The notes beneath the pieces were generated by a model that saw only the letters and a program-made list of their open reading frames with translations, made no database searches and was not told where the DNA came from. A DNA stretch of 64,000 nt from positions 3,904,001-3,968,000 of the forward strand of contig OY761556.1 in assembly GCA_963664705.1 (NCBI GenBank). The letters run 5' to 3'. This DNA is from Acidobacteriota bacterium (GTDB lineage: Bacteria; Acidobacteriota; UBA6911). Positions 1 through 64,000 of this stretch are shown here, piece after piece (the first letter of the stretch is position 1; each line of letters begins with the position of its first letter). Made by a program: the position numbers and the translations under genes.

Positions 1-1208
1 GCGACTCCAATTGGAATGACACTCAGCTCAAGGATGTCTTTATTCTCCTTTATCAATTCCTCAAGCATTTCGGGAGATGGTTCTCGCTCCAGGTGAATTT
101 TTGCAATGGCGGCTTCCGCGCCCTCAAAGATTACATTATCCATTTCCTGGACGTTGATCCTTGCCGTACTGATCGCATTCAGCACAGTCGCCAGAACGCC
201 GGGACGATCATAATGCCGAACCGCAAGGACACAGGTCGCCGGTGTGCGCTGAGCCAGGTTTACGGCATTCGGCACTCCGCCGCTCTCCATATAGGTTTTG
301 ACTATACGAACGGTCTCAGCCGCAATAGCCTCCTGTGCCTGCTCGGTTGATGCTCCGATATGATGGGTTCCATTGAATCCGGGTTCCCTTGTAATGGATG
401 CATCAAACTCCCCCGTCCCGGAGGAAGGCTCGCCGGCATAAACATCCAATCCCACGCGAATCCCTTTTTCCACCATTGCGGATTGGAGCGCAGCCTGGTC
501 CACAACTTCTCCCCTGGAAGTATTGATGAAATACGAGCCGGGATGCATGGCGGCAAAAAAGTCGGAACCGATCATTCCGCGTGTTTCTTCCGTCAGCGCA
601 ATGTGGACACTGACAATATCGGAACATGCCGCCAGTTTCAGCGGAGAGGATACGTAGCTAATCCCCATGTCTATCGCCTGCTGCACATTGAGACGTCTGC
701 TCCAGGCTGCGACCGGCATCCCAAATGCCTTTGCTCGAATGATTACTTCCTGTGCAATCTGCCCAACACCAATCAGCCCCAGTCTGCGACCGAACAAACC
801 GCGAGCTTTGGAAAATTCCGCCTTGTTCCATTTCCCGGCGCGCAGAGAAATGACGCTATCCACAATTCGACGATCCAGAGCGAGAATCAGGGCAAACGTA
901 AGCTCCGCAACGGCGATGGAATTCTTGCCCGGACAGTTGGAAACGAATATGCCGCGCTTTGAAGCTGCAGGGACATCGATAGTGTTGTACCCCGCCCCGG
1001 CGCGAACAACGAGTTTGAGAGGTTCAACCGCAAGCATATCCGCGGTAACTTTAGCCGAACGAACAATCAGGACATCAGGCTTTGACCGCTGCATCTCCTC
1101 GAGCAGTGGTTGATCCTTAAGCTTTGGCTGGTATAAAACTTCGCATCCCAGAGAAATCAAGCCTTCCCTGCCGGACGATTCAAACTGATCTGCGATGAGT
1201 ACGCGCAT
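1..1208 (-). CDS. serA: D-3-phosphoglycerate dehydrogenase-like D-2-hydroxyacid dehydrogenase; 3' end runs off the window
   Basis: Absent from the ORF track because it is truncated. Manual translation from ATG 1208 (GGAGG upstream) gives MRVLIADQFESSG...VRAGAGYNTIDV...VSNCPGKNSIAVAE...LGLIGVGQIA, with the RAGxGxxxID and GxGxIA motifs; about 400 codons to the window edge. Confidence 0.8.
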   Translation of the reverse strand, partial: MRVLIADQFESSGREGLISLGCEVLYQPKLKDQPLLEEMQRSKPDVLIVRSAKVTADMLAVEPLKLVVRAGAGYNTIDVPAASKRGIFVSNCPGKNSIAVAELTFALILALDRRIVDSVISLRAGKWNKAEFSKARGLFGRRLGLIGVGQIAQEVIIRAKAFGMPVAAWSRRLNVQQAIDMGISYVSSPLKLAACSDIVSVHIALTEETRGMIGSDFFAAMHPGSYFINTSRGEVVDQAALQSAMVEKGIRVGLDVYAGEPSSGTGEFDASITREPGFNGTHHIGASTEQAQEAIAAETVRIVKTYMESGGVPNAVNLAQRTPATCVLAVRHYDRPGVLATVLNAISTARINVQEMDNVIFEGAEAAIAKIHLEREPSPEMLEELIKENKDILELSVIPIGV

Positions 1209-1327
1209 ATTGTTCCTCCCGAGAGGACGCCAGTTCTTTTGAGTATACCAAAGCTCTAATTGCGTTTGCATTCTGTCTGCCGGCGGGCGGTGGTAAAATG
1301 GTGCGGCCTGACTGGAGATGAAATGCC

Positions 1328-1507
1328 ATGCCCCTTTATGAATTTGAGTGTTTGCAGTGCGGCGCCGAATTTGAGGCGCTTGTACTCAAATCATCAGACA
1401 GGGAAGAAATTAAGTGCCCGAAATGCAGCGGCCGGAAGCTCGAGGAATTGCTTTCTACATTTGCCTCCGGTTCCGGCGACTGCGCACAAGACAGTGGTGG
1501 AGGATGA
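1328..1507 (+). CDS. FmdB-family zinc-ribbon protein (59 aa; possible TGA readthrough to 1522)
   Basis: Manual translation MPLYEFECLQCGAEFEALV...IKCPKCSGRKLEELLSTFA matches the MPxYEyxCxxC...CPxC signature; GGAG upstream. Confidence 0.9.
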   Translation: MPLYEFECLQCGAEFEALVLKSSDREEIKCPKCSGRKLEELLSTFASGSGDCAQDSGGG

Positions 1508-1567
1508 GGGCTGCCGCACTAAACGGCCGTGATGCCGCAATTCAATTGCTTAGAGAGGATTATTCCC

Positions 1568-1957
1568 ATGGAAATGGTTGTCAGTTTTCCCGGAGGGGCT
1601 CGGGTAAATGCCCAGTTCGAGTCCTTTACAGTTGAGACCGATCAGCCCCGACCCGGAGGAGAGGGCGCCGCGCCTACTCCCTTCCAGTTGTTTTTCGCGT
1701 CGATGGCAACATGTGCGGGCGCGTATATTGCGGGATTCTGCCAAAAACGCGGAATTCCGACAGAAGGGATCAAGCTAATCCAAACATTGGATCGGGATCC
1801 GGCAACCAAAATGGTTACAAAGGTGAAGCAGGTTATTCAGCTTCCGCCGGATTTTCCCAGCCAATACACTTCGGCGGTAATGAAGGCGGCAGAGGGATGT
1901 CTCGTGAAGAAGCATCTTGAACATCCGCCTGCTTTTGAAGTCGTTACAAATCTTTAG
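1568..1957 (+). CDS. OsmC/Ohr family protein
   Basis: TDQP...GGEGAAPTPFQLFFASMATCAG and distal GCLVKKHL cysteines; RBS GAGAGGA before ATG 1568. Confidence 0.9.
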   Translation: MEMVVSFPGGARVNAQFESFTVETDQPRPGGEGAAPTPFQLFFASMATCAGAYIAGFCQKRGIPTEGIKLIQTLDRDPATKMVTKVKQVIQLPPDFPSQYTSAVMKAAEGCLVKKHLEHPPAFEVVTNL

Positions 1958-1975
1958 TTGTCTGAATTATTTCGC

Positions 1976-2026
1976 CGGTTGCAGGCCGCGGACTAAGATG
2001 GAATTTCGATCTGCAGCCTGTAACCG
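1976..2026. terminator. Hairpin between convergent genes
   Basis: CGGTTGCAGGCCGCGGA ... TCTGCAGCCTGTAACCG imperfect inverted repeat. Confidence 0.5.
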
Positions 2027-2030
2027 CGAT

Positions 2031-4373
2031 TCAGTTCTTCACCCACCAAAGGGTACCGTAGGCGGTATCCTCGAGTACGATATTTCTCTTTTTAAGATCT
2101 TCTCGAATTCTATCAGCCTCGTCATAATCCTTCCGATCGCGCGCCTCTTCTCTCTCTGCAACCAAAGCCTCGACCTCCGGGTCTTCGGTTTCGGCCCCGG
2201 CAGGATTAAAATCGACGATAGCGAGGACAGCGTGGATTTTGCCGAAAGCATCCAGAATCAGCGCTGCATCTCTCGCGGAAATGCCTTCGCGGGTAAGACT
2301 CTGATTCACCTTCCGAATGAATGAAAAAACCGCCCCCAGGGCCATCGGCACATTCAGATCCGCTTCCATTGCCGATTCAAACGATACAAGCATTTCCTCC
2401 GTGACTCCCCGTATCGCATCGGTTTCGCCGCCCTCCTGACAGCGGCGCAGCTTTCCGACAAAGGCATCGATTCTATTCAGTGCGGCTCGCGCAGCTCGCA
2501 GTTTTTCCTCCGAATAGGACAATGGCTGACGGTAGTGAGTGGAGAGAAGGAGATAGCGGACATCACGGGCGCTGAATCCCAGATTCAGAATATCCTTCAG
2601 GGTTGCGGCATTGCCAGACGACCGCGACATCTTTCGTCCCCCGGCCAGCACGAGTTCGGAATGCACCCAGTATCGCGCGGGCCCCTTGCCATACAAAGAT
2701 TCGCATTGGGCAATTTCATTGTCGTTATGCGGGAAGAGAATATCGCTGCCGCTGGTGTGAATATCGAACTCCTCACCAAGAAATCGCGTAGACATGGCCG
2801 CACACTGCACATGCCAGCTGGGCCGCACATTGCCCCAGTCGGTTTCATAGAAAATATCTCTTGCCATCTCGGCCAGCGTGGCGCGCTTGAAAAGGGTAAA
2901 ATCCCGCGGATCATCTTTATCGTATTCATCGAGATCGACGGTAGCACCGACTTTGATTTTCGACAGATTCAAACCGCTCAGCGCCCCATACCGGGGGAAC
3001 TTGCCGATATCAAAGTAAACGCTGCGAAGCCTTTCATAGGCATATCCCTTATTCATGAGCTGCCGCGTAAACGCGACCATATCGTCCACATGTTCGGAGG
3101 TTCTCGGATATTTCCAGGCACGCTTTACGGAAAGCTTCTCCAGGCAATCCATAAACTCATCGGCATAGTTGTCCGTGAGTTCCTTCAGCGAAATCCCCTG
3201 CTTGATGGACTCCTGGATTGTGTTGTCGTCAAGGTCCGTCACGTTCATGACATGCTTGACGTCGTAGCCGCAATATTCGAGCCAGCGGCGCAGGCTATCG
3301 CCAACCACAACCCGTCGAAGCAAACCCAGGGTGGGTTCCGCATTTACTGTCGGTCCGCAGGAATACATCGATACTTTCCCGGGAATCAGCGGCTGAAAGA
3401 CTCTCTGTGCCCTGGTCAGAGTGTCGTACAGCTCGAGTTTCGGCTCACGGCGGGCTACCGCGACCGATGTCCTGAAAAGAGTAGTGCTGAGATAACGCTC
3501 TCCGCCATCCGGCAGGATCACAACAATAACGCCATGCGACAGCTGTTTTGCCAGTTGAAGACCGACATAGGCGGCGGCTCCGGAACTCATTCCAACAAAC
3601 AAGCCTTCTTCCCGGGCCAGCAGACGTGACGTCGCGTATGCATCTTCATCCTTGATATTGATCTTTTCCGTCAGGCATTTCCGATCAAAGATGCCGGGCC
3701 GGTAGGCCTCCTTCATGTTTTTAAGCCCCTGGATCTTGTGTCCGAGATACGGCTCCACTCCCATAATCCGGATTTCAGGATTCAGCTCTTTCAGACGCCG
3801 GCTCATGCCCATCAGTGTCCCGGAAGTTCCCATCGTGGCCACAAGATGGGTAATTCGGCCGCCTGTCTGCTCCCAGACCTCCAAAGCCGTTCCGTTGTAA
3901 TGAGCCAACGGGTTCGCAGGATTGTTGTACTGGTCGGGAATATAATATTTACCTGGTTCTTTTCTTTGCAGGCGGTAAACGGCCTCAATCGCCCCATCGG
4001 TTCCGAGTCGTGCGGGCGTTCGCAGGAAATCGGCGCCGAGCGCCGAGAGAATCTGGCAACGTTCCTGGCTGACGGCTTCACTCATCGCCAAAAGAACTTT
4101 GTAGCCCTTGACGGTTCCAACCAGAGCCAGTCCTATCCCGGTATTTCCGCTTGTAGCTTCGAGGATTACCTTGTCTCGAGTAAGATCTCCCGCCGCTTCG
4201 GCCGCCTCAATCATGGACTTTGCGACGCGGTCCTTCACGGATCCGCCAGGGTTTGCGGACTCGATCTTTGCCCAGATTTCTACATTAGGATTTGGAGAAA
4301 TTCGCTGGAAGCGAACCAGAGGAGTATTTCCAATAAGGCCAAGAGCACCATCTGCAAATATTGGAGCTTTCAT
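2031..4373 (-). CDS. Fusion of a PLP-dependent cysteine synthase (CysM/CysK-like) and a cysteinyl-tRNA synthetase-like domain
   Basis: N-terminal ~300 aa: IGNTPLV, NPGGSVKDR (PLP Lys), EATSGNTG, MGTSGT. C-terminal ~470 aa: MYSCGPTV, RPSWHVQC, DILFPHNDNEIAQ, KMSRS, ADRIREDL. Single uninterrupted ORF; start placed at ATG 4373. Confidence 0.93.
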   Translation of the reverse strand: MKAPIFADGALGLIGNTPLVRFQRISPNPNVEIWAKIESANPGGSVKDRVAKSMIEAAEAAGDLTRDKVILEATSGNTGIGLALVGTVKGYKVLLAMSEAVSQERCQILSALGADFLRTPARLGTDGAIEAVYRLQRKEPGKYYIPDQYNNPANPLAHYNGTALEVWEQTGGRITHLVATMGTSGTLMGMSRRLKELNPEIRIMGVEPYLGHKIQGLKNMKEAYRPGIFDRKCLTEKINIKDEDAYATSRLLAREEGLFVGMSSGAAAYVGLQLAKQLSHGVIVVILPDGGERYLSTTLFRTSVAVARREPKLELYDTLTRAQRVFQPLIPGKVSMYSCGPTVNAEPTLGLLRRVVVGDSLRRWLEYCGYDVKHVMNVTDLDDNTIQESIKQGISLKELTDNYADEFMDCLEKLSVKRAWKYPRTSEHVDDMVAFTRQLMNKGYAYERLRSVYFDIGKFPRYGALSGLNLSKIKVGATVDLDEYDKDDPRDFTLFKRATLAEMARDIFYETDWGNVRPSWHVQCAAMSTRFLGEEFDIHTSGSDILFPHNDNEIAQCESLYGKGPARYWVHSELVLAGGRKMSRSSGNAATLKDILNLGFSARDVRYLLLSTHYRQPLSYSEEKLRAARAALNRIDAFVGKLRRCQEGGETDAIRGVTEEMLVSFESAMEADLNVPMALGAVFSFIRKVNQSLTREGISARDAALILDAFGKIHAVLAIVDFNPAGAETEDPEVEALVAEREEARDRKDYDEADRIREDLKKRNIVLEDTAYGTLWWVKN

Positions 4374-4511
4374 GATAGCGAAGGCTATCACGGAGAAGCT
4401 TTTACGTCCACCATCTGCGGAGCTGGAAATTTCTCTTCACGATGCAAGCCGGGTTCGTTATTGCGGTGGGATGGTGTATAGGCTAGGATCATCATCCTGG
4501 AAAGGAAAAAA

Positions 4512-5519
4512 ATGGGCGTTCCGATTTCACAAATGCTGGCGGTTTCCGGTTATGTTCTCAAGCAGAAGCTGTCGGGAAAGAAAAAATATCCACTCGTGCT
4601 TATGCTCGAGCCCTTGTTTCGCTGCAACCTGGCCTGTGCCGGCTGTGGAAAAATCCAGTATTCCGCGGATGTTCTGAGACAGCATCTTACGCCGGAGCAA
4701 TGCTTCAAAGCAGCTCAGGAGTGCGGCGCCCCGATGATCAGTATTCCGGGAGGAGAACCGCTGCTGCATCCCCAGATCGCCGAGATTGTCCAGGGGTTTG
4801 TGGATCGCAGGAAATACGTCTATTTGTGTACCAATGGCCTTATCCTTAAAGAAAAACTCTCCATCTTCAAACCAAGCAAATACTTTACCATCAATGTCCA
4901 TCTGGATGGGCAAAAGCAGTTCCATGACCGGTCCGTCTGCCGTGATGGGGTGTACGATACTGCCGTGGAGGCAATTCGGGAAGCGCTTCGTCGCGGCTTC
5001 CGAGTCACGACCAACACCACCCTGTTCAACAATGCCGATCCAAACAGCATGCGAGCATTCTTTGATGAGATGATGGGAATTAGAGTCGAAGGGATGACTC
5101 TGTCCCCCGGATATTCCTACGAGAAAGCCCCTGATCAACAGCACTTTCTGGGCACCACGGAAACCCGCCGGCTTTTCTCGCAGATTCTCGGAAACAGGAA
5201 AAAATCCTGGAAATTCAACCAAAGCCCGCTCTTTCTTGAATTCCTGATGGGGGTGCGCAATTATGCCTGCACTCCATGGGGCATGCCCAGCTACAGCCTT
5301 TTCGGATGGCAAAGGCCGTGTTACCTGCTGCAGGAGGGATATTTCCAGAGCTATGCAGAACTCCTGGAAAAAACGGAGTGGAACAAATACGGCTCCGAAT
5401 CGGGTAATGCCCGCTGCGCCAATTGCATGGTTCACAGCGGCTACGAAGCCAGTGCCGTGAATGACACGTTCAGCTCCCTGAAAGGCCTGTTCGACACCAT
5501 CCGGGCAATGCTCCGCTAG
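4512..5519 (+). CDS. hpnH: Adenosylhopane synthase HpnH (radical SAM)
   Basis: YPLVLMLEPLFRCNLACAGCGKI, CTPWGMP, CANCMVHSGYE are characteristic of HpnH. Confidence 0.92.
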   Translation: MGVPISQMLAVSGYVLKQKLSGKKKYPLVLMLEPLFRCNLACAGCGKIQYSADVLRQHLTPEQCFKAAQECGAPMISIPGGEPLLHPQIAEIVQGFVDRRKYVYLCTNGLILKEKLSIFKPSKYFTINVHLDGQKQFHDRSVCRDGVYDTAVEAIREALRRGFRVTTNTTLFNNADPNSMRAFFDEMMGIRVEGMTLSPGYSYEKAPDQQHFLGTTETRRLFSQILGNRKKSWKFNQSPLFLEFLMGVRNYACTPWGMPSYSLFGWQRPCYLLQEGYFQSYAELLEKTEWNKYGSESGNARCANCMVHSGYEASAVNDTFSSLKGLFDTIRAMLR

Positions 5520-5664
5520 GATCGTGCCTGGAGATCAGGACACGTTCCTGGTGATTCGTCCACGCCCCATTCCCAAATCCTCCAACTCAATCGGAAATCT
5601 TTGAGCCGATTCATCCCATTTTTTCGCATTCCTGCCTGAGAAGTATTTATAAAAAGGAGGATCC

Positions 5665-6165
5665 ATGAAATCCTTGATCATTTTTGTCATCAGCTTATCC
5701 CTTGTGGCAGGATCCGCCATTGCACAAGATGGAGACCACTCGCCGGCTAAAAATCGATGGAATGGCTATGTGGGCTGGGGAGCCAGCTTTTTTCCGAACA
5801 ATTCCAATCAGACAGGCGGGAATTTTGGTTTAGGCGCGGATTTCCTGATTAGAAGCGGCCTGGGCGTGAATGGAGAGGTTCTGATTGTGGCTTCGCGATA
5901 TGACGCAGCCGGAATGGTATCGATGAATGGCGTTTATCAGTTCCTACGAAGTCCATACCGGCAAAAAGGCTTTGTGCCCTTTGTCACCGCCGGCGTAACC
6001 GCGGCCTCCGTCGGGGAAGGATCCGGGTTCACCGGAGGCAATATCGGCGGAGGAGCGCATTGGTGGTTTCGTGAGCGTATTGGACTGCGGATGGAGGCTC
6101 GCGATCACATCTTCTCCGGCAACAATAACTGGTTAATCGTTCGCCTGGGGCTCGTCTTCCGCTAG
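5665..6165 (+). CDS. Small outer-membrane beta-barrel protein
   Basis: Signal peptide, amphipathic strands (FVPFVTAGV, IGLRMEARD), C-terminal RLGLVFR; strong RBS AGGAGG. Confidence 0.75.
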   Translation: MKSLIIFVISLSLVAGSAIAQDGDHSPAKNRWNGYVGWGASFFPNNSNQTGGNFGLGADFLIRSGLGVNGEVLIVASRYDAAGMVSMNGVYQFLRSPYRQKGFVPFVTAGVTAASVGEGSGFTGGNIGGGAHWWFRERIGLRMEARDHIFSGNNNWLIVRLGLVFR

Positions 6166-6174
6166 GTCCATGGC

Positions 6175-6210
6175 TTGGGAGGCTTCGAGGTTTCCTCAAA
6201 GCCTCCTGAA
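6175..6210. terminator. Hairpin between convergent genes
   Basis: GGAGGCTT..GAGG TTT CCTC..AAGCCTCC. Confidence 0.55.
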
Positions 6211-6212
6211 TT

Positions 6213-8084
6213 CTATGGCTCCGTTATCTGGTTGAGTCCAATGTAGGAAGGGAATTCCTGGGACCGGAAAACCCGCTGAGTTGCCTTCCTGAAATCTTTT
6301 GGTTTGGCTTTATAGATATCCTCAAATTGTTGCGGATTTCGATCCACCAATGGGAACCATGTGCTTTGCACCTGGACCATGATGCGATGCCCTTTCCGAA
6401 ACATGTGAAATACATCCGGCATTCGATACTGAATCTGCGTGACCTTTCCCGGGACAAAGGGCTCCGGCCTTGAAAAGTCATTCCGGAACTTTCCCCGGAA
6501 CGGCTCCCCGCGAACAAGCTGCTGATACCCGGCCATCGGGTCCACACCGGTGCCCGGGCCATGATCCATTGCGTTTTCCGGATATACATCGATGAGCTTA
6601 ACAATAAAATCCGAGTCAGTGCCGGATGTTGAAACATTCAGAGATGGCAGGATCGGACCTGCAATCAAAACATCCTCCGCCAATACCTCGGTTTGATAGG
6701 TAAGAACGTCGGGACGATGGAACACGAATCGTTGATCTCCAACCATGTATTCCCTGGTCATGCGTGTGGTCATCTCAGTGGTATAGGGCACAGGATTATC
6801 GGGATCGCTGACATACTCGTCAAAACGGTTGGAAATATCTCCCGAATCAGGTTCCCATGAGAGCCTTCCATTGGCGCGCAAATATAGCTTCCTGTCGATT
6901 CCCTTCGGCGGCCACCGGACCTCTTTCTTCCACTCATTTTTCCCTGTCGCAAAAACAAATGCCTCCGGCAAATCAGGAGCGCCCGTTTCCTTCAGGAAAT
7001 GCCGGAAGAATGGCAACTCGATCTCCTTGCGATAAAAGATCGAAGTATCCGATCCGAAACCCACACGTCCGAGTGCATTCCCGTCGGAACGCGCCCAGCC
7101 GCCGTGGTACCACGGTCCCATTACGAGGATATTAAAATTGCCGGGGTTGCAGTCTTCGATGGAATGATAGACGGCCAGAGTGCCGAAAAGATCTTCCGCA
7201 TCAAACCAGCCTCCCACCGTCATGACAGCCGGCCGGATATCCTTCAGGTGGGGTCTGAGATTCCTCTCCTGCCAGAAGCCATCATAATTGGCATGCCGCA
7301 TCAGCTCGTTCCAAAAAGAGCTTTTGTTCTTCAGATAAAGCGAATTGGCATCCGATAATGGACCCATCTTCAGATAAAAATCGTATTGATCCGGAACAGG
7401 AAACTGGAATGGAGCTTCGAACTCCTCGGTCGGATGCGGTCGCGGGCGCCCAAAAGTTGAGAGAAATCCAAATGCATGGGTCAGAAACAGTGCGCCGTTA
7501 TGATGGAAATCATCGCCAATGAACCAATCGGCGATGGGCGCCTGCGGAGAAACCGCCTTCAGTGCCGGGTGGGCCTGGATGGCTCCGGCTGCCGCATAAA
7601 AACCGGGATAGGAAATTCCCCACATCCCAACACGACCATTGTTATTCGGAATATTCCGGATCAGCCAATCAATGCTGTCATACGCATCGCTGGATTCATC
7701 AACCTCTCCGGGGCGGCTCTTTTTGTCCTTAACCGGCGTTACATTGATGAACTCCCCTTCCGACATCATCCGCCCGCGCACATCCTGGTAAACAAAAATA
7801 AAGCCATCCCTGGCGAGCTGGTCCGAAGGTCCAAGAGATGCGGGATACCGGTCCTTCCCATACGGAGCTACTCCGTAGGGAGTACGCGTAAAGAGGATTG
7901 GATATGGATGTGAACTGTCCTTAGGCTCATATACTGCAGTAAACAGTTTCTTCCCATCCCGCATCGGGATTCGATATTCGTGCTTTGCATAATTCGACTC
8001 CACATAGCTTTGCTGAGCACGGACCTGAAAAATAATCAGAGCCCCGAGCATCAACACCCAATAGCGTCTCATGGCTGTTTGCAT
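6213..8084 (-). CDS. CocE/NonD family hydrolase (alpha-amino-acid ester hydrolase / glutaryl-7-ACA acylase-like), secreted
   Basis: IPMRDG, RTPY, QDVRGR..SEG, GISYPG nucleophile, GDDFHHNGA, GPWYHG; signal peptide. Confidence 0.92.
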   Translation of the reverse strand: MQTAMRRYWVLMLGALIIFQVRAQQSYVESNYAKHEYRIPMRDGKKLFTAVYEPKDSSHPYPILFTRTPYGVAPYGKDRYPASLGPSDQLARDGFIFVYQDVRGRMMSEGEFINVTPVKDKKSRPGEVDESSDAYDSIDWLIRNIPNNNGRVGMWGISYPGFYAAAGAIQAHPALKAVSPQAPIADWFIGDDFHHNGALFLTHAFGFLSTFGRPRPHPTEEFEAPFQFPVPDQYDFYLKMGPLSDANSLYLKNKSSFWNELMRHANYDGFWQERNLRPHLKDIRPAVMTVGGWFDAEDLFGTLAVYHSIEDCNPGNFNILVMGPWYHGGWARSDGNALGRVGFGSDTSIFYRKEIELPFFRHFLKETGAPDLPEAFVFATGKNEWKKEVRWPPKGIDRKLYLRANGRLSWEPDSGDISNRFDEYVSDPDNPVPYTTEMTTRMTREYMVGDQRFVFHRPDVLTYQTEVLAEDVLIAGPILPSLNVSTSGTDSDFIVKLIDVYPENAMDHGPGTGVDPMAGYQQLVRGEPFRGKFRNDFSRPEPFVPGKVTQIQYRMPDVFHMFRKGHRIMVQVQSTWFPLVDRNPQQFEDIYKAKPKDFRKATQRVFRSQEFPSYIGLNQITEP

Positions 8085-8165
8085 GACTCTAGGCTAACCC
8101 GCCCACTCGTGCTGCTGCAAGATTTTATCCATGCGCTCCGCCACGATCCGTGATTAAATGCTTTC

Positions 8166-9695
8166 ATGATGACACCACAAGTGATCGCAACAGAAAGCCG
8201 TGCATATCTCGCGCTAAAAGAAATGTTTCAGGGAGGACGGCCGCTGATCTTTGTTTGCACGCCCGAGGAAGGCCGGGTTGAACGGCTCCTTCTGGAAATT
8301 TCGGATAGATTATTCCCAACCGGCATACCGGTATGGAGCTGGTCGTTGACATCGGGACTCGCAACGCCCGACCGCCAGTCCAGCGAGAAGCTCAATCCAT
8401 TATCTGTCCTCGATTTCATTGGCTCCCATGCCAAACCCGGAATATTCCAGCTGAAGGATTTCCATCAGTTTATGCGCGAAGATCCGCAAATCCGCAGGAA
8501 GCTGCGCGATCTTTATGCGCTTTGTCTGGATACGAACAAATACCTTGTCATTACGTCCCCGCTGCGCGAAGTACCGGAAGAATTGAGCCGGCAGGTTGCT
8601 CTTGTCGATCTCCATGCCCCTGACCTGGATGAACTGCTCGCATTTGTCCGGACGGAAACAGAAAAAATCGCATCGAGCGGATCCCGTGTCGACAAAAGCG
8701 AGACCGTTCTTTTCGCGATCGCGAGAGCACTGCAGGGCTTGACGCTGGAAGAATCCCATCATGCCATTCGACGCGGACTTGCCATAACCGGAGCCTTGGA
8801 TGAGAACTGCATCCAGGCGCTGCTTGAGGAAAAAAAGCTCGTCGTGAATCGGACCGGCCTCATACAGTACATTTCGGATGGCACCGGCATGGACAAAGTA
8901 GGCGGACTTGAATATCTGAAATCCTGGCTCCTGGAACGCCGAAAGCTCTTTCTGGAGCGTGACAGCTTGAGCGCGGAAATCGTGCCCAAGGGAATACTGG
9001 TCATGGGTGTTTCCGGGTGCGGCAAAAGTCTCTCCGTAAAGGCTACCGCGTCTTACTTCGGTCTCCCTTTGTATCGCATTGAGATGAGCGAGGTTTTTTC
9101 GGGACGGCATGGAAATCCTGACGCGGCTTTTGTTGAGGCCTGCCGGACGGTCGAATCCGTTGCGCCGGCGGTGGTCTGGTTTGATGAAATTGAGATGGGA
9201 CTGACGGGGGATGCGGGAAGCGGCGGCAATTCAAATTTGGGACGCATTTTTGCCTTCTTTCTCACCTGGATGCAGGAGAAGACGCGAGGACTCTTCGTTG
9301 CGGCGACCGCAAACCGCATCGACTTGCTGCCAGCAGAAATGATCCGAAAAGGTCGATTCGATGAGGTATTCTTCATTGACCTCCCTACTGAAGAGGAACG
9401 AAGCGACGTATTCCGCATCCATTTGCAAAAAAGGGGAGTGGATCCCGAACCGCTGCAGCTTCATCGGCTGAGAAAAATCACACAAGGGTGGACCGGGGCC
9501 GAAATCGAGCAGTGCGTAGTATCCGCACTAACCCAGGTCCGTTTGAAAGAAAAGGAAATCTCCTTTGAGGATCTTCATCAGGCGGCGATCGGAGTCATCC
9601 CTCTATCCAAAACCATGCGTGAACAGGTAGATCACATTCGTTCGTGGGCATACGACCGAGCCGTTCGAGCTTCACCGCGCGAAGCACATAGCTAA
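8166..9695 (+). CDS. AAA+ ATPase, Ycf46-like
   Basis: N-terminal EExR and LKDFH motifs, Walker A GVSGCGKS, Walker B VVWFDEIE, ATANR, RKGRFDE. Confidence 0.88.
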   Translation: MMTPQVIATESRAYLALKEMFQGGRPLIFVCTPEEGRVERLLLEISDRLFPTGIPVWSWSLTSGLATPDRQSSEKLNPLSVLDFIGSHAKPGIFQLKDFHQFMREDPQIRRKLRDLYALCLDTNKYLVITSPLREVPEELSRQVALVDLHAPDLDELLAFVRTETEKIASSGSRVDKSETVLFAIARALQGLTLEESHHAIRRGLAITGALDENCIQALLEEKKLVVNRTGLIQYISDGTGMDKVGGLEYLKSWLLERRKLFLERDSLSAEIVPKGILVMGVSGCGKSLSVKATASYFGLPLYRIEMSEVFSGRHGNPDAAFVEACRTVESVAPAVVWFDEIEMGLTGDAGSGGNSNLGRIFAFFLTWMQEKTRGLFVAATANRIDLLPAEMIRKGRFDEVFFIDLPTEEERSDVFRIHLQKRGVDPEPLQLHRLRKITQGWTGAEIEQCVVSALTQVRLKEKEISFEDLHQAAIGVIPLSKTMREQVDHIRSWAYDRAVRASPREAHS

Positions 9696-9702
9696 AGGAT
9701 TG

Positions 9703-9747
9703 GTGGAATTCGCGGCAGAATCCGGAGAGTTTTGCCTCGAATTCCGC
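9703..9747. repeat. Palindromic REP-like element, copy A
   Basis: GTGGAATTCGCGGCAGAA...TTTTGCCTCGAATTCCGC; arms resemble 22119-22166 and 54063-54097. Confidence 0.55.
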
Positions 9748-9763
9748 ACGCCTGCCGAGCGTT

Positions 9764-12604
9764 CTACAGATGGATTACATTTGCGCCGAGCTTCGCCCCC
9801 AGGTCCAACAGGTCTTCCCGGCATGTAAAGAGAATAATCTGGCGTGTTTCCGCTTCCTTTGCCAGGACCTCGAAAGCATTCACCAGGCGAATCAGATCAT
9901 AGGCGGCAAAGGGCTCATCCAATAACGCTGGACAAGGCTCTTCGCTATTCGATACAAGATCCATGATGCCGAAACGCATGGAGAAATAGATCTGATCCTG
10001 CGTGCCGCGGCTAAGATGTTCTGCCAGCCTCAGCTCTCCGCCATCAATCTCACGAACCCATACCTGAAAATCGGGATCGATCTTCACTTCCTCGTAGCGA
10101 TCCGTGCACAAACGCAGAAACCGCTGCTCGACGGCTGCATTCAGTTGCGGAGCCAAAACCTCCTGCTGCTGCCGCGAGAGCTTGTTTACGGTATCAAGAG
10201 CCATTTCCAATGCAAGTCGGTTTTTTTCGAGTTCGTTTGCATTTCGCTCTGCAATCGCCAGATCTTCCTCTATGGAGTATTGCGGGCGGAAGTTTTGAAA
10301 AGCCTGTTTCACCCGCTCCACGGCACCGGCATGCTCTTCCCGGGCGCTTGACAGAAGGGACCGCAGACGTTTCTCCTGCTCCTCCATTTCCGGTATCGTC
10401 GGGATATAGGGCAGAAAAGGTTCAGCGTCGGTTGTATCCGCTTTTGCAATTGACGATTCCGGAATTTTCGGTTCTTCCAGTTCCATCAACTGCCGCAATT
10501 GTTCCTTCCACTGATCCAGCGTCAGGTTCTCTGTCAATCGGGAATACTCGCGATTGCGGGAGGCTTCCCTATCGAGCAGTTCGAGCAGTTTCAGGCGCTT
10601 TACGCACGCTTCCCTGAATTGGACAGGATCCCTTACCTGTGCCTGCTCCAGCAGCTCCGCTATTCGCGAGCATTTCCGGCTATGCTCTTCCGCAAGTTCA
10701 TCGTATTTGGATCGCAGAGATTCGGTCTTCTCTGCACATGAGGCATAACCGGCATCCAGTTCCCGGAACCGACGGAGATTGGCGCGGAAAAGATCAATCT
10801 GAAATTTCAGATTGCCGGGAGAACAGGAAATCCCTGCCTTTCCAAGGCCATCTTTCAGCTTCTGATAAAGCTCCAGCAATTGTTCCTGCAGGTGCTCCCG
10901 CTGCTGCTCCGCTTCTTTCAGGCGAATCCGAAGATCGGCCAGCTTCTGCCGATCCTGATCTGACCGTCTGGCTGCGGACAGGAAATCATCGGCTTTTTGG
11001 AACCCTGATGTCCGCATCGCCTCGTTAAATGTGCTTCTTTTCTTACTGCCTTCCTCGCGAAGATTGTCGAGTTCAAAATCGAGGGTTCGCAGCATGGCCG
11101 CTTGGCTACGCAGAACCTTTACCGATCTGGAGGCTGCCGCAAAGCAGATGATGGCAGCGGCCCCGATTACCAGGGCAACCCCGGCATCCAGCCACGGGGC
11201 GTACCGGTTATATCCCGCGATCACCCGACTTGCCGGCAAGGCTCCGGCCAGAAGCAAAAGGGCGCACCCAAGAATTCTTCGGCTTCGCGTGGTTTTCTCT
11301 GCAGCCGCAAGATTGGCCTTTTCCGCCAGGATCCTGGCATTGAGAGCAGCGCTGTTTTGCGCCACAAGCTGCTCATCTTCGGCGGCTTCACGTGCCATGC
11401 GCTCCCAGTCATTCCCCTGGTTGGAAAATGCCGGGCTTAATTCCGACAAACGTTTCTCAAGTATGATGGCTTCATCATTGAGCCGATTCTGAGTCTTTTG
11501 CAGACCATCCTTCTGCAGAGAAATGCTGAGGTAACTGACAAACCATTCTGTGATTTTCTCCGCATCCGCTCCGGCAGCCATGGGCGCATAGGCGGAAAGC
11601 GATTCCCTTTGCGAACGGGCAGCATCCAGTTGTGTTTGCGCCGCTTCCTTTTCCACCCTGATCTCGCCCAGATGTTTTGCGATACTGTCCCGTGCGCCCA
11701 GGAGTTGGTCCAGTTCACCCAGGCGATCTGCCGGAAAATCCACGCGTCCACCCAGAGATTCAATGGTAGATCGAAGCAGGGTCAGTTCGTTTTGAATACC
11801 CTCCATGGACTCAATTCTCGCGGACATTTCCTGTCTGCGCGCACGAAGAAGCGACGAACGAAGAGCCTGAAGATCCTGCTCCAGCCTGGCAATCTCGGCC
11901 GCAATTCGATTGCGGTCCTCAACCCAATGCTGAAACTGATCCCGCCTCAGATCGAGAGCCTTCTGCTCGTCTCGCAAAGCCTGGACCAGATCCAAAGCCT
12001 GCTTGTAAGGCTTAGTCGGGGCGCGATCAGAGCCAATGGCATCCAGCTTTTCCTGAATCCTTGCCAGGCTTTGGCGGATTGAAAGCTCTTCATCCCCGGA
12101 GTGCGCCAGATTCGCGATCCTGTCCCGAATCGTCTCGTATCCCTGGATCTCTGCAGCCCTGTTCTCACGGATCACGGCAATGGATTCGAAAAGCTCCTTT
12201 GGCATCCCAAAATGATAGCGGGCAAAGAGCACTTCGCCATTCCGCTGCTGCTCATATTGCCGCGTGATATCCTCGCCTGATGATGCGCGAATCTCGATTC
12301 GGGTTTCATCCTTGCCAAAAGCCCTGTGTATCTCCACCTCCCGGCCGTCCACGAGCCGGCACCAGGTTATGCCTCCATACTCGGTCCCATGCCACGGCTT
12401 GTACTGATCAACCCAAGGGTCCATTCGGCGCTGCACTTTCAAATCTGAGCGCAACTGGCCATACAGCGAGGCGATCAGGAAGCGCTGCAGCGTAGACTTC
12501 CCTCCTTCATTCGCAGCAAAAATGAGATTGAGCCCGTTTACAAATTCAAATACGCGGTTCTGGAGTTTTCCGAATCCAAGGATGTGACTGCGCAGGAGAT
12601 TCAC
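9764..12604 (-). CDS. YhaN-like / SbcC-Rad50-like ATPase with long coiled coil
   Basis: GFGK, ANEGGKST Walker A, coiled coil with a central hydrophobic segment, LSRGTQDQ signature, LLDEPF Walker B. Confidence 0.88.
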   Translation of the reverse strand: MNLLRSHILGFGKLQNRVFEFVNGLNLIFAANEGGKSTLQRFLIASLYGQLRSDLKVQRRMDPWVDQYKPWHGTEYGGITWCRLVDGREVEIHRAFGKDETRIEIRASSGEDITRQYEQQRNGEVLFARYHFGMPKELFESIAVIRENRAAEIQGYETIRDRIANLAHSGDEELSIRQSLARIQEKLDAIGSDRAPTKPYKQALDLVQALRDEQKALDLRRDQFQHWVEDRNRIAAEIARLEQDLQALRSSLLRARRQEMSARIESMEGIQNELTLLRSTIESLGGRVDFPADRLGELDQLLGARDSIAKHLGEIRVEKEAAQTQLDAARSQRESLSAYAPMAAGADAEKITEWFVSYLSISLQKDGLQKTQNRLNDEAIILEKRLSELSPAFSNQGNDWERMAREAAEDEQLVAQNSAALNARILAEKANLAAAEKTTRSRRILGCALLLLAGALPASRVIAGYNRYAPWLDAGVALVIGAAAIICFAAASRSVKVLRSQAAMLRTLDFELDNLREEGSKKRSTFNEAMRTSGFQKADDFLSAARRSDQDRQKLADLRIRLKEAEQQREHLQEQLLELYQKLKDGLGKAGISCSPGNLKFQIDLFRANLRRFRELDAGYASCAEKTESLRSKYDELAEEHSRKCSRIAELLEQAQVRDPVQFREACVKRLKLLELLDREASRNREYSRLTENLTLDQWKEQLRQLMELEEPKIPESSIAKADTTDAEPFLPYIPTIPEMEEQEKRLRSLLSSAREEHAGAVERVKQAFQNFRPQYSIEEDLAIAERNANELEKNRLALEMALDTVNKLSRQQQEVLAPQLNAAVEQRFLRLCTDRYEEVKIDPDFQVWVREIDGGELRLAEHLSRGTQDQIYFSMRFGIMDLVSNSEEPCPALLDEPFAAYDLIRLVNAFEVLAKEAETRQIILFTCREDLLDLGAKLGANVIHL

Positions 12605-13746
12605 CGCAACCTCACTTCCCGCCCACTCAGCGCCTGAATGCCGTACAAGCGTGCGCGTTCCAGCACGTCGCGCTCTGTTGCGGACGCGGTCGCGATGCGT
12701 TCGTTCATCTCGCGGACAAATCGACCACGAATTGTCTTTTCCTGCGAAATTGACTCGAAATCGAGAGCCGGATGCGTCTGATCATCCCATTGAATGTGCA
12801 AAGCCTCTCCAACCAGCCTCTCTTCAAGCTCGGGGAGCGACAGATCCAGTTTAGGATCCAGCGACCCCGTCAGCCGTACTCGAAGAATAGTGTTCGAACT
12901 GAAAATGCTTCCGCGATACAAAAGAATCTCGTCCAGAATCTGCTCCCGCGTGGAAAACGCATCACAGGCGACCGTCAACGTGATCAGGGGATATTGGTTA
13001 CAAATCCTGCTTTCAAGCTTCAATCGGCTATCGAGAATTTCCCCGAACAGGTACCCGCAATCTCCCTCTTCATCCCAGCCTCTTCCCTCGGGAATCCCGG
13101 AATACCAGATGTCGGTGCCGTCGAGAGTGTTTTCAACGCGATGCTGTTGATGATAGTGCCCCAGTGCACAATACTGAACATTCTTCCCTGCAATTTCGCC
13201 GACCTCAAACGGTCCATGCTTGGACTTGCCTGCGGGAACCCGGCTGATGTCAGATCCGTGGGCGATCACAATATTAAAAAGATCCTTGGGCAAAATGGGC
13301 AATTTTGAGAAGCACCGCTCCTCCAGATTGTGGTGAGCAAATCCGAAGCCTGTAACCCGAACTCCAAGTTCAGGGATTTCGAAGGACTGAAATTCCTCCG
13401 AATTGAAGATGTGGACATTGGGTGGCCAGGAATCGTCCCGATAGGGTGACCCGGAAACAAATGGATCATGGTTGCCCGGCGCAATGAATACCTTTGTCGA
13501 GTTCAAAACCGCAAGCTGTCGTTTGATGAATTCAAATGTATCCGCGGTGATACGTTCCGATTCGAAGAAATCGCCGGCAATAAGAACGATATCGACCTCA
13601 TGATTTCGGGCATCGTCGATGATGCGTCGAAACGTGCCTCGAATAGCTTCTCTTTTCCGATCTCCAAGACGGGAAGGAAAGCCTGAACCCGAAAAACTGG
13701 TATCGAGGTGAATATCGGAGGTGTGGATAAACCGAACTGGTCTCAT
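12601..13746 (-). CDS. YhaO-like / SbcD-Mre11 metallophosphoesterase nuclease
   Basis: HTSDIHLD, AGDFF, PGNHD, HG, ALGHYH, YSGIPEG; 4-bp overlap with the ATPase gene. Confidence 0.9.
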   Translation of the reverse strand: MRPVRFIHTSDIHLDTSFSGSGFPSRLGDRKREAIRGTFRRIIDDARNHEVDIVLIAGDFFESERITADTFEFIKRQLAVLNSTKVFIAPGNHDPFVSGSPYRDDSWPPNVHIFNSEEFQSFEIPELGVRVTGFGFAHHNLEERCFSKLPILPKDLFNIVIAHGSDISRVPAGKSKHGPFEVGEIAGKNVQYCALGHYHQQHRVENTLDGTDIWYSGIPEGRGWDEEGDCGYLFGEILDSRLKLESRICNQYPLITLTVACDAFSTREQILDEILLYRGSIFSSNTILRVRLTGSLDPKLDLSLPELEERLVGEALHIQWDDQTHPALDFESISQEKTIRGRFVREMNERIATASATERDVLERARLYGIQALSGREVRLR

Positions 13747-13809
13747 ATCAACCGCACAAAGGTGGCAATGAATACCCGGAAACCGGTCCAGTCTCCGGGT
13801 TCTTTGGAA

Positions 13810-15201
13810 TTAGAGCCTATAGGTTTCGAGCATCTCGGGAATATGGGTATTCCAGCCCAGGGAGCGTTGAATCTTGTCCGCAAGTGCTTTGCTGGAATCC
13901 GGCTCGCCATGAACAATAAAAGTCATCTTGGGCGGCGCCTTGAACATCTTCAGCCAGCGCATAATCTCCACAGAATCCGCATGTCCGGAAAAAGCTTCCA
14001 TGGATTGGATTCTTGCCCGGACCGGAACCATCTCTCCGTGAATCTTTATTTCCCGAGCACCATCTTTCAGGATTTGTCCGCGCGTTCCAACCGATTGATA
14101 ACCGACAAAAAGAATGGTATTGCGGGGGTCCGGAAGCCTGTATTTGAGATGATGCAGAATTCTTCCGCCCGTCGCCATCCCACTGGCCGAGATGATAATG
14201 GCAGGAAAACGCATGTCGTTTATTTTTTGCGATTCTGTCGGCGTATGTACGAACTGGAGATTCGGGCAAAGCACCGGGCATTCCCCGGTTTTTTGAAAGA
14301 TTGCTTTTGCCTCTTCATCAAAAACGTCTATGTGCCGGCAGAAGACTTCCGTGACACGCTGCGCCATCGGACTATCCACAAAAACGGGAAGATCCGGAAT
14401 GACTCCGCGGGATTTCATATCCCGCATCAGGTAAAGAAGCGTCTGCGTTCGGCCAACCGCGAAGGATGGAATGACAAGCATGCCGCCCCGCCTGGCTGTT
14501 TCGTTGATGACAGATCCAAGTTCCTTCGCCGGGTCTTCCGCCGGGTGTACCCGATCGCCATAGGTCGATTCGAGCAGCAGATAATCTGCTTCGTAGACCG
14601 GATCGGGATCCCGGAGAATCAATGCGTCATAGCGCCCGAGATCGCCGGAAAAAACCATGCGCGTCGGCTTCCCGTGGTTTGTGGTTTCCACTTCGACAAT
14701 TGCCGATCCCAGGATATGCCCCGCATCCCTGAACCGGAATTTCGTGCCATCGGATAACTCAGCATGTTTGTTGTAATCCAGCGGTCGCAGATGCCTCACT
14801 GCATTCTCGGAATCTTCCGTTGTAAACAGCGGCAGAGCCGGTTTGTGTTTGCTGAATTTCATTTTGTTGGCAAACTTCGCATCTTCCTCCTGCAGATGGG
14901 CAGCATCAAGAAGGCTGATTTCGCACAGCTCTGCGGTCTCCGGAGTGGCAAAGATGTTCCCCTGGAATCCCTCGCGCACAAGCACCGACAGCATTCCGGA
15001 ATGATCGATGTGGGCATGGGTTAGAATGACATTATCCACGGTGGAAGGCTTGACGGGAGGAGGATCCCAGTTCAAAAGACGAAGCGGCTTTGGACCCTGA
15101 AACATGCCGTAGTCTACCAAAAAACGGGTTTCTCCCGTGTCGACCAGGAATTTAGAGCCGCTGACCGTTCCGGCTGCGCCTAAGAACTTAATCTGTGTCA
15201 T
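13810..15201 (-). CDS. MBL-fold beta-CASP ribonuclease
   Basis: FLGAAGTVSGS, THAHIDH, AGHILGS, FSGDLG, ESTYG, SGHAD, VHGE; start set at MTQIKF. Confidence 0.92.
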   Translation of the reverse strand: MTQIKFLGAAGTVSGSKFLVDTGETRFLVDYGMFQGPKPLRLLNWDPPPVKPSTVDNVILTHAHIDHSGMLSVLVREGFQGNIFATPETAELCEISLLDAAHLQEEDAKFANKMKFSKHKPALPLFTTEDSENAVRHLRPLDYNKHAELSDGTKFRFRDAGHILGSAIVEVETTNHGKPTRMVFSGDLGRYDALILRDPDPVYEADYLLLESTYGDRVHPAEDPAKELGSVINETARRGGMLVIPSFAVGRTQTLLYLMRDMKSRGVIPDLPVFVDSPMAQRVTEVFCRHIDVFDEEAKAIFQKTGECPVLCPNLQFVHTPTESQKINDMRFPAIIISASGMATGGRILHHLKYRLPDPRNTILFVGYQSVGTRGQILKDGAREIKIHGEMVPVRARIQSMEAFSGHADSVEIMRWLKMFKAPPKMTFIVHGEPDSSKALADKIQRSLGWNTHIPEMLETYRL

Positions 15202-15476
15202 AGTATTGACTATGCAAGATGCAGGATCCAACTGCAACACAAATGGCATATTTATAGCAGGGTCAACTCCGTGGGTTACATTTTGAAATCTCCTGTAATG
15301 TAATGTCGTATATTAGAAGGCAACTCCGTGCAATCGATGACAGGCATGATTATTCGGCGATTATTCAGCGGCACCCTCCCAAATTGCGCGAAGTGGAGTA
15401 TTGTGTATTGAAAACTGCTGCCGAAACGTTGCTTTCTGCCGAATAGTTATACGGGAAGAGGACCGTACGGAACACG

Positions 15477-16196
15477 ATGAGCGGAAATAACATTGAAAGC
15501 CAGAAGCTCAATTTAACTGCGGCTTTACGCATACTTCAGAACGCGGGCCGACCGGATCCTCGTCTGAAAATCCAGGATCCCGAAATGCAGATCCAAAGCA
15601 TTATCGATGCTTTGTGCGATCTTTCCACTCACGACGGACTGACCGGGCTCGTTAACGCAACCTTCTTTCATGCCGTCCTTATCAGAGAAATCAACCGCAG
15701 CTTGAGGACCGGAAGATCGTGCGGCCTCATGGTGATCGACATTGACTATTTCAAACATGTCAACGACCAATACGGCCACAGTGCAGGGGACAAGGTCCTG
15801 GAAACAATTGCAGCCGAATTGAAGCACAGCATGAGAGGAATGGATACGGCCGCCCGGATTGGCGGTGAAGAATTGGCGGTTATTCTGCCGGAATGCAGCC
15901 CTGAAGACGCAATCCAGGCTGCCACACGAATCCATTCCGGGTTAAATCCCATTACGATACCTTTTGAAGAAAATGCCATAAAGCTCACTTCAAGTGCCGG
16001 CCTGGTTTGGACAAACCCGACGGTTCCGATCAGTTCTGCCGATCTTTTGTCTGAAGCGGATCACGAAATGTACCGCGCAAAACGGTCTGGCCGGGGACGA
16101 TTGTGCTATCGAAATCCGGACACAACGCTGATTTCTCAACAGGAGCGGTCCGCCCTGATGCAGATGAAGCCCGAGGGAGATGCGAATGGATCATAA
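15477..16196 (+). CDS. Diguanylate cyclase (GGDEF domain)
   Basis: DGLTGL, DIDYFKHVND, RGMD I-site, RIGGEEL, ADHEMYRAK. Confidence 0.9.
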   Translation: MSGNNIESQKLNLTAALRILQNAGRPDPRLKIQDPEMQIQSIIDALCDLSTHDGLTGLVNATFFHAVLIREINRSLRTGRSCGLMVIDIDYFKHVNDQYGHSAGDKVLETIAAELKHSMRGMDTAARIGGEELAVILPECSPEDAIQAATRIHSGLNPITIPFEENAIKLTSSAGLVWTNPTVPISSADLLSEADHEMYRAKRSGRGRLCYRNPDTTLISQQERSALMQMKPEGDANGS

Positions 16197-16968
16197 AAAG
16201 AGGGCTCGCCGCATTGCGGTTATCAGCGGAAAAGGAGGCGTCGGCAAATCCTTTATAACTGCCAATGTCGCGGCAGCGCTCTCCTTGTCAGGCCGGAAAA
16301 TATTGGTGATCGATGCGGACCTGGGACTGGCCAACCTCGACATCATTCTTGGGATTGAACCAAAGTTCACCATTTTTGACGCACTGCATGGGGTAAAGCC
16401 GGCGGAAGAAGTTGTTTGTCCGACTCTCAATGGCTTTGATCTGATCCCTGCCGGATCCAGCATTCCGGAAGGAACGGCATTCAGTGAAGGGATGGCAAGG
16501 AGACTCGAGGGAGTTCTTGCAGAGCTCGAGGATCGCTACGATGCAATCCTGTTCGACGTCGGCGCCGGCATTGGGGATGTGGTCATGTTTTTCGCAAGTC
16601 TTGCGGACGATCTTCTGGTTATTGCAACTCCTGAACCCACGTCGGTCATGGATGCCTATGCAACGATCAAAGTACTGAGCCAGCTTCATGATAAAAGTGA
16701 GTTTTTGCTGGTTATCAACCAGGCAAACCCTCACCGGACAAAGCAGGTCGGAGACTCCCTAGCCGAACACCTGCGCGCCGTCGCTTCCAGGTACCTGGAA
16801 TCCGCAAATCCAGTCCGTATCGAACTGGTCGTTTCCATTCCCGCCGATCCCACCGTCCCACGTACGATTCGAGACCGTCAACTCCTGCTTGAATCCAATC
16901 CCGATGCCCCTTCCGCGCATCCGCTGAGCCGCCTGGCAAGCTATCTGGATAAGCGTTTATCCATGTAA
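16186..16968 (+). CDS. MinD/FlhG(FleN)-like ATPase
   Basis: SGKGGVGKS, DADLGLANLD, DVGAGI, TPEPTSVMDAYA; start 16180 or 16186; overlaps the GGDEF gene. Confidence 0.9.
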   Translation: MDHKKRARRIAVISGKGGVGKSFITANVAAALSLSGRKILVIDADLGLANLDIILGIEPKFTIFDALHGVKPAEEVVCPTLNGFDLIPAGSSIPEGTAFSEGMARRLEGVLAELEDRYDAILFDVGAGIGDVVMFFASLADDLLVIATPEPTSVMDAYATIKVLSQLHDKSEFLLVINQANPHRTKQVGDSLAEHLRAVASRYLESANPVRIELVVSIPADPTVPRTIRDRQLLLESNPDAPSAHPLSRLASYLDKRLSM

Positions 16969-17070
16969 ATCGAAATAGCGGCAGCGTCATTTGCTTTTTT
17001 CAAAGTTCTCGATAATTATGGTGTAATATGAGGCAGTTCAGGTGCGCAAACCCATATTTTTCACCATTTT

Positions 17071-17667
17071 TTGGGGACAATCTTGGAACAGAAAACTCAG
17101 GCTGCCGGCGATAATACGCTCAACAATGAAGTCATACTGGCATTGATTCGGGAAATCGAGCAAGGCAAAGCGCCTGCACTCCTGAGCCTTTATGATGCGA
17201 CCAACCGGCTTGTATTCGGCATCGTATGCAGGATTCTGGGTGAGAGATCATCCGCCGAAGAAGCGCTGCTGGATATCTATACACAGATCTGGAATCAGGC
17301 GGTTGCTTACGATCCATCTATGTCGCCGATCGAATGGATGGCCAATGCAGCGCATCATATTGCTGTGGGCAGGCTGCATTGGAATAACCGGGAACGCACA
17401 AAGTGGGACTCCACGCGAGGAACCGAGAATGCCTCATTAACGGTCGCTCCTGAGCAGCAGGAAGCAGCGCGCGAGGCGTTGCAAGCCCTGGATCCGGTGC
17501 AATGGGAACTTCTGGAGCGAACCTATTACCGGGGCCTGAGCTGTAACGAAGCTGCCGCACATATTGGTAAACCGGTAGGCGCGGTACGAGTGCATATCCG
17601 CTCGGGATTGACCAGACTCGGTGAAGCATTGCTGCAAAAACAAGGGCGCGATGGGGGGGCACGGTGA
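17071..17667 (+). CDS. ECF sigma factor, SigK-like and divergent; start uncertain
   Basis: ALLSLYD...AEEALLDIYTQIW (region 2), YYRGLSCNEAA...IRSGLTRL (region 4); overlaps the anti-sigma gene. Confidence 0.8.
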   Translation: MGTILEQKTQAAGDNTLNNEVILALIREIEQGKAPALLSLYDATNRLVFGIVCRILGERSSAEEALLDIYTQIWNQAVAYDPSMSPIEWMANAAHHIAVGRLHWNNRERTKWDSTRGTENASLTVAPEQQEAAREALQALDPVQWELLERTYYRGLSCNEAAAHIGKPVGAVRVHIRSGLTRLGEALLQKQGRDGGAR

Positions 17668-18530
17668 AGCACGATCGAGCAACGGAAGAATTAAGAGAAC
17701 TGGCGGCCCTTTATGCACTTGGTGCTTTGACTCAGCGGGAAGCCTACGGCTTTGAACTGCACACCAGCGAAGGATGCTCCGTTTGCGAGTCCGAATGCCG
17801 GAAGTTCCAGAAGACCGTGGCAGCCATCGGCATTGCAGCGGACGAGGCCGACGTCCCAGAATATATCAGGGATTTGCTCAGCGCGCGCATCGAGCGCGAA
17901 CCTCGGACAAGCGCAGGCAGACCGGAGCCGGCTCGCCCAATTGAAAAACAATTGCCATCTCCCGCCCCAATATTGTCGCAACCGCCCAAAGACCGTTCGA
18001 ATCTATTCCCGTGGGTTCTGGTGGCTATCTTGCTCGTCCTGGCACTTGGGGCGGCCTACGCGTGGAAATCTTCCCAGGATGCCGCCACGCAACTGGAGGC
18101 AAATCTCTCGTCGACACAAACGGATTTTCGGGATTTGCGCGCCAGGATGGACATCCAGAAAGCGGATTCTGCAAATCTGGAGCGTGTGATGGGCACCATC
18201 GCAAAGCCGGGATCCCGAATTGCCCGGCTGATTGTCCAATCGGCTCCCCCTCCATTTTCTGCAGCGGCCGTTTGGGATACTGAAAAAGAGGAATGCCTCC
18301 TGATAGGTAAATTTCCGGCCGCACCGGAAGGAAAGGTGTATCAGTTCTGGTTTTTCTCTCCCACGACAAAAATATCCGCCGGCCTGTTTCAGCCAAGCCC
18401 TACAGGGCTCCTGACGATTCCCGTGCCCAAGGATGCAGCTAATGCCACCGCAGTCGTTGTCACGCTGGAGCCGGATAACGGTTCTCAGATTCCTACATCG
18501 CCCTACTACGCCGCCGGACGTATTGACTGA
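17664..18530 (+). CDS. Anti-sigma factor, RskA family with N-terminal ZAS-like motif
   Basis: AALYALGAL, H..EGCSVC, TM helix, coiled coil, GKVYQFW and VVTLEP...PT motifs. Confidence 0.88.
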   Translation: MKHDRATEELRELAALYALGALTQREAYGFELHTSEGCSVCESECRKFQKTVAAIGIAADEADVPEYIRDLLSARIEREPRTSAGRPEPARPIEKQLPSPAPILSQPPKDRSNLFPWVLVAILLVLALGAAYAWKSSQDAATQLEANLSSTQTDFRDLRARMDIQKADSANLERVMGTIAKPGSRIARLIVQSAPPPFSAAAVWDTEKEECLLIGKFPAAPEGKVYQFWFFSPTTKISAGLFQPSPTGLLTIPVPKDAANATAVVVTLEPDNGSQIPTSPYYAAGRID

Positions 18531-18662
18531 CGGAGCAAAGCACTTCTGCTGAGGAGCGTATTGAAGTCGCCTTCCCCAGGACATTGGGGCAGGACCCGTT
18601 TATCTCTTTAAATATAGGTCAAAGCTCGCTATTCTCTTTCGTTTACGGGAGGATGATTTCAG

Positions 18663-21473
18663 ATGGCAGGATACGACCCCCATTCCATCGAAGCTAAGTG
18701 GCAGGAATTCTGGGAACAGAGGAATACTTTCCATGCGCCGGATGATAGTTCGAAGCCGAAGCGCTATGTTCTCGACATGTTTCCATATCCCTCCGGAGAG
18801 GGACTGCATGTCGGCCACCCGGAAGGCTACAGTGCAACCGACATGTACTGCCGTTTCCTGCGAATGAAGGGCTATAACGTCCTGCACCCGATGGGCTACG
18901 ACGCTTTCGGGCTTCCCGCGGAACAATATGCAATCAATACTGGAACGCACCCGAGGATTACAACGGAACGGAATATCTCGAATATCCGCCGTCAGATCAA
19001 ACGCCTCGGCTTCAGTTATGATTGGGACCGGGAATTCGCCTCCACCGATACGGATTACATGCGGTGGACGCAGTGGATTTTCCTGCTCCTTTTTGACACA
19101 TGGTTTGACCGCGAATACCGCTGGGTAGATCCAAATGGGAAAGAGCGCACGGGCAAAGGCCGGCCGATTTCCGAATTGCCAATCCCTGAATCCATCCGCA
19201 CCCGGGGAGAGGCGGAAGTCCGTCGATACCAGGACTCCTTCCGTCTTGCCTATCAGGCGGAATCGCCAGTGAACTGGTGTGCAGCGCTCGGAACGGTCCT
19301 GGCCGATGAAGAGGTCATTAACGGGCGCTCGGAACGAGGCGATCACCCCGTACAACGAATACTCCTGCGCCAATGGATGCTTCGAATAACAGTCTATGCC
19401 GATCGCCTTTTAGAAGATCTCGATATCCTTCAATGGCCGGACGCGATTCGCGAGATGCAGAAGAATTGGGTCGGCAGGAGTGAAGGGGCGGAGGTGGATT
19501 TCTACATTGGAAAGCCGGAAGATTTTGGAGCCTGGTCTTCCGCCAAAAAGAAATCCGGCTTTCCAGAAAAACCCGAGCCGGGGTCCATTCGCATCTATAC
19601 GACGAGGCCCGATACTCTTTTCGGCGCCACCTATATGGTCTTGGCACCCGAACACCCCCTGGTCGATCTCCTGACAACGAATGAACATAAAGAGCAGGTG
19701 GAGCAGTACCGCCAGAAAGTTGCGGAAACCAGCGAAGAAGACCGGATTGCGGGACGCGGTGAAAAAAGCGGCGTTTTTACGGGAGGCTATGCGACCAACC
19801 CTGTGAATGGAAAACAGATCCCGATCTGGATAGCCGATTACGTTCTGATCAGCTATGGGACAGGTGCCATCATGGCGGTCCCAGGCCATGATCAGAGAGA
19901 CTTCGAATTTGCCCGCAAATTTGATCTCCCGATACAGGCTGTTGTTGCGCCGGGCAAGGAGTGGCTGGAAAAGATGCGCTGCCCCGCGGATCTCTATGCA
20001 AGCAGGATTGGCGAGCTTCCCGAAGCCTTTACTGAAGATGGCGCAGGCATGCAGTCTGCCAATGGCGAAGTCTCGTTGAACCAGATCCCCACGCCTCAGG
20101 CAAAGGCGAAAATAAACGCATGGCTCGTCCAGGCGGGTATCGGACGTGCCGCCGTTAAGTATAAATTGCGAGACTGGTTGTTCAGTCGTCAGCGCTATTG
20201 GGGCGAACCGATTCCGATCCTGCATGAACTCGATTCCGAAGGTAAGTTTACGGGTTTGACCCGGGCGATTGCGCCCGAAGAACTTCCGGTGTTGCTGCCC
20301 GAGATGGAAGATTTTAAGCCCACCGGCAAGCCCGGAGGTCCGCTGGAGAAAGCAACGGAATGGATCCATGTACATCGCGATGGCCGCCATTATGCGCGCG
20401 AAACCAATACAATGCCCCAGTGGGCTGGTTCCTGCTGGTATTACCTGCGTTTCTGCGATCCCAAAAACACGCAGAGACCATGGGATCCGGAAAAAGAGCG
20501 TTACTGGATGCCGGTAGACCTGTATGTCGGCGGAGCCGAACATGCTGTATTGCATCTATTGTATTCGCGCTTTTGGCATAAGGTGCTTTTCGATCGCGGA
20601 CATGTATCCACCATGGAACCCTTCCATCGGCTCGTAAATCAGGGAATGATCCTGTCGATCACATACCGGACCGGGGAGGGCAGAATTGTGCCCTATTCAC
20701 AAATCCGCTTTGAAGAAGGTAAAGCTCTTCACGCGGAGACCGGAGAAGAACTTGCCGGCGAAACCGAAAAGATGTCCAAATCCAGAGGGAACGTGATCCC
20801 CGTGGATGTGCCGCTCCAGCGATACGGCGCCGATACGACGCGGCTCTACGAAATGTTCATGGGACCGCTCGAAACAACAAAGCCCTGGAGCATGCAGGGA
20901 GTGGAAGGGATCAGCCGGTTCCTCAACCGCGCATGGCGCATGATCATGGACGAATCGGCAGATTCGGCTCAATTGAGCCCCAAAGTCAAATCTGACGGAA
21001 CACCGACGGAAGACCAGATGCGCGTGCTTCACAAGACGATCCAATCGGTTACGCAGGATATGGAGAGTCTGAGCTTCAACACGGCTATCAGCCGATTGAT
21101 GGAGTTTGTCAATTATTTCACGGGCCAGGAAACACGCCCGGGCGAGTGCATGGAAAAGTTTGTGCTTATGCTATCGCCAATGGCTCCGCACATCTCCGAA
21201 GAACTCTGGCAGGCACTTGGGCATCCGGAGTCGATTGCCTATGCGTCATGGCCTGCATTTGACGCCAAATATCTGCAGGAAAGTGCAGTCGAGATGCCTG
21301 TGCAGATTAACGGCAAGATCCGCGTCCGCCTGACTGTTCCCGTCAACTTGACGGAGGAGGAGGTAAAACAGGTGGCGTTGCAGGATCCCAAAGTGAAGAA
21401 GTATCTCGATGGAATTTCGATCCGGAAAGTGATCGTAATACCCAAAAAGCTGATCAACATCGTTGCGGGTTAA
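18663..21473 (+). CDS. leuS: Leucine--tRNA ligase
   Basis: MFPYPSGEGLHVGH, TTRPDT editing motif, YGTGAIMAVP, LRDWLFSRQRYWG, KMSKS. Confidence 0.98.
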   Translation: MAGYDPHSIEAKWQEFWEQRNTFHAPDDSSKPKRYVLDMFPYPSGEGLHVGHPEGYSATDMYCRFLRMKGYNVLHPMGYDAFGLPAEQYAINTGTHPRITTERNISNIRRQIKRLGFSYDWDREFASTDTDYMRWTQWIFLLLFDTWFDREYRWVDPNGKERTGKGRPISELPIPESIRTRGEAEVRRYQDSFRLAYQAESPVNWCAALGTVLADEEVINGRSERGDHPVQRILLRQWMLRITVYADRLLEDLDILQWPDAIREMQKNWVGRSEGAEVDFYIGKPEDFGAWSSAKKKSGFPEKPEPGSIRIYTTRPDTLFGATYMVLAPEHPLVDLLTTNEHKEQVEQYRQKVAETSEEDRIAGRGEKSGVFTGGYATNPVNGKQIPIWIADYVLISYGTGAIMAVPGHDQRDFEFARKFDLPIQAVVAPGKEWLEKMRCPADLYASRIGELPEAFTEDGAGMQSANGEVSLNQIPTPQAKAKINAWLVQAGIGRAAVKYKLRDWLFSRQRYWGEPIPILHELDSEGKFTGLTRAIAPEELPVLLPEMEDFKPTGKPGGPLEKATEWIHVHRDGRHYARETNTMPQWAGSCWYYLRFCDPKNTQRPWDPEKERYWMPVDLYVGGAEHAVLHLLYSRFWHKVLFDRGHVSTMEPFHRLVNQGMILSITYRTGEGRIVPYSQIRFEEGKALHAETGEELAGETEKMSKSRGNVIPVDVPLQRYGADTTRLYEMFMGPLETTKPWSMQGVEGISRFLNRAWRMIMDESADSAQLSPKVKSDGTPTEDQMRVLHKTIQSVTQDMESLSFNTAISRLMEFVNYFTGQETRPGECMEKFVLMLSPMAPHISEELWQALGHPESIAYASWPAFDAKYLQESAVEMPVQINGKIRVRLTVPVNLTEEEVKQVALQDPKVKKYLDGISIRKVIVIPKKLINIVAG

Positions 21474-21492
21474 CCGCAGATCGGTCGAAACT

Positions 21493-22116
21493 ATGAAAAA
21501 GAAATATTTGCTGGTGGTTCTCTCCGGAATTGTGCTGTTGTTCGCGGGCTGTTCCCCAAAGGTGGAGGAAAAGAAGGAATCAGCATCGGCAGAGCTAAAG
21601 CCAGAGGCGGCTCACGGCGCAAGCACGGCAGCAACTCCCGAAAAATCGACCGGGCTGAAATTTACGGCTCCGACGGAGTGGATTGTCGAAACGCCCTCAT
21701 CTTCCAGCCGACAATCCCAATACAAGCTGCCGCGCATCCAGGGGGATTCCGAGGATGCCCAACTTATTATCTATTATTTCGGCGGCGGGGGAGGTGCACC
21801 TCAGGCCAACATTGACCGTTGGATCGGTGAATTCTCGGGACCCAACGGGAAGCCTGTCACCGACGCAAAGATCCTGCACAAGACCGTAAACGGGCTTGTG
21901 GTAACCACTGTTGATGTAAAGGGAACCTATGCCAGCTCAATGGGGATGATGATGAAGAGCGGCAGCAGCGCCAAAACGGGAGAGAGATTGCTTGGAGCAA
22001 TTGCAGAAACGGCAAGTGGCCCCTGGTTTATTAAGCTCACCGGACCGGAGCGCACGGTAGCCAAGTGGCAGCCCAGCTTCGAGGCATTTCTGAACTCGAT
22101 GCGGCAAAGCGAATAG
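21493..22116 (+). CDS. Lipoprotein of unknown function
   Basis: MKKK, hydrophobic stretch and FAGC lipobox; GGG..ANIDRW..F and WFIKLTGP motifs. Confidence 0.75.
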   Translation: MKKKYLLVVLSGIVLLFAGCSPKVEEKKESASAELKPEAAHGASTAATPEKSTGLKFTAPTEWIVETPSSSSRQSQYKLPRIQGDSEDAQLIIYYFGGGGGAPQANIDRWIGEFSGPNGKPVTDAKILHKTVNGLVVTTVDVKGTYASSMGMMMKSGSSAKTGERLLGAIAETASGPWFIKLTGPERTVAKWQPSFEAFLNSMRQSE

Positions 22117-22118
22117 CC

Positions 22119-22166
22119 TGAATCGTGAAATTCATGGTGCATTTTTGCCACGAATTTCACGATTCA
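22119..22166. repeat. Palindromic REP-like element / bidirectional hairpin, copy B
   Basis: TGAATCGTGAAATTCATGG...CCACGAATTTCACGATTCA between convergent stops. Confidence 0.6.
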
Positions 22167-22910
22167 TCTCTGGTTCCTAATCCAATCCAGCGCATCTCGG
22201 ATACATCGATCCAATTCACTGCGATTATCGCTGAAGCGATGATTTGCAGATTCGACAACCCACATTTTCTTGGGATTCCCAGCTAGCGCGAACATCGCCT
22301 TTGCTTTTTCAAGCGGAAGGAACTCATCGTGAGTAGAGTGTATTTCCGCCAATGGCAATGGTGTTACCGTGCCAATGATATCCTCCACCATAAAGCCCGG
22401 CTCGTGGGGAGTTTTCTTCGTGATCCAGATCGTGAAATCCTGCCACTTCCAGCCCAGTTCATTCTGGTCCGGCAAGCCAAGTCCAAGGACCCCCTGGATA
22501 CGCTCTTTCAGTTCCAGTTTTGAGGCAGCAAGGACGGAGAGCCCCGCTCCCTCTGAAATGCCGGCAAGGATAGGTTTTGCAGAGGATGACTGATTTGCGT
22601 ATTCGATCAGCTTTCTATAATCGCCCGGCACATCCTGAGGCAACAGCGTGCTGGATTTGCTGGTAAAACTTGCCAGGTAGCTTCGAGTATTGAATCCGAT
22701 GACATAATAGCCCTGGCCCGACAGATAGTCCGCTACATGCACCACGAGCCCGGCCCAGCCAAGATCGCCACTCGAAAGGACAATCGGCGTTCCGCCTTTG
22801 CGTCCGGACAGGTGCAGTTCCTGAGGTTTGCCGCGAAGATCAATGGTGTCCTGGCTGAAAGCCGACGCGATACCGATGAAGATCCATAGCAGACAAAACA
22901 TGCTTTTCAT
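22164..22910 (-). CDS. AcvB/VirJ-like aminoacyl-phosphatidylglycerol hydrolase (secreted alpha/beta hydrolase)
   Basis: Signal peptide; SGDLGW (cf. SGDGGW), GISEGA nucleophile elbow, NHRF; 3 bp downstream of the aaPG synthase gene. Confidence 0.75.
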   Translation of the reverse strand: MKSMFCLLWIFIGIASAFSQDTIDLRGKPQELHLSGRKGGTPIVLSSGDLGWAGLVVHVADYLSGQGYYVIGFNTRSYLASFTSKSSTLLPQDVPGDYRKLIEYANQSSSAKPILAGISEGAGLSVLAASKLELKERIQGVLGLGLPDQNELGWKWQDFTIWITKKTPHEPGFMVEDIIGTVTPLPLAEIHSTHDEFLPLEKAKAMFALAGNPKKMWVVESANHRFSDNRSELDRCIRDALDWIRNQR

Positions 22911-22913
22911 TCG

Positions 22914-25118
22914 TTACTTCCTCATGATCAAGTGAAGCAGGCTGCCCGAACTATGCACCCCAGCCAACGCATAGGCTACTCGCGGAAGGTCCGCTCCTTT
23001 TGGATAAATCAAATATCGGCCTTCCCAGCGCGGAGCAAATTTCTTTTTGAACTGGAACAGGTTTTTATAGCCGTAAAAGGCATTCATATTTTCAAAGAGC
23101 AGGGCAACGCCGCGCTCCAGCGGACGCGTGGGCGGCGTCACGCTTGCCAGGGGAGCATTGGCGAGGCTGGCCTCCAGATAATTCATTTCCTTCAATTGCA
23201 GTAAGGCGTGGCACAATAGAAAATCCATGGTCCCGGCGACTACATCTTTGCGCTTTCGCATTAAGTCCAGTACCACCGCCTGCCCAGACCGGTAGGGAAG
23301 CCATGAACAAAACGCCTCAACCCGGTCATTCAATACCGCGAGGAATACCGGGATCTGATCCAAACCCTCGAGCGAGAACCGTCCAAGAGAAAATCCCAGT
23401 TCACCCATCCGTTTTTCGGTGAGCCACTCCTGCGAAATTTCTTCAAGCTGTTCATCAATATCCGGCTCTACCTGAAGTCTGCGGCTATAGGCACGAATAA
23501 CCATTCCGGATTTCGCCGTTTTATTTACCATCGCGCGCAGGTTGGCCCGCTTGTTTCCGGACAGGCCAAAATCCGGCAAGGAAAGTACCGCCTCTTCCGC
23601 CATCTTCAGTGAGCGAAGCCCCAACGAATGGTAGACAGGCAAACGCTCTTCGGCTGCTTCATAGATGCACGGAGTCCAGTCATTCCGTCCGCAATACGAC
23701 AGGTACTCCTGAACGCTCCGGACAAAGCACTCATCGGATGCCAGGGGATCGCCGGCAGCCAGGGCAACGGTTCCACGGACGGCATAGGCAACCAATGCAT
23801 CTTTATCAGCCAGCAAGAGATGATGCTTGTCATCCTGTATGGCAAATGCTGATAAGGAATGGCGGCTGTGGGCGTTGAAAATCAGCCGAATGGCATCGAA
23901 TGAAGCCTCTTGGCGTTTCCTGAGGATGACCGGTCGGAGAAGCATCACCATCAGATAAAACCGGGCCAGCCAGCCCGCGATCTGCAGCGATCCCAGAAAT
24001 CTTGCTGCGCCGTGAGTGATCGGATCAACGCCGGGATCCCGGATAAGAATGCCGGATTGAAAGGACTCGGTTAATGGCGTCGCCCCATTCTGCCATCGGT
24101 ACTGCTGAATTCTGTGATTCAGACCCACATATCCATAGAGAAAGACGGCAAATCCCAACACCGGCACCATCCATAAGCTAAGCCGGACGGAACCGGGATC
24201 GCTGCGCGCATAAAACCGCCTGCGATTTACAAAAAGATAAACGAGGAGGACTCCGGAAACAGCGGAGTGGTGAAAATCGAGCGCATGAGTAAGGTGGGTA
24301 AGAAATGATATGGAAAGGGCCACAGCGGCCACATACCAGGCCGCCTCCTTCCGCCGGGCAAGACTTCGCGTAACCTGAAGCAGCGCAATTCCCGCGAGCA
24401 GCATAAGCGGTCGACTTCGTTGTGTAACTTCGAGCGGCAGCCATGAAGCGATGTGCTGAAGAGATGCATGGGATCGGGGCAGGATTGCGGAGACAATGTT
24501 GATAAGCCCCATAAAGCCGATCAGCAGTGGGACCAGTGTATGGAAGTCGACGGTCTTGAGATCCTCGATCCACTCCGTCCTGTGGAGATGGCGAATCAAC
24601 AACACAATCATCGCCATAGCGAGCAGGGCGGCCATGATCCACCATTGATAGTGGTGAACACCGGAAAGGGTGGACTGCGCAGCATGACCCAGGTAAAAGC
24701 CCAGCAACGCCATGGGAATGGCCCAGATAATGCTGGCAACGATATTTATGACTGAAAACCGGACGGCCGGCATTCCAAACGCGCCGCAGGCGGCGGGAAT
24801 GATGATCCGGAAGCCGAATGCATATCGGCTAAATAGAAGAAGCCAGTCTGCGTAGCGGGACATCCAGCTTACAGCCTGCTTATATCGGGGATGACGACCG
24901 AAGCGCTTATCCAGCCAGGCACGGCCGCGTGTCCGCGCGACCATGTAATAGGCCTGGTCTGCTACGCAGTTTGAAACAATGGCAATGAAAAGAACCGTGG
25001 AGAAATGGAAGATGCCGCGATGCGCAAGAAAAGACCCCGCCAGGAGAAAAGCTTCCCCTTCAACCATGACGCCGAGGAATAGAAGCACGTAACCGTATTT
25101 GATCAACAGCAGTTCCAC
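22914..25118 (-). CDS. DedA domain fused to an MprF-type aminoacyl-phosphatidylglycerol synthase (DUF2156)
   Basis: N-terminal YGY..LFLGVMVEGE, ADQAYY, SRYAFGFR (DedA); middle TM block with LARRKEAAW; C-terminal AGDPL, KMAEEA, LDLMR, YGYKNLFQFKKKFAPRWEGRYL. Confidence 0.88.
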   Translation of the reverse strand: MELLLIKYGYVLLFLGVMVEGEAFLLAGSFLAHRGIFHFSTVLFIAIVSNCVADQAYYMVARTRGRAWLDKRFGRHPRYKQAVSWMSRYADWLLLFSRYAFGFRIIIPAACGAFGMPAVRFSVINIVASIIWAIPMALLGFYLGHAAQSTLSGVHHYQWWIMAALLAMAMIVLLIRHLHRTEWIEDLKTVDFHTLVPLLIGFMGLINIVSAILPRSHASLQHIASWLPLEVTQRSRPLMLLAGIALLQVTRSLARRKEAAWYVAAVALSISFLTHLTHALDFHHSAVSGVLLVYLFVNRRRFYARSDPGSVRLSLWMVPVLGFAVFLYGYVGLNHRIQQYRWQNGATPLTESFQSGILIRDPGVDPITHGAARFLGSLQIAGWLARFYLMVMLLRPVILRKRQEASFDAIRLIFNAHSRHSLSAFAIQDDKHHLLLADKDALVAYAVRGTVALAAGDPLASDECFVRSVQEYLSYCGRNDWTPCIYEAAEERLPVYHSLGLRSLKMAEEAVLSLPDFGLSGNKRANLRAMVNKTAKSGMVIRAYSRRLQVEPDIDEQLEEISQEWLTEKRMGELGFSLGRFSLEGLDQIPVFLAVLNDRVEAFCSWLPYRSGQAVVLDLMRKRKDVVAGTMDFLLCHALLQLKEMNYLEASLANAPLASVTPPTRPLERGVALLFENMNAFYGYKNLFQFKKKFAPRWEGRYLIYPKGADLPRVAYALAGVHSSGSLLHLIMRK

Positions 25119-25274
25119 AATCCCCGTCCGTTCCGATAAATAGATCTATTCTAGATTGGAGATATATTCCCTGCAAGTTGTTCAAACCACGGGTCTCTCA
25201 AATTTGCATAATGCCGACCGCCGCTCCATCCTCTTTTACTCCGAATTTTGCATAACGCGCACCAACCCGCCGAC

Positions 25275-26156
25275 CTAATAGAACACTTCGACGGGAACGG
25301 GGATACGGGATTTGACGATAGCGGCAATCCTATCCAGTTCGTCGTGGGACAGTGCAGCCATCGTGCGTTCGGAAGGATCCCGCGCAATGGTATATAACTG
25401 GATATATTTCAGCTTGCCCCCGCGCGCAAGCAGTTCCCGCAATTTTTCACAGTAGGCTTCCACCTCCTCTTCAGGCGGAATGATTCCTTCAATCCTGAAC
25501 CAGAGAGACTGAATCACCACAGGTCGAATTTGCGCCGTTTTGAGTATGTTTTCCAACACCCGGACAAAGCCGACATTCGGACGATTGACCCGGCCGAAAT
25601 AGGGCTCTGTCCCGGCATCAAGCTTGGCCCATATCTCCCCGTTATTGGCATCCAGGATATCCAGCGCGGCACGCACGACCGGCTTGTTCAAGTAAGCGGC
25701 ATTCGTTATCAGGACAAGTTTTGTCGAAGCCAGCGAAAACCTTTCCCGGGCTTCTGCCGCAATTCGAACGGCATCGATGAATCTTGGATAGGTTGTTGGT
25801 TCGCCATCTCCGGAGAAAGCAATGTCCTGTACCCCTCTTTCCGGCTCTGTAAGTATGTCGAATGGACTATCGTCATACAGGGAACCGTCTCTTTCCGCCT
25901 GCAGGATGCGATTCAGTTCGTCCGAAAGAATCTCCAGATTGACTCTCCGGATCAGTGGAGGGATGGCACGATTCACCTGGCAATAAACGCAATTGAAATT
26001 GCACTCCTTCCCAGGATTCAGGTTTACTCCAACGGACACTCCGCGGCTTCGACGGGACACCACCGCATAGACATACCGGTTATCCTTCCACCGCCTTTCG
26101 TGCTTCTTCCATGCCCCCGCCAACCGGGCCGTCGATTCGTTATTCGATTCTGTCAT
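25275..26156 (-). CDS. Radical SAM protein of unknown function
   Basis: CNFNCVYC, FSGDGEPT, LITNA, WAKLDAG. Confidence 0.88.
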   Translation of the reverse strand: MTESNNESTARLAGAWKKHERRWKDNRYVYAVVSRRSRGVSVGVNLNPGKECNFNCVYCQVNRAIPPLIRRVNLEILSDELNRILQAERDGSLYDDSPFDILTEPERGVQDIAFSGDGEPTTYPRFIDAVRIAAEARERFSLASTKLVLITNAAYLNKPVVRAALDILDANNGEIWAKLDAGTEPYFGRVNRPNVGFVRVLENILKTAQIRPVVIQSLWFRIEGIIPPEEEVEAYCEKLRELLARGGKLKYIQLYTIARDPSERTMAALSHDELDRIAAIVKSRIPVPVEVFY

Positions 26157-26236
26157 ATCTTAATTATAGCATCAGCGCTTGCCAGCCCCCGATAGCCCCA
26201 TCGAGCAAATCATGGCAGCAGCACTGGAGTTTTTGA

Positions 26237-26266
26237 TTGACAGAAAATAATTGTCCCTGTTAGATT
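26237..26266 (+). promoter_or_regulatory. Sigma70-type promoter for the ilv leader
   Basis: TTGACA (26237) -18 nt- TAGATT (26261), preceded by TGn (extended -10). Confidence 0.6.
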
Positions 26267-26313
26267 TGGCGATACTCTTCAGAAGAAGAGCATATCAGGA
26301 GGACGGGTTGGGC

Positions 26314-26436
26314 ATGTGCTCGCCAGGCTTACAGATTTCAGTTCATACGCTTCGAGATACTTTTCTGCCCGTCGCTGTAGGCATCGTAATCGTAATTAAT
26401 GTAAGCATCCTTACCGGAGTTTCCCGGTTCGGATGA
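26314..26436 (+). CDS. ilv attenuation leader peptide (40 aa)
   Basis: MCSPGLQISVHTLRDTFLPVAVGIVIVINVSILTGVSRFG: Val/Ile/Leu cluster; AGGAGG at 26297; in-frame TTG at 26308 is an alternative start. Confidence 0.8.
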   Translation: MCSPGLQISVHTLRDTFLPVAVGIVIVINVSILTGVSRFG

Positions 26437-26498
26437 TGGCGCCACAACGTGGGATCAGAGGCCGTCACCCGAACCGGGCTGACGGCCTTTTTTGTTTT
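26423..26498 (+). terminator. Attenuator (antiterminator and intrinsic terminator)
   Basis: Terminator AGGCCGTCA...TGACGGCCT followed by TTTTTGTTTT (26459-26498); CCCGGTTCGG (26423-26432) is complementary to CCGAACCGGG (26469-26478) inside the terminator. Confidence 0.85.
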
Positions 26499-26534
26499 GC
26501 CACCATTATTATTTGAGTGTAGGAGACAGACACA

Positions 26535-27092
26535 ATGGGAACCCTTCAGGCATCCAGCATCACTAACCCGCAGAGTACCAGGACGCTCTCCATCCTCGTT
26601 GAAAATCGCTTCGGCGTTTTGTCCCGGATTGCGGGACTTTTCAGCGCACGAGGCTACAACATTGAAAGTCTCACAGTAGCCGGCAGCTCCGACCAAGGCC
26701 TTTCCAGAATAACAATGGTCGTACGGTGCGAGGCACTTCTCGCCCAGCAGATTTTGAGACAGGTAGAAAAAATTCCGGACACAGTAGAAGCACTGGATCT
26801 GACGGATGCAAATTGCGTCGAACGGGAATTGATCCTGGTGCGCGTTCGTGCCCCGGAGGGAAAAAGAACTACGCTCCTGACCGAAGCAGAAATTTTCCGC
26901 GCCCGCGTCGTCACGGCGACACCGGAGAATTACGTTTTTGAGGTCACGGGAGATTCGGGCAAGGTCGAAGCATTTCTGGATGTAGTGCGGCCCTATGGGA
27001 TTGATGAGATGGTGCGGACGGGAAAGGTCGCACTGCATCGCAACCTGGCGCCCAAGTCACCTGATACGGAAACGGTCTCAACTGCCAGATAA
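26535..27092 (+). CDS. ilvN: Acetolactate synthase small (regulatory) subunit
   Basis: LSILVENRFGVLSRIAGLFSARGYNIESL (ACT domain), VERELILV, EMVRTG. Confidence 0.95.
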   Translation: MGTLQASSITNPQSTRTLSILVENRFGVLSRIAGLFSARGYNIESLTVAGSSDQGLSRITMVVRCEALLAQQILRQVEKIPDTVEALDLTDANCVERELILVRVRAPEGKRTTLLTEAEIFRARVVTATPENYVFEVTGDSGKVEAFLDVVRPYGIDEMVRTGKVALHRNLAPKSPDTETVSTAR

Positions 27093-27117
27093 ACTGAATA
27101 GGAAAGGGATATCAACC

Positions 27118-28959
27118 ATGAACGCAAGACTAGAAAACCAACGCCATCCGCTTGCAGGCAAACGCATGACGGGTGCAGAGATGATTATCCAGGTTCTGGC
27201 GCAGGAGGGAGTGGACACCGTTTTCGGCTACACTGGAGGGGCAATTCTTCCGACCTATGACGCCATTTTTCGCTTCAACGTCGAACATGAATCCTGCCGG
27301 GACAAACAAATACAGCTTATTGTGCCCGCCAATGAACAGGGCGCGGGCTTTATGGCAGCCGGGTATGCGCGGGCCAGCGGCAAAGTGGGTGTTTTCATCG
27401 TCACCTCAGGACCCGGAGCGACCAACAGCGTCACTCCTATCCGTGATTGCATGGCAGACTCCGTCCCCGTCGTATTGATCAGCGGACAGGTCTCCCGTGC
27501 CGCGATCGGAACAGACGCATTCCAGGAAGCCCCCGTATTCAACCTGATGAGTTCCTGCGCAAAACATGTCTTCCTCGTCGAGGATCCGGAGGAGCTGGAA
27601 ACTACCGTTCGAACGGCCTTCGAAATCGCCCGAAGCGGCCGCCCAGGCCCCGTCGTTATTGACGTGCCCAAGGATGTTCAAAACTGGGAAGGAACATTCA
27701 AAGGCGAAGGAATCTGTCATTTCCGCGGATATGAAAACCGCATGCAATCGCTATCGAACGCTCGCATTTCCGAACAGGACTGCGCAGAGTTCTTTGATCT
27801 TCTCGGCCGCTGTGAACGCCCGCTCATCTGTGCAGGCGGCGGCGTGATCTGCGGTGATGCCGCGCCCCAGCTCCGTGAATTTGTCCACGAATTCAAGATC
27901 CCAGTCGTAACCACATTGATGGGAATTGGCGCATTGGATACAACCGAGGATCTCTCACTCCACATGCTCGGGATGCACGGCATGGCATATGCCAACTATG
28001 CCGTCATGGACTGCGACTTCCTCATCACTATTGGAGCACGATTTGACGATCGCGTGGCCGGCAAGGTGCAGGAGTTTGCTCCCAAAGCACGGTACCATGC
28101 CCATATAGACATTGATGCCGCCGAAATCGGCAAGGTCAAGACCGTTACCTGGGCACATATCGGGTCGGCGAAAGAAGCGCTGATCGATCTCCTGGCCGCC
28201 GGAAAAAGCTTCAAGAAGGACTTTTCCAAATGGCTGATCCACGTGGATGACCTCAAAAAACAACATGTCCGCAATTACGATCGAGAGAACAATGCTATCC
28301 AGCCCCAGGATGTACTCGAGTGCCTGAACAAGATCACCAAGGGGGAAGCAATCGTTTGCACAGGCGTAGGCCAGCACCAGATGTGGGCCGCCCAGTATCT
28401 CGATTTCAGAGAACCGAGGTCCATTCTAACCTCCGGATCAATGGGAACTATGGGGTTTGGCCTTCCGGCAGCCATTGGCGCACAGGCGGCATTTCCCGAA
28501 CGTCTCGTCATTGACGTGGATGGCGACGGCAGTATGCGGATGAACCTGGGAGAACTGGAAACAGCCACCACCTATAACCTTCCAATCAAAGTGCTTCTGC
28601 TCAATAACATGGGAGACGGAATGGTGCGGCAGTGGCAGAAGCTGTACTTCGGCAATCGATTCTCGGGGTCGGACAAATCCCTCCGGCAGAAAGACTTCGT
28701 CAAAACTGCCGAGGCCGACGGATTTGCCTTCGCGGTCCGGACATCCGATAAAGCCTCGCTGGAAGAAACGCTGAAAAAATTCACCGATTTCCAGGGACCA
28801 GCCTTCCTTGAAGTTATGATTGATCCTGATGCTTGCGTTTATCCGATGGTCGGCCCCGGCATGGGCTATAAGGAGATGATCACGGGCGACTTCATTGCAG
28901 GGCGCAATCCCGAGGAAAATATGATGGATGAGCGGTTGAACACCTCGGATTCCTTCTAG
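27118..28959 (+). CDS. ilvB: Acetolactate synthase large subunit
   Basis: FGYTGGAILP, TSGPGATN, GTDAFQE, RFDDRV, GQHQMW, GDGS...N ThDP motif, GMVRQWQ. Confidence 0.96.
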   Translation: MNARLENQRHPLAGKRMTGAEMIIQVLAQEGVDTVFGYTGGAILPTYDAIFRFNVEHESCRDKQIQLIVPANEQGAGFMAAGYARASGKVGVFIVTSGPGATNSVTPIRDCMADSVPVVLISGQVSRAAIGTDAFQEAPVFNLMSSCAKHVFLVEDPEELETTVRTAFEIARSGRPGPVVIDVPKDVQNWEGTFKGEGICHFRGYENRMQSLSNARISEQDCAEFFDLLGRCERPLICAGGGVICGDAAPQLREFVHEFKIPVVTTLMGIGALDTTEDLSLHMLGMHGMAYANYAVMDCDFLITIGARFDDRVAGKVQEFAPKARYHAHIDIDAAEIGKVKTVTWAHIGSAKEALIDLLAAGKSFKKDFSKWLIHVDDLKKQHVRNYDRENNAIQPQDVLECLNKITKGEAIVCTGVGQHQMWAAQYLDFREPRSILTSGSMGTMGFGLPAAIGAQAAFPERLVIDVDGDGSMRMNLGELETATTYNLPIKVLLLNNMGDGMVRQWQKLYFGNRFSGSDKSLRQKDFVKTAEADGFAFAVRTSDKASLEETLKKFTDFQGPAFLEVMIDPDACVYPMVGPGMGYKEMITGDFIAGRNPEENMMDERLNTSDSF

Positions 28960-28985
28960 TAACCGGCAAGCTCATCGCACTTTGC

Positions 28986-29036
28986 GCAATTCAGGAGGTT
29001 TATGGCAGGCTTCTTGCCATAAATCTCCCGAATTGC
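28986..29036. terminator. Long hairpin between convergent ilvB and J-domain gene
   Basis: GCAATTCAGGAGGTTTATGGCAG / TTGCCATAAATCTCCCGAATTGC. Confidence 0.6.
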
Positions 29037-29040
29037 CGCG

Positions 29041-29442
29041 TTATTTCTCCAGTTCCCGCTTGAATAGATCCCTCAGATCTTCCCACTGATCATCAAGACC
29101 AACCACGCTGTAGCAGGTTCTTCGCATTTCGCCGGGCCTTGCCGACTTGTTCCTGGAGTTGATTACATCCCGAATATCCAAGTGAGCTGCCGGGTGTGAG
29201 TATCTCGGGATGTGGGAATCGGGAGACGCCTGGGAATCAGAATACAGTCTTTTGTCGTATTCTCTCCTCCTCTCGGGATCACTCAAAATATCATAGGCTT
29301 CCTGAACCGAACGGAATGCTTCGGCAGAAGAGCCCTCTCCCGCATCCGGATGATATTGCTTCGCCAGTTTGCGGTAAGCACCTCGAATCTCCTTTTCTTC
29401 GGCGCCGGGGTTGATTCCAAGTATCTCGTAATAGTCGGCCAT
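29041..29442 (-). CDS. J-domain (DnaJ-type) protein
   Basis: DYYEILG...[12 protein letters not shown]...[15 protein letters not shown]; short C-terminal tail. Confidence 0.9.
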
Positions 29443-29597
29443 TGCGGCTTCACTCCTTGACCTCTTCAATCTAATATATCTTAGAATAATGAGCATCAGG
29501 CCCGGAAGTCGATTTTGGCCGTAGATTGCAAAACAGGATTGGCGGACAATGAACACTTTTGGGCCGTGACCTCAATGACTCCAGGAGGCGAGAACCT

Positions 29598-30098
29598 ATG
29601 GCAGAAATTACGTTCAAGGGAAATCCGTTTCACACTGCAGGATCTTTACCGAAAGTCGGCACGAACGCACCGGAATTCAAGGTTATCAAGGCGGACCTGT
29701 CACCAATGGCGCTGAGTGAACTCAAAGGCAAAAAAGTGGTACTCAACATATTTCCGAGTATCGACACCGCTGTCTGCGCAACTTCTGTCAGACGGTTTAA
29801 TGCCGAAGCAGACAAACTCAGCAATACAGTTATTGTCTGCATCTCGCGAGACCTCCCCTTTGCTCAAAAGCGATTCTGTGGCGCGGAAGGACTGAACAAT
29901 GTCGTCACCGGCTCCGAATACCAGGATTCCAGTTTCAGCGACGCTTATGGCGTTCGTATGGTAGATGGGCCACTGGCGGGACTGCTGTCACGCGCCATCG
30001 TTGTCATCAACGAACAGGGCAAAGTTATTTATACGGAACAGGTACCTGAAATTGCCCAGGAACCTGACTACGGCAAAGCGCTCGCTGCCATCCAGTAG
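29598..30098 (+). CDS. tpx: Thiol peroxidase
   Basis: FPSIDTAVCA, SRDLPFAQKRFC, EPDY; RBS AGGAGG. Confidence 0.95.
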   Translation: MAEITFKGNPFHTAGSLPKVGTNAPEFKVIKADLSPMALSELKGKKVVLNIFPSIDTAVCATSVRRFNAEADKLSNTVIVCISRDLPFAQKRFCGAEGLNNVVTGSEYQDSSFSDAYGVRMVDGPLAGLLSRAIVVINEQGKVIYTEQVPEIAQEPDYGKALAAIQ

Positions 30099-30125
30099 CA
30101 AAACTCGACACTACAGCCTGATCCC

Positions 30126-30155
30126 GGAAAGCACCGGTGGAAACCGGTGCCTTCC
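30126..30155 (+). terminator. Hairpin after tpx
   Basis: GCACCGGT GGAA ACCGGTGC core with a weak pyrimidine tail. Confidence 0.4.
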
Positions 30156-30176
30156 CTCCGGGCAGAGGCGTTCCAG

Positions 30177-30893
30177 ATGATGTATGCGCTGATTGCGGTA
30201 ATGGCGGCATTGTTGATAACAGTGCTCGTGTACCTTCGCCACTTTAACCGGCGCCAGGTAGCCTCTCTATTCCAGTCCACAGTCCGGGAACTCCAGGCAG
30301 GTGGAGTGGAAACCGAACAGGCTCTGCACCAGACCATCGATCGGTTTATACGGCGCCCACCATTCAACCTACTGAAACCGAACGAACGGACCCTTTTTAT
30401 ACACGTCCTGCTGGATATGGGATCTCCCGTGGATGTCGGGGCAGAAATCCTGCAGCGCTGCGAAAACAAACACAGCATTTCCGAAATCAGAGACATCAAA
30501 CAATTAACAAGGCTGGCTTACACAACCGACCTGCGGCTGAGTCTTCAACAACTGATTCAAAACGCAAAGCTCCTGCATAGAAAAGTAACCGACCGATACC
30601 CGAATATTACAATTGCCCTGCTGGCGTCCCTCAGTGTCCGCGAAGGGTGGACATTCGTCGAGGAACAGAACGAGGACTTGATCTTTGATTATCGGCAGGA
30701 GAGGATTCGAATGCCCAAACAAGGGAGCGGAAAGGATGCGGCCAGACTGATCCTATTCGAGGAAATGACACAGCGGCCTATGATTGGTCGTCCCGAAACC
30801 GACAATTTGCGAAGATCATCCCGCCGTGAGCTGGTTGACAGTTTTGATACGCTCTTTGAAGAGACATTTCTCGGATTGGGGAAAGCAGGATAG
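30177..30893 (+). CDS. Hypothetical protein with N-terminal membrane anchor
   Basis: 239-codon ORF filling the gap; hydrophobic N-terminus; no recognised motif. Confidence 0.65.
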   Translation: MMYALIAVMAALLITVLVYLRHFNRRQVASLFQSTVRELQAGGVETEQALHQTIDRFIRRPPFNLLKPNERTLFIHVLLDMGSPVDVGAEILQRCENKHSISEIRDIKQLTRLAYTTDLRLSLQQLIQNAKLLHRKVTDRYPNITIALLASLSVREGWTFVEEQNEDLIFDYRQERIRMPKQGSGKDAARLILFEEMTQRPMIGRPETDNLRRSSRRELVDSFDTLFEETFLGLGKAG

Positions 30894-30906
30894 CCCGGAT
30901 TCAGGC

Positions 30907-30933
30907 TAATCAATCATACGCTTTTGCCGATAG
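30907..30933 (+). promoter_or_regulatory. Putative sigma28 (FliA) promoter
   Basis: TAAT-N15-GCCGATAG versus consensus TAAA-N15-GCCGATAA, 7 nt before the PilZ ATG. Confidence 0.5.
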
Positions 30934-30940
30934 GCTAGAC

Positions 30941-31270
30941 ATGAGATCAGAAGAAAGAGAGCTTTGTGCAGATCTAGTCAAAATAGAATGGGCCTCCAAA
31001 TCCGGCTCCGCCTGCAACGAATGGGCCATCCTGGAAGACATATCCCCCTCGGGAGCATGCCTGCAGAGCGAATCGCCCGTTCCTGCGGAGACTCTTGTCA
31101 CCCTCGAGTTTCCGGGCAACAACCGCTGCGAAGCTCGCGTAAAATATTGTAAGAGTGACCTCACGAACTTCCTGATCGGCGTTCATTTCGAGCAGGGATA
31201 CCGCTGGTCGCGCCGCAAATTCAAGCCGGAACACCTGCTTCAGTTCAGACTGCGCTGCGTAAAGAAATAG
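30941..31270 (+). CDS. Stand-alone PilZ domain protein
   Basis: RSEER (RxxxR) and DISPSG (DxSxxG) c-di-GMP motifs, IGVHF. Confidence 0.88.
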   Translation: MRSEERELCADLVKIEWASKSGSACNEWAILEDISPSGACLQSESPVPAETLVTLEFPGNNRCEARVKYCKSDLTNFLIGVHFEQGYRWSRRKFKPEHLLQFRLRCVKK

Positions 31271-31369
31271 TCGGCCGCTTCCGCTCTCCGGCGCAATCTC
31301 AAAACGTTTGTCTGTCCCGCCATAAATTGATATCCTAAGCGTTGAAAAGATTTGATTTGGGGACAGAAT

Positions 31370-31987
31370 ATGCTTCGAAAACTTCCTGCCATATCGCTAG
31401 TACTTGCATGTTTTGCATTATGGTCCTTGCCGGCAAGACCGGCTGACGATGCCCCTCCCGGACAGTTGCTCGGAGGATCTCTTAATTCCCCGGTACGAAT
31501 CGAAGTGTTCTCCGACTTTCAATGCCCTGCATGCCGGGACCTGTACTTGAATACGATACGAAAAGTCCTCCAGGACTATTCAAGCAAAGACAAGGTGTGC
31601 GTGATCTATCACGAATTTCCATTACCGATGCATCAATATGCCAGGGAGGCCGCGCGCTATTCCGAAGCGGCGGGCCAGTTGGGACAGCAGAAACTCCTGC
31701 CGGTATTTGATTCCCTATTCAATGATCAAGCGCAATGGGCTAAGGACGGCAGCCTGGAGTTGAGCGTTTCAAAAGCGGTGGCCGGCGAGGATTTTCAGAA
31801 AATAAAAAAGCTCACGCAAGACGCCAGCATCACGACAAACCTGGAAAAAGAAATTCTGCTCGGCACCAAGAGGGATATACAATCCACTCCGACGATGTTT
31901 ATCAGCTATCCCGGAAAACAGCAAAAAGTCGAAGGTGTGGTCACCTATGACATTTTGAAGCAGTTTATCGACTCCATCGTGAAATAG
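31370..31987 (+). CDS. DsbA/BdbD-like thioredoxin-fold protein
   Basis: Signal peptide, FSDFQCPAC, HEFPL, QSTPT cis-Pro loop. Confidence 0.88.
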   Translation: MLRKLPAISLVLACFALWSLPARPADDAPPGQLLGGSLNSPVRIEVFSDFQCPACRDLYLNTIRKVLQDYSSKDKVCVIYHEFPLPMHQYAREAARYSEAAGQLGQQKLLPVFDSLFNDQAQWAKDGSLELSVSKAVAGEDFQKIKKLTQDASITTNLEKEILLGTKRDIQSTPTMFISYPGKQQKVEGVVTYDILKQFIDSIVK

Positions 31988-32013
31988 CGGACCATTCCGC
32001 CTGGACTGGAAAA

Positions 32014-32652
32014 ATGCGCAAACGACACAGCTTGTTTCCAAGGTCACTGAACTGGACATTTTATGCTTTGCTGGTTGCTCTCATTCTATCGCTCCCGGCA
32101 CAGTCTTTCGCCCAAGCCTCCGGCCAGGTACTTATGGGTGCGCTGGATGCGCCGGTACGGATCGAAGTCTTTTCCGACTTTGAGTGTCCTTCCTGCAGAG
32201 AGCTATACCTGGATGTGATGCGACGGCTTATTGCAGATTACTCCAGCCAGAGCAAGGTATGCCTGATCTATCATGAATACCCGCTGCAGACACATCGATT
32301 CTCTCGCCAGGCCGCTCTTTACGCGGAGGCCGTATCACGTCTTGGCCGTCAGAAACTGCTGATGGTCTACGATGTCCTCTTCATGGATCAAGCCCAGTGG
32401 GCGCAGGACGGAAATCTCGAACGATCACTCTCAAAAGCTCTCAGCAAAACAGAGCTTTTAAAAGTTAAGAAAATGATGATGGACCCAAGCATCAATACCG
32501 CGATCGAAAGGGAAATCCTGCTGGGGAAACAGCAAAAGCCGCCGATACAATCCACACCTACCTGGTTTGTATATGTGAAAGGCAAACAGCCGCAAAGAGT
32601 TGAAGGGCGCATGGCGTATATTGGCCTAAAACAATTTATCGATCGAAACTGA
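32014..32652 (+). CDS. DsbA/BdbD-like thioredoxin-fold protein (tandem paralog)
   Basis: FSDFECPSC, HEYPL, QSTPT; visibly homologous to the preceding gene. Confidence 0.88.
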   Translation: MRKRHSLFPRSLNWTFYALLVALILSLPAQSFAQASGQVLMGALDAPVRIEVFSDFECPSCRELYLDVMRRLIADYSSQSKVCLIYHEYPLQTHRFSRQAALYAEAVSRLGRQKLLMVYDVLFMDQAQWAQDGNLERSLSKALSKTELLKVKKMMMDPSINTAIEREILLGKQQKPPIQSTPTWFVYVKGKQPQRVEGRMAYIGLKQFIDRN

Positions 32653-32653
32653 A

Positions 32654-33109
32654 ATGAACCCGACGCTGAGAATAGTTCTTCATTGGCTGTGCAGAATCGC
32701 ACTGGGAGTGGTTTTCATCTATAGCGGATACGTGAAGGTGCAGGCCACGCTCCAATTCGCCGTAGCCCTCACCGGCTACAAGCTTATCCCCGATCGGTTT
32801 ATTTTTCCCATCGCCACATGGTTCCCATGGTTTGAAATCGCTTTGGGTCTCCTCATCCTGATTGGATGGAAGATACGGTGGTCCTCCGTAGCCGCTTCTG
32901 CCCTCATGCTTTTTTTCATCGTGCTTTTATCCGTTACGCTGGCCCGCGGCATCGAGACCAACTGTGGATGCTTTGGATTTGGCGACCGGATCACCTGGAA
33001 GACAATTGCGCGGGACGGCTCGCTATTGATCCCGGCGCTGTTTCTGGTGGTGGAATCCCGATGGCATAAATTGATCCGGGAATCCCGTTTGAAGAACGCA
33101 ATGGAATAG
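32654..33109 (+). CDS. MauE/DoxX family membrane protein
   Basis: RIALGVVFIYSG..K, PWFEIALG, CGCFG, RD motifs. Confidence 0.88.
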   Translation: MNPTLRIVLHWLCRIALGVVFIYSGYVKVQATLQFAVALTGYKLIPDRFIFPIATWFPWFEIALGLLILIGWKIRWSSVAASALMLFFIVLLSVTLARGIETNCGCFGFGDRITWKTIARDGSLLIPALFLVVESRWHKLIRESRLKNAME

Positions 33110-33144
33110 AAGGCGTTTAACGTCAGGCTGAAAAGCCCTGCCTT

Positions 33145-34557
33145 CTAGCGCAGGGCTTTTTTTGTAAACCCTCCATCGCCATAAATAAACATATAGCGCT
33201 TCCCGTCTATCACGGTTTCCAGCACAACTTCCCCATGCCATAGCTGGCTCAGATAAACCAGCGTCTTTTCGGTATATTCCAGTTGCAGATCCCTGCCATC
33301 GTGATAATGCACCAGGTAAAGCGTATGGTTATGTCCAAAATCGGCATCATCCACTTTAATAACGGGCACGGCATTCATGCCGATGTTTTTCAGCAGAGCT
33401 TCCTTTACCTGTGTCCAGCCGGCTTTGTCCGCAATATTTTTGACGATTTTCAAATCACCTCGGCTCTCATACTCAAAGATCTTCAGTTCGCGCAGCAGCT
33501 CTTCGGTAAGATGACGCCGGAGAAAAGAAGAGTCCCGGTCCGATTCGCGGACTTCAAACAGCTTCGTATCCCCGGTTCGATCATCCGGATCATCTGAGCC
33601 GCCGCTGTTCCGGTGAATTGCTTGCCAGACCGCCAATCCGACATGATAGGGATTCAGCCCCATTTCAAAAGGTCGGACAACCTGATTGTGACGGACGATG
33701 AACTCGAGGTGGAGCGACTCCGGCAATCGCAGGCTATCCAGGATCCTTTTATGCCAGTATGTGGCCCAACCCTCATTCATGATCTTGGTTTCGATCTGCG
33801 GAATAAAGTACTGAGATTCCTCATGAACAATTGTAAGGATGTCTTTCTCCCACCGGGTCAGATGATGGTTGTTGTCCCGGATGAAGAGGAGCAGGTCTTC
33901 ATCCGGGACAGGAGGAGTTTTGTCCAGGTCGGGAATTGAGGATATCTTCCGACGATGGACCGACCGAAAAGGATCGGCGGGCGGAAAGGCCGATTCGGTC
34001 AGGACGGTTCGCTCTTCTTCCGGTGAACGTTTTCGTATTGCCAGATTTCGACGGCACTGCAACGCAATGGCGTGAGCCGCGTCGAGCAGTTTTTCAACAT
34101 TCTCGAGCCCTATGCTCGGATCCTCAACATAGTGACGGACGCGATCTCCATGCGCTTTAAATGCATCGATCGTGTATTCAGCCCGTGTGCTCCGGTACGT
34201 GAAGTTGTTTTTGAAAAAGTCGTTGTGGCCGTACACGTGGGCCATTGTCAGAATTTGAAGAAGCAGGGTATTGTCCAGCATCAGGTAAGCAAGGGCCGGA
34301 TTCGAGTTGATCACCATTTCATACGGAAGCCCGGAAACCCCATAATCATAGAGAGTTTTTTGTTTCTCATAGGTTTTGCCGTAGGACCAATGCGGGTAAT
34401 GGGAAGGTACGCCCGAATAGGCGATGGCGGATAGCATCTGTTTGTGATCGCATATCTCGAATTGCTGCGGATAGCAGTCCAATCCAAACTCCCGCACTTT
34501 ATCCTGTATCCGGGAGTCCCAGGCTTCGAGATCCTCAATGCTGTATATGTGGCTCAT
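33145..34557 (-). CDS. SpoVR/YcgB family protein
   Basis: HWSYGK, YEMVINSNP, AHVYGHNDFF, TKIMNEGWA, NPY. Confidence 0.93.
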   Translation of the reverse strand: MSHIYSIEDLEAWDSRIQDKVREFGLDCYPQQFEICDHKQMLSAIAYSGVPSHYPHWSYGKTYEKQKTLYDYGVSGLPYEMVINSNPALAYLMLDNTLLLQILTMAHVYGHNDFFKNNFTYRSTRAEYTIDAFKAHGDRVRHYVEDPSIGLENVEKLLDAAHAIALQCRRNLAIRKRSPEEERTVLTESAFPPADPFRSVHRRKISSIPDLDKTPPVPDEDLLLFIRDNNHHLTRWEKDILTIVHEESQYFIPQIETKIMNEGWATYWHKRILDSLRLPESLHLEFIVRHNQVVRPFEMGLNPYHVGLAVWQAIHRNSGGSDDPDDRTGDTKLFEVRESDRDSSFLRRHLTEELLRELKIFEYESRGDLKIVKNIADKAGWTQVKEALLKNIGMNAVPVIKVDDADFGHNHTLYLVHYHDGRDLQLEYTEKTLVYLSQLWHGEVVLETVIDGKRYMFIYGDGGFTKKALR

Positions 34558-34568
34558 CCTGTTCTTTC

Positions 34569-35780
34569 CTAGGCGTTCATCCGGTCAGCCGAATCGCGGT
34601 CCTTTGACAGGAAGGTTCTGAACGACGGATAGACGTCCTCTTTTCGTTCAATCCGGATTGTGAGGAAATTGGGAGCCTGCAGCCTTCGGAACACGGTCAT
34701 CATCGAGCTTTCACTCGAATAGGAAAAATGTCCGTATGGCTTAATCTCCCCATACCCAAACAGATTGCACACTTCGCACAACTCCCGCGCGCGGCGCAGA
34801 GCAGTTTCATTGTCCGCTTCAAAGTTATCGCCATCGGAACAGTGAAACGCATAAATGTTCCAAAGCGAGGGATGATATCGGGCGGCCACTATCTCCAGCG
34901 CTCGCTCATACGCAGAAGAAATCAACGTTCCTCCGGCCTCTCCTTTGCTGAAGAACTCTTCTTCCGTCACCTCGCTTGCCTGCGCATGATGCGCAATGAA
35001 TACCACCTCCACATTCCGATACCTGGTCCCGACAAACTGGCACAATAGAAAGAAAAAGCTGCGGGCAAGATACTTCTTCATTGTATCCATGGAACCGGAG
35101 GTATCCATGAGGCAGAACACAACCGCATTCGATTCCTTTCGAATGTCGGCGCTTACATGGCGGTACACCAGGTCGTCTTCGTGAAAGGGAAAACGCTCAT
35201 TCGCTTCGCCAATGTCTCTGTCGGTGGATTTCTGTGCAGCAAATCGACGGCGGATCTTCTCCTTGACAGTTCTCCTTTTATCCAGTCGAACACGGATTCC
35301 GACCGATCGATAGCCCTTGCGACGCGTCTGCCGCTCCGATTCAATTTCGCGCAGTTTTTTTCGCTCGAGATCAGGCAATTCGAGATCCTCGAACATGATA
35401 TTTATCAGTTCATCGAGCGTGACGTCGGTTTCGTAGTAATCGATGCCCGGCTGGTTCCCAGCCTTTCCATCTCTCGCCGGATCCGCGCTATCCTCAATAA
35501 TGTCCCCCGGCTCCAGATCGCCTCTGCCTTGAGCGACTCCGGTCGAATTTTCTCCGTAGACGAATCGATATTCCTTGATGCCTCGTATCGGAACTTTGAT
35601 GATCCGATCCCGTTCTCTGCCGATGATCGACTCCTCCGCAATGATATCGGCTATATTCTCCCGGATAGATTGCCGGACCTTTTCGCGATGACGCATTCGG
35701 TCGCCGGCTGAGCGATCACTGTGCTCCGCATCTGAAGCACGGTATGGACGAAATATCGTTTCCCACATAATCAAACCCAA
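34569..35780 (-). CDS. YeaH/YhbH (DUF444, vWA-like) protein
   Basis: MDTSGSM, GGTLISS, HCSDGDN, FGYGEI; start may be a few codons later. Confidence 0.92.
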   Translation of the reverse strand: MGLIMWETIFRPYRASDAEHSDRSAGDRMRHREKVRQSIRENIADIIAEESIIGRERDRIIKVPIRGIKEYRFVYGENSTGVAQGRGDLEPGDIIEDSADPARDGKAGNQPGIDYYETDVTLDELINIMFEDLELPDLERKKLREIESERQTRRKGYRSVGIRVRLDKRRTVKEKIRRRFAAQKSTDRDIGEANERFPFHEDDLVYRHVSADIRKESNAVVFCLMDTSGSMDTMKKYLARSFFFLLCQFVGTRYRNVEVVFIAHHAQASEVTEEEFFSKGEAGGTLISSAYERALEIVAARYHPSLWNIYAFHCSDGDNFEADNETALRRARELCEVCNLFGYGEIKPYGHFSYSSESSMMTVFRRLQAPNFLTIRIERKEDVYPSFRTFLSKDRDSADRMNA

Positions 35781-35789
35781 TAGCCGCGC

Positions 35790-37727
35790 CTAGTCCTTCC
35801 ACAGGTTGTTGGCCGCATACTTGAGCACTACATCCACGCAATTCTCACAGTATCCATTGGAAAGAAGGTTCTCGACCATTACGTTGTATTTCTCCGTCTG
35901 GCTTTCGTCCCTGGTGCGCGCTTTCGTAACAATGCGGCTGATATCCCGCACCGAGGTCATAAGCTTTTTCTCGATCGCTTCTTTCAGCGGCTCATAGCTC
36001 TGATAGCTGACCTTCACCCCTCTGCGGCTTGATGCCCAAAGATAGGCAATGACTTCCTGACGAAAACCATCCGCTGCAGATCCGATAATGGCAATCTGCT
36101 CCTCAATAGACTTCAGGAAGCTTTCATCCGGCTGGAGCTCTTCCTTGGTATTCGGATCCTTCACCTTTGTCTTGTTGACATAGGCTTCGGCATGATCCAG
36201 GTAATTCTGAAACAACGATTCCGCCTGTTCCTGGTACGAGTAAACAAAAGCCCTCGTAATTTCGCCCTCAAGGATCTCCAGGTATTCTTTGTGCAGAACA
36301 TCCTGCAGGAAATCCAGGTATTGCTTTCGCGTGTCATCCGGCAGGTCTTCTTCCTTGGTCCTCATAATGAGGGCTTCCCGCACACTGATTGGATTGATGC
36401 AGTTTCCCTTGATATTGTCGGACAGGGCGTCATCCAGTGCCTTCATGATAAACCTGGTGGAAATGCCATTCATGCCCTCGCTCTTGGCATCATCCCGCAG
36501 CTCATGGATATCAATTTTTTTCGTTCTTCCCTTTTCGACTACCTCTTCCCCGTTATAAAGCTTGAGTTTCGTCATGAGATCGCACTTCGCGGTTGGAGTG
36601 AGCCTGGAAAGAATGGCAAACATCGAAGCAATCTCCAGGGTATGGGGAGCGATGTGTGCCCTAAAATCCGAGTTGTGCAGGATTTTCTGGTAAATCTTCA
36701 CCTCCTCGGAAAGGCGGAGATTATAGGGAACCTTGACGACAACAATGCGGTCGAGAATGGCTTCATTCGTATGATCCGATTTGAACTTTTGCCACTCCGC
36801 TTCGTTGGAGTGCGCCATAATCACGGTATCGACATACACCATGCCATGACGCCCGGGAGCCGGAATGACTTTCTCCTGCGTTGCGGTGATCATGGCATGG
36901 AGGTATTCGGTTTCATTCTTGAATACCTCGATAAACTCCACCATTCCCCGGTTTCCCACATTGAGGGCACCATTCAGATCAAGCACTCGGGGATCCCCTT
37001 CCGAGTACTTATCCAGTTTCGATATATCCTCGCTCCCGATAAGCACAGAGGTATCCTGGTTGTTGGGATCCACTGGAGGAACAACCCCTAACCCCACGCG
37101 GTTTCTCTTTGAAAACGATTTGGCCACGACCGGAACTTCCTCATAGCGCTCTCCATATTGATCCTTTAGCCTGAACCGACAGACCGGGCAAAGGTCTCCT
37201 TCGATTTTGACGCCAAGCATTTTTTCGAATTCTTTCCGGAGATGACGCGGCAGCAGATGCAGAGGATCCTCGGACATCGGGCAATCCTCGATAGCGTAAA
37301 ATGGCCCACTTTCCTCCAGACCCCGCTGCAGTTTTTCTACCAGCGAACTCTTACCGGACCCGACGGGCCCCATGAGGTACAGGACTTGCCGACTCTCCTC
37401 CCCCTTCAGCGACGCGGAATGGAAATACCTCGCAATTTTCGCAACCACTTTTTCAATTCCGAAGAACTGGTCAGAGAAAAACCGGTAGACTTTCAGAGGC
37501 TCATCTTTAAAAAGCCTTTGGACGTGGGGATTGTCAGACTCGTGGATATCCGCAACACCGGCAGCGAGGATAACATCATATATTCTGGAATGTGCAAGCT
37601 TGGCCAGCCCAGGATCCTTTTTGACCAATTCAAGGTACTCGATAAACTTACCTTTCCAGTGCCGGCTCTCCCGGCTGGATCGATCCTCACGGATCATCTG
37701 TTGAAACATGGATTCGCGTTCTTCCAT
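35790..37727 (-). CDS. prkA: PrkA/YeaG family serine kinase/ATPase
   Basis: GPVGSGKSS, NRGMVEFIEVFK, HSNEAEW, EAILDR, GISTRF. Confidence 0.93.
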   Translation of the reverse strand: MEERESMFQQMIREDRSSRESRHWKGKFIEYLELVKKDPGLAKLAHSRIYDVILAAGVADIHESDNPHVQRLFKDEPLKVYRFFSDQFFGIEKVVAKIARYFHSASLKGEESRQVLYLMGPVGSGKSSLVEKLQRGLEESGPFYAIEDCPMSEDPLHLLPRHLRKEFEKMLGVKIEGDLCPVCRFRLKDQYGERYEEVPVVAKSFSKRNRVGLGVVPPVDPNNQDTSVLIGSEDISKLDKYSEGDPRVLDLNGALNVGNRGMVEFIEVFKNETEYLHAMITATQEKVIPAPGRHGMVYVDTVIMAHSNEAEWQKFKSDHTNEAILDRIVVVKVPYNLRLSEEVKIYQKILHNSDFRAHIAPHTLEIASMFAILSRLTPTAKCDLMTKLKLYNGEEVVEKGRTKKIDIHELRDDAKSEGMNGISTRFIMKALDDALSDNIKGNCINPISVREALIMRTKEEDLPDDTRKQYLDFLQDVLHKEYLEILEGEITRAFVYSYQEQAESLFQNYLDHAEAYVNKTKVKDPNTKEELQPDESFLKSIEEQIAIIGSAADGFRQEVIAYLWASSRRGVKVSYQSYEPLKEAIEKKLMTSVRDISRIVTKARTRDESQTEKYNVMVENLLSNGYCENCVDVVLKYAANNLWKD

Positions 37728-38150
37728 CCCGAGCTCCTTCTATATTGAAATTCAGTATCATGCTACCTTATAAGATGCGGCCATCCCCCTCCTTGTTTCG
37801 TTCTTTCCAAAATGGAATTCGTGTGCAGACGCTGAATGGAGGCTCTAGGATGCTGTCGCCCGGCAACCAGGATAAATCCTAATAACTCAACAAATTAAAT
37901 TAGTTACAGATTCATTGACGGCGCGGTGTTTTCATAGAGACCGGAAAGCTTCCGGACTTCACCAAACGCGAAAAATGCTGCCTGAATGGGGAATACATGG
38001 AAAAACAATGGAATGGAGTTAATTCTGGTCCTGTCCCGACCGATTGAACTGGGATCTTTATGGCTAAGGTGTTCTGTTCGTAATTGCCGAATCAAGAAGG
38101 CTATTGCAGCCCAGGCGAAGTGAGGATCAATACCGGCAGGATATCCCAAT

Positions 38151-38185
38151 AGAAACAGAGATAGCCTTCCACGATGGGCTATCCC
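38151..38185 (-). terminator. Intrinsic terminator after the DUF4342 gene
   Basis: Minus strand GGGATAGCC...GGCTATCTC followed by TGTTTCT. Confidence 0.55.
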
Positions 38186-38204
38186 GGTGCTTCAACGGTC
38201 AGTA

Positions 38205-38492
38205 TTAGTTCTGCCCTGAATTGGCGGATTGAGGAGGTTGGTTGCCTGCGACCGCTCGCTCGACCTCGATGGTGCAATCCTTCAACAGCGCAACCAAAGC
38301 CCCAATTGCGGCCAGAACCGGCGCGATCAAGGTACCCACAACTCCGGCGGTCAAAGGAAACTCGGCGACAACGTTGTCTCCCTGCTTGATAACCACCCGT
38401 CGTGCGTTGCCTTCGTGGATGATCTGCTTCAGCTTATCCAGTAATTCGCTTCCCTGAAGCCTTATGGTCTCCCAGATTGTACGTTCCTGCAC
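38205..38492 (-). CDS. DUF4342 domain protein
   Basis: KLKQIIHEGNARRVVIK...EFPLTAGVVG...LAAIGA...CTIEVER. Confidence 0.88.
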   Translation of the reverse strand: MQERTIWETIRLQGSELLDKLKQIIHEGNARRVVIKQGDNVVAEFPLTAGVVGTLIAPVLAAIGALVALLKDCTIEVERAVAGNQPPQSANSGQN

Positions 38493-38545
38493 AATTCTGC
38501 TCCCTAGCCTGCGGGCTCAAATAGCGAAATCAATGCATTAAATCC

Positions 38546-38875
38546 TTACCGCTTGGATCGGGCCTGGGCGGTACGGACTTTGCGCGCGGTTCCCCTGTGC
38601 TTCAAGGGTTCCCATCGACGCCGGATATTTTCGCGCCCCATCTCTTTCAATCTGCGAGCGCCCTTGGATAAACCAAGTCTGTGGCCTTTGAATACGACCG
38701 AGGATACCTTTCGCCCGAGGATTCCGGCTATTTCCGCATTGCTGTGAGTGCGATAGAGCCGTTTAAGAAGAGATACCTCTTCCTTTGTCCAACGGGGACG
38801 TACCCTGTGACTTTTAGCCTTACTGTTTTTTGTAATTCGAGGCAATTCCCAACTCCTTATAATGCGAAATTTCAT
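38546..38875 (-). CDS. Small basic protein with a SANT/Myb-like helix-turn-helix; start uncertain
   Basis: RWTKEEVSLLKRLY...NAEIAGILGR..SSV..K..RLGL. Confidence 0.7.
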   Translation of the reverse strand: MKFRIIRSWELPRITKNSKAKSHRVRPRWTKEEVSLLKRLYRTHSNAEIAGILGRKVSSVVFKGHRLGLSKGARRLKEMGRENIRRRWEPLKHRGTARKVRTAQARSKR

Positions 38876-38990
38876 CAGTCCTTACGTAGGAACTTGCTTT
38901 TTATAGCGTAGTCTTTTTGCAACTGTATTTCAATGACCAATTTGCGTTATATTCCATCCTGCGGAATTTGCTAGAGGATGTGTATAACAC

Positions 38991-40052
38991 ATGTATGACA
39001 AAAAAACCATATCACATTTTCGCCGGAAACTACTGAATTGGTATCGGTTATACCATCGAGATCTTCCATGGCGCAAAAGCACCAATCCCTACTGGGTTTG
39101 GATTTCAGAAATCATGCTGCAACAGACGCAGGTACGCACGGTCCTGCCCTATTATGAGCGTTTTCTTAATCGTTTCCCTGATGTCGAATCACTAGCGGTA
39201 GCCGAGGAAGCAGAAGTCCTTCAGCTGTGGTCAGGACTCGGCTATTACAGCCGCGCAAAAAATATACTGAAAGCCGCCCGGAAGATTAGGGACACTTATG
39301 GGCATTTCCCTGAAGATTTCAGCCAGGTCATGGCTCTGCCCGGCATTGGAAGATATACGGCGGGGGCCATTTGCTCCATTGCCTTTAACCAACCCTTGCC
39401 GATCGTGGACGGAAATATCCGGCGCGTACTGACACGGTTGCATGGGATCACCGGGAAAGTCGCGGAAAGGCACTTCTGGGATACCATGTCCGAACTGGTC
39501 CCTCACTCAAACCCATCCAGTTTCAACCAGGCAATGATGGAGCTTGGCGCCTTGGTCTGCACCCCCAGTCAACCAGGGTGTTCGGATTGCCCGGTCCTGG
39601 CCTTTTGCAGGGCAAGGGAAATGGGAATTCAGACAAGCGTTCCGGGAGTTTGGAAAAACCAGAAAAGCAGAAAAGTGACAATTGTCCTGGTCGTTCTGGA
39701 ATGGGCAGGAAAGATACTCGTTTCGGCGGCGAGCAAAGATCGCCTGATTCCAGGATCATGGGCTATTCCCTGGCAAAGGCTGGGCAAGGCTGAGGTGGCA
39801 GAAATTGCTGCGTTGAGTATATGCGAAGGAATTGTTGGAGCGGCGGTCCCGCTTCGGCCTCTCCGTTCGTTGCGGCACAGCATCACAACCAACCAAATCA
39901 CCGGTCTAGTCTATTCGGGCGTAATCCACGCCTCCGATTTGGGGACAATGCTATCTTCCCCAGATACTTATCGCTGGGTGGCAAAATCTGAGGCTCTGAA
40001 ACTATTGACCTCTTCTCTTTTTCACAAAGCCCTGAAAACAGATGACATGTAA
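38991..40052 (+). CDS. mutY: A/G-specific adenine glycosylase
   Basis: RDLPWR, SEIMLQQT, WSGLGYYSRA, LPGIGRYTA, VDGNIRRV, C-x6-C-x2-C-x5-C Fe-S motif. Confidence 0.95.
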   Translation: MYDKKTISHFRRKLLNWYRLYHRDLPWRKSTNPYWVWISEIMLQQTQVRTVLPYYERFLNRFPDVESLAVAEEAEVLQLWSGLGYYSRAKNILKAARKIRDTYGHFPEDFSQVMALPGIGRYTAGAICSIAFNQPLPIVDGNIRRVLTRLHGITGKVAERHFWDTMSELVPHSNPSSFNQAMMELGALVCTPSQPGCSDCPVLAFCRAREMGIQTSVPGVWKNQKSRKVTIVLVVLEWAGKILVSAASKDRLIPGSWAIPWQRLGKAEVAEIAALSICEGIVGAAVPLRPLRSLRHSITTNQITGLVYSGVIHASDLGTMLSSPDTYRWVAKSEALKLLTSSLFHKALKTDDM

Positions 40053-40099
40053 AAGGATCCGCCCGTCCGTTTCCCCAATGGGAAGACCCCGCAAAACGT

Positions 40100-40594
40100 T
40101 TAGTGCTGCTGCGGAGGCGGTGGAGGCATTCCCATCCCCCTGCCACCATCCCTGCCGCCATCCCTGCCGCCAAAGGGGGAGTGTCGCAGTCTTGAGTTCA
40201 TTTCCTTCCAAAGCCCCTCGAATTTCTTCTGCTGCTCCGGGTTGAGAACCGCCATCAATTTTTTGTTGGTTTCGGTGAATATGGCCTCAATCTTCGGCTG
40301 TTGAGCGGAAAATATCCCCTCGATTTTAGGCCGATCCTGCGCCCGAATGTCGTCCATCTGCTTCCGAGACTCTGCCATAATCCTTCCGAATTCCGCCTCC
40401 TGATCGGGCGTCAGCTCCAGCAGTTCTTTCATTCTCTGCCGGCCCTGCGGCGGTCCCGGAGGATAATTCTGGCTGAACCTCTTATCCGCGCCTCTTGAAT
40501 GACTCAATCCGAGGTACATGCCTCCGGCTCCCATCACGCACCCCAACAAAAAAACGGCAATCAGGACAGCCAGCGCTCGAGGGCGGTTGGTCAT
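40100..40594 (-). CDS. Membrane-anchored periplasmic protein, Spy/CpxP-like
   Basis: N-terminal TM helix, LELTPDQ and LNPEQ motifs, Gly/Pro-rich tail. Confidence 0.75.
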   Translation of the reverse strand: MTNRPRALAVLIAVFLLGCVMGAGGMYLGLSHSRGADKRFSQNYPPGPPQGRQRMKELLELTPDQEAEFGRIMAESRKQMDDIRAQDRPKIEGIFSAQQPKIEAIFTETNKKLMAVLNPEQQKKFEGLWKEMNSRLRHSPFGGRDGGRDGGRGMGMPPPPPQQH

Positions 40595-41055
40595 TGTGAA
40601 GCTCCCTCCTGTTCAAGCCAGAGGATAAGATCGTTTTCGCTATGAGCCTTCGACAGCGTGCTTTGGGAAAGAGCCTGGATATGTCCGGCATCCGCCTCTT
40701 CCATCAGAGTCTCGTATTCGTTGTAGGCACTCACAGGCCGGCTTCCCGTCATGAGCCATAGGGATGAAAGGAACACCCCGACCAGCAAAAGAGCCGCCAA
40801 TGCAGGCACCGGGCGAAGCCAGGAAATAACGTCGGAAGCCCAGCTGGTTTCAGGCTGAAACGCTTTGCGGGCAATCTGGTCCGCAAGATTCAACGGCCGA
40901 ATTTCCTCGCTCTTTAGAAGAGCAACGACGTTATTGAGCAGCAGGTTCCTGGCCCGGCATTCCTCACAACCATCAAGATGCAATTCGAACTGCTTCCGAT
41001 CATTGGAACCCAGTTCATTATCCCGATATCTATCAAACAGTTCACAAATGCTCAT
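40591..41055 (-). CDS. zf-HC2 (ZAS) anti-sigma factor
   Basis: HLDGCEEC (HxxxCxxC) plus a TM helix; follows the ECF sigma gene. Confidence 0.85.
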   Translation of the reverse strand: MSICELFDRYRDNELGSNDRKQFELHLDGCEECRARNLLLNNVVALLKSEEIRPLNLADQIARKAFQPETSWASDVISWLRPVPALAALLLVGVFLSSLWLMTGSRPVSAYNEYETLMEEADAGHIQALSQSTLSKAHSENDLILWLEQEGASQ

Positions 41056-41059
41056 ATTT

Positions 41060-41668
41060 TTATGTTCGCTCCTTTCTCTTATTGCCCGAAAGATAGGCGC
41101 GAAACTTTTTTTGCAGTTCAACTCTAGCTCTGGAAACACGTACCCTGGCCGCCACCTCGGATGTGCCCAACATTGCCGCCACCTCTTCGTAAGGCCTATC
41201 CTCTACTTCCCTCAATACAAATGCGGCTTTGTATTTGGGATTCAGCCCCTCCAGCAGATGCTGGGCAACCTGCGCATATTTATCGCTGCCCTCCATGCTG
41301 GATGCCCCCCAATCCCCTTCGTTGGAAAGGTCTTTGAGCAACCGCTCCTGATCGAACTCGCTAAGTTCCGACCAAAGCTGGGTTTTCCGGCCTTTTCTCC
41401 GCCGAAGTTGATCGATGCAGTGGTTTGTTGCGATGCGTAAGACCCAGGGGCCGAAGGGCAGCTTGAGGTCGAATTTGCGAAGCGCATTGAAGGCTCGAAG
41501 GAAAACCTCCTGGACGGCATCCTCGTTTTCCGACGAGTTGCCCAATATCCTGTGGACGGTTCCCCACACAGCCGCCTGGTATCGACGCACCAACTCGGCA
41601 AAAGCTCCTTGATCCCCTTTGAGCGTGCTCTCGATCAGGTCCGAATCTGCCGAATCCACCATGCTCAT
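41060..41668 (-). CDS. ECF RNA polymerase sigma factor
   Basis: GDQGAFAELVRRY, EDAVQEVF, WVLRIATNHCID, YEEVA...RVSRAR. Confidence 0.93.
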   Translation of the reverse strand: MSMVDSADSDLIESTLKGDQGAFAELVRRYQAAVWGTVHRILGNSSENEDAVQEVFLRAFNALRKFDLKLPFGPWVLRIATNHCIDQLRRRKGRKTQLWSELSEFDQERLLKDLSNEGDWGASSMEGSDKYAQVAQHLLEGLNPKYKAAFVLREVEDRPYEEVAAMLGTSEVAARVRVSRARVELQKKFRAYLSGNKRKERT

Positions 41669-41674
41669 TAATCA

Positions 41675-41701
41675 GTTACGGGAGGAGGCCAAGTTGTTAC
41701 A
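41675..41701 (-). promoter_or_regulatory. Possible ECF-type autoregulatory promoter
   Basis: Minus strand TGTAAC-N15-CGTAAC ending 6 nt before the ATG; spacing is slightly short of typical. Confidence 0.35.
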
Positions 41702-41802
41702 GAAAACTCTTATGAGAAAAGATCCACAACGCCCCAACCGTCCTTTCCCTGATCCATGCTAATGGAAGCAAGTACCTTGCCGCTGGGACTTAATCTAACA
41801 TG

Positions 41803-42504
41803 CTATGACGCTGTGGCCCGCATAAATTCAATAATCGCCTCAGCCTGCGTCAGGTCAGGTACCAGCAAATCCGGCTTATGCGACTCAAGATCCTGCAGGC
41901 TGTATCTTGCACTGGCAACAGCAATTACCCTGGCGCCTGCCGCGCGTCCATGAATAATATCCAGTGGCGTATCCCCAATCACAAAAGTAGCCTCAACCCT
42001 GGCTGGGGAGACAAACCGGATCCCTCGCTCAATGCCGATTCGGGTCAGGCTTGTTCGGTTCTCCGCATCGGATCCATATCCGCCAAATTGAAAAAACTGA
42101 TAAAGCCCTGCATTTTCAAGCTTTATTCTGGCTCCCTTTTCGAGGTTTCCCGTCACAAGCCCCATGGCAAAGTCGTCCTGCCGGGAGAGCTGCTCGAGCA
42201 GATCGACTACGCCGGGAAGAATACGAATCAACCCTTCCATCCTTGCCTTGGCCATTTCCTCGCCCAGGAAAGTCAAATAGGAGGAGAAGAGCGCATCCTT
42301 CGTCGTCTCAGACCATTGATGATCCAGGTTAGCGCAAGCCATCAGTTCCCTGGCAATGAGCGGGTCGGTTTTCCCGTCCGGGTTAATGGCTTGGCCATCC
42401 ACGGATACATTGAATAAAAAATCCAGAGCGCGGTAATAAGATCTCATCCCCGCATGCCCTGTGGTTATCAATGTCCCATCTATATCGAAAAGCGCCAGAC
42501 GCAT
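41803..42504 (-). CDS. HAD family hydrolase
   Basis: LFDIDGTL, VTGN, IGDTPLD. Confidence 0.9.
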   Translation of the reverse strand: MRLALFDIDGTLITTGHAGMRSYYRALDFLFNVSVDGQAINPDGKTDPLIARELMACANLDHQWSETTKDALFSSYLTFLGEEMAKARMEGLIRILPGVVDLLEQLSRQDDFAMGLVTGNLEKGARIKLENAGLYQFFQFGGYGSDAENRTSLTRIGIERGIRFVSPARVEATFVIGDTPLDIIHGRAAGARVIAVASARYSLQDLESHKPDLLVPDLTQAEAIIEFMRATAS

Positions 42505-42530
42505 AAGAAACCGGGTATCCTTGGTATTGC

Positions 42531-43112
42531 CTATTTCACGACAGCGGCTGATTTCACCACGATGTTTTGCAGCGGAATATTGGAAAACTGCCCCTTATTC
42601 CCGGTTTTCACGGCCGCGATCTTATCCACAACATCCATTCCCTCAAGCACCTTCCCGAAAACCGCATACCCAAAATCAGTCCCGGTGGGATCGAGATGCG
42701 CGTTGTTCTTCAGGTTGATAAAAAACTGAGAAGTGGCACTATCCGGGTTGTCATAGCGGGCCATCGCCAGAGTCCCGCGCAGATTCTTGAGGCCATTCTT
42801 GGATTCGTTCTTGATAGCCGGCAGCGTGGGGCGGCCCATCAGATTCTCGGTATAGCCACCCATGCCTATCACGAAATCAATTCGATGAACGATGGTGCCG
42901 TTGTAGTAGCCAAGATTGACATAATCAAGAAAGTTTTTAACGGTAATGGGGGCTTTTGCGGGGAATAGCTCAACCTTAATAGCGCCCATGGAAGTATCCA
43001 GCAGCACCATAGGGTTCGGCTGTGTCTTCGGTGTTTGCGCAAAACCTGAAAGGACCAGCGCTGCAACGAATAGGATCGACAGGCATGCCGTAAATACTTT
43101 TGCTCGGTTCAT
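42531..43112 (-). CDS. Cyclophilin-type peptidyl-prolyl isomerase, exported
   Basis: APITVKNF, RGTLAMAR, SATSQFFIN, GYAVFGKV; signal peptide. Confidence 0.92.
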   Translation of the reverse strand: MNRAKVFTACLSILFVAALVLSGFAQTPKTQPNPMVLLDTSMGAIKVELFPAKAPITVKNFLDYVNLGYYNGTIVHRIDFVIGMGGYTENLMGRPTLPAIKNESKNGLKNLRGTLAMARYDNPDSATSQFFINLKNNAHLDPTGTDFGYAVFGKVLEGMDVVDKIAAVKTGNKGQFSNIPLQNIVVKSAAVVK

Positions 43113-43350
43113 AGCACTTCCTCCTGTTTTCATGTCCGGGAATTGGGACATGCCGCTCGCAAGGCACTTGCAGGCCAGATCAAAGCGTAAGGACCACGAT
43201 ATAGCCTAATTCGGCACATGCTCCCAGCAGTCTAAACTGAGCGCCAAGGCAGGATAAAGCGGAAAAAATGCAAACCCACGAGTTCCCCCAGTTATTTCGG
43301 AACTATTGCTGCGGGCGGTCAAACCCTCCAACATGCAGTGCTGCGAGAAC

Positions 43351-43391
43351 AAAAAAATGCCAGCCTCATTTGTAGATTTGTGAGGCTGGCA
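43351..43391 (-). terminator. Intrinsic terminator
   Basis: TGCCAGCCTCA / TGAGGCTGGCA perfect 11-bp stem with an A7 run (U-tract on the minus strand). Confidence 0.8.
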
Positions 43392-43397
43392 GGCGAA

Positions 43398-43832
43398 CTA
43401 ATAGTGGATATGCAGATGAGCTTTTACGATTCGACGTACGCCGGGCTGAATGCCTTCCCACCTGGAACTGGAACTCTTTCGAATCACGATAATTTTCTGG
43501 TCAAGAGTCAGTTCTTCGACTCCAGGCAGATCAAACAGATCCTTCAACAGTCCGTCGTCTGTAACAGGAACCTCAAGCCGGCTATGGTATTGGTGTGATG
43601 TTTCGGTCAGCTTTGTTCCCAGGTAGAACATTCCGACATCCGAAGCCGGGCTGAGGGAATCGGAAACCACTCCGGAATCCGCTTCCTCTTCGACCCCGGT
43701 ATTTCTGGTCCCATAATAGCGAAATACAAAGGTAACCAGGACGACCAGGGCCGCAATGAGGACCAGGAAAAAAAGCAGGTTCGTTACTTCATACTTCTTC
43801 AGGCGTCTTCTTCCGGAACCGGGATTGCTCAA
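43398..43832 (-). CDS. Membrane-anchored protein with an Nfu/NifU N-terminal-like domain
   Basis: TM helix, then LLKDLFDLPGVEELTL...IVIRK....WEGIQPGV; TTG start with GGAGAGG RBS. Confidence 0.65.
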   Translation of the reverse strand: MSNPGSGRRRLKKYEVTNLLFFLVLIAALVVLVTFVFRYYGTRNTGVEEEADSGVVSDSLSPASDVGMFYLGTKLTETSHQYHSRLEVPVTDDGLLKDLFDLPGVEELTLDQKIIVIRKSSSSRWEGIQPGVRRIVKAHLHIHY

Positions 43833-43889
43833 TTCCTCTCCAGTGGAGGCGTCTATGCCATGCCCTCCGGTAGAATCACAATTGTACGA

Positions 43890-45125
43890 CTACTCATATC
43901 GCAGACACTCGATTGGATCCAGGTTCGAAGCTTGAACGGCCGGATAAATTCCAAAAATCAGACCGATAAGCGAACTGACTCCGAAGGACAACCCAATGGA
44001 TCCGGTTGTAATGATTGTGCTCCATCCGGAGAAAACAGACACGGCTTTCGAAATACCATAGCCTAGCGCAACTCCTATCAAACCGCCCGCCAGACTAATA
44101 GCAATAGCTTCGGCCATGAACTGCATCCGGATATCGAACTTCTTGGCACCGATGGCACGCCGCAATCCTATCTCATTGGTTCTTTCCAGAACAGAGGCGA
44201 GCATGATGTTCATGATCCCGATGCCGCCGACCAGCAGAGAGATACTGGCAATAGCACCCATTACGACATTGAAGATCCCCTGCGTCCTCTGGTTCTGTTC
44301 CAGGAGCTTTTCAGGGACAACGATTGAGTAATCATCCACATATCGGTGCATAACCGACATGAGATTGTTGATTGTAGAAGCCTGCTCTTTGATATTAGCT
44401 TCTGGGCCGATCTGAACCACAATTTCATTCAGTTCGTTCTCTATTGATTCGGTGTCGAATTTTCTGACCGCGGTAGTAATCGGGATGTAAATATCGTTAT
44501 TCGGATTCTGGACTTTTACTCCTTCGAATTCCTGTTTATCTACGACGGAATCAGCCAGTACCCCGACAACGGTCATCCAGATGTCATTGATTTTGATCTG
44601 TTTGTTCAGCACATCCCCGAAGCCGAACAGTTTCTGCTTGGCCACGATTCCGAGGACGCAGACTTGGGCGTTGGCTTGCTCATCTGACTGAAGGAAAAAA
44701 GACCCCTGCAGCAGTTTCAGATTCTGGATGATCGGATAGGTACTGCTTACGCCAAGAACTCGGCTGTCGCTGCGCGCTTTTTCCGAATTGATCTGATAAG
44801 TCTTGACCAACCGGCTTGCAGAAATGAGCGGTTTCGGCTTCAGAATTGTTCCGAGCGCATCGACATCCCGCAGACTGACTCCGAGTGATTCGGTGCGGAT
44901 CTGCTTCAGCTCTTCGCTTTTGAATTCCTTGGCTTGAATGATGATGTTTCGGATTCCGAAATTTTCGATGATTTTCAGGCTCTCGTGTTCCGCACCGGCA
45001 CCGATCGAAAGCATCGCGATCACGGCACCTACACCGAAGATCATCCCAAGCATGGTCAGAAACGAACGGAGTTTGTGTCGTCCCAGGCTGGCCAAAGCGC
45101 CAATCATTGTCTCTGCTGATATCAT
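43890..45125 (-). CDS. MacB/FtsX-type ABC permease without a nucleotide-binding domain
   Basis: RSFLTMLGMIFGVGAVIAM, ISLLVGGIGIMNIMLASVLERTNEIGLRRAIGA, FGIYPA...LDPIECLRYE. Confidence 0.93.
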   Translation of the reverse strand: MISAETMIGALASLGRHKLRSFLTMLGMIFGVGAVIAMLSIGAGAEHESLKIIENFGIRNIIIQAKEFKSEELKQIRTESLGVSLRDVDALGTILKPKPLISASRLVKTYQINSEKARSDSRVLGVSSTYPIIQNLKLLQGSFFLQSDEQANAQVCVLGIVAKQKLFGFGDVLNKQIKINDIWMTVVGVLADSVVDKQEFEGVKVQNPNNDIYIPITTAVRKFDTESIENELNEIVVQIGPEANIKEQASTINNLMSVMHRYVDDYSIVVPEKLLEQNQRTQGIFNVVMGAIASISLLVGGIGIMNIMLASVLERTNEIGLRRAIGAKKFDIRMQFMAEAIAISLAGGLIGVALGYGISKAVSVFSGWSTIITTGSIGLSFGVSSLIGLIFGIYPAVQASNLDPIECLRYE

Positions 45126-45199
45126 ATAAAATCTGACCTCATATTCTCAGAAGCAGCTATGTCAGAATCAATCCAATATTTTATGTATGCGCGATCCGG

Positions 45200-46597
45200 C
45201 TAGCGCCCACCCCTCATCATCATCATGCCGCCTCCGGGAGGCATACCGCCCATACGGCCATTTCCACTGGAGGATCCTTTACTGAAATCCGGGAGATAGA
45301 GTTTGCGCTGTTCAAAGGGATTCCTGAGGGCTATAAGGGCGCCATCATCCACTCCGCTCAGGATAACGGCTTCACCGTGTGAACTGAGCCCTGTCTTCAC
45401 ATTTTTCGCAATGAACTTTTCGCCCTTCTTTTCGTAAACCAGACTGTCCCGCTCCTTTTCCCTGACCGTAACCGCGCTCGAAGGAACGACAAAGCAGGAT
45501 TCGTACTTTTCGAGAACGACTTCCCCTCGCAAATTCATGCCGGGCCGGATCCGTTTAAGATCTTTCTCGGCATCCGTGATCGAAACATCGCATGTGAAAT
45601 ATCGAAGGACCGAGTTGCGCTCCAGTGCTCCCGCCACAGTTGCCACGTTGCGCAGCGTGCCGTGGTACTCTTTTTCAGGAATAGCATCCAGCTTAATGAC
45701 GACCGGCTGCCCTTTGGTAAGGCTTCCCCCGTCTCTTTCAAGAACGTAAATTCGGGCTTGGAGGATATCCAGGTTCACAAGCTCGACCAGTGCTTGTCCG
45801 GGCTGGCACTCATCTCCGATTTGCGGCTCCTGCCTGCGGTCTCTCCGGTACAAGACCAGGCCTGATTTGGGGGCTTTCAATTCCAGGGAACTCAATGTAG
45901 TTTGAAGCACCTGAACTTCCGATTGGGCCCTGTTCCGCTCGATTGAGAGAATCTGCTGATCGGACCTTGCAATGCGTTGCTGCGTTTTGGTTTTGCTCTT
46001 CAGAAATTCGATCTTTTCCTTGTCGTAATTCGCATCCGCCTGCGCAGTGATGATATCCCACTTGGAAAAAATCGACTCATCTTCGGGCATTACCGTCACG
46101 TCATAGTCGTATTGCATCTCAGCGGTCTTGCGGTCGATGCCCAGCGTCTTTTCGTCGGTCGTCTGTTTCAGCGTTTTTATGTTGGTGTTTTGCTGATTCG
46201 CCTGAAGGGTATTCTGCTGCTTCTCGAGGCTCAGCTTGGCATCCGTGCTGTCGAACCGGATAACCGTATCCCCTTCGCGCACAAACGTACCTTCTTTGAT
46301 CAGCCAGGATAATTTCAAGCTGCCTGAGGGTGTATTGGGCGTGGGAACCGGCGTGGTTTCGAGTCCGACGACTTCTCCCGTTGACGGAACCGTAAGCAAA
46401 AACGGCTGACGGCTCAATTTTGTCACAGGAATAGGATCGTCCTCGGTAGCGGCCAGAACTTTTGAAAGCTGTGTTGAGATCTTATCTCGGAACTGGAACA
46501 GGCATATTCCGGCAATTATGAGAATAATCAATCCAACAATCCGCCCAACCTTCATCATAGAACCGCGGGGCTTTTTTTCTTCTTCGTGGTATACCAT
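45200..46597 (-). CDS. Membrane fusion (periplasmic adaptor) protein 3
   Basis: TM anchor, EGTFVREGD, long coiled coil, LKAPKSGLV, RPGMN, VPSSAV; Gly/Met tail. Confidence 0.88.
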   Translation of the reverse strand: MVYHEEEKKPRGSMMKVGRIVGLIILIIAGICLFQFRDKISTQLSKVLAATEDDPIPVTKLSRQPFLLTVPSTGEVVGLETTPVPTPNTPSGSLKLSWLIKEGTFVREGDTVIRFDSTDAKLSLEKQQNTLQANQQNTNIKTLKQTTDEKTLGIDRKTAEMQYDYDVTVMPEDESIFSKWDIITAQADANYDKEKIEFLKSKTKTQQRIARSDQQILSIERNRAQSEVQVLQTTLSSLELKAPKSGLVLYRRDRRQEPQIGDECQPGQALVELVNLDILQARIYVLERDGGSLTKGQPVVIKLDAIPEKEYHGTLRNVATVAGALERNSVLRYFTCDVSITDAEKDLKRIRPGMNLRGEVVLEKYESCFVVPSSAVTVREKERDSLVYEKKGEKFIAKNVKTGLSSHGEAVILSGVDDGALIALRNPFEQRKLYLPDFSKGSSSGNGRMGGMPPGGGMMMMRGGR

Positions 46598-46615
46598 TTC
46601 GCATCACCTCAGGAC

Positions 46616-47842
46616 TTATGCTTTCGGTTTTACCCGAATTTTTTCGTCGGCGTTCAAACCGGATTCCACCACTGCCGTAAGGCCATCGTTCGTTCGCAGC
46701 TGTATTTCACGCCATTCGAAAGTCTTGGTAGGCTCTCTCCATACCTGAACAAAGGATCGGCCATCTCTTTCCTGAATGCTGGACAGGGGAATGACAACAA
46801 CCTTTGAATATTGCCCGACCTGGATTTGTGCTTTTAAATTCATTCCCGGGCGCAGCTGCTTCATATCTGCGCCTGAAAGCTGCACGTAGGCGTCACAAAT
46901 CTTCTGAGGCCGGTCAAACGATGCCTGCTTCAATATGGATCCAATGCCTACCACTTTACCTGTAAATGTTTTTCCCTGGACTGAATCCACCGTTATGTTT
47001 GCATCGTTACCGATCTTGACTTTCCCGGAGTCGATTTCATCCACGGAGACCCGTGCCCGGATGGTGGACAGATCCGGGATTTCCAGCACTGCATCCATGC
47101 CGAAAACGTTACTGCCGATTGTCTTGGCTTCGTTGTTCCAATCGCGTTTGTAAATCACCACACCGGCTACCGGGGCACGGACGGTATAGGAATCCATAGC
47201 GTCCATCAAACTGTCCATTCGATCCCGGTAGTGCCGCTCGTTGCTGCGGGAAATCTGCAAGTCGTATTGTGAGCTGTTGGTCTGGTATTTAAGCTTCTTC
47301 TCCAGCAACTCAACGTTAGTCTTGGCTGCGTCCCTTTGAATTTTGGTCTGTTCAACCTCAATGCTGCTGATCACTTCTGCCTGCGAAGCCAGCTTCATTT
47401 CCAGTTTCTGGAGGTTTGATTTGGCTTCTTCCAGGCTCAGCCTGAGGTTTTTCAGGTTAATATCGGAATTAGACCGCTTGTTCTGCCGATCTTCCTGTAC
47501 ACGCTGGAAATTTGCGGTTTCATCGCGAAGGCTCCGGGCGATATCCGAAGTATCGAAATCCATCAGGAAATCTCCTTCGGCCACCGAAGTCCCTTCCTCC
47601 ACCATGCGGGTCAGCTTAAACCGCCGCTGGTTTCGAACCTGGGGTGGAGTGATGCTGACGCTGCGTTCGGCCACTAGTGTCCCGGTCGCACTGATGATCA
47701 GAGGAAAATTGACGCGCTGCGCCGTGATCAGATCCTTGTCGCTGATGTTTGCGGAAACATTCGTTGATTTGGCCATCCAATACACGCCGGCGGCGATGAG
47801 CAGTACCAGTACTATAACCGTAATCCATTTCTGCTTTGTCAT
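46616..47842 (-). CDS. Membrane fusion (periplasmic adaptor) protein 2
   Basis: EGTSVAEGD, VRAPVAGVV, VDEID, LRPGMN, IPLSSI. Confidence 0.88.
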   Translation of the reverse strand: MTKQKWITVIVLVLLIAAGVYWMAKSTNVSANISDKDLITAQRVNFPLIISATGTLVAERSVSITPPQVRNQRRFKLTRMVEEGTSVAEGDFLMDFDTSDIARSLRDETANFQRVQEDRQNKRSNSDINLKNLRLSLEEAKSNLQKLEMKLASQAEVISSIEVEQTKIQRDAAKTNVELLEKKLKYQTNSSQYDLQISRSNERHYRDRMDSLMDAMDSYTVRAPVAGVVIYKRDWNNEAKTIGSNVFGMDAVLEIPDLSTIRARVSVDEIDSGKVKIGNDANITVDSVQGKTFTGKVVGIGSILKQASFDRPQKICDAYVQLSGADMKQLRPGMNLKAQIQVGQYSKVVVIPLSSIQERDGRSFVQVWREPTKTFEWREIQLRTNDGLTAVVESGLNADEKIRVKPKA

Positions 47843-47854
47843 ATATCCTCCCCG

Positions 47855-49147
47855 CTATCTTTGTACTGGAAGCAGTGATTCGCCTGCCGATACGCCGGAG
47901 ACAACTTGAATAAAGCGATCACCAACAGCTCCGAGCTGAACGAACTGCTGGGCTGCGGTTTTCGGTTCCGTTCCCTTTATAACGTAACTGCGACCCTGGG
48001 TGTCGTATCCAAGGTATTCGCGCGGGATAGCAGGCGTACCTTTTGCCAAAATCAACGGGACTCTGACACGCGCCGTCATTCCCGGCTTCAACTGCTGAAC
48101 ATCAAGCTTGTCCGGCTGAATTACAGCCTGGAAGACCTTCTTTGAAGAGGCGAAGTTCTTTCGGGATGCAACGCTGGTCAACGAAACAACTCTTCCTCCG
48201 ATTTCAACGCCCGGCACCGCATCAAAGCTGATCAGGCAGCGCATATCGGTGAGCAGGGCACCGTATTCCGTGTCATAGACATATCCGACAACCTGCATGC
48301 TCTCGAGATCGGGCAGACTGGCTACTTCCATACCATGGAAAAGCGTGTCGCCGGGCTGGACTTTCCGGTTGTTCTGCCAGTTGTCGCCGTAGATCAGAAT
48401 ACCGTCCTGCGGAGCATCGATTTTTAAGAGGGTCATATCGCTGTTGATCTTCTTTAAATTGATTTCCGCCTGAGACCGGTTGATTTCAACCAGAGACAGT
48501 TGCGATGCGTAGCTTTTTTCGAAGTTATCAAGGCTTTCTTTCGCCTTATCCAGAGCCAACTTCGACTTTTGGAGATTGAGCTGGTACTTCTGATATGTAT
48601 TGCCGGGAAGAAGATCTTTGCTGATCTTTCCATAGAGCTCATCCTGCTTCACCTGCGCTTGCGCCTGAGAAACCGAATTCAGCAGGTCGCAACGCTGGGC
48701 CTCAAGATCGGATTTGGTCTTCTCGATGTTCAGTTGGGCCTCATCAAGGCTCCGTTCGGCTTCCGACTTATTGCTCATCAGGGAGGAATCATCAAATTCG
48801 ACAATCCGATCTCCCTTTTTGATTTGGGATCCCTCGGGGGCAAGGAAGGTCACCATATTGGAAAAACTGCTCCGGATATCCGGTGCGGCAATAGACGTCG
48901 AGCGTGCTGCACGCAATTCACCGGTCAGAATGACTTCCTTCTGAATTGATTCCGTTCCGACTTTATACGCGGCGATTTTATTCACGGGCGCTGCGTCTGA
49001 AACGGGGGGACGATCACTGGCTTTGCCAGTGCTGATACCGGGCCCCTGTGCCGAGGCAGGCTGAAGCTGAATCCCGGCTGCAACGAAAACAAACAGGATG
49101 AGCGCAGCCGCAAAAATCGTGAAGGTGTTATTTTTTTTCTTTGCCAT
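47855..49147 (-). CDS. Membrane fusion (periplasmic adaptor) protein 1
   Basis: EGSQIKKGD, IDAPQDGIL, LKPGMTA. Confidence 0.88.
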   Translation of the reverse strand: MAKKKNNTFTIFAAALILFVFVAAGIQLQPASAQGPGISTGKASDRPPVSDAAPVNKIAAYKVGTESIQKEVILTGELRAARSTSIAAPDIRSSFSNMVTFLAPEGSQIKKGDRIVEFDDSSLMSNKSEAERSLDEAQLNIEKTKSDLEAQRCDLLNSVSQAQAQVKQDELYGKISKDLLPGNTYQKYQLNLQKSKLALDKAKESLDNFEKSYASQLSLVEINRSQAEINLKKINSDMTLLKIDAPQDGILIYGDNWQNNRKVQPGDTLFHGMEVASLPDLESMQVVGYVYDTEYGALLTDMRCLISFDAVPGVEIGGRVVSLTSVASRKNFASSKKVFQAVIQPDKLDVQQLKPGMTARVRVPLILAKGTPAIPREYLGYDTQGRSYVIKGTEPKTAAQQFVQLGAVGDRFIQVVSGVSAGESLLPVQR

Positions 49148-49177
49148 AGTGCCAGATCTCGCGTTTCAGTTAGTGAA

Positions 49178-50350
49178 TCAAAACTGCCCTCTGGAAAATT
49201 GGGTTGGGGGCGCTTTGAGGGTCTTTACCCATGAAGACCAATTCTCTTCTATCTTCGAGAAATCTTTTCCCAACACGTCGTCCCGAGTGACAAACTCGCG
49301 GCTTTCTTTGCCATCCACAGCCTGCTTGACCAGTTCTCGAACCTTATCAATACCCGCTTTTTCAACGAGAAAGGCAAACAACGTGCTCGCTTGTCCGTCA
49401 AATAGCATTCGATCTTGTTCATCTTTGGGCAGATTTCTTTGGCCGCCGTTGCGGGAACCGCCGTTTCCGCCAAAATTGCCTCCGCCACCAAAGTTGCCGC
49501 CTCCGAAGTTGCCATTGCCCATCCCGCGGCCATTAAACCCGCCTTGAGGCATTCCCTGAGGCATCCCCTGAGGCATCCCTTGAGGCATCCCGCCCCCCTG
49601 TTGTCCACCCTGTCCGCCGCTCATTCCACCGCGACCGCCTGACCCGTTCTGGTCCGAGGAAGATGCGACAAATGGACGAGACATGGCGACGACGTCCTCC
49701 ATGGGAAACGTCTGGTCAAGGTGCTGCTGGAGGTATGTAATATTAAGAGGAGCGCCGCTGGCGTAAGATGCAATCCCTATATCAAGCCAGTCAGGCAGCG
49801 GACTTTTGCCCATGTCATCCAGACGCGAGGACCGGAATTTCAAATCTTTATCCAGCATAGTCTGTAAAACGGCATAAGCAATCTGCTGCGTAACATTTGT
49901 TACCGACTGCTTCTCTGCTTCCGCAAGCATTTCCGGAGGGCGGTTTTTAATGCGGGCAAGAATTTCTGCGGGGATAGCTCCCCCCATTTGGGATTTCATG
50001 CGCGCCATATTTTCCTGAATCCGCACATCCGGTGTCGTAGCGATCAAAGTCCAGCTATAGCCCTTTTTCAGAATCATGGGCTCATAGAGCGAATCTTTCT
50101 GTTCGAGAGTCGAACAGATAAAGATCGCACCTTTCGGCAACTCCGTTCCAAACAGGCTTTTCAGGCGGGCAATTGCCTCAGAAGCCGGTTTTTCATACGG
50201 AGCGATCGTCTGGCGGTTTGAAGCGTAAAAATCAATCCCTGTCACTACTTTGAAGGATACAAATCTTTTAAATGTGACAGTTTGAGCCTGAACGGAACTA
50301 ATTCCGAGCGTTGCGAAGAAAAACAAAGCGGTAATGATAGGTCGAATCAT
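49178..50350 (-). CDS. Secreted protein with a degenerate peptidase-MA-like fold and a Gly/Gln-rich insert
   Basis: Signal peptide (VQA-Q); LPDWLDIGIASY; (GMPQ)4 and GGNFG repeats; QASTLFAFLVEKAG...IEENW. Confidence 0.7.
   Translation of the reverse strand: MIRPIITALFFFATLGISSVQAQTVTFKRFVSFKVVTGIDFYASNRQTIAPYEKPASEAIARLKSLFGTELPKGAIFICSTLEQKDSLYEPMILKKGYSWTLIATTPDVRIQENMARMKSQMGGAIPAEILARIKNRPPEMLAEAEKQSVTNVTQQIAYAVLQTMLDKDLKFRSSRLDDMGKSPLPDWLDIGIASYASGAPLNITYLQQHLDQTFPMEDVVAMSRPFVASSSDQNGSGGRGGMSGGQGGQQGGGMPQGMPQGMPQGMPQGGFNGRGMGNGNFGGGNFGGGGNFGGNGGSRNGGQRNLPKDEQDRMLFDGQASTLFAFLVEKAGIDKVRELVKQAVDGKESREFVTRDDVLGKDFSKIEENWSSWVKTLKAPPTQFSRGQF
49544..49591. repeat. 12-bp coding tandem repeat x4 (GMPQ)
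   Basis: (Y)TGAGGCAT(Y)CC four times. Confidence 0.9.
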
Positions 50351-50529
50351 AGCGGGTTACCCTATCTCCTGTGGACAATTCCCTGCTCCTGCAACCCAGA
50401 TACCTCCACGATATCTCAGGCGACATACAAGGGATTACTGCAAAACCCGTTTCGCTGATTAATTACGTCGGAGTAATACCGGTTGTTACAATCAAGTACA
50501 CTGCGCTGAGCAATTGCAGTCGCATCATC

Positions 50530-50547
50530 ATGGCAAAGGTTTGCCAT
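50530..50547. promoter_or_regulatory. Perfect palindrome, candidate operator
   Basis: ATGGCAAA-GG-TTTGCCAT, about 180 bp upstream of the export operon. Confidence 0.4.
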
Positions 50548-50649
50548 TTGTGCTACGGAATTCGTCCATCTATCGGTAAACTACCCTGTTCCCGAACGCA
50601 ATCCCGCTTGAAAGCCAATATTTGCAGGTTTTGGGGATTTTGGGAAAGG

Positions 50650-50725
50650 TGGAGGCGCCGAGCGGATTCGAACCGCTGCATCGAGGTTTTGCAGACCTCT
50701 CCCTTAGCCACTTGGGTACGGCGCC
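50650..50725 (-). tRNA. tRNA-Cys(GCA)
   Basis: Reverse complement folds as a cloverleaf: GGCGCCG/CGGCGCC acceptor stem, GAGGT-CTGCAAA-ACCTC anticodon arm, TTCGAAT T-loop, U73, encoded CCA. Confidence 0.97.
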
Positions 50726-50891
50726 ACTGCGCAACTTCTGCGTGAGCGGTTTCTATTGTATTGGATGGGACGAAAAGGTGCAAGCGTCCCGCTCAAGAGA
50801 ACCCTCGCGCAAAAGCAGTCGCCAGGACTGATCCTGTTTCAGGTTTATTGCATCCTGTATCCTGTATCTGAATCTTGGAAACGAGGCATCT

Positions 50892-51779
50892 ATGAATAAG
50901 AAGACGGTTTCGACAGTTTGGATCCTCCTTTGGATACTCTCCGGCATGTGCGCGTTGGGCAAGGAAAAGGACAAGCCACTATGGAAAGATGCCTCGGTCG
51001 AGGTCGGCGATATAAAAATGCATTACCTGGACACGGGAACTGGAGACCGGGTGTTGGTATTGATTCCAGGCTGGACAATGACAACCGATATATGGAAGGA
51101 ACAGATCCCCTATTTTTCGACCAGAGGCTTCCGTGTCATCGCTTTGGATCCGCGCAGCCAGGGACTGACCACCAAGACAGAATCGGGAAACACCTATCAG
51201 CAGCACGCGGCCGATCTGCATGCGTTTCTTCAAGCGCTAAAGATTGAGCACTCCTACCTTGTCGCCGCAGGCTCTGGAGTCCTGACGCTCCTCGATTACA
51301 TATCCAGCCCGGAATCGCTGAAGCCAGAAAAAATGGTTTTTGTTGAAGGCAGCCCGGCCCTATTAAAAATGGACGATTTCCCCGGCACCATGACCTTGCA
51401 GCAGGCCCGGCGGCTTGTGCTGGGCCTGGAGGATGACCGAGCCAAGGGAACCGAACAATACGTTCGATCCATGTTCAAACAACGCCCGCCGGAAATCCTG
51501 GTGAGCGAAACCATCAAGTCGAGCATGAAAACGCCTCTGTCCGCGGCGCTGTCTCTCTTTTTTGATTATGTAACCGGAGACCGGAGACCCGCGCTCCTGC
51601 ATGTTCCCGTTCCAAGCCTGATTATCACTTCGCCGGAGAATCGCGCGGTTGGGGAATATATGAAGGGGAAAATACCGAAATCCAGTCTTGAAGTAGTCGA
51701 GGGAACGGGGTCAGCCATTTATCTTGATAAGTCTCAGGCTTTCAACCAGATCCTGGAAGATTTCCTCGGAGAACACTAA
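50892..51779 (+). CDS. Secreted alpha/beta-hydrolase-fold protein, apparently catalytically inactive
   Basis: LIPGW, ALDPRSQG, AADL, VPSLII, FNQILEDFL; nucleophile elbow reads AAGSG and the His motif reads GTGSA. Confidence 0.85.
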   Translation: MNKKTVSTVWILLWILSGMCALGKEKDKPLWKDASVEVGDIKMHYLDTGTGDRVLVLIPGWTMTTDIWKEQIPYFSTRGFRVIALDPRSQGLTTKTESGNTYQQHAADLHAFLQALKIEHSYLVAAGSGVLTLLDYISSPESLKPEKMVFVEGSPALLKMDDFPGTMTLQQARRLVLGLEDDRAKGTEQYVRSMFKQRPPEILVSETIKSSMKTPLSAALSLFFDYVTGDRRPALLHVPVPSLIITSPENRAVGEYMKGKIPKSSLEVVEGTGSAIYLDKSQAFNQILEDFLGEH

Positions 51780-51842
51780 TCCCTGCCGGAGGCGATGCGT
51801 CTTGGCGGCCGAAGCTTCAGCAAAAGCCGGCGTTCCCTGGAA

Positions 51843-52598
51843 TCAGAGCATTTCCGGAACGGCACTTGTCCTGCGCTTTACCGTCCCTTTTGCGGTCAGA
51901 TAGAAAGGCAATGCAATCGCCTCCTCTACCTTCTTCCGGTATCCCTTGACCGGCCATTCCCGTTCATAAAAATGATCCAGGATTCGTCCGCGCACCCTTG
52001 GCCTCGATTCGGCTTCAAGGAATGTCTGCAGGAGTTTCTCTCGGGCGGTTTCATCCCCGTTGCGGGCCAGATAATCAATGGCTGCAATGCAAACATCATC
52101 GTCATCGTCTTCTATGAAGCGGAAAACAGTGTCGACAATTGAAGGGAAGGCATCGTCGGGCAGGTTGGCAATCAGAACTGCCTTCGCCTCCGGCCATCGC
52201 GTATAGCCGGCTGATAGCTCGGTCAGCACATCCACAAGATTTTGGACAAATGCTTCTGAAGGCAGTATCTGCTTCAGGGCCTTCACAGGGAAGGTGACAT
52301 CCGGCTCCACCTTCAGAAACGTAAGAATCGGATCTACCGCGGTACTCCCCATTTCCGCCAGCAGCTTCACGGCATACTGCTTTTCGTCCAGATCCATGCT
52401 TGCCTGAGGAGTCTGAATCGTGAACCGACGAAGCAGTGCCGCTGCCGCTTCCGGAGTACGCCAGGAGGCCAGCCGTTCCATAGCCCCCACTCGTGTAGCC
52501 GCCTCTCCATGGGTCTGTATTACTTGTTTGAGAGCTCGCTGGATCTGCCTTTCGGAAGGTCCGGAATCTGATGAAAACAGTTTGTCAAATAAACCCAT
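51843..52598 (-). CDS. HEAT-repeat protein
   Basis: MGLFDKLF N-terminus, RVGAMERLA, DDDDDVCIAAIDYLA helical repeats. Confidence 0.75.
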   Translation of the reverse strand: MGLFDKLFSSDSGPSERQIQRALKQVIQTHGEAATRVGAMERLASWRTPEAAAALLRRFTIQTPQASMDLDEKQYAVKLLAEMGSTAVDPILTFLKVEPDVTFPVKALKQILPSEAFVQNLVDVLTELSAGYTRWPEAKAVLIANLPDDAFPSIVDTVFRFIEDDDDDVCIAAIDYLARNGDETAREKLLQTFLEAESRPRVRGRILDHFYEREWPVKGYRKKVEEAIALPFYLTAKGTVKRRTSAVPEML

Positions 52599-52716
52599 AA
52601 CCCGCCTGTAGTCTCCCCGAATGGGATGGTCGCGCCCGCTGCAACATCAACCGTACAAAACATATTTTACATCAAGTTCCTGCTATAGGGACGCAAATGC
52701 CTTATAATATGTCGCT

Positions 52717-52989
52717 ATGGAAGAACGCGATCTATATAACGAAAAAGACGAAACGGTACCTGCCACAATCTATTGCCCGAAATGCCGGCAGTCGATGGAA
52801 TATCCCATTCGATGGCGTCGGAGAACAAAAAAGTCACATCTTCCTCCAGGAGCGGATGAACGGGACCGGGCGAAATTTGCCAAGGCTCGCGACTACAGAA
52901 TCCGCCTTGACGACAAGCTTCGCTGCAAAAACCCCCGGTGCGGCAAGACAATCGAGATTACGAGTCTTCAAACGGTTGTCTTCGACTAG
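52717..52989 (+). CDS. Small zinc-ribbon-like protein
   Basis: CPKC ... CKNPRC with a basic insert. Confidence 0.8.
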   Translation: MEERDLYNEKDETVPATIYCPKCRQSMEYPIRWRRRTKKSHLPPGADERDRAKFAKARDYRIRLDDKLRCKNPRCGKTIEITSLQTVVFD

Positions 52990-54026
52990 GTTCTTTTCGC
53001 AGCGGAACGCTCGTGCACAAAATCCGTCAGCGCCTTAACCGAGTCTTCGGGCGTTGACGGAAGAATTCCGTGTCCCAGGTTAAAGATATGCCCGGGTTTT
53101 CCGCCTGCCTCTTCCAGGATTTCGGCTGCTTTCCGAATAAGCACATCCTTGGGAGCCGAGAGAAGCAAAACCGGATCCAGGTTCCCCTGAATGCCACGAC
53201 CGGAACCAATGCTTTGCCATGCAGCCCCTAATCCAATGCGCCAATCGGCTCCTATGACATCACCACCGGCTTCAGCCATCAATGCCAGCAACCCTGCGGT
53301 TCCTGTGCCGAAATGAATGGACGGAATACGGGCCTGCTCTAGGGCCTGAAAAATCTTCCGCGTATACGGCAATACAAAAGCCCTGTAATCAGAAGGGCTC
53401 AGGCAACCCACCCACGAGTCAAAAAGTTGAACAACCTGCGCCCCGGCCGAAACCTGCGCTTTCAGAAAGGCGATGAGGCTCTCACAAAGCTTATCCATCA
53501 GGAGATCCCAGGATGGACGATCGTGATACATCATCCGTTTCGTTAGAAGGTAATTGGACGATGCGCCCCCCTCAATCGCATAGCTTGCAAGAGTAAACGG
53601 AGCTCCGGCAAATCCTATCAGCGGAACCCTGCCATTCAGTTCAGAAGAAACCATCTCAAGGCTCTTCAATACATAACCCAGGTCGCGCTGCGGATCGCAG
53701 ATCCTGAGGTTGCGCACATCCTCCGGACTCCGCAATGGATTCTCGAACACGGGGCCGGGAGCAAAGTCAAAACGTATCCCCATTCCTTCCAGCGGAAGCA
53801 GGATGTCTGCAAAAATGATGGCGGCATCCACCTCAAAAGCCTTCACCGGCTGCAGCGTAACCTCCGCCGCAATCTCCGGAGTCTTAAACATTTCAATAAG
53901 GCTATGCTTTTCACGAAGATCCCGATAAGACTTCATATATCTCCCAGCCTGGCGCATAAACCAGACCGGAGTGCAATCCGTGCTTTCGACACGACACGCT
54001 TTCAGAAATCTTTCATTTCGACTCAT
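52986..54026 (-). CDS. hemE: Uroporphyrinogen decarboxylase
   Basis: PVWFMRQAGRY, FADIL, GFAGAPFTLASY, QLFDSW, QGNLDP, FNLGHG; start set at MSRNERF. Confidence 0.96.
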   Translation of the reverse strand: MSRNERFLKACRVESTDCTPVWFMRQAGRYMKSYRDLREKHSLIEMFKTPEIAAEVTLQPVKAFEVDAAIIFADILLPLEGMGIRFDFAPGPVFENPLRSPEDVRNLRICDPQRDLGYVLKSLEMVSSELNGRVPLIGFAGAPFTLASYAIEGGASSNYLLTKRMMYHDRPSWDLLMDKLCESLIAFLKAQVSAGAQVVQLFDSWVGCLSPSDYRAFVLPYTRKIFQALEQARIPSIHFGTGTAGLLALMAEAGGDVIGADWRIGLGAAWQSIGSGRGIQGNLDPVLLLSAPKDVLIRKAAEILEEAGGKPGHIFNLGHGILPSTPEDSVKALTDFVHERSAAKRT

Positions 54027-54062
54027 AAGATTCTCTCGCTGGGCCCATGAATCCGATTCATT

Positions 54063-54097
54063 GCGAGATTCGCGGCAAAAGCCGGCACGAATTTCGC
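54063..54097. repeat. Palindromic REP-like element, copy C
   Basis: GCGAGATTCGCGGCAAAA...GCACGAATTTCGC. Confidence 0.45.
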
Positions 54098-54115
54098 CCT
54101 CTACGTGCATGTAAA

Positions 54116-55282
54116 TTACGACAGATCGATATCCGCGTAAATGGGCAGATGATCGGATATTCGGTCTGGGCCATAATTTACCCCATTTACCACTCCAGGA
54201 TTTGTCGAAAGCTCGCCAGCCTGCCGATCGCGAATCTCTCCGCCGCGCAATGCCTGGACGTTCTTTCCGAACATCCAATCCAGCTTAAAACACAAATAGC
54301 CCCGATAGGCTTCCAGTCTTCTCCTGATAAATCGTAGCAGAGAATCAGGAAGATGGGCCGACTCTTCCAGGGAATCCATCATGGAGCGCGCTGTCTCGTC
54401 ATTGGAGTTCAGCCCGGCCCAGCAGAACCCATCCTGTTGCACGGCCGTGAACAGCGGTTCGCATCCGGCTTCGGGATGGAGCAACTCAGTTTTTACTTTC
54501 TCGGGCGAACTGCAAAGCAACCGCAGGACCGATTTCGCAGTTCTCCATTTTGTGCCCCGCCCGAAGGTGTTCCCATTAAGATCGCCCGCCAAAATGGCAG
54601 CCGCTTTTCCTGAAAATGGAAGTCTCCGCAGGATATGTTGCATCTGGCGGCAACGACATTGCGGTGTATTGCGCAGCTCAAGATGCACCGCCCCCACCCA
54701 GAGATCTGAAGTACCAAGCTGCAGCCGAACCCAAAGACAGTTGCGCCAACCAAACCGTTTTTCCTTGAACTCATAGGGCTCAAAAGTAACCGGCAGCGGA
54801 ACAACGCATTTATCAATGATAGGATAGCGGCTCAGAATCGCGTTCCCCTGAAGGCCCTCGCGATTCTCTCCCTGCGCGGTCAAATCATCGTCGACACCCT
54901 TGGTAAGCTCATAGTATGCAGGACCAAAGACCGCGTGCATCCCCAGTCCTTCCGCCAGATCCCGCGCCACATTTCGATTCCCGGACCGAGCCATTCCCAG
55001 ATCCGCTTCATTCAGGACGATCACATCCGCCCATTTCAGAATTTCGTGGTTTTGGAATTTCTCGAGAATCCGCGTGAAGTTTTTCCCCTTTTCAATATTC
55101 CATTGGGCAATTCGAAGGAATGACCGCAGCCGCGGCTGTATATTCTCGTGGAAAAAAACCTGCGGAGTCTCCAGATAGGATTCAAGCGCCTCGCCATGTT
55201 CAGCGAAAAAACTCGAATTCCTGAGTTCATCCAGGGTCGCGAATTTTTGCAGATTCCCGATCCAGGATGCTTGCCAGCCCAT
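54116..55282 (-). CDS. Endonuclease/exonuclease/phosphatase (EEP) family protein
   Basis: QWNIEKG, LNEAD, GNAILSRYP, VHLE, AGDLN, KLDW, SDHLP. Confidence 0.9.
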   Translation of the reverse strand: MGWQASWIGNLQKFATLDELRNSSFFAEHGEALESYLETPQVFFHENIQPRLRSFLRIAQWNIEKGKNFTRILEKFQNHEILKWADVIVLNEADLGMARSGNRNVARDLAEGLGMHAVFGPAYYELTKGVDDDLTAQGENREGLQGNAILSRYPIIDKCVVPLPVTFEPYEFKEKRFGWRNCLWVRLQLGTSDLWVGAVHLELRNTPQCRCRQMQHILRRLPFSGKAAAILAGDLNGNTFGRGTKWRTAKSVLRLLCSSPEKVKTELLHPEAGCEPLFTAVQQDGFCWAGLNSNDETARSMMDSLEESAHLPDSLLRFIRRRLEAYRGYLCFKLDWMFGKNVQALRGGEIRDRQAGELSTNPGVVNGVNYGPDRISDHLPIYADIDLS

Positions 55283-55324
55283 ATTCAGTTATCCGTTCCT
55301 CGAATCCTCACCCACCGAACTCTG

Positions 55325-56290
55325 TCATTTTGCCTTTGCCAGCGCCTTCATAAAGTCTGCATTCATAGCCTGAAAATCCTTCAGCGAAACAAGAAGACCT
55401 GGCCGGCGCAGCTCATCAAGTCCAACGGTATATTGTTCCGGATGAATAAAGTGATACACACGCAAGGATATCGATTCCCCAAACTCTGAAATTCCGACGG
55501 CACGATCGGTGATCGTCCTTCCAGCCACACTCCCTTTTTCGGGCGGCGGCGTTCGCTCCATCTTGTGGAAGCGAGGGAAGGCAGGCTCCAGATTTGCCCG
55601 AAGCTTCCCCACCAGCCTGTCCACTTCCTTTGCATGAGCCGCTGCGGCCGCATACGCCCGCAAACGCAGAGGCGGCTTCAAACCGGTATCGGTGGCCATC
55701 CGCACCAGATCAGGGATGTGTTTTGCATACCTTTCAAGCTCACTATTCCACGCCAGTATCTGTTCGGCATAGATACGAAGCCGCTGCTTCAACATCTCGT
55801 CCGGCGGAGGATATTTAAATGGGAAGTCCTCGTTGGTACTTGCACGATCGCGCGCGCGGGCGAAAGGGTCTCCAAGAAAAGACCGGAGTTCATAATTCTC
55901 CCACAGGCTTGCCGGCGGATCGTTATCCTTGTTTTTCTCTTTTTCCTCGTCCTTCCGGTCTACCCCTTTGCCCTCCTTTTGAGGATGATCCAGGTGCAGC
56001 TCAATCTCATAGGACGGACCCAGCGGTCGGAGCATATCCTGGAATCGCTCATAGCTTCTTTCATCCAGGATTGTCCCGTTTACGACCATTTGTTTTTCAT
56101 GGAAGACAAAAGCGGCCTCCAATCCCTGGCATAGATCGCTTTCATGGAAGCGCAGCCAGACATCCGCCAACTCACTTGCCGTGGTTCGATTGGGCACTCT
56201 ATCCAGGACATCGGAAGTACGGAACGCTGCGGATACAGCATCCGGGTATGCGGGGAGCGCTAGAAAAAACCAAAGAACCAAGCGATACAT
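55325..56290 (-). CDS. Hypothetical exported protein
   Basis: 321-aa ORF with a short signal-like N-terminus; no recognised family. Confidence 0.65.
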   Translation of the reverse strand: MYRLVLWFFLALPAYPDAVSAAFRTSDVLDRVPNRTTASELADVWLRFHESDLCQGLEAAFVFHEKQMVVNGTILDERSYERFQDMLRPLGPSYEIELHLDHPQKEGKGVDRKDEEKEKNKDNDPPASLWENYELRSFLGDPFARARDRASTNEDFPFKYPPPDEMLKQRLRIYAEQILAWNSELERYAKHIPDLVRMATDTGLKPPLRLRAYAAAAAHAKEVDRLVGKLRANLEPAFPRFHKMERTPPPEKGSVAGRTITDRAVGISEFGESISLRVYHFIHPEQYTVGLDELRRPGLLVSLKDFQAMNADFMKALAKAK

Positions 56291-56414
56291 TTTGTTCCTG
56301 ACTCTCCATCTCCGCTTTCAGGGTACGCGCCAGCTTTGGCTTTGTACAGGCACAGGCGCCATTCACAATAACGCAGAGCGCCCCATCGCGCCTGCCGGAA
56401 CATGGAGGAGGTTA

Positions 56415-57788
56415 CTATGTACGACTTTCGATCTCATAGGCGGCTTTATTCCGTATCGCGGTCAATTCGATACTTTTGGGAGCGGGTCCCACAAGGCACA
56501 CCTGGGCCGGCAACCGGACCAACTGATCCAGCATCGGCCGCAAAATCCCAGCGCTCGATGAATTGAAAATACGGAGGAGACTGTCAGCCGCAGCACTAAC
56601 GGCATCAAATAGATCCGGATATTCGGCCGGCACGCTGGCGTTCTCCGAAATCAGTTGCGCCAGTGCCGGCACAGAATCCGCCGATCCGATTTCTCCGAGG
56701 GAAATCGCGGCAAGCTTCACGGTTGATGCGTCATAATGAGACAGCATTTCCTCCAGTCCCGACCGCGAGTTTTCGCCTATGCTGACCAGCGCCTGCGCGG
56801 CAGACACCTGGACCACCGCAGTATGATCTTTGAGCGCAGCAAGCAAGGAAGGCACAGCGGCTTCAGCCATGAGAGACCCGAGAGCCCTGGCTGCCTGTGC
56901 ACGCATCTGCGTATCTTTGAATCCCATCGCAACTATAAGCGCGGGAACCGCGACCTGCCCTTCACGCACGGCTGCATCGAAATCGCCACGCAAGACGGCC
57001 GCTTCCGCCCGCTGTTCCGCATTTTCAGGTGACAGGACTATCGAGTTCAACGCAGAGGCCGCGGCATCCGCAACAGCCTTTCGGGCCGAAGCCATCGCGG
57101 ATCGAAGGCATGAGGCAGCCTGCAACCCTCCTATTCTTCCAAGGCCTTTGATAGCGGCAACCTGCACAGCTTCATTGGAATCGGATGCAGCCTTAACCAA
57201 AGCCTCCACTCCCTGTTCGGACTGCAGCAGGCCAAGCGCTTCCGCAGCAGCAAGACGCGTTTCATAATCTCTATTCGCGGTAGCCTTTGCCAATGCGCCG
57301 ACGGCGCGCGCCTCTCCGATCTGACCAAGCGATATCGCGGCCGCCTTCCTCACCTCTGAACGGCTGTCTTCCAGCTTTCCCGCGAGAGATTCAATGGCCG
57401 CAGCATCCTTTATCACTCCCAGGGTGATGGCTGCCCTGCGCCGCGTTTCCTTTTCTCCGGACTCAAGAGCCTGGATGAGCGGCTGGACGGCTGCCGTTCC
57501 CACGGAGGCCAATGCTCGCCCGATCGCTTCATGTTCAGCCGCCAGTCCGGTATCGGTATTTTTGATGGATCGGCTGAGCGCACTCACGAGAGGGTCGGCG
57601 GAGGCAGGGTGACCGATGGTTTCCAGGGCGTTGATCGCCGCGAGACGCACATCGGCATTTTCATCCTGAAGGAGTTCCACAAGAGCCGGAACAGCCTTCC
57701 GGTTTTTGTCAGCACCCAGACTCCTGACCGTCTTTATCCGGATGTCGGGATCAGGGGATTTCAGCTGCCGCAATGTCCACCAGAGCAT
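56415..57788 (-). CDS. HEAT/PBS-lyase repeat protein
   Basis: Many repeats of the form A(V/I)xxL...D...VRxAAxxALG. Confidence 0.88.
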   Translation of the reverse strand: MLWWTLRQLKSPDPDIRIKTVRSLGADKNRKAVPALVELLQDENADVRLAAINALETIGHPASADPLVSALSRSIKNTDTGLAAEHEAIGRALASVGTAAVQPLIQALESGEKETRRRAAITLGVIKDAAAIESLAGKLEDSRSEVRKAAAISLGQIGEARAVGALAKATANRDYETRLAAAEALGLLQSEQGVEALVKAASDSNEAVQVAAIKGLGRIGGLQAASCLRSAMASARKAVADAAASALNSIVLSPENAEQRAEAAVLRGDFDAAVREGQVAVPALIVAMGFKDTQMRAQAARALGSLMAEAAVPSLLAALKDHTAVVQVSAAQALVSIGENSRSGLEEMLSHYDASTVKLAAISLGEIGSADSVPALAQLISENASVPAEYPDLFDAVSAAADSLLRIFNSSSAGILRPMLDQLVRLPAQVCLVGPAPKSIELTAIRNKAAYEIESRT

Positions 57789-57809
57789 TATTTCGTCCCC
57801 GGCTGAAAA

Positions 57810-57903
57810 AATTACGAATTACGAATTACGAATTACGAATTACGAATTGCGAATTACGAATTACGAATTGAAAGCGCATTGTGCAGTCATTCGTAATTCG
57901 TAA
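57810..57903. repeat. Heptamer tandem array (AATTACG)x8 plus inverted copies
   Basis: 57810-57865: eight units, one variant AATTGCG; ATTCGTAATTCGTAA at 57889-57903 is the reverse complement. Confidence 0.95.
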
Positions 57904-57909
57904 CTATGG

Positions 57910-59349
57910 CTAATAGGCTTTTGCAAAGATCCCTTTTTCATTTGCAGGCTGTCCGCAAAAGATGCAGGTACCCTTTTCGTTTGGTTGCTCCAGAGGAATA
58001 CAGCGCAAGGTTGCTTTTGTGGCTTCCTTGATCGATTGTTCGCATTTTGCACTGCCGCACCAGTAAGAAGAGGCAAAGCCTTTTTCAACAACCGACTGGA
58101 ACTCCTCATAATTTTTGGGATCCGCTGTGTTTGCATTGCGGAAATTCAGGGCGCGCTCCAACAGGGCTTTCTGGATTATTTCCAGTGTCTGTTTCACAGC
58201 TTCGGTTAAACCCGCCTGGGCTACAAAGGATTTCCCTTCTTTGCCCGGCTTATCGCGCCGCGCCAGAACCACGGTCTCCTTCTGAACGTCCTTGGGCCCT
58301 ATCTCGATACGCAGGGGGACGCCGCGCATCTCCCAGTCATTGAACCTGAAGCCGGGAGTAAGCCCCTCGCGCTCGTCGAGCACAACTCGAATACCCGAAG
58401 CCACAAGCTCATTCCGAACAGCCCGGGCCGTTTCGGTAACCTTGCTTTTCTCTTCGTCTGTCTTGAAGATCGGAACAATCACAACCTGATGGGGTGCCAG
58501 GCGTGGCGGCAGAATCAAACCCTGATCATCGCCATGGACCATAATGATGGCGCCGATAAACCTGGTGGACAAGCCCCAGGAGGTAGTCCAGCAATGCTGC
58601 AGAACTCCGCTTTTGTCGAGGTATTGAATGTCGAAGGCTTTGGCAAAATTCTGCCCCAGGTTGTGCGATGTACCGGACTGCAGGGCTTTCCCATCCCCCA
58701 TCATCGCCTCAATCGAGTATGTCTCGTTGGCTCCGGCAAACCTCTCGGAAGCTGATTTCCGCCCGGGTATTACCGGGATGGCGGCTTCATTGAAGGCAAA
58801 ATCCTGGTAGACACCGAGCATCTGGCGGGTTTCCGCCTCAGCCTCTTCCGCCGTTGCATGCGCTGTATGCCCTTCCTGCCAGAAGAACTCCAGGGTGCGC
58901 AGGAAAAGCTTTGTTCTCAATTCCCACCGCACTACGCTGTTCCACTGATTGATCAGAAGCGGGAGATCTCTGTAGGACTGAATCCACTTGGAGAAGGAAT
59001 GTCCGATGATCGTCTCTGAAGTCGGACGCACAACAAGCGGCTCTTCCAATTCCTCTCCGCCGCCGTGCGTAACCACTGCCAGCTCCGGAGAGAAACCTTC
59101 GACATGCGATTTCTCCTTATCGATAAAGCTGCGCGGAATGAGAAGCGGGAATGCAGCGTTGACGTGACCCGTTGCTTTGAAGGCGCGATCCAGATACTGC
59201 TGAATATTTTCCCACAGGGCCCAGCCATACGGCCGGACAATCATGCAACCGCGCACTGGAGCATAATCAGCAAGCTTCGCCTGGATTACAAGCTGGTTGT
59301 ACCACTCCGAGAAATCTTCAGAACGGGACGGAAGTTTGAGTTCAGACAT
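57910..59349 (-). CDS. proS: Proline--tRNA ligase (archaeal/eukaryote-like type)
   Basis: FSEWY, VRPTSET, FLRTLEFFWQEGHT, TSHNLGQNF, SWGLSTR, C-terminal FAKAY. Confidence 0.97.
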   Translation of the reverse strand: MSELKLPSRSEDFSEWYNQLVIQAKLADYAPVRGCMIVRPYGWALWENIQQYLDRAFKATGHVNAAFPLLIPRSFIDKEKSHVEGFSPELAVVTHGGGEELEEPLVVRPTSETIIGHSFSKWIQSYRDLPLLINQWNSVVRWELRTKLFLRTLEFFWQEGHTAHATAEEAEAETRQMLGVYQDFAFNEAAIPVIPGRKSASERFAGANETYSIEAMMGDGKALQSGTSHNLGQNFAKAFDIQYLDKSGVLQHCWTTSWGLSTRFIGAIIMVHGDDQGLILPPRLAPHQVVIVPIFKTDEEKSKVTETARAVRNELVASGIRVVLDEREGLTPGFRFNDWEMRGVPLRIEIGPKDVQKETVVLARRDKPGKEGKSFVAQAGLTEAVKQTLEIIQKALLERALNFRNANTADPKNYEEFQSVVEKGFASSYWCGSAKCEQSIKEATKATLRCIPLEQPNEKGTCIFCGQPANEKGIFAKAY

Positions 59350-59617
59350 GTCGGCATCACCCTCTTCTTTAATAGTATCCTGCAGTAAAATCGAAGGCTA
59401 GAAGCCTATAAGAGCAATCGGCCGGTGTCAATGCTTAGTGGTTCCAGTCCTGCATCCGAATTCAGCAACCGGCGATCCTCGGTCTTTCTCTTTTGTAATC
59501 AACTACTCCAGCCGATAAGAAGCCAATCTGCCGATCGGGCCAAATTGCCGGAGCTGCATGGAACTGCTATAGTTTTTACCTGCCGCCAGTAATCAGCAGG
59601 GATGGAGGAATTGGGCA

Positions 59618-60424
59618 TTGAGTTTTGTGGAGAAATCGGGGAAACGCTGGCGGAAAGCAGAACTGCATGCGCACTGCAGCCTGGACCCGGCCGATTACCG
59701 TTTCTGCGGGCATACTCCACACCAACTCCTCTCCCACGCGGCCAGGCTGGGATACGAGATCCTATCGATTACCTGCCACAATAAAGACGTGTGGACCGAA
59801 GAACTCTCTGATTATGCCCAGGGCCTGGGCATTACGCTGATCCCTGGGATGGAGGTCACGGCAGAACGCACGCGGCATACACTCGTCTACAATTTTCATG
59901 CAAAGGCGGAAGAGCTCAATACGCTAGGGAAGATACGCGCACGATCCAGGGAGGATACGATGGTTATCGCGCCGCATCCGTTTTTCCCGGGAAGCATCTG
60001 CCTGCGAGGATTGCTGGAAAGAAACCTCGATCTTTTTGATGCCATTGAATGTTCCGGATTCCAGATCCGCGGCCTTGATTTCAACCGGCGCGCGGAGGCC
60101 CTTGCCGCCAGGACCGGCAAACCGCTGGTGGGCAACGGAGACGTCCATTATTTGTGGCAACTCGGACGCACCTTCACCTGGATTTATTCAGAACCCGGAG
60201 TGAGGTCTATTGCGCAGGCGGTCAAGCAAGGGCTTGTACGGATGGAAAAATCGCCGATAACGGTATATGAGGCGGCAAAGTGGTGGGCTGCTTCGCTCTG
60301 GAAATGTGCATTCCCGATCAACGCGGAAACAGGCAAATCCCCGGCCGGCAGCCGGAACCCCGTCTCAGATAAAATCGAAAACGGAAGATGCTTTGGATCC
60401 GCGCAGGAGGGCATGAAGCCTTAG
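59618..60424 (+). CDS. PHP domain protein
   Basis: ELHAHC, ITCHN, PGMEV, APHP, GNGDVH; TTG start with GGAGGA; 3' end overlaps the convergent gene by 60 bp. Confidence 0.85.
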   Translation: MSFVEKSGKRWRKAELHAHCSLDPADYRFCGHTPHQLLSHAARLGYEILSITCHNKDVWTEELSDYAQGLGITLIPGMEVTAERTRHTLVYNFHAKAEELNTLGKIRARSREDTMVIAPHPFFPGSICLRGLLERNLDLFDAIECSGFQIRGLDFNRRAEALAARTGKPLVGNGDVHYLWQLGRTFTWIYSEPGVRSIAQAVKQGLVRMEKSPITVYEAAKWWAASLWKCAFPINAETGKSPAGSRNPVSDKIENGRCFGSAQEGMKP

Positions 60425-61768
60425 CGCGTCCATATCTGTCAAGAGTGCCAGGAAATTGCACACAGCGCGACCTGCCTCCATTTGCCCTCCCCCGAAGCAC
60501 TCTTCAATGATCGGTCGATAGTATCGGGGAAACAGCGCCACGCTCTCCTTCTCCAGGACTTCCTGCATGAGCAGTTGGAATAAATCCCTTAACACTTCTC
60601 TTCCCTTGGTGCTCATGGCGGCAACCCGAGGGTCGGTAATCACTGCTTCCCAGATCACGGACTTGCAGAGCAGCGACAAAATTCTCGCTTCGCCCGGAAC
60701 ATTCAATTGCCACGAAAAATCCGCACGATGGCTGCCGCTGCAGGCCTCCACGGATACAGACGTTATCAGATCGTTTAGGATATTGCGCATGGCAGCTTTG
60801 CGCTGTGCCCGCTCATCTCCCTGATCCGAGGGAAGAATCCTGCGTTTCAAATCAGCCAGGCAATCGCGCACTTCCACGATCGACAACGTCGGAGCTTCTT
60901 CGTCTTCACGCGCTTCCTCATAGTGAGCATGCACTCGACGCGTAAAACGAACCTGGTCGAGGTCCCCCGGGTGCAGGAACTGCGCCTGAAGGGCATCTTC
61001 GACATCATGCACGGAATAGGCGCAATCATCAGCCCAGTCCAGGATCTGGCAGGCTATGGAGGTCTTGGGGATGAGGTTTTTCTTTTTGGATTTGACCTTG
61101 AGAATCGGGCTTCCTTTGTCCAGGGCCCAACGGGCGGAAGGCATGTCAGAAGCAAAAATAAACTTGTTGTTTCGCGGTTCCTGCTCATACGGGTACTTCA
61201 GGACACCGGCTAATGTGGCCCGAGTCAGATTTAGCCCGGGATATGAAGGGGACTTCGGTTCTGCAGCGACCAGAATATGGAAGGTCTGCGCATTCCCTTC
61301 AAATCGGAGAGCCCTTTTGCCCGTGAGTCTGGCCCGCTGACTGACCTCCCGCATACACGCATCCAGCGTCTGTTCACCGGCATGACCAAATGGAGGGTGC
61401 CCCAAATCATGCGCAAGCGCCGCCGCCTCCGCCAACTCTGGAACAAGGCAACGCTGGAGCAGCGGTTGTTCGAAGATCAGGTTTTGGGCTATTGCCCGCG
61501 CGATCTGTGCCGCCTCGAAACTATGAGTCAAACGCGTACGATAGAAATCCGCCTGCCCGATACCAAAAACCTGCGTTTTTCCCTGGAGCCGGCGGAAGGC
61601 GGCGCTGTGTAAAATCCTGTCCCGGTCTCTTTCGGTCGCATGCCGATGGTCTTTCGGCGAGGCAGGCGCTTCCGGATATTTTCGCTCCAGCAGAAAGTCA
61701 TCCATTGTGAGTTCCCGGTTCATCGCTCCCAGTTCCCGGTTTTCCATAAGATCCTTTATAAGATCCAC
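60365..61768 (-). CDS. dgt: dNTP triphosphohydrolase (dGTPase, HD domain); start uncertain
   Basis: RDRDRILHSAAFRRLQGKTQV, RTRLTHS, HDLGHPPFGHAGE, FEGNAQ, ADDCAY. Confidence 0.9.
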   Translation of the reverse strand: MDLIKDLMENRELGAMNRELTMDDFLLERKYPEAPASPKDHRHATERDRDRILHSAAFRRLQGKTQVFGIGQADFYRTRLTHSFEAAQIARAIAQNLIFEQPLLQRCLVPELAEAAALAHDLGHPPFGHAGEQTLDACMREVSQRARLTGKRALRFEGNAQTFHILVAAEPKSPSYPGLNLTRATLAGVLKYPYEQEPRNNKFIFASDMPSARWALDKGSPILKVKSKKKNLIPKTSIACQILDWADDCAYSVHDVEDALQAQFLHPGDLDQVRFTRRVHAHYEEAREDEEAPTLSIVEVRDCLADLKRRILPSDQGDERAQRKAAMRNILNDLITSVSVEACSGSHRADFSWQLNVPGEARILSLLCKSVIWEAVITDPRVAAMSTKGREVLRDLFQLLMQEVLEKESVALFPRYYRPIIEECFGGGQMEAGRAVCNFLALLTDMDALRLHALLRGSKASSVFDFI

Positions 61769-61799
61769 AATGCAAAACCGGAAACAGTCCGGCGAGAAA

Positions 61800-62630
61800 C
61801 TACAGTCTATGAAGTCTTGTCAGCTCGGTTTTCAAGTATTCAAAAGCTTGATGAGGGTCGTCACAGAAATGAACCAGATTGCGATCTTCCGGAGAAACGG
61901 TTCCCCATCGAACCATCGAATCAAAGTTGAGCACCTCGTTCCAGTATTCTGATCCATAGATGAGGACTGGCATCTGCTTATGAGTCTTCTTGGTCTGAAC
62001 CAGCGTCAGTACTTCGAAAGCCTCATCCAAAGTGCCAAACCCGCCCGGGAAAATAACCAGGGCCTTTGCCGGATAAACGAACCAGAATTTGCGCATAAAG
62101 AAATAGTGGAATTCGAAGGCTAGCTCTTCCGGGACAAATTGATTGATCTTCTGCTCCATCGGAAGGCTGATCGAAAACCCTATCGACTGACCGCCAGCCT
62201 CCTGAGCACCACGGTTTGCTGCTTCCATGATTCCCGGCCCTCCGCCGGAACAGATCATGAGGCGCTTGGCTCCGCCATCCAGAGTCTTTGCCCAGCTGAC
62301 AATCAGTTGAGCCAGTGTTGCGGCATCCTCATAATAGCGTGACAGCAATACAGACTTCTCCGCCCTTTCCATTTCCTCGGGCGCAGGTCGGGTATTGCCC
62401 TGCGGGGCATTCAGCTGCGCTCGCAAGTCATCCAGATGCCGCTGAGATTGCTCCCGGGGAAGTATCCTCGCCGATCCGAAAAACACGATTGTGTCCTTTA
62501 CGTGCTGCCACTTCAGACGGCTCGCCGGTTCAAGATATTCGCTGAGGATTCGAACAAGACGTGCATCTTTGCCATGCAGGAAACCCGGGTTCTGATATGC
62601 TTTTACAGGCAATTTGCGTGTCTCGCTCAT
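61800..62630 (-). CDS. LOG family (TIGR00730-like) protein
   Basis: [38 protein letters not shown]. Confidence 0.92.
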
Positions 62631-62686
62631 TCTATTCCTCTCCATACCCGGAAGTGAGTCTACCGGAAAAAACTGCAGCTCGGATC

Positions 62687-63466
62687 TCAAACAACAGCAT
62701 GGTGATTCACCGGACCGGATCCCTTGCCCAACCCGGGATTTGTTTCGATGGCCTTCGTTACAAACCTCTTACCGATTTCAACTGCATCCCGAAGGGTCAG
62801 CCCTTTGGCCAGTTCAGCCGTAATGCATGCGGAAAATGTGCACCCGGTCCCATGCGTATGCGGAGTGAATACCCGGGCAGATCGATACAAAGAAAACTCA
62901 CCCTCCGCGTAGAGTACATCAATAGCATCCGATTCCAGATGCCCACCTTTGACCAGCACCGCGCGAGCGCCTTTGTCGGCTATTCGCCTGGCAGCTTCTT
63001 TCATGCTTTCAAGATCAGATACCGCAATGCCCGCGAGTTCACCGGCCTCAAACAAGTTCGGAGTAACAAGCGAGGCACAGGGCAGCAATAGACTGGCAAA
63101 CGCCGATCTCGCCCGCTCCGCCATCAGAGGTTGCCCGTGCTTGCTGATCATGACAGGATCCACAACCAGCGGGAATGAAAAGCTGCGCGCTTTGTGCGCA
63201 AGAAGCTCTACAACCTCCGGACCGCCCAAAGCTCCTGTCTTGGCTGCCCCGGGAGGCACGTCTTCCAGCACCGCGTCCAACTGCTCTTCAATAAGCCTGG
63301 GAGATAATACTTCGACGCAAGAAACGCGCAAGGTATTCTGCACGGTGATCAATGTAAGGACGCTTGTCCCATACACCCCTCTCTGGTGAAAGGTCTTCAG
63401 GTCGGCCTGTATTCCGGCACCTCCGGAGGGATCAGAACCTGCAATGGTTAAAGCGGTGAAGGTCAT
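62687..63466 (-). CDS. thiD: Hydroxymethylpyrimidine/phosphomethylpyrimidine kinase
   Basis: [41 protein letters not shown]. Confidence 0.95.
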
Positions 63467-63555
63467 GGGATGTAACCGTTGTCGGTTTAAAGGTTTTTCT
63501 ACCCCTTTGCGAACGGGCAAATTCTATCAAAAACCGGCAGCAATGCTGTAATTTC

Positions 63556-63596
63556 TTGACATTTAATTCAAACGCATGATTAGATCATACGTATGA
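63556..63596 (+). promoter_or_regulatory. Promoter with tandem TetR-type operators
   Basis: TTGACA at 63556; TCAAACGCATGA (63568-63579) and the perfect palindrome TCATACGTATGA (63585-63596) overlapping the ATG. Confidence 0.6.
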
Positions 63597-64000
63597 ATGA
63601 AACGAAGCAAAAAATCCTGGATACGGCTGAACGGTTGTTCGCCGAGAATGGATATTCGGCCACATCGCTGCGTCATATCATTGCCGAGGCGGGGGTGAAT
63701 CTGGCTGCCATCCATTATCACTTCGGCTCGAAGCAGGATTTGCTGGATCAGCTGGTGCTTAGAAAAGCAGGTCCCCTGAACGAACGACGGCTAAAGCTCC
63801 TTGACCAGTTTGAGACAGAGGCGGCTCCGGCCCCGCCCTCCGTTGAAAAGATAATGGAAGCCCTGATCGCGCCGGCCATATTGATGGAAAAAAGCCCCGA
63901 ATTCGTAAAGCTTACGGGAAGAATGATATCGGACGGGATGATGCCCGAAATCGCGCAGCGCCACTTTCTACCGATGATTACGCGCTTTATGTCAGCACTC
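63593..64000 (+). CDS. TetR/AcrR family transcriptional regulator (partial)
   Basis: Manual translation MNETKQKILDTAERLFAENGYSATSLRHIIAEAGVNLAAIHYHFGSKQDL; runs off the window. Confidence 0.93.
   Translation, partial: MNETKQKILDTAERLFAENGYSATSLRHIIAEAGVNLAAIHYHFGSKQDLLDQLVLRKAGPLNERRLKLLDQFETEAAPAPPSVEKIMEALIAPAILMEKSPEFVKLTGRMISDGMMPEIAQRHFLPMITRFMSAL

Follow-up and report, generated by a model that had tools for sequence, protein, structure and literature searches.

A conserved MacB-type export operon with three adaptor genes in Acidobacteriota

In the export pump MacAB-TolC (PDB 5NIK, 9QGY), a dimer of MacB is joined by a MacA hexamer to a single TolC trimer. The operon described here, from an Acidobacteriota bacterium, shares with it a MacB_PCD/FtsX permease with four transmembrane (TM) segments, a MacA-like adaptor fold, as predicted for a relative's fused adaptor, and a MacB-type candidate ATPase, here encoded elsewhere in the genome. 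However, MacAB-TolC uses one adaptor as a homohexamer, whereas this system has three position-specific paralogous adaptor genes; its ATPase is separate, usually unlinked and probably shared, the canonical RLS tip is missing, and a predicted pseudo-peptidase is present as an accessory. In TriABC-OpmH of Pseudomonas aeruginosa, as proposed for the present system, different adaptor paralogues share a single ring and play different parts in it, with a stoichiometry given as 3:(3+3):3 in PMC13328181. That pump is a proton-driven RND system with two adaptors, in contrast to the ABC permease and three adaptors seen here.

YknWXYZ of Bacillus subtilis, which is under SigW control, and its relatives combine a split ATPase, a permease, an adaptor and an accessory protein. 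According to the accessible text of PMC5985334, the YknWXYZ adaptor is hexameric and the system protects against peptides. Unlike the present locus, it has a single adaptor and an operon that includes the ATPase gene; its host lacks an outer membrane, and its accessory is a membrane protein. The ADOPs (TIGR03434) of Acidobacteriota are FtsX-type permeases that, like ours, have no ATPase gene next to them, but they consist of a duplicated unit and reach about 800 aa, whereas the permease analysed here is a single module of 411 aa. A conceptual parallel only, with unrelated folds and lipid import, comes from mycobacterial Mce1/Mce4 and MceG. Mce systems have a heteromeric periplasmic ring. Several of their permease systems depend on one unlinked ATPase, MceG, as stated in the part of PMC9947336 available.

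An operon with three adaptors and one permease

The window, that is the whole 64-kb stretch of DNA that was analysed, carries five minus-strand ORFs at 43890-50350, encoding a secreted protein (gene 1, G1), the adaptors M1, M2 and M3 and a MacB-type permease (Table 1). In this order they measure 390, 430, 408, 465 and 411 aa, and are separated by 30, 12, 18 and 74 bp. The ORFs and domain matches bear out the original prediction, which had proposed exactly this operon without an ATPase or outer-membrane factor (OMF); neither is encoded anywhere in the window. That prediction left out a likely sixth gene, a conserved ECF-type promoter and a second, paralogous three-adaptor (B) operon in the source genome (G000, C1:5573367-5578750). 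As a gene for an Nfu_N protein also lies 3' of the permease in loci of the same genus, the TM and Nfu_N gene likely belongs to the operon throughout the genus, as its sixth member. The hairpin that follows it was absent from a simple terminator scan; the combined sigma-70 and terminator scan performed at chance level.

Table 1. Features of the operon and its surroundings (positions in the window)
Feature	Position	Strand	Remarks
Gene 1 (G1), predicted secreted pseudo-peptidase	49178..50350	-	weak Peptidase_MA_2 match; model
Adaptor M1	47855..49147	-	HlyD_D23/HlyD_3 domains
Adaptor M2	46616..47842	-	HlyD_D23/HlyD_3 domains
Adaptor M3	45200..46597	-	HlyD_D23/HlyD_3 domains
MacB-type permease without fused ATPase	43890..45125	-	MacB_PCD + FtsX
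Likely sixth gene, small TM + Nfu_N protein	43398..43832	-	57 bp downstream of permease
Terminator-like hairpin + T-run after sixth gene	43351..43391	-	11-pair stem, -20 kcal/mol
ECF-type promoter motif TGTAAC-N17-CGTAA	50463..50490	-	~110 bp ahead of gene 1
Same boxes with 15-base spacer, preceding the ECF sigma gene	41676..41701	-	18/19 close ECF orthologue loci
ECF sigma factor, candidate regulator	41060..41668	-	syntenic in genus relatives
zf-HC2 anti-sigma factor	40591..41139	-	domain match
LTXXQ (Spy/CpxP-like) periplasmic protein	40100..40594	-	domain match

The permease contains MacB_PCD (residues 21-251) and FtsX (291-404), both above cut-off, and four TM segments, the first two of which flank a large periplasmic domain. 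Its match to the MacB model is confined to positions 258-646, no ATPase being fused to its N-terminus, and both permease and adaptors score below the curated MacA/MacB cut-offs. As a single module scoring 109.8 bits with TIGR03434 (cut-off 622.3), it does not classify as an ADOP. In the TM2-TM3 coupling region, located after the portion of PMC5985334 that places the coupling helix there, residues E314, R315, E318, G320, R322, R323, G326 and A327 are invariant across 34 alignment rows. Orphan MacB-type permeases occur at six loci in the source genome.

The original prediction had suggested a search for conserved neighbourhoods of three adaptors and a permease. Our survey gave 122 distinct operons, 109 of which remained with full context after removal of 13 with short context, and three adaptor modules were present in 107 of them (106 automatically, L080 by inspection); the two exceptions with two modules were an off-register deletion chimera (L064) and an operon without M1 that was frameshifted throughout (L094). 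An ATPase lay inside the operon in 9/109, and an OMF inside it in 3/109 and divergent from it in 7/109; some B operons contain an OMF as well. The permease was found in 73 of the 101 genomes of the class, with full-length matches within the genus 84-91% identical. A metagenome scan gave 80 loci, mostly from close relatives and many on short contigs, and no ATPase or OMF match was seen among them. Cultured Pseudoalteromonas carries a complete ATPase-M1-M2-M3-permease operon. The three-adaptor operon represents a hitherto unstudied form of the MacAB-TolC pump that is widely conserved. The earlier suggestion of an undescribed system holds for such a variant only, since all core parts are of the type VII ABC/MacAB type. 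Our literature search, which covered titles and the beginnings of abstracts, found no three-adaptor MacB-type system; the 'three MFPs' mentioned in PMC4319957 come from different loci.

The adaptors and their putative partners in trans

As predicted, the three adaptors are divergent, with mutual identities of 22-26%. The N-terminus of M1 resembles, by eye, a cleavable signal peptide, M2 and M3 each have an N-terminal hydrophobic anchor, and the C-terminal tail of M3 is conserved. In a quick tree M1, M2 and M3 each formed one group (SH-aLRT 92, 94 and 99), and the adaptors of the B operons clustered among themselves (support 89), possibly reflecting a separate triplication. Held-out profiles assigned all three positions correctly in 28/28 non-B operons, Pseudoalteromonas included. 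M1 and M2 are fused in 27 operons; 29 had been flagged, and L043 (frameshift) and L064 were left out as artefacts. One such fusion is predicted to fold as two complete MacA-like modules joined by a short linker, in a model (pTM 0.62) that does not fix the packing of the two halves, and a structural comparison of a relative's fused adaptor ranked MacA first (E 2e-19).

The hairpin spans 127 residues in 32/32 M1, 30/32 M2 and 22/22 M3 proteins, in 23/23 and 22/23 of the fused halves and in 79/81 adaptors from other classes, and 126 residues in 39/41 adaptors of the B operons. The 26 other adaptors of the source genome have spans of 72-215, never 126 or 127. Common ancestry could account for part of this equality. 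By pattern search, the RxxxLxxxxxxS tip motif was absent from 6/6 three-adaptor proteins of the source genome and 3/3 of Pseudoalteromonas; it occurs in 10 of the 26 other adaptors, 16 also being without it. Pseudoalteromonas M1, of just 316 aa, stops after the barrel domain. From the position-specific lineages, the common span and the M1-M2 fusion we infer an (M1-M2-M3)x2 ring; together with the conservation of three modules, this comparative evidence favours the heteromeric adaptor channel of the original prediction as the likely arrangement.

That prediction also held that the ATPase and exit duct are supplied in trans, and proposed locating orphan ATPase and TolC genes. The ATPase gene at C1:5415005-5415730 is a single-copy orphan adjoining parAB that encodes a MacB-type protein whose Walker A/B, signature and H-loop motifs are all intact; the source genome has seven other MacB-type ATPases. 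Its orthologue is single-copy in 85/101 genomes and present in 72 of the 73 that bear the permease, the lone exception being cut by a contig end. In 8/9 genomes of one genus (g14) it lies directly 3' of the permease, and this in-operon ATPase, together with its family-mates, falls within the clade of orthologues (support 98). In family f11, the home permease of the ATPase occurs in 0/14 genomes and the ATPase itself in 12/14. A divergent OMF accompanies the operon at each of the seven f11 loci inspected, and its best match in the source genome is C1:1221133 in 6/6 compared; at least two copies of this type of OMF are present in 12/12 f11 genomes with the operon, and one copy in the two without it. 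The g14 synteny and the f11 OMF duplicates thus support partners in trans, C1:5415005-5415730 being the likely borrowed ATPase and the housekeeping OMF C1:1221133-1222872 the likely exit duct. Each link may reflect one event, because each rests on one lineage (f11). A second orphan ATPase, C1:2127988, was set aside, with 44% identity to the g14 in-operon ATPase versus 67% for C1:5415005. So was the nearest ATPase and OMF cluster, just past the window end on the opposite strand and some 14 kb away from gene 1; this cluster includes a separate adaptor, and its ATPases share only 28-30% identity with a MacB-type one.

The reading we favour, at a probability of about 0.62, is that the permease and a mixed hexameric ring of the three adaptors are powered by this shared ATPase and vented through this OMF. 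On geometric grounds, a six-membered ring placed on a two-fold permease dimer would offer three non-equivalent seats and so one paralogue could take each, the three being seated much like the TriA/TriB pair on the RND pump. When the borrowed ATPase binds ATP, the periplasmic domains would close and so drive a substrate from the periplasm through the ring. In a 2:2:2 ring the three non-equivalent seats on the MacB dimer would each have a gene of their own, so that the seats could be mutated separately, which is impossible with the MacA homohexamer. A named shared ATPase also gives a testable answer to how orphan MacB-type permeases are powered in Acidobacteriota, and the Pseudoalteromonas operon brings the system within experimental reach in a cultured organism. 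A broader proposal, which we advance tentatively and would not expect to hold in full, is that of a distinct type VII ABC exporter class, Acidobacteriota-wide and reaching Gammaproteobacteria, in which an obligate C2-symmetric (M1-M2-M3)x2 ring with non-canonical tips resolves the MacAB 6:2 mismatch, multiple orphan permeases draw on one hub ATPase, and in some lineages a dead peptidase is the periplasmic cargo receptor.

Gene 1 and alternative readings

The G1 model (pLDDT 78.6) has a disordered Gly-rich insert at residues 228-301. Although Foldseek returned no match at E<=0.001 with this model, comparison with a collagenase peptidase domain gave Z 12.3 (rmsd 4.5, 213 aligned), and the top 13 rows were all gluzincin-type peptidases. 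HExxH occurs in 0/175 distinct family members, and I, V or M takes the place of the Glu ligand. HEAxH and WxDE are retained in three distant relatives. G1 is accordingly predicted to be a secreted, dead gluzincin-fold protein without zinc ligands, and from this fold it would be a lineage-specific peptide-binding helper.

The idea of the original prediction that the system is dedicated to secreting G1 has in its favour that G1 carries a signal peptide, comes first in the operons that encode it and is hardly ever seen outside them. It is nevertheless very unlikely: G1 is present in 29/109 operons, from three families only, and in 41/101 genomes against 73/101 for the permease, a distribution in some lineages that marks an accessory rather than a general cargo, and its predicted folded domain of about 40 kDa contrasts with MacB peptide substrates of 42-70 residues (in the part of PMC5985334 available). 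A decayed operon from which the ATPase and OMF have been lost, or an ATP-independent permease, would agree with the absence of an ATPase from 100/109 operons, but this same count makes the ATPase-less layout the usual one and so argues against a deletion from a normal operon. With all ORFs intact, the permease conserved at 84-91%, its coupling residues invariant and MacB-type ATPases within nine operons and in Pseudoalteromonas, this explanation is largely refuted.

The other two alternatives concern the ring. Three separate homo-oligomers might swap on one permease, for different substrates or OMFs, as the strong divergence of the adaptors and the approximately 20 OMF genes of the genome would allow; this is rather improbable given the 27 fusions, the retention of three modules in 107/109 operons, the identical hairpin span and the truncated Pseudoalteromonas M1. 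The mixed ring might instead be real but work without an OMF, as a YknX-like periplasmic machine that extracts or remodels an envelope component. No three-adaptor protein tested has the canonical RLS tip, an OMF is inside just 3/109 operons, and Gram-positive MacA/MacB homologues function without an outer membrane (PMC5985334, in its accessible text). We still consider it unlikely, as the hairpins are long and length-matched, a dedicated OMF duplicate adjoins the f11 operons and some B operons include an OMF.

Promoter and ECF context

The promoter upstream of gene 1 is the top genome-wide PWM match, and its exact N17 form was found in 13/18 upstream regions, with N16 in three more (by eye). 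The motif was absent upstream of the candidate ATPase, the OMF and the B operons, and no co-regulation of the trans partners through it was found. The boxes have four matches in the genome, two of them within the window. The ECF sigma factor is the candidate regulator of the operon. Because of the ECF, anti-sigma and Spy-like context, and by analogy with MacB relatives, the substrate of the proposed mixed-ring exporter would most likely be an envelope-damaging peptide or amphiphile. The spacer differs between the sites, with 15 bases at the ECF gene and 16-17 at the operon.

Layout and conservation of the operon

The original prediction's description of the operon held throughout: its five ORFs are co-oriented with gaps of 12-74 bp, the middle three encode membrane-fusion proteins (adaptors M1, M2 and M3) that are 22-26% mutually identical, the last encodes a permease of MacB_PCD/FtsX type that lacks an ATPase domain, and neither an ATPase nor an outer-membrane factor (OMF) is encoded anywhere in the window. 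Because a TM + Nfu_N gene starts 57 bp beyond the permease and ends at a terminator-like hairpin, the transcription unit in this genome probably comprises six genes. A GC shift was looked for across the operon and none was seen, and near relatives carry the label uncultured Acidobacteriota. An ordinary PrkA-DUF444-SpoVR triad lies at window 33145-37727 (-).

The permease subfamily was present in 73 of 101 genomes of the class and in 89/301 sampled from the phylum. Fetched loci were annotated; of their 122 distinct operons, 109 had sufficient flanking sequence and were kept. Three adaptor modules were found in 107 of them (106 called automatically, plus L080, which is broken up by mobile elements and has three modules nonetheless); the two deviating operons look damaged. 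An OMF lay inside three of the 109 operons and divergent from seven. Only nine contained an ATPase, so its absence is the usual arrangement and does not stem from a local deletion; the deletion remnant that would have counted against the original prediction is thereby not borne out. A Pseudoalteromonas chromid carries a complete ATPase-M1-M2-M3-permease operon, and the three-adaptor family does appear to use a MacB-type ATPase. Some operons of the paralogous type B (Table) from other classes end in an OMF (L271, L276, L277).

Table. Features located in the window, its host genome (G000, contig C1) and the compared loci
Feature	Location	Remarks
tRNA-Cys	window 50650-50725 (-)	immediately upstream of operon promoter
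Adaptor M4 + ATPase pair without permease (L068/L070 system)	G000 C1:5413512-5415730	adjoins parAB
Permease pair of the same split MacAB-like system	G000 C1:5388362-5390916	24 kb from M4 + ATPase
Second three-adaptor + permease operon (type B, L069)	G000 C1:5573367-5578750	hairpin span 126; without gene 1, ATPase, OMF
Transposase-like gene + reverse-transcriptase-like (group II intron-type) insertion in permease	L080 (G044) 5265-9444	by eye
In-frame, off-register B2/B3 deletion chimera	L064 (G014) 8439-9896	hairpin span about 156, hand count
~790-aa protein without Pfam match	L056:8486-10852 (also L081, L111, L242)	between M1-M2 fusion and M3, genus g14

Candidate partners encoded in trans

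Six MacB-type permease loci of the host genome lack an adjacent ATPase, and the genome also has an orphan ATPase paired with adaptor M4. In two other genomes (G025 and G026) this split MacAB-like system is contiguous, with ATPase, M4 and permease pair in one full operon, which is the predicted home system of the orphan ATPase. We infer that the orphan is the candidate ATPase borrowed by the three-adaptor operon. Its motifs are intact, it is single-copy in 85/101 genomes, and an orthologue occurs in 72 of the 73 permease-bearing genomes, the lone exception being cut by a contig end. Family f11 has kept it in 12/14 genomes despite the absence of the home permease pair, for which no match was found in any of the 14. 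M4 was not found in the three genomes of genus g14 tested, nor beside the ATPase in four loci of genus g33. In g14 an ATPase directly follows the three-adaptor permease in 8/9 genomes; it is 67% identical to the orphan (next best, 54%) and groups with its g33 sisters within the orphan's orthologue clade (support 98). The in-operon ATPases of other classes, also MacB-type, are placed outside it. Seen in one lineage, this relocation was possibly one event. A shared, unlinked ATPase has a precedent in MceG (PMC9947336). More ATPase-less MacB-type permease loci lie at C1:3795778-3798247, 5337899-5341783 and 6657524-6658621, and these could be clients of the same ATPase.

The candidate exit duct, for which support is weaker than for the ATPase, is the family of the orphan OMF C1:1221133. 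A divergent OMF was present in 7/7 f11 loci examined, and the six compared matched this orphan best in the host genome (34-36%; next 25-27%). The family occurs in 97/101 genomes, with at least two copies in all 12 f11 genomes that have the operon and one in both that do not. Counting against an OMF duct, the RLS tip pattern is missing from the three adaptors; it is likewise missing from 16/26 other adaptors of the genome.

A putative mixed adaptor ring

M1, M2 and M3 probably share one mixed ring; the Mce ring, a conceptual parallel only, is also heteromeric. In a quick tree of 77 rows M1, M2 and M3 each came out as a single group spanning the operon types (SH-aLRT 92, 94 and 99), the type B adaptors grouping on their own, and held-out profiles, built with distant loci excluded, placed all three positions correctly in 28/28 non-B operons but in just 3/8 B operons. 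M1 and M2 are a single polypeptide in 27 operons; one modelled fusion has two full modules and ~10 disordered linker residues (pLDDT 84, pTM 0.62), with MacA as best match. Engineered tandem AcrA fusions are functional (PMC13328181). The hairpin span, the residues between the two lipoyl half-motifs that set hairpin length, is 127 in M1 (32/32), M2 (30/32) and M3 (22/22), in the fused halves (23/23 and 22/23), in all three Pseudoalteromonas adaptors, and in 79/81 adaptors of other classes, with some overlap of rows. It is 126 in 39/41 type B adaptors, and ranges from 72 to 215, never 126 or 127, in the 26 other adaptors of the host genome. Equal length at about 25% identity is the property that a common barrel requires, though common ancestry contributes to it as well.

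MacAB-TolC is assembled from a single MacB dimer, a single MacA hexamer and a single TolC trimer (PMC5985334). A hexamer atop a two-fold dimer would have three distinct seats, and three paralogues, one per seat, would give (M1-M2-M3)x2. TriA and TriB are a two-paralogue precedent, though on an RND pump (PMC13328181).

The system would act as MacAB-TolC does, or as YknWXYZ, whose genes are under SigW control, and its place is in the type VII ABC superfamily. MacAB, however, has a fused ATPase, a single adaptor and an RLS tip, none of which the three-adaptor system has. The literature searched did not describe any MacB system with three adaptors. What the operon encodes is a real and broadly conserved, uncharacterised version of a known pump class, for which both a specific, testable architecture and individual candidate partners in trans can be named.

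Gene 1 and regulation

The operon had been proposed to serve the product of its first gene, a view the distribution does not bear out: gene 1 occurs in 41/101 genomes, in three families only, and in 29/109 operons, and is therefore a one-lineage accessory and not general cargo. The model of its product takes the gluzincin fold: against a collagenase peptidase domain it scores Z 12.3, with 213 aligned and an rmsd of 4.5, and a Foldseek search with the model returned nothing significant. HExxH occurs in 0/175 distinct family members and the third-ligand Glu is replaced; three distant relatives retain both. The protein may be a peptide-binding helper. Gly/Met/Arg-rich low-complexity segments recur in gene 1, the M3 tail and a Spy-like protein (window 49178-50350, 45200-45290 and 40100-40200).

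The boxes TGTAAC-N16/17-CGTA lie upstream of gene 1 in 16/18 regions (13 by pattern, 3 by eye), and in 18/19 loci these boxes, there set 15 bases apart, stand before a syntenic ECF sigma gene. The sigma gene of the window is followed by anti-sigma and Spy/CpxP-like genes. The motif was absent upstream of the candidate ATPase and OMF. Envelope-stress control of the operon is likely in this genus. The motif has four matches genome-wide, two being the gene 1 and ECF sigma sites; a further strong match lies at C1:1882627 (+).
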